Shown: positions 1 through 64,000, numbered from the stretch's first letter. The stretch: 64,000 nucleotides of DNA from Mycobacteriales bacterium (GCA_038256525.1 JBBSKF010000001.1:9706-73705), one strand, 5' to 3'. The notes: generated by a model not told the origin, from the letters alone. Translations and numbers: made by a program.

Positions 1-477
1 GAAGGACAGGGCGAAGCCGACAAGGACCGCGAGGGTGACGGTCAGCACGACGGCGGGCAGCAGGTCGACCGGTGGGAGCGGGATCCGGAACGCGACGACG
101 CCGACGGCGACGATCGGCAGGCTGCGGAAGACGAGCTCGAACGCACTGCGGCCGGCGAAGGTCGCCATGGAGTAGTGCTGCAGGTCGACCGGGCGGTAGA
201 GGTCGGTGGCGATGTCCCCGGAGCGCACCCGGTCGGCGATGTCGGTCCAGCCGAACAGCATCACCGGTGCGAGCAGCGCCTGGGTGAAGAAGACGAAGCC
301 GACCGCCGCCGTCTCGTCGAATCCACCCACCGTGTCGCGCTGCGCGAGCACCGCCAGCAGCACATAGGCCCGCAGGGCGCCGAAGCTCGCGTTGGTGAAC
401 AGCCCGGCGACGACCGCGGCGCGATAGGCAGACCGCTGCCGCCAACCGCGTCTGGCCACCTCCCACCACAGACGCAC
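1..477 (-). CDS. ABC-2-type transporter permease-like membrane protein (N-terminal part; 3' end outside window)
   Basis: The minus-strand frame is open from GTG at 477 to the window edge. Manual translation is VRLWWEVARRGWRQRSAYRAAVVAGLFTNASFGALRAYVLLAVLAQ..., followed by hydrophobic helices. AAGGGGGA lies just upstream of the GTG. The family call rests only on resemblance to ABC-2 permeases. Confidence 0.5.
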   Translation of the reverse strand, partial: MRLWWEVARRGWRQRSAYRAAVVAGLFTNASFGALRAYVLLAVLAQRDTVGGFDETAAVGFVFFTQALLAPVMLFGWTDIADRVRSGDIATDLYRPVDLQHYSMATFAGRSAFELVFRSLPIVAVGVVAFRIPLPPVDLLPAVVLTVTLAVLVGFALSF

Positions 478-507
478 GCGTCCCCCTTCGATCCGCCGGC
501 AGCCTAG

Positions 508-2073
508 TTGTGCCCGGCGACGAATTTGGCCTGTGGACAACTCGCAGGCCGGTGCTCCCGGTGCTTCGCTGCCAGGGTGAGCGAGGTCTTCATCCTTCCC
601 GGCTACGACATCCAGGCGCTGATCGGCGCCGGCGCGACCGGCGAGGTGTGGCGCGCCGTCGAGCTGTCCTCCGGCGACACGGTGGCGCTCAAACGGCTGT
701 CGCCGGACGCTGACCCGCGGGCCGTGGAGGCGCTGCGCCGCGAGGCCTCCCTGCTGCGGACCCTGGACACCCCTTACGTCGTACGGCTGCGCGCCGTCGT
801 CGACGAGGGCCCGGCCGCGGTGCTGGTGCTCGACCACGCACCGGGCGGGTCCCTGGCGGATCTGCTGGCGCGACGGGGTGCCCTCGATCCCGGCGAGGTC
901 ATCACCGTCGGTGGTCCGCTCGCTCAGGCGCTCGCCGCGGCCCACGCCGTCGCCCTCGTGCACGGTGACGTGTCGCCGGCCAACGTGCTGTTCACCGCGG
1001 CCGGGATGCCGCTGCTCGCCGACCTCGGGGTGGCCCGAGTGGTGGGTGAGCGGTGCGAAAGCGTCTATGGTGTAGCGGAATACCTCGATCCGGCCGTTGC
1101 CGCGGGCGGTGCGCCGGACTTCGCCTCCGACGTGTGGGCGCTTGCGGCGCTCTGCCACCACCTGCTGGCCGGCACGCCCCCGCACGCCGGCGACTCCGTC
1201 GCCGACGTCCTGTATGCAGCCGGGAACGGCGAGCGGGCGCCGCTCGGGCTGCTCGCACCGAGTGCGCCCAGGGCGCTGGTGGCGGCCATCGAGGCCGGCC
1301 TCGCGGCCGATCCTGGGCAGCGGCCCGATGCGGGGGAGTTCGCCTCCTTGCTGCGGCGTGCCCACGCCGCTGCGCCGGTGCGGCTCCACGGGGGCGGCGG
1401 TCCGCCGCCGGAGCCGGTGCGCCCCACCCATGTGGTCCGGGCAGCACCCCCGCCTGCGCCGCCGGTCGACCGGGTGCGCAGGCGGCTGCCGCGGCACGTC
1501 GTGCCGACTGTCGGGTTCGCCCTGCTGGTTCTGCTCGCCGCCGGTCTCGGGTGGCTGTCCGGGCGGGGCGAGGTGCCGGCGGCCGCTGCCCTCGCCCCGA
1601 TACCGCCCACGTCCCCTGCACCCGCGCCCGCCCGGCCCGAACCCGCCCGGCCTGCGCCGGCACAGCCCGTGTCCGCGACGACCGGGGCCTTCCCCACCCC
1701 GGACTGGGTGGAGGTGCTGGACGGCCTCGACGCCGCCCGAGCGCGGGCCTTCGCTTCCGCCGATCCGGCCGGGCTGCTGGCCGTGTGGGCTCCGGGCACC
1801 CCGGGCCTGCGCGCCGACACCGCCACCCTGGAGGGGCTCGCCGCGAGGGGCGAGAGCGCTCACGGACTGAGGCACGCCGTACAAGGTGTCGATCCCGTCG
1901 CGGGCGAGGGTCCGGCGAGACTCGAGGTCGTCGACGTGCTAGCGGGTCATGAGATCCGCGACTCGTCAGGGGTGGTCGTGCAACGGGTTGCCGAGCGCGG
2001 CCCTACCAGATGGGTGGTCGACCTGACCAAGACTCCGGCGGGCTGGCGGCTGACGTCGGTGACCCCGGCCTGA
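508..2073 (+). CDS. Ser/Thr protein kinase with one TM segment and a C-terminal extracytoplasmic domain
   Basis: Gly-rich loop IGAGATGEVWRA, VALKRL lysine, HGDVSPANVL catalytic loop and ADLGVAR. A Pro-rich linker and the TM segment VGFALLVLLAAGLGWL follow. The start is uncertain (TTG 508 or GTG 577). Confidence 0.85.
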   Translation: MCPATNLACGQLAGRCSRCFAARVSEVFILPGYDIQALIGAGATGEVWRAVELSSGDTVALKRLSPDADPRAVEALRREASLLRTLDTPYVVRLRAVVDEGPAAVLVLDHAPGGSLADLLARRGALDPGEVITVGGPLAQALAAAHAVALVHGDVSPANVLFTAAGMPLLADLGVARVVGERCESVYGVAEYLDPAVAAGGAPDFASDVWALAALCHHLLAGTPPHAGDSVADVLYAAGNGERAPLGLLAPSAPRALVAAIEAGLAADPGQRPDAGEFASLLRRAHAAAPVRLHGGGGPPPEPVRPTHVVRAAPPPAPPVDRVRRRLPRHVVPTVGFALLVLLAAGLGWLSGRGEVPAAAALAPIPPTSPAPAPARPEPARPAPAQPVSATTGAFPTPDWVEVLDGLDAARARAFASADPAGLLAVWAPGTPGLRADTATLEGLAARGESAHGLRHAVQGVDPVAGEGPARLEVVDVLAGHEIRDSSGVVVQRVAERGPTRWVVDLTKTPAGWRLTSVTPA

Positions 2074-2226
2074 CCCGGGTCGAGCCTCCTCGCCCAGGGG
2101 GGCGGCACTCCCGGTCGGCGGGTGTTACCACAGAGCGCAACATCTCAGGAATGTTGGCCTGTGTGGAAACAGGTCGGCGAGAGGGCTGCCCACGTCGGCG
2201 CGACACGCCGGCGCACTCGCAGTTGA

Positions 2227-3657
2227 CTAACGGCCCCACTCCTCCAGCAGGCGCAGCCACACCTCGCTCATCGTCGGGAACGACGGGACTGCGTGCCACA
2301 GCCGCGAGATCGGCACCTCACCGACGAGCGCGACGGTGGCGGCGTGCACCAGCTCCGCGCTGTCCTGGCCGACGAAGGTGGCGCCGAGCAGCAGCTCCCG
2401 GACGCTGTCGACCACGAGCTTGGCGTGACCGACGTAGCCGTCGGCGTGCAGCGCGGCACCCGACACGTTGCCCAGGGCGTATTCCACCGTGCGCACCGGG
2501 TGCCCGGCCGCGCGGGCCCGCGCCTCGGTGAGACCGACCGAGGCCACCTCCGGGTCGGTGAACACGACCTGGGCCACGGCGGCGTGGTCAGCGGTCGACA
2601 CGTGCCGCCCCCACGGTGCGGTGTCCTCCTGGCGGCCTGCCGCCCGGGCGGCGATCAGGTCGCCGAGCGCCCGCGCCTGGTACTTCCCCTGGTGGGTCAG
2701 CAGCGCCCGGCCGTTGACGTCGCCCACGGCGTAGAGCCAGCCACCCGGGACGTCCTGCACGGCCATCGTGTCGTCGACCGGCACGAAGCCGCCCGGCTCC
2801 AGGCCGACCGACTTCACGCCGAGGTCGGTCGTTGCCGGCTGCCGCCCCAGTGCGACCAGCACCTCGTCGGCAGAGATGATGCGCCCGTCGGCCAGGGTGG
2901 CCTTGACCGGGCCGCCGGGGTGTGGCCGTTCGATCCGCCGGACGCTGCTGCGCAGCAGCACCTGCACGCCGGCGTCCTCGAGACCTTCCTGGACCAGCGG
3001 CCCGACGAACGGTTCGGTGCGGCCGAGCAGCCGGTCACCTCGTTCGACGATCGTCACCTGCTGAGAGCCCAGCGCTCGCCAGGCCTGCGCCATCTCGACG
3101 GCCACCACTCCGCCGCCGAGGACGAGCAGTCGCCGTGGCGCCTTGCTCGCGGTGGTTGCCTCGCGGCTGGTCCAGGGACCCGCTTCGCGCAGCCCCGGGA
3201 TCGGTGGGATCGCGGCCCTGGTCCCGGTGGCCAGCACCACGGCATGCCGCGCCGTGAGCGTGGTCGGGCCCCCCGGACGCTCGATCTCGACGAACTTCTC
3301 GCCCGCCAGCCGGCCGTGCCCACGCACGAGTGAGATCCCGGCGCTGTCGAGCCAGCTGACCTGCCCGGCATCGTCGAAGCCGCTGATGAAGGCGTCCCGA
3401 CGGGCCAGGACCGCGGCGATGTCGAGCTCGCCGGAAGCCGCCTCCCGGCTGCCGGGCACCCTTCGCGCGGCCACAAGAGCATGGACCGGCCGCAGCAGCG
3501 CCTTGCTCGGGATGCACGCCCAGTAGGAGCATTCACCCCCCACCAGATCGGCTTCGACGATCGCGACGCTGAGCCCACCGCGCGCCGCCCGGTCGGCGAC
3601 GTTCTCCCCGGCCGGCCCGGCGCCGAGAACGACGACGTCGTACGTCTGGATGTCCAT
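2227..3657 (-). CDS. FAD-dependent pyridine nucleotide-disulfide oxidoreductase (Lpd / mercuric-reductase-like paralogue)
   Basis: N-terminal VVVLGAGPAGE dinucleotide fold, redox-active GGECSYWACIPSK and a second GGGVVAVEMA NAD fold. The C-terminal dimerisation region contains HAVPSFPT. Confidence 0.85.
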   Translation of the reverse strand: MDIQTYDVVVLGAGPAGENVADRAARGGLSVAIVEADLVGGECSYWACIPSKALLRPVHALVAARRVPGSREAASGELDIAAVLARRDAFISGFDDAGQVSWLDSAGISLVRGHGRLAGEKFVEIERPGGPTTLTARHAVVLATGTRAAIPPIPGLREAGPWTSREATTASKAPRRLLVLGGGVVAVEMAQAWRALGSQQVTIVERGDRLLGRTEPFVGPLVQEGLEDAGVQVLLRSSVRRIERPHPGGPVKATLADGRIISADEVLVALGRQPATTDLGVKSVGLEPGGFVPVDDTMAVQDVPGGWLYAVGDVNGRALLTHQGKYQARALGDLIAARAAGRQEDTAPWGRHVSTADHAAVAQVVFTDPEVASVGLTEARARAAGHPVRTVEYALGNVSGAALHADGYVGHAKLVVDSVRELLLGATFVGQDSAELVHAATVALVGEVPISRLWHAVPSFPTMSEVWLRLLEEWGR

Positions 3658-3679
3658 GCCGCCAGCCTGTCAGAACGGC

Positions 3680-4567
3680 TCAGATCGAGCTCTGCAGCGC
3701 CCCCGCGAGGTCGCTGTCGGCGAAGGAGAAACCGCTGCGCTGCAACACCTGTGGGAGCAGGCGCTGCCCGATCAGGACTCCTTCGGCAGCAAATCCACCG
3801 AGCGCGGCCGTCAGCGCGAATCCGGGCACCGGAACGGGCAGCGTCGGCCGGTGCACCGCCTTGCCGAGCGCTCTGGTGAATGCCTTGTTCGTAACCGGCG
3901 CCGGTCCGACGAGGTTCACCGGCCCCGCGACGTCGGCGGTCAGCAGGTGCGTGATCGCGGCGATCTGATCGCGCAGGGTGATCCAGCTGTTCCACTGCCG
4001 GCCGCTGCCCAGTGGAGCGCCCGCGCCGAGCCGGAAGATCGGCAGCTGCTTGGCCAGCGCCCCGCCCGAGCCGGACAAGACGATGCCGGTACGCAGGTGG
4101 ACCACCCGGATCCCGGCGGCCTGCGCGGGGGCGGTCGAGGCCTCCCACTGCTGGCACACCTCGGCGAGGAACCCCTGACCGGCCGGCCCGGTCTCATCGG
4201 TGAACCGGTCGCCGGTGTCGCCGTACCAGCCGATCCCGCTCGCCGACAGCAGCACCCTCGGGCCGTCTGCGACGGACATGGCGGTGGCAACCGTGGTCGT
4301 GCCATCGACCCGGCTGTCGAGGATCAGCTTCTTGTAGGACGGCGTCCAGCGCTTGTCGGCGACACCCGCGCCGGCGAGGTGGATGACGGCGTCGAGGTCG
4401 GCGACCGCCTGCGGGTCCAGCCGGCGGGCGGCCGGATCCCAGCCTCGTTCGTCGTGTGCGTCCGCTTGTCCGCGTACGAAGCGCACCACGTCGTGACCCT
4501 GCTCTCGCAACGACGCGACGAGGGGCGTGCCGATGAACCCGGACGCGCCGGTGATCCCGATCTTCAT
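3680..4567 (-). CDS. NAD-dependent epimerase/SDR, YfcH (TIGR01777)-like
   Basis: MKIGITGASGFIGTPLV Rossmann start. The track ORF was trimmed to ATG 4567. Length and C-terminal region resemble the DUF1731-type tail. Confidence 0.7.
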   Translation of the reverse strand: MKIGITGASGFIGTPLVASLREQGHDVVRFVRGQADAHDERGWDPAARRLDPQAVADLDAVIHLAGAGVADKRWTPSYKKLILDSRVDGTTTVATAMSVADGPRVLLSASGIGWYGDTGDRFTDETGPAGQGFLAEVCQQWEASTAPAQAAGIRVVHLRTGIVLSGSGGALAKQLPIFRLGAGAPLGSGRQWNSWITLRDQIAAITHLLTADVAGPVNLVGPAPVTNKAFTRALGKAVHRPTLPVPVPGFALTAALGGFAAEGVLIGQRLLPQVLQRSGFSFADSDLAGALQSSI

Positions 4568-4697
4568 GGGTGAATCGTGCCCCGCGGCCAGGTGGGCCGC
4601 GACCGGGGCCCCGCGGCGGACTCCGTTCTCGGTGCCGCACACACGCCTCAGCCGGGCGGTGGTGGCACCGAGAAGGGGGGCGGGGGAGGGGCGGGAG

Positions 4698-6167
4698 CTA
4701 CAGGCCTAGCTCCGCGGCGAAGTCGCCCTCCTCCAGGCGGGTCTTGACCGTGCCGAGGAAACGGGCCGCATCAGCGCCGTCGACGATGCGGTGGTCGTAG
4801 GTCAAGGCGAGATAGATCATCGAGCGTACGGCGACGACCTCGCCGAGCTCGGCGTCCTGCACGACGACGGGCCGCTTCACCACCGCGCCGGTGCCGAGGA
4901 TGCCGACCTGCGGCTGGTTGATGATCGGGGTGTCGAACAGCGCGCCGCGCGAGCCGGTGTTGGTGAGCGTGAAGGTGCCGCCGCCCAGCTCGTCGGGGGT
5001 GACGTTGTTGCTCCGGGTGCGCTCCGCCAGATCTGCGATCTTGCGCGCCATGCCGGCCAGGTTGAGGTCACCCGCTGCGTGGATGACCGGCACGAGCAGC
5101 CCGCGGGGGCTGTCGACGGCGATCCCCAGGTGCTCGGCCTCGTGGTAGGTGATGGTGCCGGCGTTCTGGTCGATGCTCGCGTTGAGGACCGGGTGCAGCT
5201 TGAGCGCCTCGATCGTGGCGAGCGCGAAGAAGGGCAGGAACGACAGCTTGGTGCCCTCGCGGGCAACGAAGTCGTCCTTGGCCGCGCTCCGCAGCCGGGC
5301 GATCCGGGTGACGTCGGCCTCGACCACCGAGGTGAGCTGGGCGCTCGTCTGCAACGACTCCGTCAGGCGCGTGGCGATCACCTTGCGCAGTCGGGTCATC
5401 GGCTCGGTCCGTCCGCGCACGTGCGTGGCGGGGGCGGCCTGCACCGCCTGGTCGACGTAGGTGGGCGCCGGGGCAGAGGTCGGTTTCGGCTGCCCCGGCT
5501 GAGGGAGCGAAGGGGACTGCGCCGGGGCTGCGGGGGCGGCTGGTGCGCCGGCGGCGGGCTCGGGAGCGTCGCCGCCGCGCCCCTGCTCGGCGGCGTCGAG
5601 CACGTCCTGCTTGCGGATCCGGCCGCCGACCCCGGTGCCCGACAGGCTCGACAGGTCGACGCCGTGCTCGGTGGCGAGCTTGCGGACCAGCGGCGTGACG
5701 TAGGCGCCCTCGCTGCCCGCTGACCCCGATGGCGCCGGCCGGGCTCCCTCAGGAGCAGCGGGCTGGGGGGCCGGTGCCGGTGGCGTCTCGGCGGCCGTCG
5801 CGACAGGCGCCGGTGCCGGCTCGGGCTCCGGCTCGGATGCGGATTCAGGCTCGGGCTCGGGCTCGGGTTCGGGTTCGGGTGCGGCTTCGGGCTCGGCGGG
5901 AGCGGCTTCCCCGTCCCCGTCACCCCCCGCACCGTCGTCGATCGTCGCGAGCTCAACCCCGACCTCGACGGTCTCGTCCTCCTGCACCTTGATCGAGCTG
6001 ACGATTCCGCCTGCCGGAGAGGGAATCTCGGTGTCTACCTTGTCGGTGGAGACCTCCAGCAGGGGCTCGTCGGCCTCGACCCGCTCACCCTCCTTCTTCA
6101 GCCAGCGGGTGACCGTGCCTTCGGAGACGCTCTCGCCGAGGCGCGGCATGGTGACGGAGACGGCCAT
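4698..6167 (-). CDS. sucB: Dihydrolipoamide acyl(succinyl)transferase E2
   Basis: Lipoyl domain ([16 protein letters not shown]), a PE/PA-rich linker, a peripheral subunit-binding domain ([17 protein letters not shown]) and a catalytic domain with DHRIVDGA. Confidence 0.9.
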
Positions 6168-6181
6168 GTGAGCAGGGCTCC

Positions 6182-7588
6182 CTAGGAGTGGCTGTGGAGG
6201 GGCTTGCCGGCGAGCGCGAGATGGGCCTCGCCGACGGCTTCGGACATGGTCGGGTGCGGGTGGATCAGGGCGGCGACCTCGCTCGGCAGGGCCTCCCAGT
6301 TGGTGATCAGCTGGGCCTCGGCGATGAGCTCGCCGACCCGGTCGCCGACCATGTGGACGCCGATCACCGGGCCGTCCTTGGCGGCCAGGACCTTGACCGC
6401 ACCCGCGGTGCCGAGGATCCGCGCCTTGCCGTTCCCGGCCAGGTCGTACGTCGCCTCGACGACGTCGTAGCCGCGCTCCTCGGCGACCTTGCGGGTCAGG
6501 CCGACCGAGGCGACCTCGGGTGAGGAGTAGGTGACCCGGGGGACGCCGTCGTAGTCGACCGGGGTGACGGCGAGCCCGGCGAGGCGCTCAGCGACCAGGA
6601 TGCCCTCGGCGAAGCCGACGTGCGCGAGCTGCAGGGTCGGGATCAGGTCACCGACCGCGCTGATCGTCGGGACGCTCGTCTGGCAGTAGTCGTCGACCTC
6701 GACGAAGCCCCGGTTCATCGTCACGCCGACCTGCTCGTAGCCGAGGTCCTTCGACACCGGGCCCCTCCCGATGGCCACCAGCAGCAGCTCCGCCTCGAGC
6801 GTCTTGCCGCCCTCGAGGTGCACTCGTACTCCCGTGTCGGTGTGCTCGACCTTCTCGAACCGGGCGCCGAGCTCCTGGACGATGCCCCGCTTGCGGAAGG
6901 CCCGCTCCAGCAGCTTGGAGGACGACTCCTCCTCGAGCGGCACGAGGTGGGGCAGCGCTTCGACCAGAGTGACCTCTGCGCCGAATGAGCGCCAGGCCGA
7001 GGCAAACTCGCACCCGATAGCACCAGCACCGAGGATCACCACTGAGCCGGGGACGGTGTCCATGCCGAGGGCGTCGTCACTGGTGATGACCCGCCGGTGG
7101 TCGACCTCCAGGCCAGGAAGCGAGCGCGGGACCGAGCCGGTGGCGAGCAGCACGTGCTCGGCCTCGATGGTCCGGCCGTCCACCTCGACAGCGGTGGGCG
7201 ACACCAGGCGCCCGTGCCCGTGCACCACCTCGATCTTGCGGCTCTTCACCAGACCGGTGAGCCCCTTGAACAGGCCCTCGACGACCTTGTCCTTGTACTT
7301 GTTGACCGCGGGCATGTCGACCGACTCGAACGTCCCGTGCACACCGAACTGGCCGGCCTCTTTGATGACCTCGACGGTCTCGGCGGAATGCAGGAGGGCC
7401 TTGGTCGGGATGCAGCCGCGGTGCAGGCAGGTGCCGCCGACCTTGTCCTGCTCGACCATGACGACGCTCTTGCCGAGCTCGGCGCTGCGCAGCGCGGCCG
7501 CGTAGCCGCCGGAGCCGCCGCCGAGGACGACGAGGTCGACCCCATCCGCAGATGTGGTGGCGGTGGGTGTGGCTGCAGATCGGGTCAC
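6182..7588 (-). CDS. lpdA: Dihydrolipoyl dehydrogenase E3
   Basis: [13 protein letters not shown] fold, [13 protein letters not shown] redox disulfide and the C-terminal HPHPTMSE motif. It lies directly upstream of sucB on the same strand. Confidence 0.9.
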
Positions 7589-7745
7589 TGATGAACTCCT
7601 CGCTCGTGGCGGTGGTGCGGTGCATCGGCCTCATGGGTTGGCACTCGGCCGATCGCAAGGGCATCCTGTCACTTCTGAAGTACAGGCCTGCACGGCACCC
7701 GCCGCATTCCCGAGCGGGCGCCGTGCACCCAGGCAGGGAGAGCAC

Positions 7746-8094
7746 CGTGGGACTGCGCGACCGCTTCCGGCGGCCGCCGAGCCGGTCGGGCTCGGGGCGT
7801 GAGGCTCAGTCCGCGGACTTCGACCATCTGAAGGAGTGGGCCGGTAGTCGACGTGGGGTGGAGGGCTTCGTCGAGCCGGAGACCCGGACCACCGCGACGA
7901 CGCTCGTGCTCGTCGCCACCGACGGTGAGTGGACCCGCCGCCGCGTGCCCTCCCCGAAAGCCGCCTTCGGGTTCGGTCAGAAGGTCGGCATCCCGGTCTA
8001 CGACGTGGCCGCGGTGGGTTACCCGGTCCGGATGCGGGAGTGGACCGCCAAGCGCAAGGCAGCCGGCCAGACCGGTGTCCCGCCTTCAGATTGA
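7746..8094 (+). CDS. Conserved hypothetical protein
   Basis: GC3-rich frame from GTG 7746, preceded by GGGAGAG. No recognisable domain. The track ORF starting at 7552 overlaps the lpdA start and was trimmed. Confidence 0.4.
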
Positions 8095-8174
8095 TCCACC
8101 GCAGGAATGCCGCCCTCAGCCGGGCGCGCCCACCATGACGACGGCGATGCCGCGGATGATCAGCTGCGGGCGGG

Positions 8175-8753
8175 TTACGGCTTGCCGGTGCCCTCAGGCT
8201 TGCCGGCACCGTCTGACTTGCCCGTCACGTCGGGCTTGCCGGTGCCCTCGGGCTTGCCGGCACCGTCTGACTTGCCGGTTACGTCAGGCTTGCCGGTGCC
8301 CTCCGGCGCGGTGCTCCCGGGATCGGCTGCCTTGTCAGGCTTGGCTGCCTCGTCAGGCTTGCCGGTCTTGTCGGTGTCCTCGACGTCCTTGCCGCAGTCG
8401 CTCTTGGCGGCCTGTGAGACGAGCGCACCGCGACCGGGGCCCTTGGGCAGCGAGTGGACGTACGCCGAGATGTTCTGCCCGTGGGTCTTGGTCGGATCGC
8501 AGACGAAGGGAGCTGCGGGAGCCTGCGCGCCGCGCTGGCTCTCGCGCTGCAGCTTGGCGAGCTTGGCCAAGCCGCGTTTCTCGGCGCCCTGGCTGTTCTC
8601 GGCGGCCGGAGCGGGCGCCGGGCTCTGCGCGGCCACGGTGTGAACGACGACTGTGCCACCACCGACGACCGCCGCCGTGGCGATCGCGGTGCCGGTGACA
8701 AGCACGCCGACCCGGGCCTTGGCTGCGAGCAGGGACATCAGAGGTCGGGACAC
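8175..8753 (-). CDS. Membrane-anchored or secreted repeat protein
   Basis: N-terminal TM/signal anchor (VGVLVTGTAIATAAVVGG). The C-terminus consists of GKPEGTGKPDVTGKSDGA repeats encoded by a 54-bp tandem repeat. Confidence 0.6.
   Translation of the reverse strand: MSRPLMSLLAAKARVGVLVTGTAIATAAVVGGGTVVVHTVAAQSPAPAPAAENSQGAEKRGLAKLAKLQRESQRGAQAPAAPFVCDPTKTHGQNISAYVHSLPKGPGRGALVSQAAKSDCGKDVEDTDKTGKPDEAAKPDKAADPGSTAPEGTGKPDVTGKSDGAGKPEGTGKPDVTGKSDGAGKPEGTGKP
8179..8306. repeat. 54-bp tandem repeat, about 2.4 copies, inside the 3' end of the 8175-8753 CDS
   Basis: Units at 8179-8232 and 8233-8286 are near-identical (ggcttgccggtgccctcRggcttgccggcaccgtctgacttgcc...). A partial third unit runs to 8306. 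Confidence 0.85.
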
Positions 8754-8799
8754 GTTGCTGAGCCTCTACCTGTTTGGTGAGAAGAGCAAGGGCCTATCG

Positions 8800-10332
8800 C
8801 TACCCAGCGTGAGCGAGATCCTCGAGCAGCTGCACGAAGGTGCGCACTGCGGCTCCGGTCCCGCCGTGCGGGGTGTATCCGTACGCCGCACCGGAGTTGT
8901 AGGCCGGACCGGCGATGTCCAGGTGGGCCCAGCGCACACCCTCGGTGACGAACTCCTTCAGGAACAGCCCGGCGCTGAGCATCCCGCCCTCGCGCGGGCC
9001 GGTGTTGATGAGGTCGGCGACCTCGGACTCGAGTCCCTTGCGCAGGTCGGCCGGCAGGGGCATCGGCCAGGACGGCTCGCCGGCCCGGTCGGCCGCATCG
9101 ACCACTGACGCGCGCAGCGCGTCGTCGTTGCCCATCACGGCGGTCGTCCGCGCGCCGAGGGCCACCAGCTGGGCGCCGGTCAGGGTCGCGACGTCGATCA
9201 GGATGTCGGGGGAGTCCTCGCACGCGCGGGCGATCGCGTCGGCCAGGATCAGCCGTCCCTCGGCGTCGGTGTTGTTGACCTCCACCGTCTTGCCGTTGCG
9301 GAACGTGAGGACGTCGGACGGCCGGATCGCCGCACCGCTCGGCATGTTCTCGGCCATCGGGATCCACGCCTCGACGTCGACGGCGAGACCGAGCTCGGCG
9401 ACGGCGACGACGGTGGCGAGCACGGCGGCGGCGCCGCTCATGTCGCTCTTCATCTCCTCCATCGCCGCGGCGGGCTTGAGCGACAGGCCGCCGGAGTCGA
9501 AGGTGACGCCCTTGCCGACCAGGGCGACCTTGGAGCTGGTGCCCTTGCCCCCGCGGTAGGACAGGTACACCAGGCGAGGGCCGTTCGCCGAACCCTGTCC
9601 GACGCCGATCAGTCCGCCGAAGCGGCCCTTCACCAGAGCCTGTCCTTCGAGAACCTCGACGTCCACACCGGCCTTGCCGGCGACGGAGCTCGCCAGATCG
9701 GCCAGCTCGGCGGGGTGCAGGTCACTCGGCGGGGTGTTCACCAGGTCGCGCACCAGCAGGACGGCGCGGGTCACGACCTCGGCCCGCCTGACAGCGGCCC
9801 GGAGCACCTTGCTCTTGGCGTCGGGGACCAGCAGGACGAGCTCGCGCACCGGTTCGCGGCGATCTGCATCCGAGCTCGCGTCTCCCGCCGCGGTGCGGTA
9901 GCGACCGAACGCGTAAGCCCCGAGCAGCGCGCCCTCCCCGGCCGCGCGTACCCCCGAGGCCGGCTCGCTGCCGCACACCGCCAGGGTCAGGGCGACCCTG
10001 CCCGAGCCGGCGAGGTCACGCACCGCCGCCCCCGCCGCCCGGCGCAGCAGCTCGCCGTCGTACGTCCCGTCGCTGGCCACCGGGCCGAGCCCGATCGCGA
10101 CAACCACCGGTGCCGTCGTGGCGCCCAGGGTGGCGAGCCGGGTGACCTGCTCGGCCTTGCCGGTGGCGCCGAGTCCGGTCAGGGCGGGCAGCAGGGCCTT
10201 GCCGAGGGCCTGCGCGATGCTGTCGGCGCCGGCGGCCAGCACCAGGCCTTTCGGTCCCCGGGCCACGCCGATCACGACGGCGTCGACCTTCGCGGCGGCA
10301 GCGGACGCGCTGGACAGCGAGAGAGAGGTCAC
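8800..10332 (-). CDS. pepA: Leucyl aminopeptidase (M17)
   Basis: VGKGVTFDSGGLSLKP and NTDAEGRLILADA M17 signatures. The start is probably GTG 10332 (VTSLSLS...); the track ORF begins at 10380. Confidence 0.85.
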   Translation of the reverse strand: MTSLSLSSASAAAAKVDAVVIGVARGPKGLVLAAGADSIAQALGKALLPALTGLGATGKAEQVTRLATLGATTAPVVVAIGLGPVASDGTYDGELLRRAAGAAVRDLAGSGRVALTLAVCGSEPASGVRAAGEGALLGAYAFGRYRTAAGDASSDADRREPVRELVLLVPDAKSKVLRAAVRRAEVVTRAVLLVRDLVNTPPSDLHPAELADLASSVAGKAGVDVEVLEGQALVKGRFGGLIGVGQGSANGPRLVYLSYRGGKGTSSKVALVGKGVTFDSGGLSLKPAAAMEEMKSDMSGAAAVLATVVAVAELGLAVDVEAWIPMAENMPSGAAIRPSDVLTFRNGKTVEVNNTDAEGRLILADAIARACEDSPDILIDVATLTGAQLVALGARTTAVMGNDDALRASVVDAADRAGEPSWPMPLPADLRKGLESEVADLINTGPREGGMLSAGLFLKEFVTEGVRWAHLDIAGPAYNSGAAYGYTPHGGTGAAVRTFVQLLEDLAHAG

Positions 10333-10387
10333 GAGACCGACGCTACCGGGGGCCGTCGTGACAACTCGGTGACATCGCATCGCACGA

Positions 10388-11788
10388 GTGGTGGGCCCTA
10401 CCGGGCTGGGGCAGGGTCGACGGAGCGATGTTGGACCGCCAGGAGAGGGGAAGGAGCCGCGCTATGAACCTGCCCGCTCCACGCTCAGCGCGTCGGCGAC
10501 GCCGCGGCCGACCCACTCACCAGAACTCGCGCCTGCGACGGTCGTGACCATCCGCACGCGCGAGGACGTCGCCGCGCACGTCGACGCCGCCATCCACTTC
10601 GGCGTCCCCGGCGTCGTCGGTGCCGAGCTCGAGTGGCTCGTCGTCGATCGGCCCTGCGCGCGGACACGGCCCGGCCTCGAACGCGTGTCGGCGGCTGTCC
10701 AGGGAGCCGGTGCGCTGCCCGGGGGCAGCGTGCTGTCGACCGAGCCAGGCGGGCAGCTGGAGTTCTCATCGGCGCCGCAGCAGGGACCGGGGGCCGCTGT
10801 GCGCGCGCTCGCCGCCGATGTCGACGCCGTCCGGGCCCCGCTGTCCGCCGCCGGAATCGGGATGAGCGGGATGGGCGCCGATCCCTACCGTCCGCCGGTC
10901 CGGCTGGTCGAGAGCTCTCGCTACGACGTGATGGAGGCCTTCTACGCCCGGATGGGGGAACCGTGCACGAGCGCCGGCCGGGCGATGATGTGTTCGTCGG
11001 CGGCGGTGCAGATCTCGCTCGATGCCGGTACGGCCGGCACGGGCGTCCAGTCGGCTGGGCAGCGGTGGCAGCGCGCCCATGCGGTCGGCCCGGCGCTGGT
11101 CGCCGCGTTCGCCTGCTCGCCGGTTCTCGAGGGGGTCCGCACCGGCTGGCAGTCGACCAGGCAGCGCTTGTGGGCTGACATCGACCCTTCCCGCACACGG
11201 CCGCCGGACCCCGATCTCGGCCCGGTCGAGGCACTCACCGAGCTCGCCATGTCGGCCCAGGTCATGGCCGTCTGCGACGGGGCGCGGGACTGCCGGCCAG
11301 GTCCGCGCGGCGCCAGCTTCGCCGAGTGGATGGCCTCGGGCGGCCGGAGCACGGCCGAGCTGGACTACCACCTGACCACGCTGTTCCCGCCGGTGCGGCT
11401 GCGCGGCTGGCTCGAGCTGCGCTATCTCGACATGCTGCCCGATCCGCTCTGGCAGGTGGCGGTCGCGGTGGCGGCCGCGGTGCTGGACGACGACCGCGCC
11501 GCCGACGCCGCCCGAGCCGCGTGCGCCCCGGTAGAGGGGCGCTGGCGGGACGCCGCGCGGCTGGCCACCCGCGATGCCGACCTCGCCGCAGCAGCCCGCG
11601 GTTGCCTGCTCGCAGCTGCCGAGGCGCTGCCCCGCATGGGCGCAGCCGACCTCGTACCCGCCGTGCTCGGATATCTCGAGCGCTACACCGCTCGCGACCG
11701 GTGCCCGGCCGATGACGTGCTCGAGGCGCACCGCGCCGGCGTGCCCGCCGCGGCCCTGCTCGCCGGGGCCATCCAGGTGTCGGCATGA
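10388..11788 (+). CDS. egtA: Glutamate-cysteine ligase family protein EgtA
   Basis: GCS2-type GAELEWLVVD motif and operon context with egtBCDE. The true start may be downstream (for example GTG 10544). Confidence 0.75.
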   Translation: MVGPTGLGQGRRSDVGPPGEGKEPRYEPARSTLSASATPRPTHSPELAPATVVTIRTREDVAAHVDAAIHFGVPGVVGAELEWLVVDRPCARTRPGLERVSAAVQGAGALPGGSVLSTEPGGQLEFSSAPQQGPGAAVRALAADVDAVRAPLSAAGIGMSGMGADPYRPPVRLVESSRYDVMEAFYARMGEPCTSAGRAMMCSSAAVQISLDAGTAGTGVQSAGQRWQRAHAVGPALVAAFACSPVLEGVRTGWQSTRQRLWADIDPSRTRPPDPDLGPVEALTELAMSAQVMAVCDGARDCRPGPRGASFAEWMASGGRSTAELDYHLTTLFPPVRLRGWLELRYLDMLPDPLWQVAVAVAAAVLDDDRAADAARAACAPVEGRWRDAARLATRDADLAAAARGCLLAAAEALPRMGAADLVPAVLGYLERYTARDRCPADDVLEAHRAGVPAAALLAGAIQVSA

Positions 11789-13113
11789 GCGTCACCCAGC
11801 CCGCCCCGCCGGCCGTCGACCGCATCCGCGCGGACCGCATCGTTGCGGAGCTGAAGGCGAGCCGGGACCGCTCGCTCGCCCTGCTCGCTCCGCTGGACGA
11901 GGCCGAGCTGACCCGGCAGGTCTCGCCGCTGATGTCGCCGCTCGTCTGGGACCTTGCCCACATCGGCAACTACGAGGAGTTGTGGGTGCTCCGGGCGGTC
12001 GGGGGGATCGAGCCGCTCCGGCCCGAGATCGACTGTCTTTACGATGCTTTCGAGCAGCCGCGGGCCATCCGCCCGACGCTGCCGATCCTCGGGCCGGCCG
12101 CCACCCGGGCCTACCTGTCCGGCGTGCGGTCCTGTGCCCTCGACATTCTCGAGCGCACTGCCCTGGACGGCTCACCGCTGGTGCGCGACGGCTTCGTGTT
12201 CGGCATGGTCGTACAGCACGAGCACATGCACGACGAGACCATCCTCGCGACGCTGCAGCTGCGCGGCGGCCCGCGCACCCTTGCTCCCGACCAGCCGCTC
12301 CCGAGCGGCCGTGCGGTGCCTGTTCACGACGACGTGCTGGTCGCGGGCGGGTTCTCGGTCCAGGGCACGAGCACCGATCCGTGGGCGCTGGACAACGAAC
12401 GGCCCGCGCACCGCGTCGATCTCCCGTCGTTCCGGCTCGACCGGGTGCCGGTCACCAACGCAATGTTCGCGCGCTTCGTCGATGCGGGCTGCTACGCCGA
12501 TCCGCGCCTGTGGAGCGAACCGGGCTGGGCCCACCTGCGGGAGTCGGGCCGCACCGCCCCGATGACGTGGCAGCGCGACGGGGCCGGCGGTTGGACGTGC
12601 ACCCGGTTCGGCGAGACCGAGGCGGTCGAGCCTGACGCCCCGGTCGAGCACGTCTGCTGGTACGAAGCGGACGCCTACGCCCGCTGGGCCGGCCGCCGGC
12701 TGCCCACCGAGTCGGAGTGGGAGAAAGCCTGTGGCTGGGATCCTTTCGCGCAGCGGCTGCGGCGTTATCCTTGGGGCGAGGAGGACCCCACACCGGAGGT
12801 GGCCAACCTCGGCCAGCGGGCGACCCGCCCGGCTCCGGTCGGCGCCTACCCCGAGGGCGCATCGGCGTACGGCGTGGAACAGCTGGTCGGCGATGTGTGG
12901 GAGTGGACGAGCTCGGGCTTCGACGCCTGGCCCGGCACCCGCCCGTTTCCGTACCGGGAGTATTCCGAGGTGTTCTACGGCGGCGACTACCGCGTGCTGC
13001 GCGGCGGGTCATGGGCGACGCACCCGACCGCGGTGCGCACCACCTTCCGTAACTGGGATCTGCCCGTGCGACGGCAGATCTTCAGCGGGTTCCGCACTGC
13101 TGTCGATGTGTAG
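11785..13113 (+). CDS. egtB: Ergothioneine biosynthesis sulfoxide synthase EgtB
   Basis: N-terminal DinB-like region (VWDLAHIGNYEE, HEHMHDE iron ligands) and a C-terminal FGE-sulfatase domain (RGGSWAT). Its start overlaps the egtA stop by 4 nt. Confidence 0.9.
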   Translation: MSVTQPAPPAVDRIRADRIVAELKASRDRSLALLAPLDEAELTRQVSPLMSPLVWDLAHIGNYEELWVLRAVGGIEPLRPEIDCLYDAFEQPRAIRPTLPILGPAATRAYLSGVRSCALDILERTALDGSPLVRDGFVFGMVVQHEHMHDETILATLQLRGGPRTLAPDQPLPSGRAVPVHDDVLVAGGFSVQGTSTDPWALDNERPAHRVDLPSFRLDRVPVTNAMFARFVDAGCYADPRLWSEPGWAHLRESGRTAPMTWQRDGAGGWTCTRFGETEAVEPDAPVEHVCWYEADAYARWAGRRLPTESEWEKACGWDPFAQRLRRYPWGEEDPTPEVANLGQRATRPAPVGAYPEGASAYGVEQLVGDVWEWTSSGFDAWPGTRPFPYREYSEVFYGGDYRVLRGGSWATHPTAVRTTFRNWDLPVRRQIFSGFRTAVDV

Positions 13114-13121
13114 GGCCGTCG

Positions 13122-13868
13122 ATGTGTAGGCATGCGGCCTGGTTGGGTCGGCCCCGCACGCTGCGGGATCTTCTCGTCGACCCGCCGTACGGGCTTGTGC
13201 AGCAGTCCTTCTCGCCACGCCGACAGCGCTACGGCACCGTCAACGCCGACGGCTTCGGGGTGGGGTGGTTCTCGGCTGAGCGGACCGCGCCGGCTCGCTA
13301 CCGACGGGCGGTGCCGATCTGGTCGGACCCGTCGTTCGCGTCGCTCGCCGGGGTGGTGCGCTCGGGGTGCGTGCTCGGCGCGGTGCGCTCGGCGACGGTC
13401 GGCGGTCCGGGCGGGGAGGAGGCGTGCGCGCCGTTCCTGCTGCCCGGGGGGGTGCTGCTCTCGCACAACGGTGCGGTGCCGGTCGCCGCGATCGCGCCGC
13501 TCGTGTCACCGGCCGCGCTGGGGGCTGTCGGCTCGACCGTCGACAGCGCCTTTGTCGCGGCATCGGTCGCGGACCGCCTCGCCGGACCGTCCGGCGGGGG
13601 GCTCGCCGCGGCGCTTGCCGCCACTGTGAGGGCGGTCGCGGCCGTCGCCCCGGCGGCGCGGCTGAACCTGCTCGCCACGGACGGGGCCGTGGTCGCGGCG
13701 ACGACCTGGGGCGACACCCTGTGCTTCCGGATCGCCGACGGGGGAGTGGCGGTTGGCTCGGAGCCCTCGGATGACGAGGCCGGCTGGACCGATGTCCCCG
13801 ACCGCAGCCTGCTCGAGCTCTCCGGTGACGGATGCACCGTCACCGCTCTTTCGGAAGGTGTCCGATGA
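13122..13868 (+). CDS. egtC: Class II glutamine amidotransferase EgtC
   Basis: [10 protein letters not shown]-terminal nucleophile Cys. It sits between egtB and egtD. Confidence 0.85.
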
Positions 13869-14830
13869 CTCGGCTCGACCGCCACCTCGGCCCCGACGCG
13901 ATGCGCGAGGCTCTCGAGGCCGACGTGCGGGCCGGACTGACCGCGACGCCGAAGACGCTTCCCCCCAAGTGGTTCTACGACGCCAGGGGATCAGCCCTGT
14001 TCGACGAGATCACCCGGCTGCCGGACTACTACCCCACCCGCAGCGAGCGGGCGGTCCTCCGCGAGCGGTCGGCCGAGATCGCCGAGCTGACCGGCGCGGA
14101 CACCCTTGTCGAGCTCGGAAGCGGCACGTCGGAGAAGACCCGGCTGCTTCTCGACGCCCTCTCGGCCGCCGGAACGCTGCGGCGCTTCATCCCGTTCGAC
14201 GTCGACGAGTCGGTCCTCACGATGGCCGGGAAGTCGATCGATCAGGAGTATCCCGGCATCGAGGTGCACGCTGTCGTCGGCGACTTCGAGCACCACCTGT
14301 CGCTGATCCCCGCCGGGGGCCGGCGCCTGTTCGCCTTTCTGGGCGGGACCATCGGCAACCTGCTGCCGGCCGAGCGCGCGTCGCTGCTGTCGAACCTCGC
14401 CTCCACGATGGCCTCCGGTGACGCCCTGCTGCTCGGCACCGACCTCGTGAAGGACCCGGCCAGGCTGATCGCGGCTTACGACGACTCGAGTGGTGTCACC
14501 GCCGACTTCAACCGCAACGTGCTGCGTGTCGTCAACCGCGAGCTGGACGGGGACGCCGACGTGGATGCCTTCGCTCACGTAGCGGTCTGGGACGCCGAGC
14601 AGGAGTGGATCGAGATGCGCTTGCGGTCGCTGCGGACGCAGACCGTCCGGCTCGAGGCGCTCGACCTCGACGTCGAGTTCGCCGAGGGTGAGCTGCTGCG
14701 TACCGAGATCAGCGCGAAGTTCCGCTCGGAGCGGGTGCTGGAGGAGCTCAGCGAGGCCGGTCTGCTGCTGTTGCGGTGGTGGACCGACGAGGGGGGCGAG
14801 TTCGGCGTCAGCCTGTCGGTGAAGAGCTGA
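13865..14830 (+). CDS. egtD: L-histidine N-alpha-methyltransferase EgtD
   Basis: [32 protein letters not shown] and [13 protein letters not shown] fold. ATG 13865 overlaps the egtC TGA (ATGA). Confidence 0.9.
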
Positions 14831-14887
14831 CGCACGAGAGGCCGCCAGGCGGAGCCAAGCTGCCCAGCTGGTGCGTGACCCCGTTGG

Positions 14888-15020
14888 CCCGCCCGCCCGC
14901 CCAGCCCCCAGCCCCCAGCCCCCAGTCCCCAGCCCTCGCTGATCATGCAGTTGTTGCTCGCCTGCTGAGCGTGAGGGGTGTGCAGTAACTCCATGATCAG
15001 CGCGGGGTTTGGGGTGGCGG
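14888..15020. repeat. Palindromic intergenic element, copy 1 (C-tract arm, 58-nt core GATCATG...CATGATC, G-tract arm)
   Basis: (CCCCCAG)n tracts at 14900-14937, core at 14941-14998 and GGGGTTTGGGGTGG at 15004-15017. The core is the same length as the core at 38056-38113 and identical at 43 of 58 positions (manual alignment). Confidence 0.7.
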
Positions 15021-15033
15021 CAGACTGCGACCC

Positions 15034-16098
15034 ATGAACCTGCCGTGGATCGACGACCGCGTCCCGACGACGGTCGTGCACCTGGACGTCGCGGGCGCCG
15101 GGCGGCCGTCCCGGGCGGTGCTCGCCGCCGAGATCGCCCATCTGCAGGCCGAGGCGGAGGGCGGCGGCTACGTCGCGCAGTCCCACGCCGAGCCCGCCGT
15201 CGATGCCGCCCGGGCGGCGCTCGGCGCGATGGTCGGCCTGACCGGCGACGACGTCTGCTTCCTCGACGGAGCGGGCACGGCGTTCGCGACCCTCCTGGCT
15301 GCCTGGCCGCTGCCACGCGGCGCCCGGATCGGGATGGTCCCCAGCGAGTACGGCGCCAATGCCCGGGCCCTTCGCCGGCTGGCGCCCGAGCGCGGCTGGC
15401 AGCTGGTGGTCCTGCCGGTTGACGAGCTCGGTCGGATCGTCGATGTGCCGGCCGATCTCGACCTGCTGACCTTCCCTCAGGTGGCCAGCCAGCGCGGCAT
15501 CGCACAGCCGGTCGGCGAGGTCTTCGACTCGGGTGCGCCGCTGCTGCTCGACGTCGCGCAGTCGCTCGGTCAGGTCGAGGTGCCGCCGGGGTGCGCGGCC
15601 TATGTCGGCACGTCGCGCAAGTGGCTGTGCGGCCCGCGCGGTGTCGGCTTCGCGGTCGTCGACCCGGTCGTGCAGGCCGCCCTCGTCGAGCCACCGACAC
15701 TTGCGCCCACGCATGGCTCGGGGATGCGGCGGTGGGAGGCGCAGGAGGCCCATGTCGCCGGCCGGGTCGGCCTGTCGGTGGCTGCGCAGGAGTGGACTCC
15801 GGAGCTGTTGCCGGAGATCCACCGGCTTGCCGCGCAGCTGCGCGCGCAGGTGGCGGACACTCCTGGCTGGCAGGTCCGGGAGCCGGTGGACGAGCCGACC
15901 GGGATCACCACGCTGTCCGGGGGTGACCCGGTGGCGACACGGGCCGCCCTGCTCGCCGACGGCTTCGTCACCTCCGCGATACCGACGAGTCGCGCGGACG
16001 ACCTCGCCGGGCCGGTGCTGCGCATGTCCACCGCCGCCTGGGTGCGCGACGACGAGCTGGAGCGGCTCGCCCGGACGCTGGCTCGTCGTACGAAGTAG
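15034..16098 (+). CDS. egtE: PLP-dependent C-S lyase EgtE
   Basis: Aminotransferase class V-like protein with a TSRKW lysine region. It is the last gene of the egt cluster. Confidence 0.8.
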
Positions 16099-16108
16099 GT
16101 TCCGGCAG

Positions 16109-17203
16109 ATGAGCGCTCTGCAACAGGGTCCGCTGCATGACCGTCATGGCGCCCTCAGCGCCAAGCTCGCCGACTTCGGCGGCTGGCACATGCCGATCGA
16201 GTACGCCGGCGGCGGCGTGCTCAAGGAGCACCACGCGGTGCGCGAAGCGGTCGGTCTGTTCGATGTCAGCCACCTTGGCAAGGGGTCGGTACGCGGCCCG
16301 CGGGCGCTCGAGTTCGTCAATGACCGGCTCACCGGCGACCTGCGCAAGATCGGCCCGGGACGGGCGCAGTACACCCTGTGCTGCAACGAGAAGGGCGGAG
16401 TGGTAGATGATCTGATTGCTTACGTGCGTAGCGAGGACGACGTCTTCCTCATCCCCAATGCCGCGAACTCGAGCCAGGTTGTCGCCCGGCTGGCCGCGGA
16501 GGTGCCCAGTCATCTGCTCGTCGAGGACCTGCACCGCAGCCTCGCGGTGCTCGCCGTGCAGGGGCCGCGCAGCGCTGAGCTCCTCGCGGCGCTGGGCCTG
16601 CCGGTCGAGCACGGCTACATGTCGTTCGTCTCGGTGGACTGGCAGGGCCTCCCGCTCGTCGTCTGCCGCAGCGGCTACACCGGTGAGCTGGGCTTCGAGC
16701 TGCTGCCGCGATGGGCGGACGCGGGCCGCCTATGGGATGCCTTGCTCGAGCAGGGCGCGCCGCTCGGAGTGCTGCCGTGCGGGCTCGGCGCCCGCGACAC
16801 CCTGCGCACTGAGATGGGCTATCCCCTCCATGGGCAGGACCTTTCGCCGGAGATCACCCCCGTACAGGCAAGGTCGGGTTGGGCCGTCGGGTGGGACAAG
16901 CCGCGCTTCTGGGGGCGAGAGGCGCTGCTGCGTGAGAAGGAGGCTGGGCCGCGGCGCCTGCTGCGCGGCCTCGAGTCGCTCGACCGCGGCATCCCTCGCG
17001 CCCACATGGGCATCTCCCGCGACGGACAGCGGGTGGGGGAGGTCACGAGCGGGACGTTCTCGCCGACCCGCAAGCTCGGCATCGGCCTCGCCCTGCTCGA
17101 TGCCGTCATCGGTGAGGGCGACGAGGTCGAGGTCGACATCCGCGGTCGCGCCTCGAGGATGCGTGTCGTACGACCGCCCTTCGTGCCGTCGCGGGTGCGC
17201 TGA
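16109..17203 (+). CDS. gcvT: Glycine cleavage system aminomethyltransferase T
   Basis: [42 protein letters not shown] and YTGELGFEL. The track ORF was trimmed to ATG 16109. Confidence 0.9.
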
Positions 17204-17206
17204 CCG

Positions 17207-17719
17207 GTGACCCGGATCCTGCTTCTCGGGCTGATGGCTTCGGGCAAATCGACTTTGGCAAAGGCTATTTCGAACTTGTCGGGCTGGCCGGCCATCGACA
17301 ACGACGTGCTGCTGGAGCGCGCTACCGGATCGACTGCGGCGCAGCTGCTCGCGACCCACGGCGAGCAGCATCTGCGGGCCGCGGAGTCGGACGTGCTCAC
17401 CCTGACCCTGTCCCTGCCCGCGCCGATGGTGGCAGGGGTTGCCGCCGGAACGGTGCTCGATCTGCACAACCGCGAGCGCATGCGGTCCGGCGGGCACGTC
17501 GTCTGGCTGCGCACGCCCGTGTCGACGCTCGTACGCCGGGTGTCCCGCCCCGGGCACCGGCCCTTCGTGACCGACGATCCCGCGGCTGTCCTTCGCGCGA
17601 TGGCCGCCGAGCGCGAGCCGCTGTTCGCAGAGATCGCTCACCAGGTGCTCGACATGGACTCGCTGAGGCCGGCATCGGCCGCGCGCCAGGTCCTCGATGC
17701 CGTCGCGTTGCGCAGCTGA
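17207..17719 (+). CDS. P-loop kinase, shikimate kinase-like
   Basis: LLLGLMASGKSTLAK Walker A motif in a protein of about 170 aa. The GTG start lies 4 nt after the gcvT stop. Confidence 0.55.
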   Translation: MTRILLLGLMASGKSTLAKAISNLSGWPAIDNDVLLERATGSTAAQLLATHGEQHLRAAESDVLTLTLSLPAPMVAGVAAGTVLDLHNRERMRSGGHVVWLRTPVSTLVRRVSRPGHRPFVTDDPAAVLRAMAAEREPLFAEIAHQVLDMDSLRPASAARQVLDAVALRS

Positions 17720-17729
17720 GTACGCAAGG

Positions 17730-17948
17730 ATGCCCCTCATGGTCTGGAGTTGGCGCTATGAGGACGCGGGCGGCGCCGTGGTCTCGCCCGCCGAGTCGGC
17801 GCCTGCGCAAGAGCCGTTCCCGAGCCAGGCAGACGCCGAGAGCTGGGTGGGGGAGTTCTGGCGCGAGCTGCTCGAGGCCGGCGTCGCGCAGGTCACGTTG
17901 CTGGAAGGGGACCGGGAGGTCTACGGCCCGATGGGGCTGAACGTCTGA
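17730..17948 (+). CDS. Small hypothetical protein
   Basis: MPLMVWSWRYEDAGG... in a GC3-rich frame with no recognisable domain. Confidence 0.4.
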   Translation: MPLMVWSWRYEDAGGAVVSPAESAPAQEPFPSQADAESWVGEFWRELLEAGVAQVTLLEGDREVYGPMGLNV

Positions 17949-18055
17949 CGGTGCGATCGTCCGGCTCACCGGATCGGGACTGACCCGATGTGCCCACCAG
18001 GCCGCGACACGCCCGGCGCAGGGGCGGCTTCGGTGGCGGTCCGCTGGGTGCCGAC

Positions 18056-19057
18056 CTACGGGCGGCGGGCCGGGCTCAGCGTCTTCGCCGGGTCGCGCTC
18101 CACGACGTCACCGAGCACCTCGTCGATCGCGGCGAGCAGGTCGGCGTCGAGCGTGCGCCCGGCCGCAGCAGCGTTCTCGCGTACCTGCTCCGGACGTGAC
18201 GCCCCGATGATCGCGGAGGCGACGTTGCTGTTCGACAGCACCCAGGCGATCGCCAGCTGCGCGAGCGAGAGCCCGGTCTGCTCGGCGAGCGGGGTGAGCT
18301 GCTGCACCTTGGTGAGCACCTCGTCGCGTAGCCAGCTCGAGATCATGTCGGCGCCACCGCTCTGGTCGGTGGCCCGCGACCCGGCGGGCAACTCGGCACC
18401 CGGCTGGTACTTGCCGGTCAGCACGCCCTGCGCGATCGGCGACCAGACGACCTGCCCGATGCCGGCCTGCTCGCACACCGGAACCACCTCGGCCTCGATG
18501 ACCCGCCAGAGCATGTTGTACTGCGGCTGGGAGGACACGATCCGGTCCAGGCCCATCGTGTCGGCGAGCTCCAGCGCCGCCGCGATCTCGGACGCCTTCC
18601 ACTCGCTGACGCCGATGTAGTGCACCTTGCCGGCCCGTACGAGGTCGTCGAAGGCCCGCAGCGTCTCTTCGAGTGGCGTCTCGTAGTCGTAGCGGTGCGC
18701 CTGATAGAGATCGACGTAGTCGGTCTGCAGCCGCTTCAGCGAAGCGTGGCAGGACTCGAGGATGTGCTTGCGGGACAGGCCGCGGTCGTTGCGGCCCGCA
18801 CCGGTCGGCCAGTAGACCTTGGTGAACAGCTCGTAGGACTCGCGCCGGACCCCCTTCAGTGCCGCGCCGAGGACGGTCTCTGCCTTGGTGGCGGCGTAGA
18901 CGTCCGCAGTGTCGAAGGTCGTGATCCCCACATCGAGGGCCGCGTGGACGCACGCCGTGGCCTGCTCGGCCTCGACCTGCGAGCCGTGCGTCAGCCAGTT
19001 TCCGTAGCTGATCTCCGAAACCATCATGCCGCTGCGCCCCAGGCGCCGGAAGTCCAT
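18056..19057 (-). CDS. Aldo/keto reductase
   Basis: MDFRRLGRSGMMVSEISYGNW, TFDTADVY and the length are typical of the AKR family. The ORF was trimmed to ATG 19057. Confidence 0.85.
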   Translation of the reverse strand: MDFRRLGRSGMMVSEISYGNWLTHGSQVEAEQATACVHAALDVGITTFDTADVYAATKAETVLGAALKGVRRESYELFTKVYWPTGAGRNDRGLSRKHILESCHASLKRLQTDYVDLYQAHRYDYETPLEETLRAFDDLVRAGKVHYIGVSEWKASEIAAALELADTMGLDRIVSSQPQYNMLWRVIEAEVVPVCEQAGIGQVVWSPIAQGVLTGKYQPGAELPAGSRATDQSGGADMISSWLRDEVLTKVQQLTPLAEQTGLSLAQLAIAWVLSNSNVASAIIGASRPEQVRENAAAAGRTLDADLLAAIDEVLGDVVERDPAKTLSPARRP

Positions 19058-19076
19058 GCGCCCGACCGTACGTCGC

Positions 19077-19622
19077 TCAGTCCGGGCGCGGCCCACCGGG
19101 GGACACTCGCGCGGGGGGCAGTCGGAAGCGACGGAAGACTGTGGAGCGCAACACGCCGTACCCGATGTGGTTGGTCATCTTGCGCTCGTCCGGGAAGTCG
19201 GCGCGCACGTTGCGCCGGATCGCCCCGGCCGTCAGCACGACGTCGGCGATCATCGCGAGGATGCCGGCCAGCCAGACGGTCAGGGCGAGGTCGAGGACCC
19301 GCCGGTTGCCCGATATCTGCGCGATGACCAGCAGCAGGGCGAGCGGCAGCAGCAGCACTCCCACGTTCCGCCGGCGGTCGACCGTGTCCCGGACCACCGC
19401 GCGGACCGGCCCCGCGTCACGCTTTGCGAGGTAGCGCTCCTCACCCCGGGCGGCGCCCTCCTTCACGCGGGTACGGGAGGCGGCCGCCTGCTCCCGGGCA
19501 CGCTTGGCCGCCTCCTTCCGCGTCTGCGGCGGTGGTGCGACCGGGCCGGTGCGCCGGCGCTGCGCCTCGCTGCGCTTGGGCGTCGGGCGGCCCTTGCCGG
19601 TCGGGGGATTGAGGGAACTCAC
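19077..19622 (-). CDS. DUF3043 family membrane protein
   Basis: Basic N-terminus (GKGRPTPKRSEAQ) followed by two TM helices, as in actinobacterial DUF3043 proteins. GTG start at 19622. Confidence 0.7.
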   Translation of the reverse strand: MSSLNPPTGKGRPTPKRSEAQRRRTGPVAPPPQTRKEAAKRAREQAAASRTRVKEGAARGEERYLAKRDAGPVRAVVRDTVDRRRNVGVLLLPLALLLVIAQISGNRRVLDLALTVWLAGILAMIADVVLTAGAIRRNVRADFPDERKMTNHIGYGVLRSTVFRRFRLPPARVSPGGPRPD

Positions 19623-19629
19623 CGGGCAA

Positions 19630-19671
19630 CTGTAGCGACGCCTTTCACCAGTCAGGGGGGTGTCGCTACAG
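19630..19671 (-). terminator. Hairpin overlapping the stop codon of the 19666-21039 gene
   Basis: Perfect 10-bp inverted repeat CTGTAGCGAC (19630-19639) / GTCGCTACAG (19662-19671). There is no U-tract, so function is uncertain. Confidence 0.3.
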
Positions 19672-21039
19672 GCTGCCCTGCCTCCACGGGCCGGTGATGG
19701 CGAAGGTGATGCCGGGCGACTGGATGTTCGCGAACAGCCAGTTGCCGTTCTTGGGCTCGAAGACCGCACCGCACCACTCCGCCCCGGTGTAGCTGCCGGG
19801 CGCGACGGCCGGTCTGCCGGGTACCCCGCCCGCCGGGATCACCACGGCGTTCTCCGCGAAGGGGAAGATCTCCCCACCCGGGGTGAGGCCGTGCAGGTAC
19901 TCCAGGCCGCTGCCGTCCTCGCACAGCACGAGCCCACCGCGGGGGCTGACGCAGATGTTGTCAGGCGCGTTCAGCACGCCGGCGCTGGGCGAGACGAAAA
20001 GCGCGCGGAACGTCTGGGCGCCCGGGTCGAGCGCGAAGATCTGGCCCTGACCCGCCGGGCCGCCGTTGGTCGACACGACGTAGACGACGCCGTTGCCGTA
20101 CCAGGCCCCCTCGCCGCGGGAGATGCGCGCGGCGCCCTTGGCTTCCACCTGTCGCCACGTCGACAGCTCGCCCGGCGCCCAGTCGGGATTGTCGACCTTC
20201 ACCCAGCCGCTGATCCTGGCGGTCGTCCCGGTCGTCCACGGCTTGGTGTCGGTCGTGCCCTCGAGCACCATCGCCTCGAGCAGGCCTTCGGTCATGTCAC
20301 CGGGCGTGGCCGGCGTGAAGCGGTAGAGCGCCGAGCTGCCGGCGTCCTCGGTGAGGTAGACGATGCCGGTCGCGGGGTCGATCGCAACCGCCTCGTGCGA
20401 GAAGCGGCCCATGGCCTTGAGCGGCGTGCCGCTGGCCTTGCCGTCGGCCGGGACGTCGAAGACGTAGCCGTGCCGGGTGCCGTCCGCCGAGACGAGCGTC
20501 GTCTCCTCGCAGGTCAGCCAACTGCCCCACGGGGTCGGGCCGCCGGCGCAGTTGCGGATGGTTCCGGACAGCGAGGCGTGATCGCGCACCAGCGCGCCGG
20601 CATCCGGGTCGAAGACCAGCGTCGTCGTGCCGCCGGCGCCAGCCGGGTCGTAGGTCGCATCGTCGGTGCCCGGGAGGAAGGGTGCGCCGGCGCCCTTCTC
20701 GTGGTTGCGCACCAGGTGGATACCGGCGTCAAGGCGGAACGCTGCCATGCCGTCGTGGGCCCCGGGCGTGGCGATGCCATCGGACATGACGTCGCCGGTC
20801 CAGCCGAAACTGAGGTATTCGAACCCGCGGGGAAGCTTGAGCAGCTCGAGCCCGGTGGTCTGGTCCCGCACCGGGGACAGCGGGCCGTAGCCCGCGCCCG
20901 AGACGGCCGGCTTCGCGCCGGCCATCCTGGCGGCGTAGGCCTCGAAGGGTCCGGCGAGGGCCACTGCGGCGGCGACGACGGCGGAGCGGCGGAACAACGT
21001 ACGACGATCAAGGCCCATGGGCTCGATCTCGGTGGACAT
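19666..21039 (-). CDS. Tat-secreted PhoX/DUF839-like phosphatase (short paralogue)
   Basis: Twin-arginine signal (DRRTLFRRSAVVAAAVALA). The beta-propeller-like body shares NCAGGPTPWGSWLTCEE with the larger PhoX at 22605. GGAGAG RBS. Confidence 0.7.
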   Translation of the reverse strand: MSTEIEPMGLDRRTLFRRSAVVAAAVALAGPFEAYAARMAGAKPAVSGAGYGPLSPVRDQTTGLELLKLPRGFEYLSFGWTGDVMSDGIATPGAHDGMAAFRLDAGIHLVRNHEKGAGAPFLPGTDDATYDPAGAGGTTTLVFDPDAGALVRDHASLSGTIRNCAGGPTPWGSWLTCEETTLVSADGTRHGYVFDVPADGKASGTPLKAMGRFSHEAVAIDPATGIVYLTEDAGSSALYRFTPATPGDMTEGLLEAMVLEGTTDTKPWTTGTTARISGWVKVDNPDWAPGELSTWRQVEAKGAARISRGEGAWYGNGVVYVVSTNGGPAGQGQIFALDPGAQTFRALFVSPSAGVLNAPDNICVSPRGGLVLCEDGSGLEYLHGLTPGGEIFPFAENAVVIPAGGVPGRPAVAPGSYTGAEWCGAVFEPKNGNWLFANIQSPGITFAITGPWRQGSL

Positions 21040-21170
21040 GTCTCTCCAGGGGGTGAGGGGTCAGCTAGACCTCTCCCACGCTGTCCATCGCTCCTGGCTC
21101 GCAGACGACGCCGAGGTGAACGTGGGGCAAAGTGCCGCCGAAGGCTGGGGGCGGGCCGGTCAGGGCGAGA

Positions 21171-22367
21171 TCAGGGCAGGGCGAGCATCTGGTCGAGCGC
21201 TGCCTTGGCGTAGCGCGCGGTCTCCGGCTCGACGGTGATCTGGTGAACGACCCGACCGGCGACCAGCGACTCGAGCGTCCACACCAGGTGCGGCAGGTCG
21301 ATGCGGTTCATCGTCGAGCAGAAGCAGACCGTCTTGTCGAGGTAGACGACGGTCTTGTCCGGGTGCGCCTTGGCAAGCCGGCGGACCAGGTTGAGCTCGG
21401 TACCGATCGCCCAGGAGCTGCCGGCGGGCGCGGCATCCAGGGTCTTGAGGATGAAGTCGGTCGAGCCGACGAGGTCCGCGGCCAGCACGACGTCGTGCCG
21501 GCACTCCGGGTGGACGAGGACGGTCACGCCGGGCACCCGCTCGCGCACCTCCCGGACCGATTCGACGGTGAAGCGACCGTGCACCGAGCAGTGGCCCTTC
21601 CACAGGATCACCGTGGCGTCGCGAAGCTGCTGGGCCGTGAGCCCGCCGCCGGGTCGGTGCGGGTCGTAGACGACGCAGTCCGAGAGGGCGAGGCCGAGCT
21701 CCCGGACGGCGGTGTTGCGGCCCAGGTGCTGGTCTGGCAGGAACAGGATCTTGCGGGGCCGGGTGGGGTCGTCGTGCGTCAGCGCCCACTCGAGCGCGCG
21801 GCGGGCGTTCGAGGACGTGCAGATGGTGCCGCCGTGCCGGCCGGTGAAGCCCTTGATGGCGGCGCTGGAGTTCATGTAGCTGACCGGGACGGTGTCCTCG
21901 GCGACTCCGGCGGCGAGCAGGTCCTCCCAGCACCGTTCGACCTGCTCGAAGCTGGCCATGTCGGCCATCGAGCACCCGGCGGCGAGGTCCGGCAGGAGCA
22001 CCGCCTGCTGCGGCCCGGTGAGGATGTCGGCCGCCTCGGCCATGAAGTGCACGCCGCAGAAGACGAGGAACTCCGCCTCCGGGCGGGCCGCGGCCTGCTG
22101 GGCGAGGCGGAAGCTGTCACCGGTGACGTCGGCGAAGGCGATCACCTCGTCGCGCTGGTAGTGGTGACCGAGCACGAACAGCCGGTCACCCAGGGTGGCC
22201 TTGGCGGCAGCTGCGCGGGCGACCAGTGTCGGGTCCGAGGCAGCCGGGAGCTCGCCCGGGCAGTCGACGCCGCGTTCGGAGTCCGGGTCGCTCTGCCGGC
22301 CGAGCAGCAGCAGGGCCAGCGGGGTCGGCTCGACACCGGGCATCAGATCGCGTGCGGTAGTCGTCAC
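21171..22367 (-). CDS. nadA: Quinolinate synthase
   Basis: VLGHHYQRDEV, VFCGVHFMAE and the C-terminal CSTMNRI-type cysteine region. The start is uncertain (GTG 22367, ATG 22343, or the track start at 22418). Confidence 0.85.
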   Translation of the reverse strand: MTTTARDLMPGVEPTPLALLLLGRQSDPDSERGVDCPGELPAASDPTLVARAAAAKATLGDRLFVLGHHYQRDEVIAFADVTGDSFRLAQQAAARPEAEFLVFCGVHFMAEAADILTGPQQAVLLPDLAAGCSMADMASFEQVERCWEDLLAAGVAEDTVPVSYMNSSAAIKGFTGRHGGTICTSSNARRALEWALTHDDPTRPRKILFLPDQHLGRNTAVRELGLALSDCVVYDPHRPGGGLTAQQLRDATVILWKGHCSVHGRFTVESVREVRERVPGVTVLVHPECRHDVVLAADLVGSTDFILKTLDAAPAGSSWAIGTELNLVRRLAKAHPDKTVVYLDKTVCFCSTMNRIDLPHLVWTLESLVAGRVVHQITVEPETARYAKAALDQMLALP

Positions 22368-22604
22368 GGGAGGGCCTCTCGTCCGGCGGCCGGGATAGCG
22401 TCGCACAGACGATAACACCTCGGACGACGGCAGCCTTCCCGGCGACGTCGGCGGGGGACGACGACGGGGTTCGCGCTGTCCCGTCCCGTTCCATCCCGGT
22501 TCACCGGCTGTTCAGACAATGGGGCAGGCCCCGCCACCTCCCCTGCCTACCGTCCGTCACACCCCGGCGGAACGGCCGCCGGAAGCGTTCAGGGGAGATG
22601 CTGC

Positions 22605-24581
22605 ATGACCGAGCTGACCGACCGACCCGCCGCGGCGCACGCCGACGCCGCGTTCGACGCCGACGACCTGCCGTCGAGTCCGGCCACCACGCCGCACTTC
22701 GCCGAGGTGGTGCAGTCGCGGATGTCGCGCCGGACGGTGCTGCAGGGCGGCATGCTGGCAGCGGCCGGCTTCCTGACCACCTCGCTGGTCGACACCCCCG
22801 CCGCGCAGGCCGCACCCGGGGCGAAGGGCCGGCCCGCCGTGCCCCCGAGCACCGGCCTGCTGGGCTTCACACCGATCCCGCCCGGTTACGGCGACGAGGT
22901 CGTCGTGCCGGAGGGCTACAGCGCGGTGCCGTTCATCCCGTGGGGGACGCCACTGCAGCCGAGCGGTCCGCGCTTCGTACCGGGCACGCCAGACCTGATC
23001 GGCACCGGCAACACCGCCGCCGAGCAGGAGCAGCAGGTCGGCATGCACCACGACGGGATGCACTTCTTCCCCCTCGGCGAGCGCAAGCAGGCGAGCCGGC
23101 ACGGCCTGCTCGTGGTCAACCACGAGTACACCGACGAGTACTACCTGCACACCGGCACGTTCACCGAGTTGACCCCCGAGCAGTACACCCCCGACATGGT
23201 GCGCAAGTCCCAGGCCGCGCACGGCGTCGGCGTCTACGAGGTGCGGGCCAACCGGCACGGCAGCTGGCGGCTGATGCCGTCGAAGCTCAACCGGCGGATC
23301 ACGGCCAACACGCCGATGACGTTCTCGGGCCCCGCCGCCGGCAGCCCGCTGCTGGTCACCGGCGCCCCGGCCGACGGCACCAACCCGGTCGGCACCATGA
23401 ACAACTGCGCGCACGGCTACACGCCGTGGGGCACGTACCTGACCTGCGAGGAGAACTTCAACGGCTACTTCCGGGTCGACGCCGGCGCCTACACCGCCTC
23501 CCAGCAGGCACTGAACTCGAGGTACGGCGTCGGCGGCGACCGCTTCAACTGGGCCACCCAGGACGACCGCTTCGTGGTGACCGCGGCCCGGCCGAACGAG
23601 CCGAACCGGTTCGGCTGGGTCGTCGAGATCGACCCCTTCGCGGCCTCCTCGACCCCCGTGAAGCGCACGGCGCTCGGTCGGATGAAGCACGAGGGCGCTT
23701 ACATCCACGTCGCCGACAACGGCCACGTCGTCGCCTACATGGGCGACGACCAGGTCAACGAGTACGCCTACAAGTTCGTCAGCGCCCGACCGTGGCGGAC
23801 CATGGTGCTCGCCGGCCAGAGCCCGCTCGACGAGGGCACCCTCTACGTCGGCCGGTTCAACGACGACGGAAGCGGCGCCTGGCTCCCGCTGGTGCACGGC
23901 ACCGGGCCGCTGACGACGGCGAACGGCTTCGCCGATCAGGGCGACGTCCTCGTCAGGACCCGGCAGGCCGCCGATGCGCTCGGCGCGACCCGCATGGACC
24001 GCCCGGAGTGGACCGCCGTCGATGAGCGGACCGGCATGGTCTATCTGACGCTGACCAACAACACCTCGAGCAGCAAGGTGGTCAACGCGGCCAACCCACG
24101 CAAGCCCAACCCCTGGGGTCAGATCATCCGTTGGGAGGAGCGGGGTGGGGACCACACCTCCACGTCGTTCCAGTGGGACCTGTTCCTGCTCGCCGGTCCG
24201 GGCGGGGGCGCCGACGGCTCGACTGTCGACACCGAGGACGCGTTCGGCTCACCCGACGGCCTCTGGGTCGACCCGGACAGCCGGGTGTGGATCCAGACCG
24301 ACGGCCGGCAGCCGGCAGCGGCCAACAACCAGATGCTCGCCGCCGCCCCGACCCCGCTGACCTCCCCGGCGCGGCCTGACGTGCGGCGCTTCCTGACCGG
24401 TGTCATCGGCTGCGAGGTCACCGGCGTCATCACCACACCCGACCAGCGCACGATGTTCATCAACCTGCAGCACCCCGGCGAGGACGGCGGAAGCACCTGG
24501 CCGCAGGACGACGGCCTCGCCACGCCGCGATCGGCGACCGTCGTTATCGTCAAGGACGACGGCGGCGTGATCGGCACCTGA
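22605..24581 (+). CDS. phoX: Tat-secreted alkaline phosphatase PhoX (DUF839)
   Basis: SRRTVLQGGMLAAAGF Tat signal, NCAHGYTPWGTYLTCEEN and PEWTAVD. AGGGGAG RBS 7 nt upstream of the start. Confidence 0.8.
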   Translation: MTELTDRPAAAHADAAFDADDLPSSPATTPHFAEVVQSRMSRRTVLQGGMLAAAGFLTTSLVDTPAAQAAPGAKGRPAVPPSTGLLGFTPIPPGYGDEVVVPEGYSAVPFIPWGTPLQPSGPRFVPGTPDLIGTGNTAAEQEQQVGMHHDGMHFFPLGERKQASRHGLLVVNHEYTDEYYLHTGTFTELTPEQYTPDMVRKSQAAHGVGVYEVRANRHGSWRLMPSKLNRRITANTPMTFSGPAAGSPLLVTGAPADGTNPVGTMNNCAHGYTPWGTYLTCEENFNGYFRVDAGAYTASQQALNSRYGVGGDRFNWATQDDRFVVTAARPNEPNRFGWVVEIDPFAASSTPVKRTALGRMKHEGAYIHVADNGHVVAYMGDDQVNEYAYKFVSARPWRTMVLAGQSPLDEGTLYVGRFNDDGSGAWLPLVHGTGPLTTANGFADQGDVLVRTRQAADALGATRMDRPEWTAVDERTGMVYLTLTNNTSSSKVVNAANPRKPNPWGQIIRWEERGGDHTSTSFQWDLFLLAGPGGGADGSTVDTEDAFGSPDGLWVDPDSRVWIQTDGRQPAAANNQMLAAAPTPLTSPARPDVRRFLTGVIGCEVTGVITTPDQRTMFINLQHPGEDGGSTWPQDDGLATPRSATVVIVKDDGGVIGT

Positions 24582-24660
24582 CCGCTGGTACGACGACCGA
24601 CGGCCCGCTGCGCTCCACGCGGCGGGCCGTTGGTCTGTCCCGTCTCACTAGGCTGACCGG

Positions 24661-25818
24661 GTGCGGGTCCTGATCGCCCCCGACGGCTTCGGGGGCACCC
24701 TGAGCCCGGTCGAAGCGGCCGAGGCCATCGCCGCCGGCTGGCGGACCGCGGCGCCGGACGACGACCTCGATCTCGCGCCGCTGTCCGACGGGGGCCCCGG
24801 CTTCGTCGAGGTGCTGGCCGCCGCGCGGCCGGGCGCGATCCGGCGAGCGGTCCGGGTGCAGGACGCCCTGGGCCGCCCGGTCCGGGCCGAGCTCCTGCTG
24901 GACGGCGCCACCGCCTACGTCGAGAGCGCTTCGGCCTGCGGCCTGCACCTGCTGACCGACGGTGAGCGAACCCCGAGAGCCACCACGACGTACGGGGTGG
25001 GGCAGCTGCTCACCGAGGCGCTCGAAGCCGGCGCAGGTCGCATCGTCGTCGGACTCGGCGGCAGCGCGACCAACGACGGCGGCGCCGGGATGCTGGCCGC
25101 GCTCGGGTTGGCCTGCCACGGCGCGGGCGGCGAGCGGCTGGCACCAGGCGGCGCAGCGCTGAGCGGGCTCGCCCGGCTCGCGGGTCGGCCAGATCCGCGG
25201 CTGGCCGACGTGGAGCTGATCGCCGCGACCGACGTCGACAGCCCGCTGCTCGGCCTGCGTGGGGCGTCTGCCGTCTTCGGACCGCAGAAGGGCTCGAGCC
25301 GCGAGGACGTCGCCCTGCTCGACGGCGCACTTCACCGCTTCGCCGATGTCCTCGAGGCGCACCTCGGGGTGTCGGTCCGCGAGCAGCAGGGCGCCGGCGC
25401 GGCCGGCGGCCTCGGCGCCGCGCTGCTCGCCCTGGGTGCCCGCCGCGAGTCGGGCATCTCGCTGGTCCAGCGACTCGTCGGCCTGCCGGCGCGGGTCGCC
25501 CGCGCTGAGCTCGTCGTCACGGGGGAGGGGACGCTCGACGGCTCCAGCCTGTCGGGCAAGGTGGTCTCAGGTGTCGCCGCGCTGGCTGCCGCCGAGGCAG
25601 TCGTCTGCCTGGTGCTTGCGGGCGCCGTACGGGTGGGTGGGCGCGAGCTGGCCGCAGCCGGCATCGAGGCGGCGTACTCGCTGGTCGAGCAGGTGGGGGT
25701 CGAGGCGGCCCTGCTCCGCCCGGCCGAGGAGCTCGCGGCGCTTGCGACCCGGGTCTCGAGGCAGTGGTCTCGGCCCGGACGTGCGACAGTGGAAGGGTCC
25801 GGGACGCCACCGTGTTGA
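24661..25818 (+). CDS. Glycerate kinase
   Basis: MRVLIAPDGFGGTLSPVEAAEAI, LSDGGPGF and GGSATNDGGAGML. Confidence 0.85.
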   Translation: MRVLIAPDGFGGTLSPVEAAEAIAAGWRTAAPDDDLDLAPLSDGGPGFVEVLAAARPGAIRRAVRVQDALGRPVRAELLLDGATAYVESASACGLHLLTDGERTPRATTTYGVGQLLTEALEAGAGRIVVGLGGSATNDGGAGMLAALGLACHGAGGERLAPGGAALSGLARLAGRPDPRLADVELIAATDVDSPLLGLRGASAVFGPQKGSSREDVALLDGALHRFADVLEAHLGVSVREQQGAGAAGGLGAALLALGARRESGISLVQRLVGLPARVARAELVVTGEGTLDGSSLSGKVVSGVAALAAAEAVVCLVLAGAVRVGGRELAAAGIEAAYSLVEQVGVEAALLRPAEELAALATRVSRQWSRPGRATVEGSGTPPC

Positions 25819-25868
25819 CTGGACGACACCCGTACGCGATTCCCCGCTCGCTCTCACCGGAGGCCCCG

Positions 25869-26246
25869 ATGACCGCCCCGCAGACCACTTCACCCGAGAC
25901 CGCCTCCGACACGGCTGTCGGCGTCGTGCTCAGCGACCCCGCCGCCGAGAAGGTCAAGGCGCTGCTCGCGCAGGAGGGCCGTGACGACCTCGCGCTGCGG
26001 GTCGCCGTGCAGCCCGGCGGCTGCTCCGGTCTGCGCTACCAGCTGTTCTTCGACGAGCGCTCACTCGACGGTGACGCGGTGCAGTCCTACGCCGACGGCA
26101 GCGTCCGGGTCGTCGTCGACCGGATGAGCGTGCCCTACCTCGCCGGCGCGACGATCGACTTCGTCGACACCATCGAGAAGCAGGGCTTCACCATCGACAA
26201 CCCCAACGCGGGCGGCTCCTGCGCCTGCGGCGAGTCCTTCCACTAG
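25869..26246 (+). CDS. erpA: HesB/IscA-family iron-sulfur cluster insertion protein
   Basis: GGCSGLRYQLFFD and the C-terminal GGSCACGESF cysteine motif. The ORF was trimmed to ATG 25869. Confidence 0.85.
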   Translation: MTAPQTTSPETASDTAVGVVLSDPAAEKVKALLAQEGRDDLALRVAVQPGGCSGLRYQLFFDERSLDGDAVQSYADGSVRVVVDRMSVPYLAGATIDFVDTIEKQGFTIDNPNAGGSCACGESFH

Positions 26247-26446
26247 CTGCCGTAGGCGCCGTAGCCCTCGAGTCGGGCGGCAACGGCCGCGCTGATGTCG
26301 ATGATCCCGCTGCCGGGAGCTGTCACGGGGCGGGTCGGACAGGGGGCGACGGCGCCGAGCACGATGGAGATCTCCCGGCAGTCCTCGACCAGGACGGAGA
26401 TCGAGTCGGCGTCCACGTCGGCGGGGACTGCTCGAGGCCGGGTCAT
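26243..26446 (-). CDS. 67-aa hypothetical protein, last gene of the KS/ACP/C25/DUF4157 operon
   Basis: By manual count, about 88% of third codon positions are G/C. It starts 17 nt after the stop of the upstream KS-like gene. No family is recognised. Its stop shares the CTAG tetranucleotide with the erpA stop. Confidence 0.5.
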   Translation of the reverse strand: MTRPRAVPADVDADSISVLVEDCREISIVLGAVAPCPTRPVTAPGSGIIDISAAVAARLEGYGAYGS

Positions 26447-26463
26447 GCCGCGACGATAGGCAG

Positions 26464-27171
26464 TTACCGGCGAGTACCCAAGCCGGCTCGGCGCGTCGCG
26501 GCGTGCAGCAGGGCGAGCAACCCGTCAGCGGCCTGGCAGTGTCCGGTGAGCGTGGTGACCGACTCGGCCGCTGCCGGGTCCGCGAGCTCGAAGAGCACAG
26601 GCCGGCTGGGCGCTCGTTCGAGCAGCAGCGCCACCGCCGCCTCGCCCGGAGTCGGGCCGTCCGGGGCGAGCCCGGCGAGCACGGTCGGGTCGAGCGCGTC
26701 GGCCCCGACGGCCAGGGCCGCGTCGCTCCGTCCGGTCAGCAGCAGCCGCGAGGCCTCCGTGAGGGCGTCCAGTCCGGCGTTCGGCCCGCACAGCGTCAGA
26801 TTGGGACCGGTGGGTCCGAGCAGTGCCGCCAGCTGCCCGGCATGCACGCTCAACACCGTGTTGGGGAAGGCCATCGGAAAGACCCGGTCGGGGCCCTGCT
26901 CGGCGGCGACCTGCACGAAGGCGGCCAGCGGGTCGACGCTCGCCCACCGGGTCCCGAGCACGATCGCGCACCGCGCCGCCGCGACCGGTATCCCGGCGGT
27001 GCCGAGCGCGTCGGCGCACGCCACCATGGCGAGCCGCGCGGTGCGCGACAGGGGCCGCAGTCCCCGCATCTGCAGGGCGCCGTGCAGCACGTCGTCGGGC
27101 ACCCGCCCTGAGGCCGGCGCTGCACCGAAGCTGCCACGGCCACCTGCGTACAGCAGGCCGACCCCGGTCAC
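26464..27171 (-). CDS. Truncated beta-ketoacyl synthase N-terminal-like protein (CLF-like, no catalytic Cys or His)
   Basis: About 235 aa that align with only the N-terminal KS half. The position of the KS GGACAAG motif reads CGPNAG, and the C-terminal His-His half is absent. GTGA start/stop overlap with the upstream KS at 27168-27171. Confidence 0.65.
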   Translation of the reverse strand: MTGVGLLYAGGRGSFGAAPASGRVPDDVLHGALQMRGLRPLSRTARLAMVACADALGTAGIPVAAARCAIVLGTRWASVDPLAAFVQVAAEQGPDRVFPMAFPNTVLSVHAGQLAALLGPTGPNLTLCGPNAGLDALTEASRLLLTGRSDAALAVGADALDPTVLAGLAPDGPTPGEAAVALLLERAPSRPVLFELADPAAAESVTTLTGHCQAADGLLALLHAATRRAGLGTRR

Positions 27172-28403
27172 GAACACGGTGACCAGCCGGGGGCGGCCAG
27201 GACCGTGACGACGTCGATGCCGCCGAAGGCGTACGCCTGGTTGGCGATGATCCGCAGCGGTGCCTCGCGCGGTTCGTCCGGCACGATGTCCCAGTCCAGG
27301 GCCGGGTCCTGCTCGCCGGCGTGCCAGGTCGGCGGGATCACCTGCTGCTGCAGCGCGAGCACCGACAGCACTGCTTCGACGGCGCTGGCCGCACCGAGGC
27401 CGTGGCCGGTGAGCGACTTCACCGATGACGCTGGCGGACGAGGCCCGTCACCGAAAACCATATGCAGCGCGGCGATCTCAGCGGCGTCGTTCGCCGGAGT
27501 GCCCGTGCCGTGCGCGCAGACCCAGTCGACGTCGCATCGGTCGACCCGAGCATCCTCGATGGCGGAGCGCAGAGCTGCGGCCGCGCCCGCGCCCGAGGGC
27601 AGCGGCGCGGTCGGATGGTGGGCGTCGCAGGCGTGGCCCGCGCCGGCCAGCACGGCGAGCTCCTCGGCGCCCCGGCCGGCGGCACTCGAGCGCCGCTCGA
27701 GCACCAGGAAGGCCGCACCCTCGCCGAGCACCAGCCCCTGCCGGTCGCGGCCGAACGGCCGGCAGCCGTCGCGGGCGAGCGCGCCGAGCTTGGCGAAGCC
27801 GGTGAACGCGGTCCGGCTGAACGCATCGACCCCGCCGGCGAGCACCCGTGTGTGTGCGCCGGACCGAAGGACATCCAAGCCCCAGGCGAGGGCCGAGTTT
27901 CCGGCTGCGCAGGCACCGCCCAGGGCCAGCACCCGACCGTCCGCGCCGACGTGTCTCGCGGTGTCTGCCGCAAGGACGTCAGGTGTGCCGGCCAGCAGCT
28001 CCGCCGCGCGGTGCGGCAGCGGTGGCCAGGCCCGGGCATCCTCCTCCGGCCAGGTCTCGATCCAGGTCGGTTCGCCCATCGTCGTGCCCACCGCCACCGC
28101 CAGACCGGCACCGTCCGAACCGGCGCCGGCGAGCGCATCCTCGGCCGCGAGCCGGGACAGCGCGGCCGCCCGGCCGACCATCGGCCGTCCGGCGCCGTCG
28201 CGGTAGGACGACGGCAGCAGCGCGGCGGGCACCTCGGCGCCCAGGCACGTCGCGTAGTCGCTCGTGGAGAACGACCGCACCGGCCGCACCCCGCTGCGGC
28301 CGGCCAGCACCGCATCCCACAGCGACGGTGCACCCCGGCCCAAGGCCGTCACCACGCCGATCCCGGTCACGACGACGGGATCGCGCCCGTCGGACCCGCT
28401 CAC
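27168..28403 (-). CDS. Beta-ketoacyl-ACP synthase (FabF/KAS II-like)
   Basis: PVVVTGIGVVTALG, active-site LGGACAAGNSAL, CDAHHPTAP, VCAHGTGTPANDAAE and KSLTGHGLGAASAVE. GTG 28403 overlaps the ACP stop (GTGA). The 125 codons of the track ORF upstream of this start were rejected. Confidence 0.85.
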   Translation of the reverse strand: MSGSDGRDPVVVTGIGVVTALGRGAPSLWDAVLAGRSGVRPVRSFSTSDYATCLGAEVPAALLPSSYRDGAGRPMVGRAAALSRLAAEDALAGAGSDGAGLAVAVGTTMGEPTWIETWPEEDARAWPPLPHRAAELLAGTPDVLAADTARHVGADGRVLALGGACAAGNSALAWGLDVLRSGAHTRVLAGGVDAFSRTAFTGFAKLGALARDGCRPFGRDRQGLVLGEGAAFLVLERRSSAAGRGAEELAVLAGAGHACDAHHPTAPLPSGAGAAAALRSAIEDARVDRCDVDWVCAHGTGTPANDAAEIAALHMVFGDGPRPPASSVKSLTGHGLGAASAVEAVLSVLALQQQVIPPTWHAGEQDPALDWDIVPDEPREAPLRIIANQAYAFGGIDVVTVLAAPGWSPCS

Positions 28404-28642
28404 CTGCGGGCGCCCAGCCGCTCCTCGGTCAACGCGGCGAGCGCGCGCAGCGTCGTCGCGCGGATCAGCGAGGCCTCGTCGTAACGGACGCCGAACCGTC
28501 CTTCGGCGTGCACGGCGATCTCCATGGCCATGAGCGAGTCGACATCGACCTGCTCGAACGGCGTGTCCAGGTCGACGTCGGCGGGGTCGAGCTCGGCGAT
28601 CTCGGCGACGAGCTCCCGCAGGGCGTCCTGCAGCGGGGTCAC
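28400..28642 (-). CDS. Acyl carrier protein
   Basis: 80 aa with VDVDSLMAMEI (DSL phosphopantetheine-attachment serine). GTG 28642 overlaps the upstream stop (GTGA). Confidence 0.8.
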   Translation of the reverse strand: MTPLQDALRELVAEIAELDPADVDLDTPFEQVDVDSLMAMEIAVHAEGRFGVRYDEASLIRATTLRALAALTEERLGARR

Positions 28643-29574
28643 GAGGCGACCAGCTGCTCGTCCGGGGCCGGGGCATAGAGCGCGTGCGCCCGCGCCGCCG
28701 CGCCGGGCCCGCCCGACAGGTGGGCGAGCGGGTCGCCGCAGATGCGGTACTGCGAGGCGAGCACCTCGACCTGGCCATCGTCGACGAGTGCGCGGCGCAG
28801 CAGGTCGCCCAGCGAAGTGGGCGCCGCCTGCAGCGCTGCCGCCAGTCGCACCACCAGGCGCACGCTGTCCAGGTGCAGGACCGGCCGGACCGCGCCGAGC
28901 GACGCGGCGGCGGCTCCGGCGACCACGACCGACTCGCTGAAACTCAGTCCGACCCGCCAGCGGCTCGCGGTCCAGCAGGTCACCGACAGCAACGCCCCGA
29001 GCGGGGCGTCCAGGGCGGCGGCAGACAGGTGCTCCGCCCGCAGCCCGCGGTAGGCCGCCCAGCCACCCGGTCGGCCGTGGCCGAGATAGACGGCGAGGCC
29101 GAGCCCACCGCCCAGGCCGTGCAGCAGGTCCTCGCGGGTCACTCGCTCGGCGGTCCAGCGGACGACGTCGACATCCCCGAGGTGGCGCTCGAGCCGATCG
29201 GCCAGGTGCAGGTAGCGGGCCTCGCGCTGGCCGAGCACCGCGACGGGTGCGGGCGACCTGCGGCCGAGGACTTCCGCCGCGGTGGCAACGGCCAGCGGCA
29301 GCTGCGAGGTCACCGGCAACCAGCCGACGGGGACCGGCGCGCCGTCCGCGTCCGGAACGAACAGGCCGGGCAGGACCGTCTGCGGCGAGCGCTGCCGCGC
29401 ACCGACCAGGAGCACGCCGGCCGCTCCGGCCGGCACCCGGTCCTGCCACCGGGCCGGCGGGCCTTCGGCGGTCAGAACGCGGACCTCCCGGGTCGCGGCG
29501 TGCGCCGCCACCAGCGGCGCGAGCGCGGGCAGGGCCTGTGCCGGGGCCAGCAGCACCCAGGCGCCGTCGTTCAC
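28639..29574 (-). CDS. Peptidase C25 (gingipain)-like clan CD protein without a signal peptide
   Basis: VYLGHGRPGGW (His166), then LLSVTCWTAS (Cys200) 34 residues later, then FSES and YRICGDPLAHL. The order and spacing resemble the gingipain GHG...W / AC / GDP pattern. GTG 29574 overlaps the upstream stop (GTGA). Confidence 0.55.
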   Translation of the reverse strand: MNDGAWVLLAPAQALPALAPLVAAHAATREVRVLTAEGPPARWQDRVPAGAAGVLLVGARQRSPQTVLPGLFVPDADGAPVPVGWLPVTSQLPLAVATAAEVLGRRSPAPVAVLGQREARYLHLADRLERHLGDVDVVRWTAERVTREDLLHGLGGGLGLAVYLGHGRPGGWAAYRGLRAEHLSAAALDAPLGALLSVTCWTASRWRVGLSFSESVVVAGAAAASLGAVRPVLHLDSVRLVVRLAAALQAAPTSLGDLLRRALVDDGQVEVLASQYRICGDPLAHLSGGPGAAARAHALYAPAPDEQLVAS

Positions 29575-32351
29575 GCCGCGCGCACCTCGGCGATGTAGCT
29601 GTCGAAAGCAGCGGTGCTGGTCCCGGCCTTGGTCGCCGTGTAGAAGTCGCGCACGATCTGCGCCTGCTGCTCGGGATTGAAGGCCGCCAGACCCTCTGCC
29701 TCGTGATCGGCGAGCCCGGTTGCCCCGCCGTAGCTGTAGCCGTCGGTCTGCTGCCCGATCAGGGCGTGGGCCATGTAGACCGGGCCGACCTGCTCGCCCT
29801 GCCAGACGTGCATCAGCTCGTGCATGAGCCAGCCCTCCTGAGTCGGGTCCGTGTCGGAGTAGCTGGCCGGGAAGTGGATGATCCGCATGGTGACCACCCC
29901 GGTCGGGTTGCCGGTGTTGTTGGCGGCGGCCCAGGACACGAACGATCCCTCGAAGATCTGCACGTCGTCGTAGGGCAGCGTGTCCTGGAACACCGTCTCG
30001 GCCCGCGACCGCTCTCCCGCCGTGAGCCCGCGGAACACCCCGAAGATCTCGAGAACGATCGCGACCGCGCCGAACACCGCGCCGCCGAAGACCTCGAGCA
30101 GCCCGTCGAGCACCTCCTGCAGCGCGCTGCCGGCGTCTTTGAGGGCCTGCGTGATGCGCCGCTTGTCCTCGTCCCTGAGCGTGAACGCCTCCGCCAGGAT
30201 GTCCTTCACCTGCGTGCCGAGCTCGCGCAGCGCCTGCATCGTCAGCGCCAGGGCGTTCTGCGGCTGGGTGACCACGGCGACCAGGAGCTGGCCGAGCGTG
30301 ACGCCGGTGAGCAGGATCGCCTCCACGACCGCGACCACGGCCTCGAGCGCCTTGCCGGCGAACCACGCGACGAGGTCGGCGAGGGCGGCGCCGGCCCGTA
30401 GCAGGCCGCGCACGACCGCGGCGACTCCGGGCAGGAAGTCCTTGGCCACCCACGTGAGCAGGTAGCTGATCGAGTTCTTCAGCCTCGCCCACACCTCGCC
30501 GAGCAGATCGAGCGCGGCCTGCCCGGCCGCCTTCGCCCAGTCGATGACGTCGCGCAGCCGGCTGCCGATGTCCTCGGCGACCCGGACGACCGCCTCGAGG
30601 AAGTCCCGTCCCCGGGCAAGGGCCCAGCTCAGCGCCTCGTCGAGCGCCCGGCGGACGAAGCGGATCGCGAGCACCGCCTCACGCAGCAGCGCCTCGAAGG
30701 CGTTTGCCGCCTGGTTCGCGACCCAGTCGAGGATCTCCCCGACAGCCCGACCGGCCTGCAGGATGCCGGTGACCAGCCGGCGGAGCAGGAAGTAGGTGCC
30801 CGAAGCCGCCTGCTCCAGCAGGTCGGCCACGGCGACGCCCGCCGCGATCGCGGCCTGGACGAACCGGTAGACCGCCCGGTAGCTGAAGACCACGGCGGCC
30901 TTCACGAGCTCCCCGATCGCTGCCCCGGCCGCGACCAGAGCATCGATGGCGGCGTTGAGCGCGGACTGGGCGAGCCGAGCGACCTCCTGGACGATGCGCA
31001 GGACGGCGTAGCCGAGGTCCACTGCCGCCTCGACGGCCCGCCGCACCGCGTCCACGCTGAACCGGACCAGCTCGGTGATCAGGTCGCCCAGCGTCCGCCC
31101 CAGCTCCAGCACGGCGCGGGCCAGCTGCCGGGCGAGGTTTGCCGCCTCCTGGGCGATCAGGCGCATCACCTCGACGAAACCGCTCGCAACGCTGATCAGC
31201 TCCTTCACGACCTCGCGCAGCAGGTCTGCCGCGGTCTGCGCGACCTTGCGCACCACGTCAACGATCTGGTGCCCGAGCTCGACCAGGGCGCGGACCATCC
31301 GGCGCAGCAGGCTCAGCGAGGTCTCGACCGCCGCGCGGAGCACCGTCGCGAGGTTGTGACCCAGATCGATCAGCGCCTGGCCGATGCGGCCGAGCACCCC
31401 GCCGACCGCGTCGGCCGCCTGACGCACGATGTTGGCGAGAGTCTTGCCGATCGCGATCAGCGCCTGGACGACGTTCTTCACGATGTTCGCGGCCTGGGTG
31501 ACCAGGAAGGACAGCAGCTCCCCGAGCGTCTGGCCGAGGCTGTCGATCGCCCGGAGCAGCGTCCGCAGCGCTTCGCCGACGAAGGACACCGCGTCCTGCA
31601 GGATCGAGAACATGGCCCGGCCGGCGTCGCGGACGGCCTGCACCATCTTGCGGACGAAGTCGTAGCCGTGGGCCAGTGCGGCGCCCAGGAGCTGGCCGAT
31701 GCTCTGCCCGGCCGCGAGCAGCCCCTTGGCCAGGCTGGTGAGCTTGTCGACCGTCCAGCTGACCACCGAGGCGATGGCCGCGCCAAGGTCCTGGATGGCG
31801 TCGCTCACCGCGTCGACGAGGGCGTCGATGGCCTCCTTCACCTCATCGACGATGTCGTTGATGACCTCGACGATGGCGTTGTCCTGCTCGTCGTCGGCGG
31901 GAGTGACCGGCTGGGTCTGGAGCTGTGCGCCCAAGCCGGCGATGTGCTCCCAGACCGACTCGAGGGCCGCCTTGTCCTTGCGCCCGGCCGGGGTCAGCAC
32001 GAAGTCCTTCATCAGCGCCCGGGCATGCGCCGCCGGGAGCTGGCTGATGGCGTGGACGACCCACGGCTCCTGACCGGCGTCGCGGTAGCCCTTCAGCAGC
32101 ATCCGGCGTTCCTGCTCGCCCCGCGTCGCGACCGACTGGAACACCTGCCGGTGCTGGTCGATGCTCGGCAAGCCGCTCGCGTAGGCGGCCGCCAGCTTGC
32201 GAGCGGTGGCGGGTGACTGGGCGAACGCCTCCTGGAAGGCCGGCCCCACCTCCGACGGTGTGGGCTCGGCGAGGGCGACCCGCTCAGCGAGCTCGGCCGC
32301 CCCGCTGCGCGAGATGTTGCCCAGCATTGCCACGAAGCGTTCTGCTGCCAT
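29571..32351 (-). CDS. 926-aa helical-repeat protein with one predicted TM segment and a C-terminal DUF4157-like HExxH metallopeptidase domain
   Basis: Residues about 190-760 carry at least 17 copies of an x-[LA]-G-x-x-hydrophobic-x-x-hydrophobic-hydrophobic motif (for example LVELGHQIVDVV, VLELGRTLGDLI). The hydrophobic segment is VFGGAVFGAVAIVLEIFGVF. The C-terminus reads AETVFQDTLPYDDVQIF...WLMHELMHVWQGEQ, with HELMH encoded at 29808-29822. Confidence 0.7.
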   Translation of the reverse strand: MAAERFVAMLGNISRSGAAELAERVALAEPTPSEVGPAFQEAFAQSPATARKLAAAYASGLPSIDQHRQVFQSVATRGEQERRMLLKGYRDAGQEPWVVHAISQLPAAHARALMKDFVLTPAGRKDKAALESVWEHIAGLGAQLQTQPVTPADDEQDNAIVEVINDIVDEVKEAIDALVDAVSDAIQDLGAAIASVVSWTVDKLTSLAKGLLAAGQSIGQLLGAALAHGYDFVRKMVQAVRDAGRAMFSILQDAVSFVGEALRTLLRAIDSLGQTLGELLSFLVTQAANIVKNVVQALIAIGKTLANIVRQAADAVGGVLGRIGQALIDLGHNLATVLRAAVETSLSLLRRMVRALVELGHQIVDVVRKVAQTAADLLREVVKELISVASGFVEVMRLIAQEAANLARQLARAVLELGRTLGDLITELVRFSVDAVRRAVEAAVDLGYAVLRIVQEVARLAQSALNAAIDALVAAGAAIGELVKAAVVFSYRAVYRFVQAAIAAGVAVADLLEQAASGTYFLLRRLVTGILQAGRAVGEILDWVANQAANAFEALLREAVLAIRFVRRALDEALSWALARGRDFLEAVVRVAEDIGSRLRDVIDWAKAAGQAALDLLGEVWARLKNSISYLLTWVAKDFLPGVAAVVRGLLRAGAALADLVAWFAGKALEAVVAVVEAILLTGVTLGQLLVAVVTQPQNALALTMQALRELGTQVKDILAEAFTLRDEDKRRITQALKDAGSALQEVLDGLLEVFGGAVFGAVAIVLEIFGVFRGLTAGERSRAETVFQDTLPYDDVQIFEGSFVSWAAANNTGNPTGVVTMRIIHFPASYSDTDPTQEGWLMHELMHVWQGEQVGPVYMAHALIGQQTDGYSYGGATGLADHEAEGLAAFNPEQQAQIVRDFYTATKAGTSTAAFDSYIAEVRAA

Positions 32352-32480
32352 GACTCCCCCCAGAGATCATCACGAATGCTGCGCGACAACAGATCACAGT
32401 CGCTCGCGTCAGGTCAAGCAGCAGCCCTGCACAGACCGACCTGGCCCGGTGCCGTCGACCGCCGTCAGTACTGTCCCCGC

Positions 32481-33446
32481 ATGCGCATCGCCGTCGCCGG
32501 TTCCATCGCCACCGACCACCTGTTCACCTTCGAGGGGCGCTTCGCCGATTCCCTGCTGGTGGCCCAGCTGAGCAACGTGTCCCTGTCGTTTCTTGCCAGC
32601 GACCTGCAGATCCGGCGCGGTGGCACGGGCGCCAACATCGCCTTCGGCATGGGGATGCTCGGTGCCCGGCCGTTGCTGGTCGGGGCGGTGGGCAGGGACG
32701 GGGCCGACTACCTGAGCTGGCTGCGGGAGCACGGTGTGGACACCGACCACGTACGCATCAGCCCGGACAAGGCCTCCGCCCGCTTCACCTGCACGACCGA
32801 CCAGGACCACGCCCAGCTCGCCACCTTCTACCCGGGGGCGATGTCGGAGGCGGCGGAGATCGACATCGGCGCCCTGGGCGAGCTCGACCTGGTCGTCGTC
32901 GCCCCGGACGATCCCGGCGCCATGCAGCGCCACTCCGCCAGCTGCCGTGAGCGGGGGGTGCCGTTCGCCGCTGACCCGTCCCAGCAGCTGTCGTTCCTGA
33001 CCGGAGACGCCATCCGGGCGCTGGTCGAGGGGGCGACCTACCTGTTCAGCAACGCCTACGAGGCCGCGCTCATCCACGACAAGACCGGCTGGAGCGCCGA
33101 CGACGTGCTCGGCCTGGTCGGCACCCGCATCACGACGCACGGGCCGGACGGGATCCGGATCACGCGCAGGGGCGAGGACGAGATCCTGGTCGCCGTGGCG
33201 CCGGCTCGCCGGTTGACCGACCCGACCGGCGTCGGCGATGCCTTCCGGGCCGGGTTCCTCACCGCCACCGGGTGGGGGCTGCCGCTCGAGCGCGCCGCGC
33301 AGGTGGGCGCCCTCGTGGCGACCCATGTGGTGGAGACGGTCGGCCCGCAGGACTACACCTTCACCCCGGCCGAGTTCCTCGTCCGCTTCGTCGAGGCGTA
33401 CGGCGGGGACGCCGCCGCCGAGGTGGAGCCCTTGTTCGCGGCCTGA
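32481..33446 (+). CDS. PfkB-family carbohydrate/adenosine kinase
   Basis: MRIAVAGSIATDHLFTF, GGTGANIAFGMGMLG and the C-terminal DPTGVGDAFRAGF motif. The ORF was trimmed to ATG 32481. Confidence 0.8.
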   Translation: MRIAVAGSIATDHLFTFEGRFADSLLVAQLSNVSLSFLASDLQIRRGGTGANIAFGMGMLGARPLLVGAVGRDGADYLSWLREHGVDTDHVRISPDKASARFTCTTDQDHAQLATFYPGAMSEAAEIDIGALGELDLVVVAPDDPGAMQRHSASCRERGVPFAADPSQQLSFLTGDAIRALVEGATYLFSNAYEAALIHDKTGWSADDVLGLVGTRITTHGPDGIRITRRGEDEILVAVAPARRLTDPTGVGDAFRAGFLTATGWGLPLERAAQVGALVATHVVETVGPQDYTFTPAEFLVRFVEAYGGDAAAEVEPLFAA

Positions 33447-33450
33447 GGAG

Positions 33451-33681
33451 TCAGACGAGGCGTCGTACGCGGTAGACCGAGCCGATCTCGCGCTCGGTCG
33501 CACCGACGTACTCCTGCCGGCGCATCCGGCACCAGGCGGGGATGTCGAGCCGGGCCGCCGGGTCGTCGCTGAGCACGTGGACCTGTTCGCCGACGGCCAC
33601 CTCCAGCAGCGCCCGCGCCAACTCGATGACCGGGATCGGGCACGGCCGTCCGAGGCAGTCGATCGTCAGGACCGCGCTCAC
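33451..33681 (-). CDS. TusA-like sulfurtransferase
   Basis: 76 aa with the CLGRPCPIPV (CPxP) active-site motif. Confidence 0.75.
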   Translation of the reverse strand: MSAVLTIDCLGRPCPIPVIELARALLEVAVGEQVHVLSDDPAARLDIPAWCRMRRQEYVGATEREIGSVYRVRRLV

Positions 33682-33694
33682 AGCGCCTCCATAG

Positions 33695-34834
33695 TCACAG
33701 GGCCTCCACGCCGGCCTCGCGGCGGAGCCGGGCGACCACCGGCGGGAGCACGGCCAGGAAGCGGTCGATGTCGGCCTCGGTCGTGCCGTGGTGCAGCGAG
33801 AGCCGCACGTTGCCGTGGGTCAGCACTCCCATCGCCACCAGCACGTGGCTCGGCTCGAGCGTCGAGGCGGTGCAACTCGAGCCGCTGCTCACGGCGAAAC
33901 CCTCCCGGTCGAGGGCGGTGAGCAGGGCCTCGCCGTCCACGTACAGGCAGGAGAAGGTGAGCAGGTGGGGGAGTCGGTCGACCGGATCGCCGACCACCTC
34001 GACGTCCGGCACAGCCGCAACGATGCCGAGACGCAGCCGGTCGACGAGCGGGCGCAGCCGCGCATCCTCGCCGGCCGCCTCGGCCGCGGCTGCCTGCAAT
34101 CCGACCGCCGCGGACAGGATCTGCGGCAGGCCGGGAGCCCCGGGGACACGCCCGGCCTCGCGCTCGTCGGTCGGCAGCGGCGAGCGCCAGCGGGTGCCGG
34201 TACGGATGGCAAGGACACCGACCCCGGGCGGGCCACCCCACTTGTGGGCGCTCGCGGTCAGCAGCGCCCAGCCGGTCGGGATCGGCGCCCGGCCGGCGCT
34301 CTGCGCGGCATCGACGAACAGCGGCACCTCACCGCAGCGCTCGGCGACGGCGTCCACCGGCTGGACGGTGCCGACCTCGTGGCTCGCGCTGATCAGGCAG
34401 GCCACGGCGGTGCCGGGACGCAGCGCCGCCCCGAACCCGGCCACGTCCACCCGGCCCAGCCGGTCGACGGGCGCGGCGCTGGCCTCGCCCGCGGCATGCG
34501 CCACGGCCGACAGCACGCAGGAGTGCTCGATCGCGGAGTGCACGACGTGCCGCCCGGTGCCTGCGCGTCCGGCGAGCGTGCCCAGCACCGCGAGGTGGGC
34601 CGCCTGCGTCCCGGAGCCGGCGAAGCTGACCTCGTCCGGGCGGGCGCCGAGCACGTCGGCCACCGCCTCGCGCGCACCCTCCAGCAGCAGCCGGGCGCGG
34701 CGGGCGGCACCGTACAGCCGGGTGGGATCGGCCCAGCCGTCGTCGAGCGCGGCCAGCAGCGCAGCGCGGGCCGCCGGGGCGAGCGGCACCGCCGCCGCCG
34801 CGTCGAGGTAGCCACCGTCGGAAGGGGCGCTCAT
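33695..34834 (-). CDS. Cysteine desulfurase family protein (class V aminotransferase)
   Basis: GYLDAAAAVPL, SAHKWGGPPGVG (PLP lysine) and SSGSSCTAS (catalytic Cys loop). Confidence 0.85.
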   Translation of the reverse strand: MSAPSDGGYLDAAAAVPLAPAARAALLAALDDGWADPTRLYGAARRARLLLEGAREAVADVLGARPDEVSFAGSGTQAAHLAVLGTLAGRAGTGRHVVHSAIEHSCVLSAVAHAAGEASAAPVDRLGRVDVAGFGAALRPGTAVACLISASHEVGTVQPVDAVAERCGEVPLFVDAAQSAGRAPIPTGWALLTASAHKWGGPPGVGVLAIRTGTRWRSPLPTDEREAGRVPGAPGLPQILSAAVGLQAAAAEAAGEDARLRPLVDRLRLGIVAAVPDVEVVGDPVDRLPHLLTFSCLYVDGEALLTALDREGFAVSSGSSCTASTLEPSHVLVAMGVLTHGNVRLSLHHGTTEADIDRFLAVLPPVVARLRREAGVEAL

Positions 34835-34918
34835 GAGGTGACGGTATGCGCGGCGAGCCCCGGCAGGTGCGGTGAAAGCCGCTGGGCTAGGCTCGCCGCC
34901 GTGGGATCAGGGGCCAGG

Positions 34919-35770
34919 ATGCGTGCTGTGTCAGGGTCGATCCCGCGGACGATCCGGCTCGCCACAGTGCTGCTGCCGGTCGGCCTGCTCGCCTCCGGGT
35001 GCAGCATGCGGGAGGCCTACGAGAGCACGTTTGCGCTCGGCTTCCCGGACCCCGTCACCGAGCAGGCGGAGAGCGTCTACGAGCTGTGGTTGGGCTCGGT
35101 CGCCGCCGCCGCGGTGGTCGGGGTGTTCGTCACCTTCCTGATCCTCTACGCGATGGTGCGCTTCCGGAAGACGGGCGACACGCTCCCGCGGCAGGTCCGG
35201 TACAACCTGCCGATCGAGGTGCTCTACACCGCGGTCCCCTTCGTGATCATCGCGGTGCTCTTCTACTACACGACGGTGAGCCAGAACTTCGTCCTCGCCA
35301 AGTCGAAGGACGGGGCGGACGTCAACATCGGTGTCGTCGGCTTCCAGTGGAACTGGACCTTCCGGCACGACGACTCAGGGGTCCAGGTCACCGGTGAGAC
35401 TCGAAAGCCCGCGCAGCTGGTCCTGCCGACCGACACCCGGATCCGCTTCACCGAGACCTCGCCCGACGTCATCCACTCCTTCTTCGTGCCCGCCTTCCTG
35501 TTCAAGCAGGACGTCGTCCCCGGTCGGGCCAACACCTTCGAGATCACGATCACGAAGGAGGGGACCTACATCGGGCGCTGCGCCGAGCTGTGCGGGGAGA
35601 AGCACTCGGCGATGAACTTCTCGGTCCGGGCGGTCTCCCCGCAGGCCTACGCGGACTACATCACCGAGCTCCAGTCCGACCCGGCCAACTCGATCGGGAC
35701 CACCGCCGGTGACGGCTCGGTCCGCAGCGCCGAGCAGGCCAAGGAACTGATCGACGGGAGACCCTCATGA
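34919..35770 (+). CDS. ctaC: Cytochrome c oxidase subunit II
   Basis: Lipobox LLASGC, two TM helices and CuA motif HSFFVPAF...[12 protein letters not shown]. The ORF was trimmed to ATG 34919. Confidence 0.9.
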
Positions 35771-37449
35771 CCTTGCTCGCGGAGGCCACCACCAGCCCGG
35801 TGCAGGTGCGCCGGCCGTCGCCCGGCCCGGGCTCGAAGATCACCAAGGTCCTCACCACCACCGACCACAAGACCATCGGCATGCTCTACCTGTGCACGTC
35901 GTTCGCGTTCTTCCTGGCGGCCGGCTTCATGGCGATGCTCATCCGGGCCGAGCTGGGCCAGCCAGGGCTGCAGATCGTCAGCCCGGAGCAGTACAACCAG
36001 CTGTTCACCATGCACGGCACGATCATGATGTTCCTGTTCGCCCCGCCGGCGGCGTACGGCTTCACGAACTACATCATGCCGTTGCAGATCGGCGCGCCGG
36101 ACATGAGCTTCCCGCGCCTGAACGCCTTCTCGTACTGGCTCTACCTGTTCGGCGGGCTGACCGTCCTGGCCGGCTTTCTCGCCCCCGAGGGTGCTGCGTC
36201 GTTCGGCTGGTTCGCCTACGCACCCCTGAACGACATCATCCGCTCGCCCTCGATCGGCGCCGACCTGTGGATCGTGGGGCTCGCGGTGTCCGGGCTCGGC
36301 ACCATCCTGGGGGCCGTCAACTTCATCACGACCATCATCACCCTGCGGGCTCCCGGCATGACCATGTTCCGGATGCCGATCTTCACCTGGAACATGCTGG
36401 TCACCTCGATCCTGGTCCTGCTGGCCTTCCCGGTCCTGACCGCGGCGCTGTTCGCGCTGCTGGCCGACCGGCACCTCGGGGCGCAGGTCTACAACCCCGA
36501 CAACGGTGGGGCGATCCTGTGGCAGCACCTGTTCTGGTTCTTCGGCCATCCTGAGGTCTACATCATCGCCCTGCCCTTCTTCGGGGTGATCACCGAGATC
36601 ATCCCGGTGTTCAGCCGCAAGCCGGTGTTCGGCTACAAGGGGCTGGTCTTCGCAACGCTCGGCATCGGCGCGCTGTCGCTGACCGTGTGGGCCCACCACA
36701 TGTACCCGACCGGCGCGGTATATCTACCGTTCTTCGCCTTCCTGAGCTTCCTCATCGCCGTTCCGACCGGCGTCAAGTTCTTCAACTGGATCGGCACGAT
36801 GTGGCGCGGCCAGCTCACGTTCGAGACGCCGATGCTGTTCGCGATCGGCTTTCTGATCACCTTCCTGCTCGGTGGTCTCACCGGTGTGCTGTTGGCTGCG
36901 CCGCCCATCGACTTCCACGTCAGCGACACCTACTTCGTGGTGGCCCACTTCCACTACGTCGTGTTCGGCACCGTGGTGTTCGCCTTCTTCGGCGGCGTCT
37001 ACTTCTGGTTCCCCAAGCTGACCGGCCGGATGATGAACGACCGGCTCGGCAAGGTCCACTTCTGGACCCTGTTCGTGGGCTTCCACCTCACCTTCCTCGT
37101 GCAGCACTGGGTCGGGGCGGAGGGGATGCCGCGCCGCTATGCCGACTACCTGCCGAGTGACGGCTTCACCACGCTGAACATGATCTCGACGGTCGGGGCC
37201 TTCGTGCTCGGTGCCTCGACGCTGCCGTTCATCTACAACGTGGTCGTGAGCTTCCGCCGCGGCGAGCGGGCTCTCAGTGACGACCCGTGGGGCTTCGGCA
37301 ACTCCCTCGAGTGGGCGACGTCCTGCCCACCGCCGCGGCACAACTTCGTGACCATGCCCCGCATCCGCTCGGAGCGGCCCGCCTTCGACCTGCACTTCCC
37401 GCAGGTGGCCGGCAAGGCCGACTTCCATGCCTCCCCGGAAGCGAAGTGA
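35767..37449 (+). CDS. ctaD: Cytochrome c oxidase subunit I
   Basis: [21 protein letters not shown] and HHMY motifs in 560 aa. Its start overlaps the ctaC stop. Confidence 0.95.
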
Positions 37450-37453
37450 TTCG

Positions 37454-37921
37454 GTGAAGGTCGAGGGCTACCTGTTCGCCCTGCTGGCGGCATTCCTGGT
37501 GCCGGTGACGGTGATCTACTGGCTGCTGTCCAAGGATCCCACCGGTACGGCGTGCCTGATCATGTCCATCGGGCTCGCCTTCATGGTGGGCTGGTATCTG
37601 CTGTTCACCGCGCGCCGGATGGACGCCCGCCCCGAGGACCGCCCGGATGCCGAGATCAGTGAGGGCTCCGGAGAGGTCGGCTTCTTCCCGCCGCACTCCT
37701 GGTGGCCGATCGCCATGGCGGGGGCGTTCACTCTCACCATGCTCGGCACCATCATCGGCCCGTTCCTCGTGATGATCGGCGCGGCCACGCTGGTCGTGGC
37801 GGCCGGCGGCTTCCTGTTCGAGTACTACGTCGGCGTGAACCGGACGCAGGGGTACACCGTCGGGGCGGTGCAGGCGATGGGGGAGCAGCCGACCAGCACG
37901 CGCAAGTTCCTCGGCGAATAG
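37454..37921 (+). CDS. ctaF: Cytochrome c oxidase subunit IV (actinobacterial CtaF)
   Basis: VKVEGYLFALLA... with four TM helices, immediately after ctaD. GTG start at 37454. Confidence 0.8.
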   Translation: MKVEGYLFALLAAFLVPVTVIYWLLSKDPTGTACLIMSIGLAFMVGWYLLFTARRMDARPEDRPDAEISEGSGEVGFFPPHSWWPIAMAGAFTLTMLGTIIGPFLVMIGAATLVVAAGGFLFEYYVGVNRTQGYTVGAVQAMGEQPTSTRKFLGE

Positions 37922-38025
37922 CTCAGGTCGACCGCCGCTGCCGGAGTCGGGCCAAGGGGCCGGCGAGTCGGGGGCGCCGGGCCTGTGGAGGCGGCTGCGC
38001 AGCGTGGCGAGGCGGCGGGGTGGCG

Positions 38026-38133
38026 AGCCCCGAGCCCCGATCCCCCAACCCCCGCCGATCATGGAGTTGTGGCACACCCGTTGAGCGTGCCGGCCGAGCA
38101 CAAGTTCCATGATCGGCGAGAGGAAGGCGGGGG
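38026..38133. repeat. Palindromic intergenic element, copy 2
   Basis: C-tracts (CCCCGAGCCCCGATCCCCCAACCCCCG), the 58-nt core at 38056-38113 (GATCATGGAGTTGTGGC...GCACAAGTTCCATGATC) and a G-rich arm. It has the same orientation and architecture as copy 1. Confidence 0.7.
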
Positions 38134-38186
38134 TCCACCTGCTGTCGGTGCTCCGGCCAGGACAGCGGCACGGGCCGGGGAGCCGG

Positions 38187-39821
38187 CTACGAGGGTCGGT
38201 TCGTCTTGCTGGTCGCTTCGAGCTCGGGCAGCGTCGCTTCGGGCCGCTCCGCTGATCCGTTCTTCGAGCCGTTCTTGGAACCGTTGCGACGGGGCGAGAA
38301 GAAGCCGTCTTTATCCGGCGCCGGCTCGACCGCTGCCTTCTCATATCCGGGGCCGAGCGGCGGTGGAGCGCTGTGGTCCAGCGCCTCGGCCTCCACGCCG
38401 GTGAGCCCGAGCTGGTAGACGAGCGGCAACGGGACGGTTTCCTCGACGAACTCGCCGGAGGGCAGCCGCCGGATGGTGCCCGACTCGATGCCGTGGTGCA
38501 GCAGCTCCTGGTCACTGTGCTGCAGCGCGAGGCACCAGCGCTTGGTGATCACGTAGACCAGCGGCGGCACCACGATCAAGGCAATGCGTCCTGCGATCGT
38601 CATGGAGTTGACGTTCACGCCGAAGACCGAGGCGATCACGTCGTTGCCACCCGCGATGACGAGGATGATGTAGAAGGCGAGGGACATGGCGCCGATGGCG
38701 GTCCGCACCGGAACGTCGCGCGGACGGTCCAACAGGTTGTGGTAGTCGCGGTCGCGGGTGAAGCGTGCCTCGAGCCACGGGTAGACCATCATCACCGTGA
38801 ACATCAGCCCGGGCATGATCACTGTCGGGAGCAGGACGTTGAACGGCACCGTGTAGCCGAGGCCGCTCAGCTCCCAGTTGGGCATGAGGCGCAACGAGCC
38901 GTCGAGGAAGCCGATGTACCAGTCGGGCTGTGAGCCGGCGGTCACCTGCGAGGCGTTGTACGGCCCGTACAGCCAGATGGGGTTGATCTGCGCCAATCCG
39001 CCGAGCGCGGCCATCACCGCGAACACCAGGAAGAAGAAGCCACCGGCCTTGGCGGCATAGGCGGGATAGAGCCGGGAGCCGACCACGTTGTTCTCGGTCC
39101 GGCCCGGTCCGGCGAACTGGGTGTGCTTCTGGTACCAGATCATCAGCATGTGGAAGGTGATCAGGCCGAGGATGGCCAGCGGGATCACGAAGATGTGCAA
39201 GGCGTAGAGCCGGTCGAGGAACTCTGTGCCGGGGTATTCGCCGCCGTAGATCAGGAACGTGGCCCACGAGCCGATGACCGGAACCGACAAGATGATGCCG
39301 TGGAAGATGCGGGCGCCGGTGCCGGACAGCAGGTCGTCCGGCAGTGAGTAGCCGGCGAAGCCTTCGAGCAGACCGAGAACCAGCAGCAGCACGCCGATGA
39401 GCCAGTTGAGCTCGCGCGGCTTGCGGAAGGCACCGGTGAAGAACACCCGCATGAGGTGCACCACGATCGCGGCGATGAACAGCAGGGCCGCCCAGTGATG
39501 GATCTGCCGCATGATCAGGCCGCCGCGCACGTCGAAGCTGATGTAGAGCGTCGACTCGTAGGCCTGCGACATCGTCACGCCCTTGAGCGGGATGTAGCCG
39601 CCGTCGTAGACGACCTCGGTCAGGGACGGTGTGTAGAAGAACGACAGATAGGTCCCGGTGAGCAGCAGGATGATGAAGCTGTAGAGCGCGATCTCGCCGA
39701 GCATGAACGACCAGTGGTCCGGAAAGACCTTGTTGAGGCTCTTGCGGACGTAGCCGGCGGCGCCGAGCCGTTCGTCCACCCAGCCGGCCGTGGTGGCGGG
39801 CGCCTTTTCCAGACGGCTCAT
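38187..39821 (-). CDS. qcrB: Cytochrome bc1 complex cytochrome b subunit
   Basis: FPDHWSFMLGEIALYSF, the heme-ligand His region and a long actinobacterial C-terminal extension. ATG 39821 overlaps the qcrA stop (ATGA). Confidence 0.9.
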   Translation of the reverse strand: MSRLEKAPATTAGWVDERLGAAGYVRKSLNKVFPDHWSFMLGEIALYSFIILLLTGTYLSFFYTPSLTEVVYDGGYIPLKGVTMSQAYESTLYISFDVRGGLIMRQIHHWAALLFIAAIVVHLMRVFFTGAFRKPRELNWLIGVLLLVLGLLEGFAGYSLPDDLLSGTGARIFHGIILSVPVIGSWATFLIYGGEYPGTEFLDRLYALHIFVIPLAILGLITFHMLMIWYQKHTQFAGPGRTENNVVGSRLYPAYAAKAGGFFFLVFAVMAALGGLAQINPIWLYGPYNASQVTAGSQPDWYIGFLDGSLRLMPNWELSGLGYTVPFNVLLPTVIMPGLMFTVMMVYPWLEARFTRDRDYHNLLDRPRDVPVRTAIGAMSLAFYIILVIAGGNDVIASVFGVNVNSMTIAGRIALIVVPPLVYVITKRWCLALQHSDQELLHHGIESGTIRRLPSGEFVEETVPLPLVYQLGLTGVEAEALDHSAPPPLGPGYEKAAVEPAPDKDGFFSPRRNGSKNGSKNGSAERPEATLPELEATSKTNRPS

Positions 39822-40951
39822 GTCCCACGCTCCCAATAGCTCGGACCGATCGGCTCCGAAAAGTCGCCTTGCGCGATGAAGTATCCCTCGTCATCGACCG
39901 AGATCGCCAGTTGGGGAAGGGCGCGGGCGGCCGGTCCGAAGATGACCGTGGCTCCGGTGCTCGCGTCGAAGACCGACTGGTGGCAGGGGCACAGCAGGTT
40001 GTGGGTCTGCTGCTCGTACAGCTTGACCGGGCAGCCCAGGTGGGTGCAGATGCTCGAGTAGACGACATGCCCCTTGTAGGCCCAGTCCTGTTGCTCGCCC
40101 TCGAGCTTGAGCTCCTCGGGACGCATGCGGATGAGCAGTGCCGGTGAGTCGGCCGCGATCGTGCCGTGGAAGACGTCGGGGAAGACGCTCTCGACCCCGC
40201 CGATCTGCAGATCGCCGAGCTTGACCGGAGTGCCGTTCTGGCGGATGAGACGGACCCCCTCGACCCACGAGGTCGTCGCCAGCACCCGCTCCTTGTGCTG
40301 GAAGCGCCCGAGGAAGCCGACGAACGGCAACGGCAGCAGCGCGAGCGAGCCGGCTCCGAGCAGCAAGGTGTTGCGCAACAGCTTGCGGCGGGGCAGCCCG
40401 GTGTCGGCCAGGCCCTGCCGAAGCGCCTTCGCGGTCGCGGCGCGCTCGTCCGGCGCGGAGCCGAAGGGGTGTCGCTCCTGCACGGCCTCGTCGTCGACCA
40501 TCAGGAGCTTGGCCCACAGCACCGTCCCGGCGCCGACGCCGCCCAGGGCCATGGCCATGAACACCCCGAGCAGGGGGGTGAAGTAGGCGTTGCCCGGCGC
40601 GCCGAACTCCTGCTCCTGGGCGAAGAACGTCACGATGAAGCTGATCACGCCGATCACGGCCAGCAGGAACAGCGAGGCGACCTTGCGTTCGGCGATGGCG
40701 GCGTCGCGCTCGCTGAGTGGGGCGTGTGGCGGGTGCGCCGCGGGCTGGGCGGGGTGATCGCTGTGCCGCTGTCCGTCGCCGTGACCGGAGGTGTACAGGT
40801 CGGTGCCGCTGCTGCTGTTGGTGTGACTGCTGGAGGAGACGTCGGACCCGCGGGTGTCGCCGGGACCGCTGGCCGAACTGCTCGGCCGGGGTGAGCTCAG
40901 CTTTTCGGGCAACGAGCCCGAGTCGGGGTGCTCGGGCCGGTCGTCGCTCAT
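39818..40951 (-). CDS. qcrA: Cytochrome bc1 complex Rieske iron-sulfur subunit
   Basis: CTHLGCPV...CPCHQSVF Rieske motifs and N-terminal TM helices. ATG 40951 overlaps the qcrC stop (ATGA). Confidence 0.9.
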   Translation of the reverse strand: MSDDRPEHPDSGSLPEKLSSPRPSSSASGPGDTRGSDVSSSSHTNSSSGTDLYTSGHGDGQRHSDHPAQPAAHPPHAPLSERDAAIAERKVASLFLLAVIGVISFIVTFFAQEQEFGAPGNAYFTPLLGVFMAMALGGVGAGTVLWAKLLMVDDEAVQERHPFGSAPDERAATAKALRQGLADTGLPRRKLLRNTLLLGAGSLALLPLPFVGFLGRFQHKERVLATTSWVEGVRLIRQNGTPVKLGDLQIGGVESVFPDVFHGTIAADSPALLIRMRPEELKLEGEQQDWAYKGHVVYSSICTHLGCPVKLYEQQTHNLLCPCHQSVFDASTGATVIFGPAARALPQLAISVDDEGYFIAQGDFSEPIGPSYWERGT

Positions 40952-41724
40952 GAGCGGGCTCCGATCCACAGCGTCATCATGATCAGCACCGCGATGCCCA
41001 CGACCCAGATGACCAGGCCCTCGGTCAGCGGGCCGTAGCGGCCCAGGCTCGCCCCGCCGACGTCCTCGGCTTGCGTGATGTAGGTGACGTAGCGGGTGAT
41101 CGCCTTCTTCTCCTCGACGCTGAGCTGGTTGTCGCCGTAGCGCGGCATCGACTCCGGGCCGGACTGCATGGCCGTGTAGATGACGCGCGCGCTGGCCGAC
41201 TCGAGCTCCGGGGCGTACTTGCCGTAGGTCAGCGCGCCGCCGGAGCCGGCGAAGTTGTGACAGCTGGCGCAGTTGGTGCGGAACAGCGCCCCGCCGAGCT
41301 GCAGGTCGCCGTCATCGAGGTCGCCCGCGGGGACCGTCGGGCCGCCGCCCTGGCCCTGGATGTACTCGGCGAGCGCGTCGATCTCCTCCAGGGTGTAGCG
41401 CACGTCCTTGCGCGGAGCCTGCTGCACGCCGGCCGCGAGCGGCATGCGGCCGCTCTCCACCTGGAAGATCACCGAGGAGGCGCCGACCCCGATCAGCGTC
41501 GGCCCACCCGAGCCGCCGGCGAGGTCGAGCCCGTGGCAGGTCGAGCAGCCCGACAGGTAGAGGTCGCGCCCCTCCTGAACCAGCTCCTCCTTCGTCGGGG
41601 CCGGCTTCGTGGCGGCTGGCTCCTCGACCGCCGAGCTGGGGGCGGCGACTGCGGTGTACAGCGTGCCGACGATGCTGAGGGAGAGCAGCACCACGGCGTA
41701 CCCGCTCAGCTTGGTCTTCTTCAC
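40948..41724 (-). CDS. qcrC: Cytochrome bc1 complex diheme cytochrome c subunit
   Basis: Two CxxCH motifs (CSTCHG, CASCHN), an N-terminal signal anchor and a C-terminal TM helix. Confidence 0.9.
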   Translation of the reverse strand: MKKTKLSGYAVVLLSLSIVGTLYTAVAAPSSAVEEPAATKPAPTKEELVQEGRDLYLSGCSTCHGLDLAGGSGGPTLIGVGASSVIFQVESGRMPLAAGVQQAPRKDVRYTLEEIDALAEYIQGQGGGPTVPAGDLDDGDLQLGGALFRTNCASCHNFAGSGGALTYGKYAPELESASARVIYTAMQSGPESMPRYGDNQLSVEEKKAITRYVTYITQAEDVGGASLGRYGPLTEGLVIWVVGIAVLIMMTLWIGARS

Positions 41725-41734
41725 GCGAGTCCGT

Positions 41735-42361
41735 TCACTGGATGATGTAGATCGCGGCGAACAGCCCGATCCACACGACGTCGACGAAGTGCCAGTAGTA
41801 GGAGGTGACGATCGCGCTGGTCGCCTTCTCGGCGTTGTAGCGCCCCACGGTCGAGCGGAGCAGCACGACGACGAAGGCGAACAGGCCGGCGACCACGTGC
41901 AGCCCGTGGAACCCGGTGGTGAGGTAGAACACCGAGCCGTACGGCGCGGAGGCGATCGTCAGGCCCTCGTGGACCAGCTCGCGGTACTCGTTGACCTGCC
42001 CCAGCACGAAGGCGGTGCCCATGACGAGCGTCAGGACGTACCAGCGGCGCAGTCCGTAGACGTCGCCACGCTCGGCCGCGAACACCCCGAGCTGGCAGGT
42101 CACCGACGACGCCACCAGGATCACGGTGAAGACCAGGGCGTACGGCACGTTGAGCTCGGCGGTGTACTCCGCCCACACCTCGGCGCCCTGCACCGAGCGG
42201 ATCGTGAAGTACATCGCGAACAGCGCCGCGAAGAACATCAGCTCCGAGGACAGCCAGACGATCGTCCCGACGCTGACCATGTTCGGCCGGGTCAACGACC
42301 CGTGGCCGCTCGCGGCCCCGTGCGGAGGTGCAGCGGCCGGGGGCGCGGCGGTCGTCGTCAC
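41735..42361 (-). CDS. ctaE: Cytochrome c oxidase subunit III
   Basis: [21 protein letters not shown] and YWHFVDVVW. The ORF was trimmed to GTG 42361. Confidence 0.9.
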
Positions 42362-42517
42362 GTGAGCATCATGGCAGGCCGGGACGGCCCCCACCACGCG
42401 GGGCGGGGGCGCGTCGCGGTCGGTGCGCCGTGACCTGCTTTCGGGCCTACCCTGGGGAACGTGGAGCCTTCCGCAACGACGCTCGCCCATCGCGAGGGCC
42501 TACCGGACTTCGGACCG

Positions 42518-43384
42518 ATGTCGGTCTTCACCGAGGCCCAGCCGGCGCTCCTGCCGGTCCTGCTGGTGGCGGTGCCCGCCGCCCTCTACGTCTACGGCGT
42601 GCGTCGTCTGCGCGCCCGGGGCGATGCCTGGCCGGTCGGGCGCACGGTGTCCTTCCTGGTCGGCGGGCTCGGGGCGATCGCGCTCGCCACCCTGTCCGGG
42701 CTCGCGGCGTACGACACGAGCCTGTTCGGGGTGCATATGGCCCAGCACATGCTCCTGTCGATGGTGGCGACGATCTTCCTCGCCCTCGGGGCGCCGGTGA
42801 CCCTTGCCCTGCGGACCCTGCCCAGCCGCTCCCGCGGGGTGCTGCTCGCGGTCCTGCGCTCGCGCCCGGCCCGCGTCATCAGCTTCCCGCTGGTCACCTG
42901 GATGCTGTTCGTGCTCAGCCCCTTCGCCCTCTACTTCTCCGGCTGGTACGAAGCCACTCTCACCTCACCGGCGCTGCACGAGTTGCTGCACGTGCACTTC
43001 CTGGTGGTGGGGGCGCTGTTCTTCTGGCCGATGCTCGGGGTCGACCCGGTGCCGGGACGCTCCAGCCACCCGTTCCGGATGCTGCTGATGGCGGCGACCC
43101 TGCCGTTCCACGCCTTCCTCGGCGTGGCGATCATGAGCGTGGAGCCCGACGGTCGTGGCCTGCTCGCTCCCGGGTACTACGTCCCGCTGCACGGGCTGGC
43201 CGAGTCGGTCTTCCAGCAGCAGGTCGGCGGCGGGCTGCTGTGGTCGGCCGGGGACATCGTCGGCCTGCTGTTCCTCGGGGTGCTGCTCCACCAGTGGATG
43301 CGGGCCAGCGAGCGGGAGGCCCGGCGGGAGGACCGGCGGCTCGATCGGCTCGAGGAGGCCGATGCCGAGCGGGCGGGGGTCTGA
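42518..43384 (+). CDS. Cytochrome c oxidase assembly protein (Caa3 CtaG-like membrane protein)
   Basis: Polytopic membrane protein with HMAQHMLLSMV and HELLHVHFLVVG motifs. Alternative start at GTG 42461. Confidence 0.75.
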   Translation: MSVFTEAQPALLPVLLVAVPAALYVYGVRRLRARGDAWPVGRTVSFLVGGLGAIALATLSGLAAYDTSLFGVHMAQHMLLSMVATIFLALGAPVTLALRTLPSRSRGVLLAVLRSRPARVISFPLVTWMLFVLSPFALYFSGWYEATLTSPALHELLHVHFLVVGALFFWPMLGVDPVPGRSSHPFRMLLMAATLPFHAFLGVAIMSVEPDGRGLLAPGYYVPLHGLAESVFQQQVGGGLLWSAGDIVGLLFLGVLLHQWMRASEREARREDRRLDRLEEADAERAGV

Positions 43385-43534
43385 CCTGCGTGTTCGCCAT
43401 GTTTTCCGAATGATCTCAGGTCTTGACCGGCGGCACGGCCGTCTCTAGGGTGCGCCCTGTGACCGCCGTCCCTCCGGCGGACCCGAGCGAAGGAGCACGC
43501 CTTGGCCTCTGGCAGTCGCATCACCGGGACAACC

Positions 43535-43681
43535 ATGAAGCCGGTGCCCAAGGCCCGGACCTCCGGAAGCGCGGCCTGCCGGGTCTGCGGCTCGCGCCTG
43601 TCGGCCTACAACGCGGGCCCGGACTGCTACACCCACACCGTCGCCGAGCCGTGGAAGGGTCCGGGCCAGCTGCCGCGCTAG
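43535..43681 (+). CDS. 48-aa Cys-containing small protein (possible zinc finger), absent from the ORF track
   Basis: Manual translation MKPVPKARTSGSAACRVCGSRLSAYNAGPDCYTHTVAEPWKGPGQLPR. Nearly every third codon position is G/C. The RBS is weak. Confidence 0.45.
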   Translation: MKPVPKARTSGSAACRVCGSRLSAYNAGPDCYTHTVAEPWKGPGQLPR

Positions 43682-43742
43682 CCGGAACCTCGGGCGTCGC
43701 CGCTGTCCCTTTCCGAGCGGCTCGCCGCTACCATCCCCGAGC

Positions 43743-44189
43743 ATGAGCGAGCCTGCCGCCCCGGCCCCCGAGGGACGCACCCATCTGGTCGTCGTCTACA
43801 GCGACGACGCGGCGATCCGCGACCAGGTCCGCGGCGCCCTGGGACGCCGGCCGGCGGCCGACCTCGGGCGGGTCGAGTGGGCCGAGTGCTCGACCGGGGC
43901 CCAGGTGCTCGCGCGGGTCGATGCTGGTGGGGTCGACCTGTGCGTGCTGGACGGCGAGGCCTGGCCGACGGGCGGCATGGGGCTGGCCAAGCAGATGAAG
44001 GACGAGCTGCCGGACTGCCCGCCGACGCTGCTGATCATCGCTCGCAAGGACGACTCGTGGCTCGCGACCTGGTCGCAGGCCGACGGCGTCGTGGCGCACC
44101 CGATCGATCCGCCCGAGCTGACGACGGTCGCGAGCGACCTGCTGCGCCGGCGGGCGGCCGGTCGGCCCGTACGCCGCGCCCTGCACTGA
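43743..44189 (+). CDS. Stand-alone receiver-like (pseudo-receiver) domain protein
   Basis: REC-like pattern: [16 protein letters not shown]. The beta4 Thr/Ser position reads LLIIAR and the beta5 Lys-Pro reads AHPID. Confidence 0.55.
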
Positions 44190-44197
44190 ACGCCCCG

Positions 44198-45247
44198 ATG
44201 GTCGCCCCGGTCGGCAACAGCTGGCCAGCGGTGCTCAGCGCCCTGCTGCGCGGGGAGTCGCTGAGCTCGGCCGACACCGCCTGGGTCATGGGTGAGGTGA
44301 TGGCGGGCGACGCGAGCCCCGCCCAGGTGGCCGGCTTCGCCGTGGCCCTGCGGGCCAAGGGGGAGACCGCGGCCGAGGTGGCCGGGCTGGTCGAGGTGAT
44401 GCTCGCCGAGGCAGCCCCGGTGACGGTGGTGGGCCGGGTCGTCGACACCTGCGGTACGGGTGGGGACCGTTCCAACACCGTCAACCTGTCCACCATGGCG
44501 GCTCTCGTCGTCGCCGGCGCAGGGGTGCCGGTCGTCAAGCACGGCAACCGCGCCGCCTCATCGGCCTGCGGGTCGGCGGACCTGCTGGAGGCGCTCGGCA
44601 TCGTCGTCGACCTGCCGCCCGCCGAGGTCGCCCCGTGCCTGGAGCAGGCCGGCATCGCCTTCTGCTTCGCCCCGGTCTTCCACCCCGGGATGCGCCACGC
44701 GGCCGTGCCACGGCGTGACCTCGGCGTGCCCACGGTGTTCAACGTGCTGGGACCGCTCACGAACCCGGCCCGGCCCGGCGCGCAGGCGGTCGGGGTCGCC
44801 GATGTGCGGCTCGCGCCGGTCATGGCCGGGGTGCTTGCGGCGCGGGGGGCTGATGCGCTGGTGTTTCGCGGCGACGACGGGCTGGACGAGCTCACGACGA
44901 CCGGGCCGTCAACCGTGTGGGTGGTCGCCGAGGGTGCGGTGCGGAAGGAGTCCTTCGACCCGGCCTCGATCGGTGTGCCGCGGGCCGACCTCGAGGCGTT
45001 GCGCGGCGGCGACGCGGCCCACAACGCCGGCGTGGCCCGGGCGCTGCTGGCGGGGGAGGGGTCCGGGCCGGTGCGTGACGCAGTGCTGCTCAACGCGGCC
45101 GCGGCGCTCGCGGCCTTCGCCGGCGGCGACGACCCGCTGGTCGACCGGCTGGGGGCCGGCTGGGCGAAGGCGGCGGCGGCGCTGGACTCCGGTGCGGCCG
45201 GCGCGCTGCTCGGGCGCTGGGTGTCGGCGTCAGCGGCGCTGCGCTGA
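44198..45247 (+). CDS. trpD: Anthranilate phosphoribosyltransferase
   Basis: [36 protein letters not shown] and [10 protein letters not shown]. The ORF was trimmed to ATG 44198. Confidence 0.9.
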
Positions 45248-45259
45248 GCCGCACCCCCC

Positions 45260-45291
45260 GGTGATCCACGCGGGCTTTGACGTGGATCCCC
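45260..45291. terminator. Hairpin between convergent trpD and the RAM-domain gene
   Basis: GATCCACG (45263-45270) / CGTGGATC (45281-45288) is a perfect inverted repeat, followed by the CCCCCCGGGG palindrome. There is no U-tract. Confidence 0.3.
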
Positions 45292-45334
45292 CCGGGGATT
45301 CCACCTCAACGGGCGCGTAGATCACCCCAGGAGC

Positions 45335-45616
45335 TCATGACGGCAGCCCGAGGCTGAAGGTCGCTTCGAGGTCGTGCCGGCTGTAGGCCTGGAAGGCGAT
45401 CAGCGTCGAGGTGGCGATGACACCCTCGACCTTGTTGAGGCGCCCGGCGATGACGTCGTGCAGCTGCTCGTGCCGGCGTACGCGCACCATCGCGACCAGG
45501 TCGATGTCCCCGGCGACCGAGTAGACCTCGCTCACACCGTCGAGCTCGGCGATGCGCTGAGCCACCTCGGGGATCGAGTCCACGGCGGCGCTGACCATGA
45601 CGATGGCGGTGATCAC
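45335..45616 (-). CDS. Lrp/AsnC ligand-binding (RAM) domain protein lacking an HTH
   Basis: ITAIVMVSA...VSEVYSVAGDIDLVAMVRV...LNKVEGVIATSTLIAF matches the AsnC C-terminal domain only. GTG 45616 is the likely start. Confidence 0.65.
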   Translation of the reverse strand: MITAIVMVSAAVDSIPEVAQRIAELDGVSEVYSVAGDIDLVAMVRVRRHEQLHDVIAGRLNKVEGVIATSTLIAFQAYSRHDLEATFSLGLPS

Positions 45617-45641
45617 TTCTCGAAGGGTACGGCCCCGCCGC

Positions 45642-47438
45642 TCAGGCGTAGGCGCGGGCCGGGCGGGCGACCGGGCGCAGGGCTCGGCGGTCGGCGAACG
45701 GCTGGGCGGCCCCACGCGCTTCTTGTGCGGCTTCGAGCCAGGCGCGCCCGCGCGCGGCGCCGAAGGCGGGGGAGGCCCAGACTCCCTCGAGGCGGACGAG
45801 CCGGGTGCCGGGCAGCTCCAGCCACCGCAGCACGCACTCGACCTCCTCGGCGGTCGCCGCCGGCAGCGGGCCCGGGCCGGCGGACACGGTCTCGGCGGTG
45901 GCGATGAGCGCGTCGACGTAGGGGGCTGGATGCGCGCCGCGGGGGATCGTGCCGGCCGCGACCAGCCGGCCGGAGCGCACCACCGCCAGCTCCCAACCTC
46001 GGTCGGCCGTCGGGCGCGCCGCCACCAGCTGGCGCACCCCGGTCAGGGCCGACAGGCGCTGCAGCCTGGCGACCGCCCGGACGAAAGCGGTGAGCCGGTC
46101 GCGCTGGGTGGCGGCGTCCTCGAAGCGCTCGGCGCCGGCCAGCGCCGTGATGCGGGCGTGCAGCGCGTCGACGACCGCCGTCGGGTCCCGGGTGACGGCG
46201 TCGCGATAGGCAAGGGCATGCACGGCGTAGGCCTCGACGGACTCGCCCTCGGTCGGGCCCAGGCACGGCGCGCCGCACCGGCGCATCTCGGCGAGCGCGC
46301 AGGCGCCGGTCGGCCGCCGCACCGAGACCCGCTTGGTGCACTGGCGCAAGGGCAGCGCCTCGTGCACGGCCGCGATCGCGAGCTCGGCGGTCCGGGACGT
46401 GCCGAACGGGCCGAGGTAGAGCGCGCCGTCGTCGAGCACCCGGCGCACGGTGGACAGCCGCGGGAAGGACTCCACCGTGAGCTTGACCCACAGGGCGCGG
46501 TCCGGGTGCTTCGAGCGCCGGTTGTAGCGCGGGCTGTGCTCGGCGATCAGGCGCAGCTCGCGGACCTCGGCCTCCAGCGCCGTGCTGCAGACGACCGGGT
46601 CGACCCGCTCGGCCAGGCCCACCATCTCGGCCATCCGGGTCCGGTGCTCGCTCGCGGTGAAGTATTGCCGGACGCGGCTGCGCAGGTTGGTGCTCCTGCC
46701 GACGTAGAGCACCCGGCCGCGGGCGTCGCGGAACAGGTAGACGCCCGGCAGCGCCGGCAGGGCGTCGGCGAGGTGACGCTTGCGGCGTTGCTCGGGGCTG
46801 ACCTGCGCCGAGAACGTCCGCAGCTCCTCCAGGCTGTGCACGCCGAGCCCGCCGAGCCGGGCGATCAGGCCGTGCAGGACATCGACAGTGGCCCGCGCGT
46901 CTGCGAGCGCCCGGTGGTTCGGCGTCGTCGCGGACCGGAACACCTGCGCCAGCGTCGAGAGCTTGCAGTTGGGGGCCTCGTCGCGGGTCAGCACCCGGCG
47001 GGCCAGCCGCGCGGTGTCGACCGAGTCCGGCGCCGGCCAGGTCAGGTCGAGCCGGTCGCAGCCGGCCCGCAGGAAGCCGAGGTCGAACGGCGCGTTGTGG
47101 GCGACCAGCACCGCGCCACGGCTGAACTCGAGGAACGCGGGCAGCGCCTGCGCGAGCCGCGGGGAGGCGGCGACCATGCTGTCGGTGATCCCGGTGAGGA
47201 CCGCGATGAACGCCGGGATCGCCGCCCCGGGGTTGACCAGCGTCTGGAACTCTCCGAGCACCTCGCCGCCCCGCACCTTGACCGCCCCGATCTCGGTGAT
47301 CTCGCAGGCCGCGGGCGATCCGCCAGTCGTCTCCAGGTCGACCACCACGAAGGTCGTCTCCCGAAGCGGGCTGCCCAGCTCGTCGAAGCTCGTCTGGACG
47401 GACACCTGGGGGACGGGACGGGGCGGTGCTGCGGGCAT
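45642..47438 (-). CDS. DEDD 3'-5' exonuclease domain fused to a GIY-YIG (UvrC-like) nuclease domain
   Basis: FVVVDLETTG and VAHNAPFDLGFL exonuclease motifs. GVYLFRDARGRVLYVGRSTNLRSRVRQYF is the GIY-YIG motif. Confidence 0.8.
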   Translation of the reverse strand: MPAAPPRPVPQVSVQTSFDELGSPLRETTFVVVDLETTGGSPAACEITEIGAVKVRGGEVLGEFQTLVNPGAAIPAFIAVLTGITDSMVAASPRLAQALPAFLEFSRGAVLVAHNAPFDLGFLRAGCDRLDLTWPAPDSVDTARLARRVLTRDEAPNCKLSTLAQVFRSATTPNHRALADARATVDVLHGLIARLGGLGVHSLEELRTFSAQVSPEQRRKRHLADALPALPGVYLFRDARGRVLYVGRSTNLRSRVRQYFTASEHRTRMAEMVGLAERVDPVVCSTALEAEVRELRLIAEHSPRYNRRSKHPDRALWVKLTVESFPRLSTVRRVLDDGALYLGPFGTSRTAELAIAAVHEALPLRQCTKRVSVRRPTGACALAEMRRCGAPCLGPTEGESVEAYAVHALAYRDAVTRDPTAVVDALHARITALAGAERFEDAATQRDRLTAFVRAVARLQRLSALTGVRQLVAARPTADRGWELAVVRSGRLVAAGTIPRGAHPAPYVDALIATAETVSAGPGPLPAATAEEVECVLRWLELPGTRLVRLEGVWASPAFGAARGRAWLEAAQEARGAAQPFADRRALRPVARPARAYA

Positions 47439-47544
47439 GCCCGGACGCTAGGTCCGACCTGCGACATCCTGGCCGTACGACGCGCCGGCCTCACGGCGGC
47501 ACCCCGGCTCGCCCCGCGCCCGCCTCGCCCGCGGCCGCCCCCGG

Positions 47545-49236
47545 TCAGAGCAGGCCGCGACCGTTGACCAGGCCCCGCAGGACGAGAGCGAGGCCGAGCA
47601 ACACGACGATGCCGGCCGTACCGAGCGGGAGCAGCCGGGCGAGCGTGCGACCGCGACCGGTGGTCCAGCCGCGGCGGTCGAGGAGGCCGCGCGCGCGCAG
47701 CAGCAGCAGACCGGCCAGCGTCAGGGTGATGGCCATGCCGATCCCGTAGAACAGGACCAGCAGCACGCCGAACCACGCACGGCCGAGCACGGTGGCGCTC
47801 AGCAGGACGAGCAGCGCCGACGGACTGGGTACGAGGCCGCCCGCGACGCCCATGCCGGCGAGGGTCTTCCAGGACAGCGGCCCCTCGGGCAGCGGGGCGT
47901 GGCTGTGCGCCTTGCCGCCGCCGTGGCTGTGGAGGAGCGGCTTGGTGGCGACGGCCAGCCCGCCGCCGGGCGGCGCCGCGCCGGCAGGGACGAGCTCCTC
48001 CGCACTCTCCGGGTGCGGGTGCGGGTGGTCGTGCTCGTGCGGGTGGTCGTGCTCGTGCGGATGGTCGTGCTGGTGCGGGTGCGGGTCCTCGTGCGGGTGG
48101 TCGTGCTGGTGCGGGTGCGGGTCCTCGTGCGGGTGCGGGTGCCCGTCCCCGTGCTCCGTGTGCTCGTGATCTGGCACCGCGCGCAACCGGCGCAGCGCCA
48201 GCACCAGCAGATAGCCGCCGACCAGCGCGAGCAGCACCCCGGACAGCACCTCGGTGAAGGGCACCACGAGCTCTGGTGCGGCAAGCGCCCCCGCCGCAAG
48301 CACCGCACCGAGCAGCAGGACGCTGATCGTGTGGGTGAACGTCACCACCGCCCCGAGCTGCAGGGCCTGTCGGCGGGTGCCTCGCTGGCCGACGAGGTAG
48401 GCCGCCATGACCGTCTTGCCGTGACCCGGCGCCAGCGCATGCAGCACGCCGAACAGCACCGATGCCGCGATCGAGATCAGGGCGAAGGGCGCCGTCAGGT
48501 CCGGCCGGCCCAGGAAGTCGGTGAAGAAGCGGGACACCCGGTCCAGCCCGCGTGGCGCCACCTGGTCCTCACTCGCAGCGCCCGTGGCGGTCCCGGCCGA
48601 GCAGGCGGCACCGGTGCGTACCGAGAATGCCGCCGTCGTCACATTCGACGGCGACTGCAGCAGGTCCTCCGGATAGACCGTGAGCAACCCGCTCGGGCTC
48701 TCGGTCGGGACCGTGGACTGCCGCAGGTCCCCGCACCGGGACGCCGCGGTCACCTCCCGCCAGCCGTTGCGCTCACCGGCCAGCGGGTCGGTGAAGGTGA
48801 CGGTGGAGCGCGGCCGGATGCCGGTGTCGTACGCACACTCGATCCGCACGGTCGGCAGCCCGGCGGCGCCGGGGGCCGAGCGGCCCGAGAAGCCGGTCAC
48901 CGTCAGCGCGGCGCGGGCGCCGTCCACCTCCGCGACCAGCAGTGACCCGACCCGCGAGCACTCCCTGCCGGCGTACGCATCGAGCTCGGCCTCGGACAGC
49001 GTCCCGTCACCGGAGGTGTCCACGCCGGTACGGGACTGGCCGAGCTGCACCGCCGGGATCTCGGCCAGGTCGATGACGTGCTCGACGAGCAGCCCGTCCT
49101 CGGTGACGACCAGCCGGTCGGCGGTGTTGACCGTGAAGTTGCCGAGCGGATGGGCCAGCGCCGCGCCGGCGGGCAGGAGGGCGAGGCCAAGAGCCACCAC
49201 GACCAGGGGCAGGGCACGTCGGAGCCAGCGCTGCAT
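47545..49236 (-). CDS. NicO/RcnA-type nickel/cobalt transporter fused to an N-terminal extracytoplasmic domain
   Basis: Signal peptide ending ALA followed by HPLGNFTVN, HALAPGHGKT NicO signature, His-rich loop (HPHPHEDPHPHQHDHPHE...) and C-terminal TM helices. GGAGG RBS before ATG 49236. Confidence 0.8.
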   Translation of the reverse strand: MQRWLRRALPLVVVALGLALLPAGAALAHPLGNFTVNTADRLVVTEDGLLVEHVIDLAEIPAVQLGQSRTGVDTSGDGTLSEAELDAYAGRECSRVGSLLVAEVDGARAALTVTGFSGRSAPGAAGLPTVRIECAYDTGIRPRSTVTFTDPLAGERNGWREVTAASRCGDLRQSTVPTESPSGLLTVYPEDLLQSPSNVTTAAFSVRTGAACSAGTATGAASEDQVAPRGLDRVSRFFTDFLGRPDLTAPFALISIAASVLFGVLHALAPGHGKTVMAAYLVGQRGTRRQALQLGAVVTFTHTISVLLLGAVLAAGALAAPELVVPFTEVLSGVLLALVGGYLLVLALRRLRAVPDHEHTEHGDGHPHPHEDPHPHQHDHPHEDPHPHQHDHPHEHDHPHEHDHPHPHPESAEELVPAGAAPPGGGLAVATKPLLHSHGGGKAHSHAPLPEGPLSWKTLAGMGVAGGLVPSPSALLVLLSATVLGRAWFGVLLVLFYGIGMAITLTLAGLLLLRARGLLDRRGWTTGRGRTLARLLPLGTAGIVVLLGLALVLRGLVNGRGLL

Positions 49237-49389
49237 GCCGGCATCCTCCTTCACCCGGACCACTTTGCCCTCCCGGACCTTTCGTCTCAGATCGGTGTGC
49301 GGTTCTGGCATCCGCGGCGGCGTCACGGACGAAGGGAGGATGGCGGCCGAGTGCTGTCACACCCCCTGACCCCGACGTGCAGGAGTCCC

Positions 49390-50925
49390 ATGACGACATC
49401 CACGAGGCGAGCGGCGCGACGACGCGCCCTGGCCCTCTTCGCTGCCACCGCGACAGCCGCCTCTGGCGCCGCGCTGCTCGGCCCCAGCACCTCCTCGGCG
49501 TCCAGCCACCGCGAGGCGCCGTACATCCTGAACGACCCGGCGGTGGACAACACCGACACCTTCGCCTTCGTCAGTCCCAACGACCCCGACAAGGTGTCGT
49601 TGATCGCCAACTGGTTCCCGTTCTCCGAGCCCGCCGGTGGCCCGAACTTCTTCCCGTGGGACACGACCGCGGCCTACGACATCAACATCGACAACGACGG
49701 TGACGCGATCGCCGACATCGTCTACCGCTGGACGTTCAAGGACGTCGACAAGCGCGGCACCGTGGATCGCGGCGTCGGCAACGGCGGCAAGGGCACCTTC
49801 CTCTACGCCGACGGGGCGGTCGAGAGCCTGACGGACGAGAACCTGCTGTTCCGGCAGACCTACGACCTGGTCGCGATTCCCGAGCAGGGGCGCCCCGTCT
49901 CGCTGGTGAAGAACGGCCTCGTTGCTCCGTCCAACGTGGGTATGGCGACGATTCCGGACTACCCGAAGTTGCGCCAGGAGGCCGTCACCCCGACGTCCAC
50001 TGAGGGCGGCAGCTCCTACGTCGGCCAGGCCGACGACCCCTTCTACCTCGACCTGCGCATCTTCGACCTGCTGTACGGCGGGGACCTGTCCGCACGGGGC
50101 AACGACACCCTGTCGGGCTACAACGTCAACACGATCGCGCTCGAGCTGCCGAAGGAGGCGCTGGTCGCCGCCGGTGACGCTGCCGCCAACCCGGTGATCG
50201 GTGTCTGGTCGACGACCAGCCGCGAGAAGGTGCGCATGTTCGCGGACACGAACTCCAAGCCCGGCACCTCGCCGACCGACAGCACCGACCAGACCAAGGA
50301 CAACGGCAAGTTCGTGCAGGTCTCGCGCCTCGGTAACCCGCTGGTCAACGAGGCCGTCGTCCCCGCGAACCTCAAGGACTTCTTCAACCGGTCCACCCCG
50401 GATCGCGACGCGCAGTTCCTCGGCAAGGTCCAGGACCCGGAGGTGCCGTTCCTGGTCGAGCTGCTCTACAAGATCCCGAACCCGAACAAGCTGGATTCGG
50501 CCGCCGCGAAGAAGCGCAACGACCTCGTCGCGACCTTCCTCACCGGCTTCTCGGAGGACGTCTTCGACGGTAAGACCTTCGGTGGCCTCGGCGCCGGTGT
50601 CGTGGACGCGAACCTCAACTCGCTGGACCTCAACGCGGTCAGCCCCAACCCGGCCCCCGCTGAGTACCTGCGGCTGAACGTCAACGTCCCGCCGTCGGCA
50701 GTGGAGAACCGGCTCGGCGTCGTCGGCGGAGACTTCGCCGGCTACCCGAACGGTCGCCGCCTGAACGACGACATCACCGACGTCACCCTCCAGGTGGCCG
50801 AGGGCCTGCTGCTCGGCCAGACCGCGGCCGCCGGGCTGGGCGACAACGTGAACGAGAACGACGTGCCGTTCCTCGACGTCTTCCCGTTCATCGGCGACCC
50901 GCACTCCGGCTCGGACGTTCCGTAG
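49390..50925 (+). CDS. DUF4331 family secreted protein
   Basis: Signal peptide followed by the SSHREAPYI motif, then NDPAVDNTDTFAFVSP and NIDNDGDAIADI. AGGAG RBS. Confidence 0.8.
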   Translation: MTTSTRRAARRRALALFAATATAASGAALLGPSTSSASSHREAPYILNDPAVDNTDTFAFVSPNDPDKVSLIANWFPFSEPAGGPNFFPWDTTAAYDINIDNDGDAIADIVYRWTFKDVDKRGTVDRGVGNGGKGTFLYADGAVESLTDENLLFRQTYDLVAIPEQGRPVSLVKNGLVAPSNVGMATIPDYPKLRQEAVTPTSTEGGSSYVGQADDPFYLDLRIFDLLYGGDLSARGNDTLSGYNVNTIALELPKEALVAAGDAAANPVIGVWSTTSREKVRMFADTNSKPGTSPTDSTDQTKDNGKFVQVSRLGNPLVNEAVVPANLKDFFNRSTPDRDAQFLGKVQDPEVPFLVELLYKIPNPNKLDSAAAKKRNDLVATFLTGFSEDVFDGKTFGGLGAGVVDANLNSLDLNAVSPNPAPAEYLRLNVNVPPSAVENRLGVVGGDFAGYPNGRRLNDDITDVTLQVAEGLLLGQTAAAGLGDNVNENDVPFLDVFPFIGDPHSGSDVP

Positions 50926-51022
50926 CGGTAGACCAGTAGTCCCTGCACGACCTCGTACGTCCTGCCGGGGCGGTCTCTGATCCCAGAGGCCGCCCCGGTG
51001 GCTTTCCCTGTTTGGAGTTCAT

Positions 51023-51424
51023 GTGTCCCGACGCCTGGCCGCCGGCGCGGCTCTCGCCGTCCTGCTCACCGGCTGCACCTCCTCGGGGGACGGTCCGCAG
51101 ATCCCCGCCGAGTCCGCGTTCCTCGAGGGCACCTGCCGCACGGCCGCTCCCGACGTGATCGCGATCGGCCGTACGATCTCCCGACTCGGCGACGACAACG
51201 TCGTCGACCAGGACGTCAAGGACGAGCTGCGGATCGCCCAGGACGGCGTGTTCGAGCTCGTCGCGACTGCCGAGGAACCGTTCCGGGCCGCCCTGGACGA
51301 GCTGGTCGTCAGCACCGGCGTCGTCCGGATCCGCGCCGACGGCAACAGCTACGAGCCCGACCTCGGTGGACTGCTCCGTCGATCCTACGAGCGGGTGCTC
51401 TCGGTCTGCACGGCCCCGAAGTAG
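51023..51424 (+). CDS. Lipoprotein
   Basis: MSRRLAAGAALAVLLTGC lipobox. GGAG lies 6 nt upstream of GTG 51023. Confidence 0.6.
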   Translation: MSRRLAAGAALAVLLTGCTSSGDGPQIPAESAFLEGTCRTAAPDVIAIGRTISRLGDDNVVDQDVKDELRIAQDGVFELVATAEEPFRAALDELVVSTGVVRIRADGNSYEPDLGGLLRRSYERVLSVCTAPK

Positions 51425-51433
51425 GCTGGCCCG

Positions 51434-51676
51434 GTGGCTCCCGTGCCCCAACCCGGCCCCGACTCGCGCTGGCGCTGCACGCTGTGCGGCAACCTGACGC
51501 GCTTCGACGTCACCCGCTCGACCCGGGCGAGGGAGTACGTCCATGTCGACCTCGCCGGGGTGCCCGTCGTCGAGGAGCGGGAGCTGCTCGTGGACACGGT
51601 GGAGCACGTGAGCTGCCGGTGGTGCCACGCCGTCGACCGGGTGGTCGTCGTCGCACGGCCCTCGACGACCGGCTGA
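51434..51676 (+). CDS. Small zinc-ribbon protein
   Basis: CTLCGN ... CRWCH gives two CxxC pairs in about 80 aa. Confidence 0.55.
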   Translation: MAPVPQPGPDSRWRCTLCGNLTRFDVTRSTRAREYVHVDLAGVPVVEERELLVDTVEHVSCRWCHAVDRVVVVARPSTTG

Positions 51677-51712
51677 GCGAGGGTCGGGCGGGACGCTGCG
51701 TGGTCGGCCGAT

Positions 51713-51941
51713 CCCCTCGGCCCCCCTCGCCCCCCCTCGCGCACTTCCCCCGGGGGGCACTTCCCCCCTCGCCCCCTGCCCCCTGCCCCCCTCGCGCACT
51801 TCCCCCCTCGCGCACTTCCCCCCTCGCGCACTTCCCCTGCAGGACGACACCGCCTGGCGGCGCAGACGTGACATACCGCAGGGGAAGTCGCAGGGTCGGG
51901 GTCGGGGTCGGGGCCGGGGCCGGGGCCGGGGCCGGGGCCGG
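51713..51941. repeat. Composite intergenic repeat block: C-rich 16-mers, 11-bp inverted repeat, G-rich hexamers
   Basis: CTCGCGCACTTCCCCC occurs at 51736-51751, 51791-51806, 51807-51822 and 51823-51838. Inverted repeat ACTTCCCCTGC (51830-51840) / GCAGGGGAAGT (51878-51888). (GGGGTC)3(GGGGCC)5 spans 51893-51941. Confidence 0.85.
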
Positions 51942-51966
51942 TCTCGCCGCGGCATGCTTGTCGGAG

Positions 51967-52245
51967 GTGGCACCTAGCGTCCGACCGGCCGGCATCGAGC
52001 TGGTCCTGAGCCTCCCGGAGGATGCAGTGCTGATCGACTGCGACGACTGCGTCATGCGTGACCTGGCCTGTGCTGACTGCGTCATGACCGTCCTGCTCGG
52101 TGCGCCACCGGGCGCCGTCGAGGTCGACGATCAGGAGCAACGAGCACTGGCGGTCCTTGCCGACAGCGGCCTCGTGCCACGCTTGCGGCTGGTGCCGCTG
52201 GGGCTGCCGGGAGGGAACGGACGACCGGCGAGCGCAGCCGGCTGA
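51967..52245 (+). CDS. Small Cys-rich hypothetical protein upstream of sepH
   Basis: LIDCDDCVMRDLACADCVMTVLLG contains two CxxC-like pairs. The start is uncertain (GTG 51967, GTG 52027, or upstream within the repeat block). Confidence 0.45.
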   Translation: MAPSVRPAGIELVLSLPEDAVLIDCDDCVMRDLACADCVMTVLLGAPPGAVEVDDQEQRALAVLADSGLVPRLRLVPLGLPGGNGRPASAAG

Positions 52246-52327
52246 GACCTGCTGCTTGTGATCCGGCGCTTGACCCGCGAGACTTTCGCCACGTCCGGGT
52301 GACCGCGCCCGGCTGGACGGAGGAACG

Positions 52328-53644
52328 GTGCGCGAGCTGCACGTCGTCGCGATGAGCGAGGACGGCCGACACGTCGTGCTCGCCACGCGCAAGGGGGTGA
52401 CCCGCGGCGAGTTCAAGGTGGCGCTCGACGATCGCCTGGCGGCGGCGATGCGCGGCGAGTTGCCACGGCCCGGGGAGCGTTCGGCGCGGGACATCGTCCT
52501 GTCTCCGAAGGAGATCCAGGCCCGCCTGCGGGCGGGTGAGTCGACCGAGCAGATCGCTGCCTCCGCCGGGGTGCCGGTTGCGCGGGTCGAGCGATATGCC
52601 GGGCCGGTGCTGTCCGAGCGGGAGAAGGTGATCAACGGCGCGCGTGCGGCGGTGTTGGCGCGCAGCCGTAGAGGCGTGTCCAGCCTGCCGATGGGTGAGG
52701 CGGTCGCGCAGCACCTGTCCCAGGCCGCCGGCTACAAGCCCGAATCCACCCGCTGGTCGGCCCGTCGCGAGCCGTCCGGCCGCTGGGTGGTCGCGCTGTC
52801 CTATGTCGCCCGCGCACAGACCCGCACCGCCGCGTGGCGCTTCGACCCGGGCACCCGGGAGATCACCGCCCTCGATGCTGCCTCGACCGCGCTCGCTCAC
52901 GTCGATCCGACCCTCGGCCAGCGGGCAGCGGCCAATGAGCGGCTGCCCCCGCCGCAGGAGCTCCGGGCGCCCCGCCGGGCGACGGGGCGGGTGTCGGGGC
53001 GGGCGGCGGCAGCGACGACCGCCGGTAAGCCGTCGTCGCGGCCGGCTGCCGCGACGGTCAAACCGGCCGTCAAGGCTCCGTCGGTCAAGACTCCGGCAGT
53101 GAAAGCTCCGGCAGTGAAGGCTCCGGCAGCGAAGGCTCGGTCCGTTCGGGCGCCCGTCATCACGGGGACGGGCAAGCGGGTGGTCGCCTCCGGACGCCTG
53201 CTTCCCGGCCGGACCATCGCTGCACCGGGGGCGCAGGTCTCGGGCGCTCCCCCAGCGGTTGCCGCACCGTCCGGGTCGGCCCCGGCCGTGCCTGAGACCA
53301 CCGCGCCTGAGACCACCGCGCCTGAGACCACCGCGCCCGACACCACCGCGCCCGACACCACCCCGGCAGCCCCCCCGACCCCCGCAGCAGCGGAGGCACC
53401 GAGCGGTCCGCCGACGCTTCGGGTCGTCCCGCACCCCGCACCCGCCGAGCAGGAGCCGGCCGCGAGCGCCGAGCCGGAAGCAGGGGCGGACGGTTCGGCC
53501 CCCAGCCCTGCCCCGCCCCCACCGCCCCCCCCGCCGGCCCGGCGTGCCGCCGGTGCGCGCGCGTCCGTACCCGCCTGGGCGGACGTCCTGCTCGGCATCG
53601 CGCCGGTCGACCGGCCGGGTGGCGCCGACAAGGATCGGGACTGA
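52328..53644 (+). CDS. sepH: Septation protein SepH (DUF3071)
   Basis: MRELHVVAMSEDGRHVVLAT, LSPKEIQARLRAGESTEQIAASAGVPVARVERYAGPV (HTH) and a long Pro/Ala-rich disordered C-terminus. GGAGGA RBS. Confidence 0.75.
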   Translation: MRELHVVAMSEDGRHVVLATRKGVTRGEFKVALDDRLAAAMRGELPRPGERSARDIVLSPKEIQARLRAGESTEQIAASAGVPVARVERYAGPVLSEREKVINGARAAVLARSRRGVSSLPMGEAVAQHLSQAAGYKPESTRWSARREPSGRWVVALSYVARAQTRTAAWRFDPGTREITALDAASTALAHVDPTLGQRAAANERLPPPQELRAPRRATGRVSGRAAAATTAGKPSSRPAAATVKPAVKAPSVKTPAVKAPAVKAPAAKARSVRAPVITGTGKRVVASGRLLPGRTIAAPGAQVSGAPPAVAAPSGSAPAVPETTAPETTAPETTAPDTTAPDTTPAAPPTPAAAEAPSGPPTLRVVPHPAPAEQEPAASAEPEAGADGSAPSPAPPPPPPPPARRAAGARASVPAWADVLLGIAPVDRPGGADKDRD

Positions 53645-54363
53645 GCCGCCGAGCGGCCGCCGCCCTGCTGACGGTCCTGTTGCTGGTCGGCTGCGCGGGC
53701 CAGCGGACGACGACCCTGGATCAGGCGTCTCCGCTACCGGACCCGTCCGGGCCGACGCTGAGCCGGCTGGACGCGGCCGTCGCCGGCGTCGACAGCACCC
53801 GCACGCAGCTGCTGGCCGCGCCGGCGGCGGTCACCGCCGCCGCCACCGCGCTCGACACGGCTGACGCGGCCAGCGCCGAGGGCGCGCGCGCAGCAGCCCG
53901 CGCGGCCCGGAACGCCGTCCGGGACGTCGTTCCGGCGGCGACGGCCGCCCTCGATGCCCTGCCGCAACAGGCCGCGGAGTACGAAACGGCTCTCGCAGCG
54001 CTGGCTCTGGCCGCTGAGCCGCTCGAGTCGGCGCAGAAGGCCGCCCTCGAGAACGTCGTTACGGCGGGCAGGGCCGAGGCCACCGCCATCATGGCGTTCG
54101 GGCTCACAGCCCGAAACGCCTGGCCGGCCTACACGGCGCTCGACAAGGCGGAGGCCCTGTGGCTGGAGCGGGCGACCGCGGGGTGGTACCGCACCGAGTC
54201 CGAGGCCGCCGATGCCTACACCGTCCTGCTCCGGCCGCAACGCGCGGCCCTGGACCGGGCGCGCGCCGCCCTGCGTGAGGCCGACGCCGGACGTCGCCCG
54301 GCCACGGATCGACAACGGCAGGCGCTGACCGCCGCCGACGCGGCGCTCGCTCCGCTGCGCTGA
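53641..54363 (+). CDS. Lipoprotein, alanine-rich helical
   Basis: The track ORF starts at TTG 53680, inside the lipobox (LLVGC). The upstream in-frame sequence LSRRAAAALLTVLL completes a signal peptide, and the only start-like codon there is CTG 53641. Confidence 0.5.
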   Translation: MSRRAAAALLTVLLLVGCAGQRTTTLDQASPLPDPSGPTLSRLDAAVAGVDSTRTQLLAAPAAVTAAATALDTADAASAEGARAAARAARNAVRDVVPAATAALDALPQQAAEYETALAALALAAEPLESAQKAALENVVTAGRAEATAIMAFGLTARNAWPAYTALDKAEALWLERATAGWYRTESEAADAYTVLLRPQRAALDRARAALREADAGRRPATDRQRQALTAADAALAPLR

Positions 54364-54463
54364 CGGCTCTCGCGAGTCTCCGGCACACGACGGCCGGGCC
54401 GGTCGAGCTCGCATCGGTCTCGAGTCGGACCCCCGGACGCCGGGCCGGCCGTACGATCTGGGC

Positions 54464-55849
54464 GTGACGCTTCCGCCCACATCGAGCATCCGCTCGATGC
54501 GGCTCGTGGCGCTCGCCGTTGTCCTTCAGCTGTCGATGGGCCTGCTCGCGGTCGCCGTCGTCGACCAGCCTGCCGCGCAGCGCCAGCCTGACGCGACGCG
54601 CCCGGCCGTACCGGAGCCGCGTGCCGCCGGGGCGCCGCGCGCCGCCCCGTCGGAGGCCGAGCTCGAGCGGGTCGCTGACGCCGAGCGGCTCGAACAGGTG
54701 GAACAACTGCTGACGGCCCGGTCCGCTGCGATCCTGGGCCGCGACCGGACGGCGTTCCTTGCCACCGTCGACCCCAGGGCCACGGCGCTGCGGGCCCGCC
54801 AGGCGGCGATGTTCGACGCGCTCGCTGCCGTACCGCTCGGCACCTGGGACTACCGCCTCGATCAGGGGGGTGGGCGCGCCGCCGACGCCGGGCTCGACAC
54901 CCGCTACGGCCCCGGGCAGTGGTGGGCCCCCCCGGTGACGCTGAGCTACGGGCTGGCCGGCTTCGACGACACCCCGACGCTGGACCAGCACCACCTGACC
55001 TTCGTACGCCGCGACGGCGGCTGGCTGCTCGGCGCCGACGACGACTTCGACGCGGTCGGAGGCCGCACGCCGCGCGCGTTGTGGGAGCGCGGACCGGTCG
55101 TCGCGGTCCGGGCGCCGGGCGTGCTCGCGCTCGGCCACAAGGACACCTCCTTGCTGCGCAACGTCGCCATGTTGGCCTCCGCCGCCATCCCGCGGGTGAA
55201 CGCGGTGTGGGGCGAGCAGTGGGGCCGGCGCGTCGTCGTGGTCGTCCCGTCCGGCGCCGCCGAGATGGCCTCGTTGATCGACAGCACGCAGGACTTCTCC
55301 CAGATCGCCGCGGTGGCGACCGCCGAGGTCGGTGACGACAGCGGCGACGACGCCGTCGAGCGGATCCTGGTCAACCCGGACACCTTCAGCAAGCTCGGCC
55401 AGCTCGGTCGCCGGGTCGTGCTCACCCACGAGGTCACCCATGTCGCGGCTCGCCGGGCCACCGGGCCGGCCGTGCCGGCGTGGCTCGCCGAGGGCCTTGC
55501 CGACTACGTCGGCTACAAGGACGTGAAGGTGCCGCTGTCGGTCGCGGCGAAGAACCTGCGCCAGGACGTACGCTCCGGCCGCCTCCCCACCGGGCTGCCC
55601 GCCGACGAGGCGTTCAACGGGGGCAACCCCGCCCTCGCGCAGGCCTACGAGCAGTCCTGGCTCGCGGTCCGGATGCTGGTCGAGCGCTACGGCGAGGCCG
55701 AGCTGCTCGCCTTCTACCGGGCGGTCGGCGCGAGCGAGGACACCGAGCGGTCGGTGGTGCTGGCCACCGAGCTTCGTGAGGCGTTCGGCATCGATGACGT
55801 ACGGCTTCTTGCCGACTGGCGGGCCGCGCTGCAGCGCCAGCTCGGGTGA
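54464..55849 (+). CDS. Membrane-anchored protein with an HExxH motif (putative metallopeptidase-like)
   Basis: N-terminal TM helix (LVALAVVLQLSMGLLAVAVV) and VLTHEVTHVAA followed by WLAEGLADY. Confidence 0.55.
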   Translation: MTLPPTSSIRSMRLVALAVVLQLSMGLLAVAVVDQPAAQRQPDATRPAVPEPRAAGAPRAAPSEAELERVADAERLEQVEQLLTARSAAILGRDRTAFLATVDPRATALRARQAAMFDALAAVPLGTWDYRLDQGGGRAADAGLDTRYGPGQWWAPPVTLSYGLAGFDDTPTLDQHHLTFVRRDGGWLLGADDDFDAVGGRTPRALWERGPVVAVRAPGVLALGHKDTSLLRNVAMLASAAIPRVNAVWGEQWGRRVVVVVPSGAAEMASLIDSTQDFSQIAAVATAEVGDDSGDDAVERILVNPDTFSKLGQLGRRVVLTHEVTHVAARRATGPAVPAWLAEGLADYVGYKDVKVPLSVAAKNLRQDVRSGRLPTGLPADEAFNGGNPALAQAYEQSWLAVRMLVERYGEAELLAFYRAVGASEDTERSVVLATELREAFGIDDVRLLADWRAALQRQLG

Positions 55850-57102
55850 GCGGTCGTCTGCCGCTCTGCCTCACCCTGCTGCTCACCGCGCTCGCGATCG
55901 CCCTCGCGGTGACCGTTCCGTGGACGGTGCTGCCCGGCGCGGACCTGCAGACCGACGCGCTCGCCGACTTCACCCCGGAGCAGCTCGCCCGCGAGGTCGC
56001 CTTCCACCGGGCGCTGCGCCCGACGTCCTACGCCGCCCTCGCCGTCGGGCTGGCCGTCGCGGCCCTGCTCGGGCTGACCCGGGCCGGCGCACGGATCGTC
56101 ACGGCGGTGGCCCGGCCCTTCGGCGGCGGTTGGGTCTGGCAGGTGCTGCTCGGCACGCTGGCCCTGACCGCCCTCGGCCGCCTCGCGACCCTGCCGCTGT
56201 CGGCGCGCAGCGAGCAGGTCCTGCGCGACTACGCCCTGTCGACGCAGACGTGGGGCTCGTGGCTGGTCGACGTCGCCAAGGGGGTCGGGGTCGGGGCCGG
56301 GCTGACCGCGTTGGCGCTGCTGGTGCTGGTCACCCTCGCCCGGGCCGCGCCGCGGACCTGGTGGGCCTGGGGGGCGCTGGCGACCGCGGGCCTGGTGGTG
56401 GCCGGCTCCTTCGCGTACCCGCTCGTGATCGAACCTGTCTTCAACGACGTCAAGCCGCTCCCGCCGGGCGAGCTGCGCGAGGACCTGCTGGCGCTGGCCG
56501 CCCGGGACGGGGTCGCCGTCGACGGGGTGCTGGTCGCGGACGCCTCCCGCCGTACGACCGCACTCAACGCCTACGTCAGCGGCTTCGGCGGCAGCCGGCG
56601 GATCGTGCTCTACGACACGCTGCTCGCCGAGGCCCCGGCACGCGAGGTCGAGGTGATCGTGGCGCACGAGCTCGGCCACGCCGCGCAGCGCGATGTGCTG
56701 GTCGGGACGCTGCTCGGCGCGCTCGGGGCGAGCGCAGCGGTGCTCGCGCTGGCCCTGCTGCTGACGTCCGAGCCGCTGCGCCGGCGCGCCGGTGCCACCG
56801 GCATGGGGGACCCCCGGGTCGTGCCGCTGGTCCTGCTGCTGGTGGCGGTCGCCGGCCTCGCGACCGCGCCCGCAGCCAATCTGGTGTCGCGCCGGATCGA
56901 GGCCCGCGCCGACGTGCACTCGCTCGACCTGACGGCTGACCCGGCGACGTTCGCCGCCTCGCAGCGCCGCCTGGCGCTGACCAACCTGGCCGACCTGGAG
57001 CCGCATCCGCTGGCCTACGCGCTGTTCGCGACCCACCCCGGGGTGACCGAGCGGCTTGCGCTCGCCCGCGACTGGGAACGGCTGCGGGAGCGGTTGCGGT
57101 GA
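55846..57102 (+). CDS. M48 (Ste24/HtpX-like) zinc metallopeptidase
   Basis: Multiple TM helices, IVAHELGHAAQRD and a C-terminal EARAD motif. GTG 55846 overlaps the upstream stop (GTGA). Confidence 0.8.
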   Translation: MSGRLPLCLTLLLTALAIALAVTVPWTVLPGADLQTDALADFTPEQLAREVAFHRALRPTSYAALAVGLAVAALLGLTRAGARIVTAVARPFGGGWVWQVLLGTLALTALGRLATLPLSARSEQVLRDYALSTQTWGSWLVDVAKGVGVGAGLTALALLVLVTLARAAPRTWWAWGALATAGLVVAGSFAYPLVIEPVFNDVKPLPPGELREDLLALAARDGVAVDGVLVADASRRTTALNAYVSGFGGSRRIVLYDTLLAEAPAREVEVIVAHELGHAAQRDVLVGTLLGALGASAAVLALALLLTSEPLRRRAGATGMGDPRVVPLVLLLVAVAGLATAPAANLVSRRIEARADVHSLDLTADPATFAASQRRLALTNLADLEPHPLAYALFATHPGVTERLALARDWERLRERLR

Positions 57103-58211
57103 AGGTCCTCGTGGTCAGCAACGACTTCCCGCCGCGCCCCGGTGGCATCCAGGCCTACGTCCACGCGCTCGCCTCCCGGCTGCCGGCCGGTGAGGTCGTG
57201 GTGTACGCGCCGGCGTGGAAGGGGGCCGCCGCCTTCGACGCGGCGCAGGGCTTCCCCGTCGTCCGCCACCCGACGTCGCTGATGCTGCCGACCCCCGATG
57301 TGCTGCGCCGGGCCCGCACCATCGCGGCCGAGCACGGCTGCGACCGGGTCTGGTTCGGCGCGGCGGCCCCGCTGGGCCTGCTCGCCGGACGGCTCGGCCT
57401 CGAGCGGTCGGTGGCCTCCACACACGGTCACGAGGTCGGTTGGGCGTTGCTGCCCGGCGCCCGGCAGGTGCTGCGCCGGATCGGCGCAGGCGTCGACGTG
57501 GTGACCTACCTCGGCGCCTACACCAGGCAGCGGCTCGCACCGGCGCTCGGGCCGGGCGCCACGCTGGAGCGGCTGCCGAGCGGCGTGGACACCACCGTCT
57601 TCCGGCCCGGGGCGGGCGGCAGTGAGATCCGCAGGCGGTACGCCCTGTCCGACCGCCCGGTGGTCGTCTGCGTCTCCCGGCTGGTCCCGCGCAAGGGCCA
57701 GGACGTGCTCATCCGGGCGCTGCCGGAGATCCGCCGCCGGGTGCCGGGCGCCGCGCTGCTGTGCGTCGGCGGTGGCCCGGACGCCCCCCGCCTGCAGCGG
57801 CTCGCCGCCGAGCACGGGGTGGCCGACGACGTGGTGCTGACCGGCTCGGTGCCGTGGCCGGATCTCCCGGCGCACTACGACGCAGGCAACGTGTTCGCGA
57901 TGCCGTGCCGGACCCGCCGGGGCGGGCTCGAGGTCGAGGGGCTCGGGATCGTCTTTTTGGAGGCCTCGGCGACGGGGCTCCCGGTGGTGGTCGGTCGGTC
58001 CGGAGGCTCACCGGAGGCGGTGCTGGACGGCCGGACGGGCCGGCTCGTCGACGGGCGCTCGGTGGCCACGGTCGCGGCCGCGGTCGCGGAGCTGCTCGCC
58101 GACCCGGACCGCGCTCAGGTCATGGGCGGCGCAGGGCGGACCTGGGTCGAGCGGGACTGGCGCTGGGATGTGCTCGCGAACCGGCTGCGGGACCTCCTAG
58201 CGGGCGACTGA
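57099..58211 (+). CDS. GT4 glycosyltransferase, PimB-like mannosyltransferase
   Basis: MKVLVVSNDFPPRPGGIQ, RLVPRKGQD and EGLGIVFLEASATGLPVV (EX7E region). GTGA overlap with the upstream gene. Confidence 0.85.
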   Translation: MKVLVVSNDFPPRPGGIQAYVHALASRLPAGEVVVYAPAWKGAAAFDAAQGFPVVRHPTSLMLPTPDVLRRARTIAAEHGCDRVWFGAAAPLGLLAGRLGLERSVASTHGHEVGWALLPGARQVLRRIGAGVDVVTYLGAYTRQRLAPALGPGATLERLPSGVDTTVFRPGAGGSEIRRRYALSDRPVVVCVSRLVPRKGQDVLIRALPEIRRRVPGAALLCVGGGPDAPRLQRLAAEHGVADDVVLTGSVPWPDLPAHYDAGNVFAMPCRTRRGGLEVEGLGIVFLEASATGLPVVVGRSGGSPEAVLDGRTGRLVDGRSVATVAAAVAELLADPDRAQVMGGAGRTWVERDWRWDVLANRLRDLLAGD

Positions 58212-60210
58212 TCGACGGTCGCGGCGGGTGCAGCGCCTGGGCGGCGAGGCGCGCTTCGAGCTTGTCGGGAGGCAGCGGTCGCCCGAACAGGAAACCCTGC
58301 GCCCGGTCGCAGCCGAAGCCGATCAGCGCGTCGCGCTGCTCGGCGGTCTCGACGCCCTCGGCGAGCACGCAGATGTCGAGGGTGTGCCCGAGCCGGACCA
58401 CCGCCCAGGCGATCGTGCCGGCGTCGTCCTCCGGGAGCGAGGAGACGAAGGACCGGTCGATCTTGATGATGTCGAACGGCAGGCGCCGCAGCGCGGCGAG
58501 CGAGGAGTAGCCGGTCCCGAAGTCGTCGATGGCCAGGTGGACCCCGTCGCCGCGCAGCTCGGTGAGCATGGCGATGCCGGCGTCGTCGCGCTCCATCAGC
58601 ATGCTCTCGGTCATCTCGAGGCACAGCCCGCCGGCCGCGAGGCCGGTGGTCTCCAGGGCGCCCCGGACCAGCGTGCCGAAGTCGGGCTCGCGAAGCTGCC
58701 GCCCCGAGACGTTCACCGCCATGGAGAAGCCCGTGGACAGCTGCCGCCACTGGGCCGCCTGCCGGCAGGCCTCGCGCAGGACCCACAGGCCGAGCGGCAC
58801 GATCAGTCCGGTCTCCTCGGTGCGCGGAATGAACTCGTCGGGCGGCACCAGGCGCCCGCTCGGATGGCGCCAGCGCACCAGGGCCTCGGCGCCGGTGATC
58901 CGTCCGCTGGCGAGGTCCACCACCGGCTGGTAGGCCAGGAAGAACTCCTCGTTGGCGATGGCGCGGTGCAGCTCCTCGCCGAGGGAGTGCCGTCGGCGGG
59001 CCTCGGCCTGCAGGTGCGGGGTGAACACGACGTACTGACCCTTCCCGGCGTGCTTCGCCGCGTGCATCGCCACGTTGGCGGCCGCGAGGACGTCCTCGGG
59101 CTCGGCGCCGTCCTCCGCCCGGGCCGTGCCGATGCTCACCCCGACGAAGACCTGGTTGGCCGCGAGCTGGAGCGGCACCCCGAGCCGTTGCCGGATGCGG
59201 TCGGCGACCACCTTGGGGTCCGGGCAGTCGTCCAGCACGATGGCGAACTCGTCCCCGCCGAGGCGGGCGACCGTGCTCGGCACCGGCCGGCCCCAGCAGT
59301 CGGTCTGTCGTACCGCTTCCTGCAGGTGGGTCGAGACGGCGGTGAGCACCTCGTCCCCGGCCGAATGCCCTTGGCTGTCGTTGATCGTCTTGAAGTCGTC
59401 GATGTCGAGGTAGAGGACGTCGACGCGGGTGCGATCGTGCCGGCTGCGGTCCATGCTGACGCGCAGACGGTCCATGAGCAGCATCCGGTTGGGCAGCCCT
59501 GTCAGCGCGTCGTAGAGCGCCAGCTGCCGGAGCCGCTCCTCGGCGGCCTCCCGCTCGATGACCCGGGCCAGCTGTGCGGCGACGAAGCCGACCACGCGCA
59601 GCAGGTCCTCATCGGGGGGCCGGATCTCGGTGGCGAAGAACTCGAGCACGGCGGCGGTCTCGCTGCGGATCAGCACCGGGATCCCGAAGCCGGCGCGCAG
59701 GCCGCTGCCGCGGGCGCTCTGCTTGCGGGCGAACTTGTGATGGATGTCGAGATCGGGTGCCCACAGCGGTGCGCCGGTCTGCAGGATGTGGCCGGGCAGG
59801 CCCACCCCGGGCAGGAACAGCATCTCCTCACTGACCGCCCGGAACTCCGCGCAGGTCTGCTCGTCGGCCAGGTGCCACACGCGGGAGGAGGTCAGCGCCT
59901 CCGGCACGATCGTGGAGCGGACGAGCGCGTGCCCGACCGGCCATCCCGTGTAGGCGCAGACGCCGGCCAGCGCCGCGCGAGCGGCCTGCAAGAACGAGGC
60001 GGCCTCGTTCGCATGGGCGGCCACCTCGGTGAGCAGCTCCGCCACCTGGGTCGAGCGGGTCAACTGCTGGACCGTCTCGTAGAGCGCGCTGGTGGCCCGC
60101 TCGGCCACCACCTCGGCCTCGGCCCTGGCGGCGCGTTCGCGGGCGAGGCGGCGCTCGAGGACGTGGACCCGGTCGACGTCACCGGCGCCCACCGCCTCAG
60201 ACGGTGGCAT
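58120..60210 (-). CDS. GAF-GGDEF-EAL c-di-GMP turnover protein
   Basis: GAF-like N-terminal region, RLGGDEFAIV (intact GGDEF), EALVRWRHP, DDFGTGYSSL and KIDRSF (EAL). Its 3' tail overlaps the convergent GT4 gene. Confidence 0.85.
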   Translation of the reverse strand: MPPSEAVGAGDVDRVHVLERRLARERAARAEAEVVAERATSALYETVQQLTRSTQVAELLTEVAAHANEAASFLQAARAALAGVCAYTGWPVGHALVRSTIVPEALTSSRVWHLADEQTCAEFRAVSEEMLFLPGVGLPGHILQTGAPLWAPDLDIHHKFARKQSARGSGLRAGFGIPVLIRSETAAVLEFFATEIRPPDEDLLRVVGFVAAQLARVIEREAAEERLRQLALYDALTGLPNRMLLMDRLRVSMDRSRHDRTRVDVLYLDIDDFKTINDSQGHSAGDEVLTAVSTHLQEAVRQTDCWGRPVPSTVARLGGDEFAIVLDDCPDPKVVADRIRQRLGVPLQLAANQVFVGVSIGTARAEDGAEPEDVLAAANVAMHAAKHAGKGQYVVFTPHLQAEARRRHSLGEELHRAIANEEFFLAYQPVVDLASGRITGAEALVRWRHPSGRLVPPDEFIPRTEETGLIVPLGLWVLREACRQAAQWRQLSTGFSMAVNVSGRQLREPDFGTLVRGALETTGLAAGGLCLEMTESMLMERDDAGIAMLTELRGDGVHLAIDDFGTGYSSLAALRRLPFDIIKIDRSFVSSLPEDDAGTIAWAVVRLGHTLDICVLAEGVETAEQRDALIGFGCDRAQGFLFGRPLPPDKLEARLAAQALHPPRPSISRPLGGPAAGSRAHPSASPARPRSALRRP

Positions 60211-60745
60211 CCGGGAACCGACAGTGCAGCAGGCAGCGGCTCGCCCCGTCGAGCATGCAGGCCGGCCGGGAGATCATCACGGTCTGACCGTAGTGCGTTG
60301 CGGCGCCGTAGACGAAGCCTTCTGCGAGCGCGCACAGCCGCCGCGGGGAGGTGTAGCTCAGCAGCACCTCCGCCTCCGGCGCGGGCTCGAAGCCGAACAC
60401 GGGCGGGGTGGCGCCGGGATAGAGCTTGCGCACCTCAGGATGGATCATGTCGTTGAGTGTCAGCACGAAGGAGCGGGTGCTGGTGTGCGGCGTGAAGAAG
60501 TGCGGATAGCGCTGGGCGAGCAGCGGGATGGCGCCTTCCGCCACGGTGCGCAGGACCGCGCCCCGGTCGACGCCGAGCAGCGTCGCGGCGCTGGCCGTCA
60601 CGCGCTCCAGGTGCTCGTCGGGGTAGCTGCCCAGAGACGTCCAGCTGCCGTCCAGCCCGGCCTTGACCAGGATCGCGTCCCACGCGTCCTCGCCATGGTC
60701 GCGCCGCACGACCTCCTCGGCGAGGTTGAAGATGATGCCCTTCAC
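60197..60745 (-). CDS. H-NOX (heme NO/O2-binding) domain protein
   Basis: MKGIIFNLAEEVV start, a proximal-His candidate in MIHPEV and the YTSPR (YxSxR) heme-propionate motif. It overlaps the start of the GGDEF-EAL gene by 14 nt. Confidence 0.8.
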   Translation of the reverse strand: MKGIIFNLAEEVVRRDHGEDAWDAILVKAGLDGSWTSLGSYPDEHLERVTASAATLLGVDRGAVLRTVAEGAIPLLAQRYPHFFTPHTSTRSFVLTLNDMIHPEVRKLYPGATPPVFGFEPAPEAEVLLSYTSPRRLCALAEGFVYGAATHYGQTVMISRPACMLDGASRCLLHCRFPDATV

Positions 60746-60758
60746 GCCGGGCCCGCGC

Positions 60759-61049
60759 TCAGCTGAGGGCGACGCGGGCGACGCCGGCGAGCAGGGTCAG
60801 CCCGGCGACGCCCGCCAGCAGCACCTCCGCGCGCTCGGTCGAGAGGGGGGCGCGTGCGGCCGGGTCGACCCAGACGACGTCGCAGTCGGGTCGGATCAGC
60901 GCTCGGCGCAGCTCGGTGCCGCTCGGGTCGTAGACGTAGGAGAAGGGGCTGTGCGTCGCGGTCGTCACAGGGTCAGCATCTGCGGATCCGTGGCCGGGCG
61001 CCATGGCCCGGAAGGACCAGATGCGCGTCATGCTGCCCACTCGCGACAT
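60759..61049 (-). CDS. 96-aa hypothetical protein with a C-terminal TM helix
   Basis: GC3-rich frame from ATG 61049, 2 nt after the M15 stop. The C-terminus is VLLAGVAGLTLLAGVARVAL. Confidence 0.5.
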   Translation of the reverse strand: MSRVGSMTRIWSFRAMAPGHGSADADPVTTATHSPFSYVYDPSGTELRRALIRPDCDVVWVDPAARAPLSTERAEVLLAGVAGLTLLAGVARVALS

Positions 61050-61051
61050 GG

Positions 61052-62284
61052 TCAGCCGGCGAACTCCCAGTGCCACGGCTCGGGCTTCGAGCCGTTCTGC
61101 TGCGCCCAGGCCGGCAGGAACCAGCCATAGAGCATCGAGTTGTCGACCATCCACTCGTGCGTCGGGCTGCCGAAGGCCTGGATCCCGTCGCAGAGGTCGG
61201 TCGCCACGCCCCAGCCGTGGTTGCTGCTGCCGGGACGGGCCGCGAGGTCCGGCTTCGCCGCGGCGACGGCCACCTGCTCGTCGTAGTTGCGGTAGGAGTC
61301 GGTGACGCAGATCGGCGCGCCGAACTCTTGCGCGTAGGCCCGGCTCATGTCGTTGAACGCCGCGGCGGCATCGGCCCGCAGGATCTGGCTGCGGGTGCCC
61401 CACAGCGGGCACAGGGCCTCGGGCGGAATCATCCCGTTGGGGTAGCCGCGGGTGTCCCGACCCTGGCAGGCGGCGAAGGGGCGGGGGACGAAGGCTCCGT
61501 CGATCGCCGCGTCCGGTGCCTCAGCGCGCTGCCGGGCAATGAGCTCGGCCGCGGCCAACAGGGCTGCCCGGCGCTTCTCCTGGGCCAAGGCGGCCGCCGC
61601 GGCGGCCTGGGTGCGCAACAGGGCGATCGTCCGGGCTGCGACCTGGTCGGCCTGCTGGGCGACGACCCGGTCGGCGGCGAGCTTGGCGTCGGCGGCAAGG
61701 GTCTCGGCGGCCTTTCGGGCCTGGTCGGCCGCGGCGGCCTCGGCGGCGGCGATCTCCTGAGCCGCCTCGGCCACGCCGAGTTCGTTGAGCGCGTTGCTCT
61801 GGTTGCCACCGACCCGCTGGGCCAGGCCCAAACCGCTGAACAGCTCACGTGGGTTCTCCGCGTCCAGCACGGAGGAGTAGAGCGAGAGCTGGCGGTTGCC
61901 CATGCCGGTGCGGTACATCGAGCCGATGTAGCCGGCCAGCCTCGCCCGAGCATCGACGGTGGCCTGTTTGGCCGCCGCATGCCGCTGCGCCTGCTCGGTG
62001 GCCACCCGGGCCGCCTCCTCCGCCTGTCGCTGGGCGAGCTGGTAGGCCTCGAGCGTCTCCCTCGCCGTGCGGGAGGCCGCGGCCAGATCGGCTTCCTGCT
62101 CGGCGAGCAGGGCCTGCTGCCGCTCCACCTGCAGGTTGAGCTCGGCGGACGACGGACCGGACGGGCTCGGGCCGCTGCTGGGGGTCGCGCTGGGCCGCGG
62201 GGAGGGCGCGAGAGCGACCGCGGGGGCGGGCATCAGCACAGCGGACAGAGCCAGCGCCGTCACGGCGGCAGGCAGGCGCAGCAT
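61052..62284 (-). CDS. Secreted M15B (VanY-like) D-alanyl-D-alanine carboxypeptidase with an N-terminal coiled coil
   Basis: Signal peptide, a long Ala/Gln/Glu-rich coiled coil, then CVTDSYRNYDEQ and SSNHGWGVATD zinc-ligand motifs. Confidence 0.8.
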   Translation of the reverse strand: MLRLPAAVTALALSAVLMPAPAVALAPSPRPSATPSSGPSPSGPSSAELNLQVERQQALLAEQEADLAAASRTARETLEAYQLAQRQAEEAARVATEQAQRHAAAKQATVDARARLAGYIGSMYRTGMGNRQLSLYSSVLDAENPRELFSGLGLAQRVGGNQSNALNELGVAEAAQEIAAAEAAAADQARKAAETLAADAKLAADRVVAQQADQVAARTIALLRTQAAAAAALAQEKRRAALLAAAELIARQRAEAPDAAIDGAFVPRPFAACQGRDTRGYPNGMIPPEALCPLWGTRSQILRADAAAAFNDMSRAYAQEFGAPICVTDSYRNYDEQVAVAAAKPDLAARPGSSNHGWGVATDLCDGIQAFGSPTHEWMVDNSMLYGWFLPAWAQQNGSKPEPWHWEFAG

Positions 62285-62460
62285 GGAGGCAATCTCGGTT
62301 TCGTCGATTCGTGCCGGGTGTTCTCAGACGATCCAGGACCAACCTGAGTGTTGGCTGAGGGTTTCCTGAAGACCGGCTGAACGTTGGCGGGACGAGTCGT
62401 GCTGTCATCACCATCGGTTGATGGTTTCGCCTTCGGCTGGAAGGACGATAAGCGTTAGCG

Positions 62461-62871
62461 ATGGCAACGGCAATTCTACGATCGCTGCACGTGACGCCTG
62501 ACGCCGCTTCGATCTCAGCGGTGCGGGACTTCGTGCGGGAGTGCTGTGCCGACTGGGGGGTGTCGGAGAGCAGCGACACGGCGGTCCTGCTCGCCAGCGA
62601 GCTCGCAACCAACGCGGTCCGCTACGCCTCCACGCCCGTGACCGTGTGGCTCGGCTACCGACCGGACCGCATCGTGCTGAGTGTCGAGGACGCCTCGCAC
62701 GCCTCCGCCACGGTGCGCGCTCCGGGCGTCTTGGACGAGGGCGGCCGGGGACTGCTGCTCGTCGACGCGCTGGCCGAGCGCTGGGGAGAGCGGGAAGTGG
62801 CGAACGGCAAGCTGGTCTGGGCCGAGATCGCGACGCGACGGCCACCCGATTCGGCGCAACCTGGGGCATGA
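62461..62871 (+). CDS. RsbW/SpoIIAB-like anti-sigma-factor serine kinase (HATPase_c_2)
   Basis: LLASELATNAVRYA (N-box) and DEGGRGLLLVDALAERWG (G-box) in a 136-aa protein. Confidence 0.75.
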   Translation: MATAILRSLHVTPDAASISAVRDFVRECCADWGVSESSDTAVLLASELATNAVRYASTPVTVWLGYRPDRIVLSVEDASHASATVRAPGVLDEGGRGLLLVDALAERWGEREVANGKLVWAEIATRRPPDSAQPGA

Positions 62872-62890
62872 TGCCGGAGGGGAGGCTCGA

Positions 62891-63274
62891 ATGCGCAGGT
62901 CACGCGAGGTGAAGGACCCGGATCGCTCGGTGACATCTTGGCTGCCGGAGGTGGACCCGGTCTACCGGGATGCCGTCGATCCCGACCCGCTCGTCGAAGC
63001 GATGGTCGGGCGGCTGCGCAGCTCGTTGTCCGGGCTGATGGCCCTGGACGAGTTCGGCCGGCCGGTCCCCTGGCGCAACGTCGTCCGGATCGCGCTCGGT
63101 CCGACCCTCGGGCAGCTGCGCGACGTCGAGACCAGCCTGGCGCTGATGCAGGAGGTCGGCCAGCGCCCGCCCCACCGCGTCGCCGCCCCGCCGCCAGCAC
63201 CTGCCCCGTCGGCGCCCGCCCTGCAGCAGCCCCCCGCCCCGCCGGCACCGCCCTCCCTGCCCGGTTGGCCATAG
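62891..63274 (+). CDS. Hypothetical protein with a Pro-rich C-terminus
   Basis: GGAGG RBS before ATG 62891, a GC3-rich frame and no recognisable domain. Confidence 0.45.
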   Translation: MRRSREVKDPDRSVTSWLPEVDPVYRDAVDPDPLVEAMVGRLRSSLSGLMALDEFGRPVPWRNVVRIALGPTLGQLRDVETSLALMQEVGQRPPHRVAAPPPAPAPSAPALQQPPAPPAPPSLPGWP

Positions 63275-63358
63275 CGGATCGGCAGGCCGCCGGGTCGCCG
63301 ACTGTCGTTCGACGTGAGGGCGGGGCGGCCGCCTGAGGCAGCATCCGCCCCGCTGCGC

Positions 63359-64000
63359 TCATGGCGGGTCGTGGGTGGCGTGGGTGCAAGTGAGCCAGGG
63401 GACGTGCAGGTCGCGTAGTTGGACTCGTCCCTGGTGCCACAGCACGTGGTGACGGCGGCACAACAGGACGAGGTTGTCGAGGGTGGTCGGGCCGCCGTCT
63501 TTGCGGGCGCGAAGGTGGTGGGCGTCGCAGAAGGCGGGCGGTCGGGTGCAGCCGCGGGCGGCGCAGCCGTGGTCGCGGCCCGCCAAGGCGCGGCGTTGGT
63601 TGTTGGTGACCGTGTCGCCGAGGGCTTCCAGGCCGCGGACCTGACCGAGGGTGTCGAGCAGCACCCGGCTGATCCGGGCGTCGCACAGGATCGTCTCGAT
63701 CCGGCTGCGGGTCTGCGGTCCGGACCAGGCGCCGAGGGCGCACCGGTCCTCGGCGGGCACCGGCATCGGCCTGGCCGGGTCGGCCGGGTCGGTCGCGTCG
63801 GCCGGGTCGGCGGGTTCCGTGGGGTCGGGGGGCAGGCTGGCCTCGACCACGTCGGCCAGGGTTCCGGTCGGGGGTTGTCCCGCGGCCCAGCCGGCGGGCA
63901 TCACGTAGCTGACCTGTGGCCGTTGGCCGCCGGCGTCGGGCAGGTCGGCGAAGCGCAGTCCGAGGTCGAAGATCTCGACCATGGCGTCGGCGCGACGCTG
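63359..64000 (-). CDS. HNH endonuclease, DUF222-type (C-terminal part; 5' end outside window)
   Basis: CAARGCTRPPAFCDAHHLRARKDGGPTTLDNLVLLCRRHHVLWH is an HNH motif. This family is usually over 400 aa, so the true start probably lies beyond 64000, not at the track start of 63982. Confidence 0.75.
   Translation of the reverse strand, partial: QRRADAMVEIFDLGLRFADLPDAGGQRPQVSYVMPAGWAAGQPPTGTLADVVEASLPPDPTEPADPADATDPADPARPMPVPAEDRCALGAWSGPQTRSRIETILCDARISRVLLDTLGQVRGLEALGDTVTNNQRRALAGRDHGCAARGCTRPPAFCDAHHLRARKDGGPTTLDNLVLLCRRHHVLWHQGRVQLRDLHVPWLTCTHATHDPP

Follow-up and report, generated by a model that had tools for sequence, protein, structure and literature searches.

The question raised by this locus is what kind of protein its 926-residue reading frame encodes and in which cellular process that protein takes part. 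A preliminary description of the window, by which the entire 64,000-nucleotide stretch of DNA from a Mycobacteriales bacterium is meant, had read the frame as a Gly-centred helical repeat ending in a TM segment and a DUF4157-like HELMH domain. The frame is clearly coding, as its GC contents at the three codon positions are 0.74, 0.44 and 0.94, and all of the peptides quoted earlier were located in the protein, between residues 268 and 851. The protein consists of a family-specific helical N-terminal domain, a solenoid of ~21 repeats of 29 residues each, a hydrophobic last hairpin and a zincin domain of the VgrG2b/DUF4157 type (Table 1). What had been overlooked is that its gene heads a translationally coupled operon of five genes.

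Table 1. Features of the solenoid-zincin operon, in window coordinates; residue numbers refer to the solenoid-zincin protein
Feature	Position	Strand	Remarks
Truncated KS-N-terminal-like protein, 237 aa, CLF-like	26464..27177	-	PF00109 only; last operon gene
Ketosynthase (KS), 411 aa	27168..28403	-	Both Pfam KS halves; nearest to KS subunits of KS/CLF heterodimers
Acyl carrier protein (ACP), 80 aa, DSL phosphopantetheine site	28400..28642	-	PP-binding, E 1e-15; GTGA overlap with C25 stop
C25-like cysteine peptidase (clan CD, gingipain/caspase-fold), 311 aa	28639..29574	-	GTG start overlaps upstream stop (GTGA)
Solenoid-zincin gene, 926 aa	29571..32351	-	Operon gene 1; GGGGGGAG ribosome-binding site 4 nt 5' of ATG
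VgrG2b-like/DUF4157-type zinc metallopeptidase domain, residues 774-926	29574..30032	-	Match to 6h56
HELMH zinc-binding/catalytic motif, H844 E845 H848	29808..29822	-	Sequence motif, invariant in 69 sequences
Hydrophobic segment EVFGGAVFGAVAIVLEIFGVF, residues 752-772	30036..30098	-	Turn and helix B of last repeat
~21 tandem 29-residue helix-turn-helix repeats, residues ~155-770	30042..31889	-	Alpha-solenoid; Gly at turn
N-terminal all-helical domain, residues 1-146	31914..32351	-	Family-specific; conserved GG...WLxxAGxxLR

The C-terminal domain, ~150 residues long, is homologous to the likewise C-terminal metallopeptidase domain of VgrG2b from Pseudomonas aeruginosa (PDB 6h56; phmmer E 9.5e-11, profile E 6.4e-14). 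The phmmer alignment pairs protein residues ~770-915 (55-200 of the 211-aa C-terminal fragment) with chain residues 95-239, and the two domains share the motifs LxxxExxxAxxVFGxSID...V, HExxHVWQ and FNxEQQ. HExxH is present in 84 of 84 related loci. A comparison of 69 homologues confirmed that the HExxH of HELMH is conserved and revealed 12 invariant residues in the zincin region (R774, E780, H844, E845, H848, W850, Q851, G856, Y859, Q867, N892, E894), of which E894 (29670-29672) is likely the third zinc ligand; to judge from these residues, the zincin is catalytically intact. The assignment to DUF4157 holds in so far as the domain is a homologue of VgrG2b with a conserved HExxH, but the Pfam model PF13699 scores only 18.0 bits with the full protein and 19.5 bits with the C-terminal 340 residues, below the gathering threshold of 22 bits. 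Since 33 of the 69 relatives match PF13699 at E<0.1 (best E 5e-9), the family lies at the edge of this model. The effector metallopeptidase family of VgrG2b is "frequently annotated as DUF4157" (PMC6899460).

The resemblance to eCIS-associated effectors noted earlier does not extend beyond the domain and its surroundings. These effectors (PF13699, "eCIS core domain") belong to the same zincin superfamily, and in them, too, long helical or linker regions adjoin the domain. However, their DUF4157 domain is N-terminal, with the toxin at the C-terminus, and they are encoded within eCIS operons (PMC8213781; PMC11126660), whereas here the domain is C-terminal, eCIS genes are missing and the score stays under the Pfam cut-off. 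The C-terminal placement is real but not unusual, as it is also seen in VgrG2b and in PAAR and VgrG fusions. The window indeed lacks contractile-injection genes, its ~30 scanned ORFs being housekeeping genes; no eCIS, T6SS or T7SS genes were found in it, and none recurred in 85 related loci. We infer that in this genome the protein is carried by neither an eCIS nor a T6SS.

It is improbable, too, that the protein acts as a polymorphic toxin which is secreted or injected, with a VgrG2b-like antibacterial zincin, a solenoid that serves delivery or translocation, and export that proceeds through lysis or along a route not yet recognised. Its nearest solved relative is a T6SS toxin that acts in the periplasm and requires the HExxH Glu for toxicity (PMC6899460), homologues of the domain fused to PAAR and VgrG were found on plasmids, and in long relatives a signal peptide and PKD domains precede this C-terminal module. 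The exchange of the C-terminal enzyme among subfamilies, zincin in one and phosphoesterase in another, is also in the style of polymorphic toxins. Yet the solenoid-zincin protein lacks a signal peptide as well as any PAAR, VgrG, Rhs, LXG, WXG or T9SS marker; no VgrG/PAAR fusion, T6SS linkage or small downstream immunity ORF was found in the window and the related loci, the conserved downstream gene instead encoding an enzyme of 311 aa whose catalytic dyad is intact; and the architecture recurs in monoderm and diderm phyla, which have no secretion machinery in common. Compared with VgrG2b, the protein lacks the spike/PAAR carrier, the T6SS and the small immunity gene but has in addition 770 residues of N-terminal domain and solenoid, the hydrophobic hairpin and a C25-like enzyme as dedicated partner. 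Its family also occurs in Actinomycetota, which are not known to possess a T6SS. An extracytoplasmic zincin is nevertheless conceivable because of the relatives with signal peptide and PKD domains and the periplasmic action of VgrG2b.

The genes of the operon are arranged in the order solenoid-zincin, C25-like cysteine peptidase, ACP, KS and truncated CLF-like KS, and at each of the four junctions the stop and start codons overlap as GTGA. The second protein passed the PF01364 cut-off (32.6 versus 23 bits), and its H167 and C201 are conserved at 97% in 79 sequences. With family C25, to which gingipain R and the T9SS sortase PorU belong, it shares the YxGHG...W His motif and the catalytic Cys. 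In contrast to these enzymes it is only 311 residues long, possesses neither an N-terminal signal peptide nor Ig-like or CTD domains nor a T9SS, and belongs to a family that occurs in many phyla outside Bacteroidota; the match to PorU amounts to a trace (13.8 bits against a 420-bit cut-off).

In the sample of 85 related loci, which span more than 10 phyla (Actinomycetota, Chloroflexota, Bacteroidota, Pseudomonadota, Verrucomicrobiota, Acidobacteriota, Nitrospirota, Desulfobacterota, Myxococcota and others), 79 have the C25-like gene immediately downstream in the same orientation. The invariable core of the module is the solenoid-zincin protein and a dedicated C25-like peptidase. The complete order with C25, ACP, KS and the second KS-like gene was found in 37 loci, to which five at contig ends can be added (~42), and a convergent KS/ACP pair in five further loci. 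Since ~32 loci are devoid of ACP and KS genes, the PKS-like set is accessory. The genes that flank the operon in the window were found in none of the related loci, not even in those with 62-65% protein identity, and the module hence changes its genomic location between genomes. No description of the operon was found in the literature searched, so that it appears to be previously undescribed across the many bacterial phyla in which it occurs.

A patchy distribution across phyla, flanks that are never conserved, a constant repeat region combined with a swappable effector, and the pairing of two proteases are what might be expected of an anti-phage or abortive infection system. In such a system the solenoid would sense the invader and the C25-like protease would activate the membrane-proximal zincin, or the phosphoesterase of the sister family, with ensuing damage to the envelope. 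We assign this proposal a low probability. No family member was found in 50,697 phage records and no full-length member in 72,556 plasmid records, the genes next to the operon, in the window as in five annotated related loci, have housekeeping roles and do not form defence islands, and a PKS-like set is unusual for a defence operon. The repeat region does weakly match PADLOC tail models of ZorA (E 5.7e-8), but the other four operon proteins have no PADLOC match. ZorA of Zorya was rejected as a candidate: the match covers only positions 414-660 of the 663-position model, i.e. the helical tail without the MotA/ExbB-like domain, and the NCBIfam ZorA model scores 15.8 bits against a cut-off of 250.

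The last three gene products resemble a minimal type II PKS/FAS set in their sequences, which display the Ser motif of the ACP, the triad motifs of the KS and, next to it, an incomplete KS paralogue. The KS motifs ACAAG, HGTGT and GHGLGA, read by eye in the translation, match a Cys-His-His triad. The best PDB matches of the KS are 9s5h_B (3e-77) and 6kxd_A (7e-71), and that of the CLF-like protein, which across loci comprises the KS N-terminal half only (131-293 aa), is 9s5h_C (9e-13); both proteins thus have KS/CLF pairs as their top PDB matches. In KS/CLF heterodimer systems (highly reducing type II PKS-like; 6kxd and the heteromeric FabF-like pair 9s5h) the genes for a free-standing ACP, for a KS and for a KS paralogue that is catalytically incomplete likewise follow one another. 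The 6kxd ketosynthase is presumably Iga11-Iga12 of ishigamide. Unlike in those systems, the genes are embedded among protease genes, and the operon encodes no ketoreductase, dehydratase, thioesterase, transferase or release enzyme.

The motif [LA]G..h..hh, the Gly-centred element recognised at the outset, occurs 18 times in residues 190-760, compared with a mean of 2.8 +/- 1.6 and a maximum of 8 in 2000 shuffles, and only 2 Pro were found in the same region, in agreement with the near-absence stated before. BLOSUM62 self-similarity yielded an exact period of 29 residues, with z values of 16.5, 15.2, 14.8 and 11.2 at lags 29, 58, 87 and 116, and four homologues with 28-31% identity display peaks at the same lags. 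In residues 183-559, 13 consecutive units follow one another without any shift in register, each with Gly at its fourth position, and their consensus is idAGxalGelLrxAVxxaadaLRrlVqAL; a GxxxG pair is present in many units. An HMM built from the 13 units detected 8-10 units per homologue in four of four distant homologues (i-E <= 0.01) and none in 20 shuffles. Secondary peaks at lags 4, 7, 11, 15, 18 and 22 correspond to 29/8 = 3.6 residues per turn.

An AlphaFold2 model, built on an alignment of 70 sequences, folds each 29 residues of the repeat segments that it predicts with confidence (residues ~155-250 and 480-770, pLDDT of 10-residue blocks mostly 81-97, 68 at 751-760) into one 9-residue and one 13-residue helix, and in these segments it bears out the array of helical hairpins that had been proposed; the middle third, residues 253-470, has low confidence. 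The blocks of the N-terminal domain, for which no Pfam or PDB match was obtained, reach pLDDT 80-97. Foldseek retrieved generic alpha-solenoids only, at TM-scores < 0.2; designed helical repeat proteins and karyopherins of the HEAT type came first, and CRM1, CAND1 and mTOR were among the matches. Like HEAT-like and designed repeat proteins the model stacks helix-turn-helix hairpins, but its 29-residue unit is short and has a consensus of its own, and no Pfam repeat family matched it.

Two other views of the protein were weighed. A lipid or polyene biosynthesis and packaging system, in which the ACP/KS/CLF product is bound or coated by the hydrophobic repeat region in the manner of phasins or apolipoproteins and the proteases mature the assembly, would account for the collinear ACP-KS-KS' genes in about half of the loci, the convergent KS/ACP pair in five more, the proximity of the KS to KS subunits of KS/CLF heterodimers and the high proportion of A, V, L, I or F (~55%) in the repeat region. 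Weak Pfam matches to the lipid-surface proteins Phasin_2, ApoLp-III, Apolipoprotein and CsmB point in the same direction, but those to the phasin and apolipoprotein models are most simply explained by an Ala/Leu-rich helical composition. With Phasin_2 (PF09361) the window protein scores 19.4 bits, under the gathering threshold of 24.9 bits, which three homologues pass with 29-33 bits, most likely owing to their Ala-rich helices. As, moreover, ~32 loci do without PKS-like genes, the operon supplies no reductase, dehydratase, thioesterase or transferase, and the model is a compact hairpin solenoid instead of long amphipathic helices, we consider this proposal quite improbable. Still far less credible is a long continuous coiled coil of a fibrous or stalk protein, with 29 residues as four heptads plus a skip residue: the period with its 3.6-residue secondary peaks, the precedent of SF-assemblin, a segmented coiled coil of identical repeat length (PMC2119799), and helices of up to ~120 residues in an earlier AlphaFold2 model from a shallow alignment speak for it, but that model had a pLDDT of just 42, the 70-sequence model divides every repeat of its confident regions (residues ~155-250 and 480-770) into two helices and places the conserved Gly at the turn between them, Foldseek returned solenoids, and the protein is predicted to fold into hairpins, unlike the two-stranded SF-assemblin, to which it has no sequence similarity.

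The solenoid ends in a segment that had been taken for a TM segment. It is indeed strongly hydrophobic, with the highest Kyte-Doolittle 19-residue mean of the protein (2.24; family median 1.81), and is kept across the family. However, it is in phase with the repeat (model helices 744-754 and 759-770), being modelled as a turn followed by a helix of 12 residues, and it includes a Gly-Gly and a Glu that are conserved; the protein has no signal peptide, and the flanks of the segment are more positively charged on the C-terminal side, which does not favour an N-in/C-out orientation. In the model it forms the last repeat hairpin, which is possibly a membrane anchor. In the sister subfamily, in which a calcineurin-like phosphoesterase replaces the zincin, a hydrophobic hairpin of 40-50 residues (19-residue mean 2.7-2.9) precedes the enzyme, a likeness that suggests membrane anchoring of the solenoid-zincin protein as well.

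The explanation that best accounts for the whole, and which we give an even chance of being correct, is a module of a multidomain solenoid-zincin protein and a C25-like peptidase, optionally extended by ACP, KS and CLF, that works inside the cell close to the membrane. As both proteases lack signal peptides and secretion markers, the module is probably intracellular and located on the cytoplasmic membrane or close to it. The hydrophobic hairpin would tether the solenoid to this membrane, so that the solenoid could act as a scaffold or as a platform for ligand binding, and the zincin would be the hydrolase that delivers the output. The most likely task of the C25-like enzyme is to process or activate the solenoid-zincin protein or to act with it on a shared substrate. 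The gene of this enzyme travels with the zincin form and is missing from the one locus of the phosphoesterase form with readable flanks (n=1). The ACP/KS/CLF set would supply an acyl or polyene chain as a ligand, lipid anchor or co-product.

A more far-reaching interpretation, which we regard as rather unlikely, is that the solenoid-zincin/C25 pair and the frequently associated ACP-KS-CLF genes constitute a widespread, undescribed system that couples the product of a dedicated mini-PKS to the proteolytic processing of a giant membrane-anchored repeat protein. For example, sortase-like transpeptidation or acyl transfer by the C25-like enzyme, in the style of PorU or GPI8, might lipidate or activate the zincin, or the system might be a protease-gated machine for conflict or envelope remodelling to which the lipid is the ligand.

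The solenoid-zincin, a protein composed of an N-terminal domain, a long array of 29-residue repeats, a hydrophobic segment and a C-terminal zincin, is encoded by an open reading frame with GC contents of 0.74/0.44/0.94 at the three codon positions (window ~72% GC), a pattern typical of genuine genes in high-GC actinobacteria. Its ATG is preceded at a distance of 4 nt by a GGGGGGAG ribosome-binding site. All peptides quoted in the preliminary description were found in the protein, and the Gly-centred motif reported there occurs 18 times between residues 190 and 760, compared with a mean of 2.8±1.6 and a maximum of 8 in 2000 shuffles. Judged by its sequence, the repeat is more regular than that description could tell. 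BLOSUM62 self-similarity peaks at lags of 29, 58, 87 and 116 residues (z = 16.5, 15.2, 14.8 and 11.2), which establishes the suspected internal periodicity as one of 29 residues, and identical lag peaks occur in four homologues with just 28-31% identity to the solenoid-zincin. Thirteen units (residues 183-559) follow one another in perfect register with the consensus idAGxalGelLrxAVxxaadaLRrlVqAL; with an HMM of these units, every distant homologue gives 8-10 significant units and 20 shuffled sequences give none. A multi-core RiPP precursor was ruled out because the repeats are ~25-30% alike (estimated by eye) and fold confidently.

An AlphaFold model based on a 5-sequence alignment was useless (pLDDT 42); a 70-sequence alignment yielded a mean pLDDT of 75, with 360 residues at 90 or higher. 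In the latter model, the N-terminal 146 residues form a confidently predicted bundle of nine short helices, a domain with no relative in Pfam or the PDB. The repeat units in the confident regions (residues 155-250 and 480-770) are each predicted to consist of a 9-residue helix, a turn that contains the conserved Gly, and a 13-residue helix, with short helices starting at residues 479, 508, 537, 569, 599, 628, 657, 686, 715 and 744. The repeat region is accordingly modelled as an alpha-solenoid of ~21 hairpins, the first of the two alternatives that had been proposed. Residues 253-470 are poorly modelled because this stretch is missing from the shorter family members, which leaves few sequences in that part of the alignment; at the sequence level the repeat continues through it unbroken. 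The hairpin units make readings as continuous helices, either a coiled coil or long amphipathic lipid-binding helices, unlikely for the confident regions, with the middle third (residues 253-470) formally open to them.

Residues 752-772 have the highest hydropathy of the protein (KD19 2.24), and the corresponding segment is hydrophobic across the family (median KD19 1.81; at least 1.6 in 75% of the sequences). The preliminary description saw in it a transmembrane segment; the segment is, however, in phase with the repeat and is predicted to form the turn and helix B of the last hairpin (helices 744-754 and 759-770), and a single-pass transmembrane helix is unproven. It contains a conserved Gly-Gly and a conserved Glu, the charges on its two sides do not point to an N-in/C-out orientation, and no signal peptide was found in the protein. 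A sister subfamily that carries a calcineurin-like metallophosphoesterase in place of the zincin has at this position a hydrophobic hairpin of 40-50 residues (KD19 2.7-2.9), which argues for some membrane role, and a membrane-anchoring hairpin is plausible.

The C-terminal residues 770-915 match the effector metallopeptidase domain of VgrG2b (PDB 6h56) with an E-value of 1e-10, and a profile of 69 family members does so with 6e-14. Common to both are the motifs LxxxExxxAxxVFGxSID...V, HExxHVWQ and FNxEQQ. The VgrG2b domain has a zinc-binding metallopeptidase fold, is toxic only in the periplasm, where toxicity requires the Glu of HExxH, and belongs to a family "frequently annotated as DUF4157" (Wood et al., PMC6899460). 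The Pfam profile of DUF4157 (PF13699, renamed "eCIS core domain") scores 18-19.5 bits on the solenoid-zincin, below its cut-off of 22 bits, and matches 33 of the 69 relatives (best E 5e-9). The proposed DUF4157-like C-terminus therefore holds at the level of the superfamily, and the nearest branch is VgrG2b. R774, E780, H844, E845, H848, W850, Q851, G856, Y859, Q867, N892 and E894 are invariant in the 69 sequences, and HExxH is retained in all 84 related loci compared; E894 is plausibly the third zinc ligand. A domain placed at the C-terminus is usual in this branch: VgrG2b and the plasmid PAAR and VgrG fusions have it there too, unlike eCIS effectors, whose DUF4157 domain is N-terminal (PMC8213781, PMC11126660). 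R774 was ruled out as a site of cleavage by the C25-like peptidase encoded next to the solenoid-zincin, since VgrG2b conserves this Arg but lacks a C25 partner; a basic patch at the end of the N-domain was ruled out as a cleavage site because it is missing from the window protein.

The solenoid-zincin gene is the first of an operon that the preliminary description missed. Four genes follow on the same strand, each with a GTG start that overlaps the preceding TGA, and the five genes are translationally coupled (see table). The domain identities of the encoded proteins are clear. The ketosynthase (KS) is nearest to the KS subunits of KS/CLF heterodimers (9s5h_B, 3e-77; 6kxd_A, 7e-71), the latter from what we take to be the ishigamide Iga11-Iga12 pair, and the nearest PDB match of the half-KS (KS') is 9s5h_C. 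Both proteases keep, by sequence, intact catalytic residues, and the C25-like peptidase is predicted to be cytoplasmic. Rfam, promoter and terminator scans of the operon revealed nothing meaningful. On the other side, the annotated start of a divergent pfkB-family kinase gene lies close to that of the solenoid-zincin gene; since the Pfam match in the kinase begins at residue 68, its true start is probably farther downstream, which would enlarge the control region that the two genes share.

Features of the window (positions in nucleotides)
Feature	Position	Strand	Evidence or remark
Solenoid-zincin	29571-32351	minus	926 residues
C25-like cysteine peptidase	28639-29574	minus	PF01364, 32.6 bits, above cut-off
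Acyl carrier protein (ACP)	28400-28642	minus	PP-binding, E 1e-15
Ketosynthase (KS)	27168-28403	minus	motifs matching Cys-His-His triad, read by eye
237-aa protein, KS N-terminal half only (KS')	26464-27177	minus	Pfam domain content
Gap between solenoid-zincin ATG and annotated kinase ATG	32352-32375		24 bp
PhoX alkaline phosphatase paralogue	19666-21060	minus	
PhoX alkaline phosphatase paralogue	22605-24581	plus	
DinB_2 + FGE-sulfatase protein	11716-13113	plus	
Low-GC region	36000-40000		GC 0.66 vs ~0.72 elsewhere
ctaD	35767-37449		
Cytochrome b gene	38187-39836		
506-aa protein	54329-55849	plus	Peptidase_MA_2, 30 bits vs 32.4-bit cut-off (sub-threshold)

Elsewhere in the window, the two divergent PhoX paralogues lie no more than 3.5 kb apart, just upstream of the glycerate kinase gene. 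The DinB_2 and FGE-sulfatase architecture is that of the ergothioneine enzyme EgtB and suggests an egt cluster in that part of the window. The dip in GC content is probably due to the composition of membrane proteins and not to foreign DNA, as ctaD and the cytochrome b gene lie in the region. The 506-aa protein is another putative zincin, unrelated to the solenoid-zincin.

Word-indexed searches recovered only 4, 7 and 25 homologues because Ala-rich words swamp the index, whereas in an exhaustive profile search the number of cluster representatives was 170 at E<1e-30 and rose to 1187 at E<1e-10. A scan of 185,579 genomes, one for each species, confirmed at least 450 matching loci. The 85 loci examined come from more than 10 phyla; the best 80 include Actinomycetota, Gaiellaceae, Chloroflexota, Bacteroidota, Alpha-, Beta- and Gammaproteobacteria, Verrucomicrobiota, Acidobacteriota, Nitrospirota, Desulfobacterota, Myxococcota, Gemmatimonadota, Fibrobacterota and Planctomycetota. 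An orthologue with 62% identity is present in the cultured strain Nocardioides halotolerans DSM 19273. The C25-like gene, whose His167 and Cys201 are 97% conserved, lies immediately downstream on the same strand in 79 of the 85 loci. The full C25-ACP-KS-KS' order occurs in 37 loci, with 5 more interrupted by contig ends; ~32 loci have the pair without further operon genes, 5 of them with a convergent KS/ACP pair. The gene pair is thus conserved across phyla and its linkage to ACP/KS/KS' is frequent. At 12 two-gene loci a gene for an LGFP-repeat protein (~550-600 aa, no obvious signal peptide) lies directly upstream on the same strand (L047:6064-7728; also L048, L049, L052-L054, L057, L059, L060, L064, L067 and L075); it counts as a third accessory that recurs with the module and has no counterpart in the window.

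In the window, the module lies within a core chromosomal block between the HesB-like gene and the pfkB/cta genes. None of its flanking genes (PhoX, glycerate kinase and HesB on one side; pfkB kinase, cysteine desulfurase, ctaC and ctaD on the other) is present near any homologue, which indicates that the module moves as a unit. No full-length copy was found in 72,556 plasmids and 50,697 phage genomes; plasmid matches were confined to T6SS-fused zincin domains on 3 plasmids, and phages had no match. The closest metagenomic relatives (P0155-P0158, L085:10001-13566; 46-60% identity) were called as truncated, Arg-rich proteins; their genes appear to be frameshifted in the assemblies, so that in protein databases the family seems less common and shorter than it really is. 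In two metagenome contigs from related actinobacteria (L085:9590-9913, L086:3646-4548) the module has a DUF309 gene upstream, which may reflect synteny within the lineage and not belong to the system. A single EAD11 (effector-associated domain) gene ~2 kb downstream of a two-gene module on a probable Bacteroidota contig (L003:9524-9910) weakly hints at a conflict-system neighbourhood.

The phosphoesterase subfamily (P0051, P0112, P0116, P0132, P0139-P0141) retains the N-domain and the 29-residue solenoid, and by this sequence comparison the scaffold accepts alternative C-terminal hydrolases, zincin or metallophosphoesterase. The one phosphoesterase-form locus with flanks that was compared (P0140, L090:1190-4435) has no C25-like gene; on present evidence the C25-like enzyme accompanies the zincin form. 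Proteins of ~2000 aa (P0106, P0131) have a signal peptide, many PKD domains and Asp-rich calcium-type repeats, followed by the last few repeats and the zincin; P0130, P0120 and P0134 are further representatives listed with this PKD architecture. The one readable locus of this form has no C25 gene. Neighbours of the PKD form at L088:3537-9377 encode a TPR-rich ATPase-like protein and another secreted HExxH protein.

No export signals, injection genes or immunity-type ORF were recognisable for the module, and the window holds no contractile-injection genes, as the preliminary description had stated. We propose that the module works inside the cell that makes it, on or close to the cytoplasmic membrane. 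The solenoid would be a scaffold or ligand-binding platform, with the hydrophobic last hairpin as anchor, and the zincin would be the output enzyme; the C25-like peptidase would process or activate the solenoid-zincin, or both would act on a common substrate, and the mini-PKS would provide an acyl or polyene chain that serves as a ligand, an anchor or a co-product. We give this general picture of a membrane-proximal module, C25-processed or -paired and supplied by a mini-PKS, an even chance of being right, and any individual step much less confidence than the whole.

A secreted polymorphic toxin is improbable, although this reading draws real support from the toxicity of VgrG2b, the exchange of the C-terminal domain between subfamilies and the existence of long secreted forms; neither a delivery route nor an immunity gene was found. 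Similarly improbable is an anti-phage or abortive-infection system, with which the patchy, mobile, modular pattern and a weak match to the ZorA tail would agree, but not the housekeeping neighbourhoods. It is quite improbable that the module serves lipid or polyene biosynthesis with a phasin-like coat; the phasin and apolipoprotein matches, like that to ZorA, were set aside as family assignments and taken as helical or compositional similarity. The repeat region can hardly be a fibrous coiled coil such as SF-assemblin with its 29-residue repeats (PMC2119799), since the confident repeat units are split by AlphaFold into two helices.

Each domain class is already known; new are the architecture and the operon in which the VgrG2b/DUF4157-type zincin occurs. 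Pfam, NCBIfam and PADLOC cover neither the repeat family, the N-domain and the solenoid-zincin architecture nor the pairing with a C25-like peptidase and a minimal ACP/KS/CLF set, and no description of these, or of the operon combination, was found in the papers searched. That the whole module is a new kind of system is rather unlikely. To our knowledge, zincins of the DUF4157/VgrG2b type are known solely as cargo of contractile injection machines, and we know of no substrate for them. Here the catalytic domain of such cargo occurs in very different surroundings: it follows a new 29-residue solenoid and has a clan-CD cysteine peptidase as its partner (79/85 loci), often together with a minimal ACP/KS/CLF set. 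The analysis defines a conserved operon that these databases leave unannotated and reveals a solenoid scaffold that appears to tolerate different C-terminal enzymes, and the family offers a secretion-independent, genetically tractable route to finding the substrates of these zincins.
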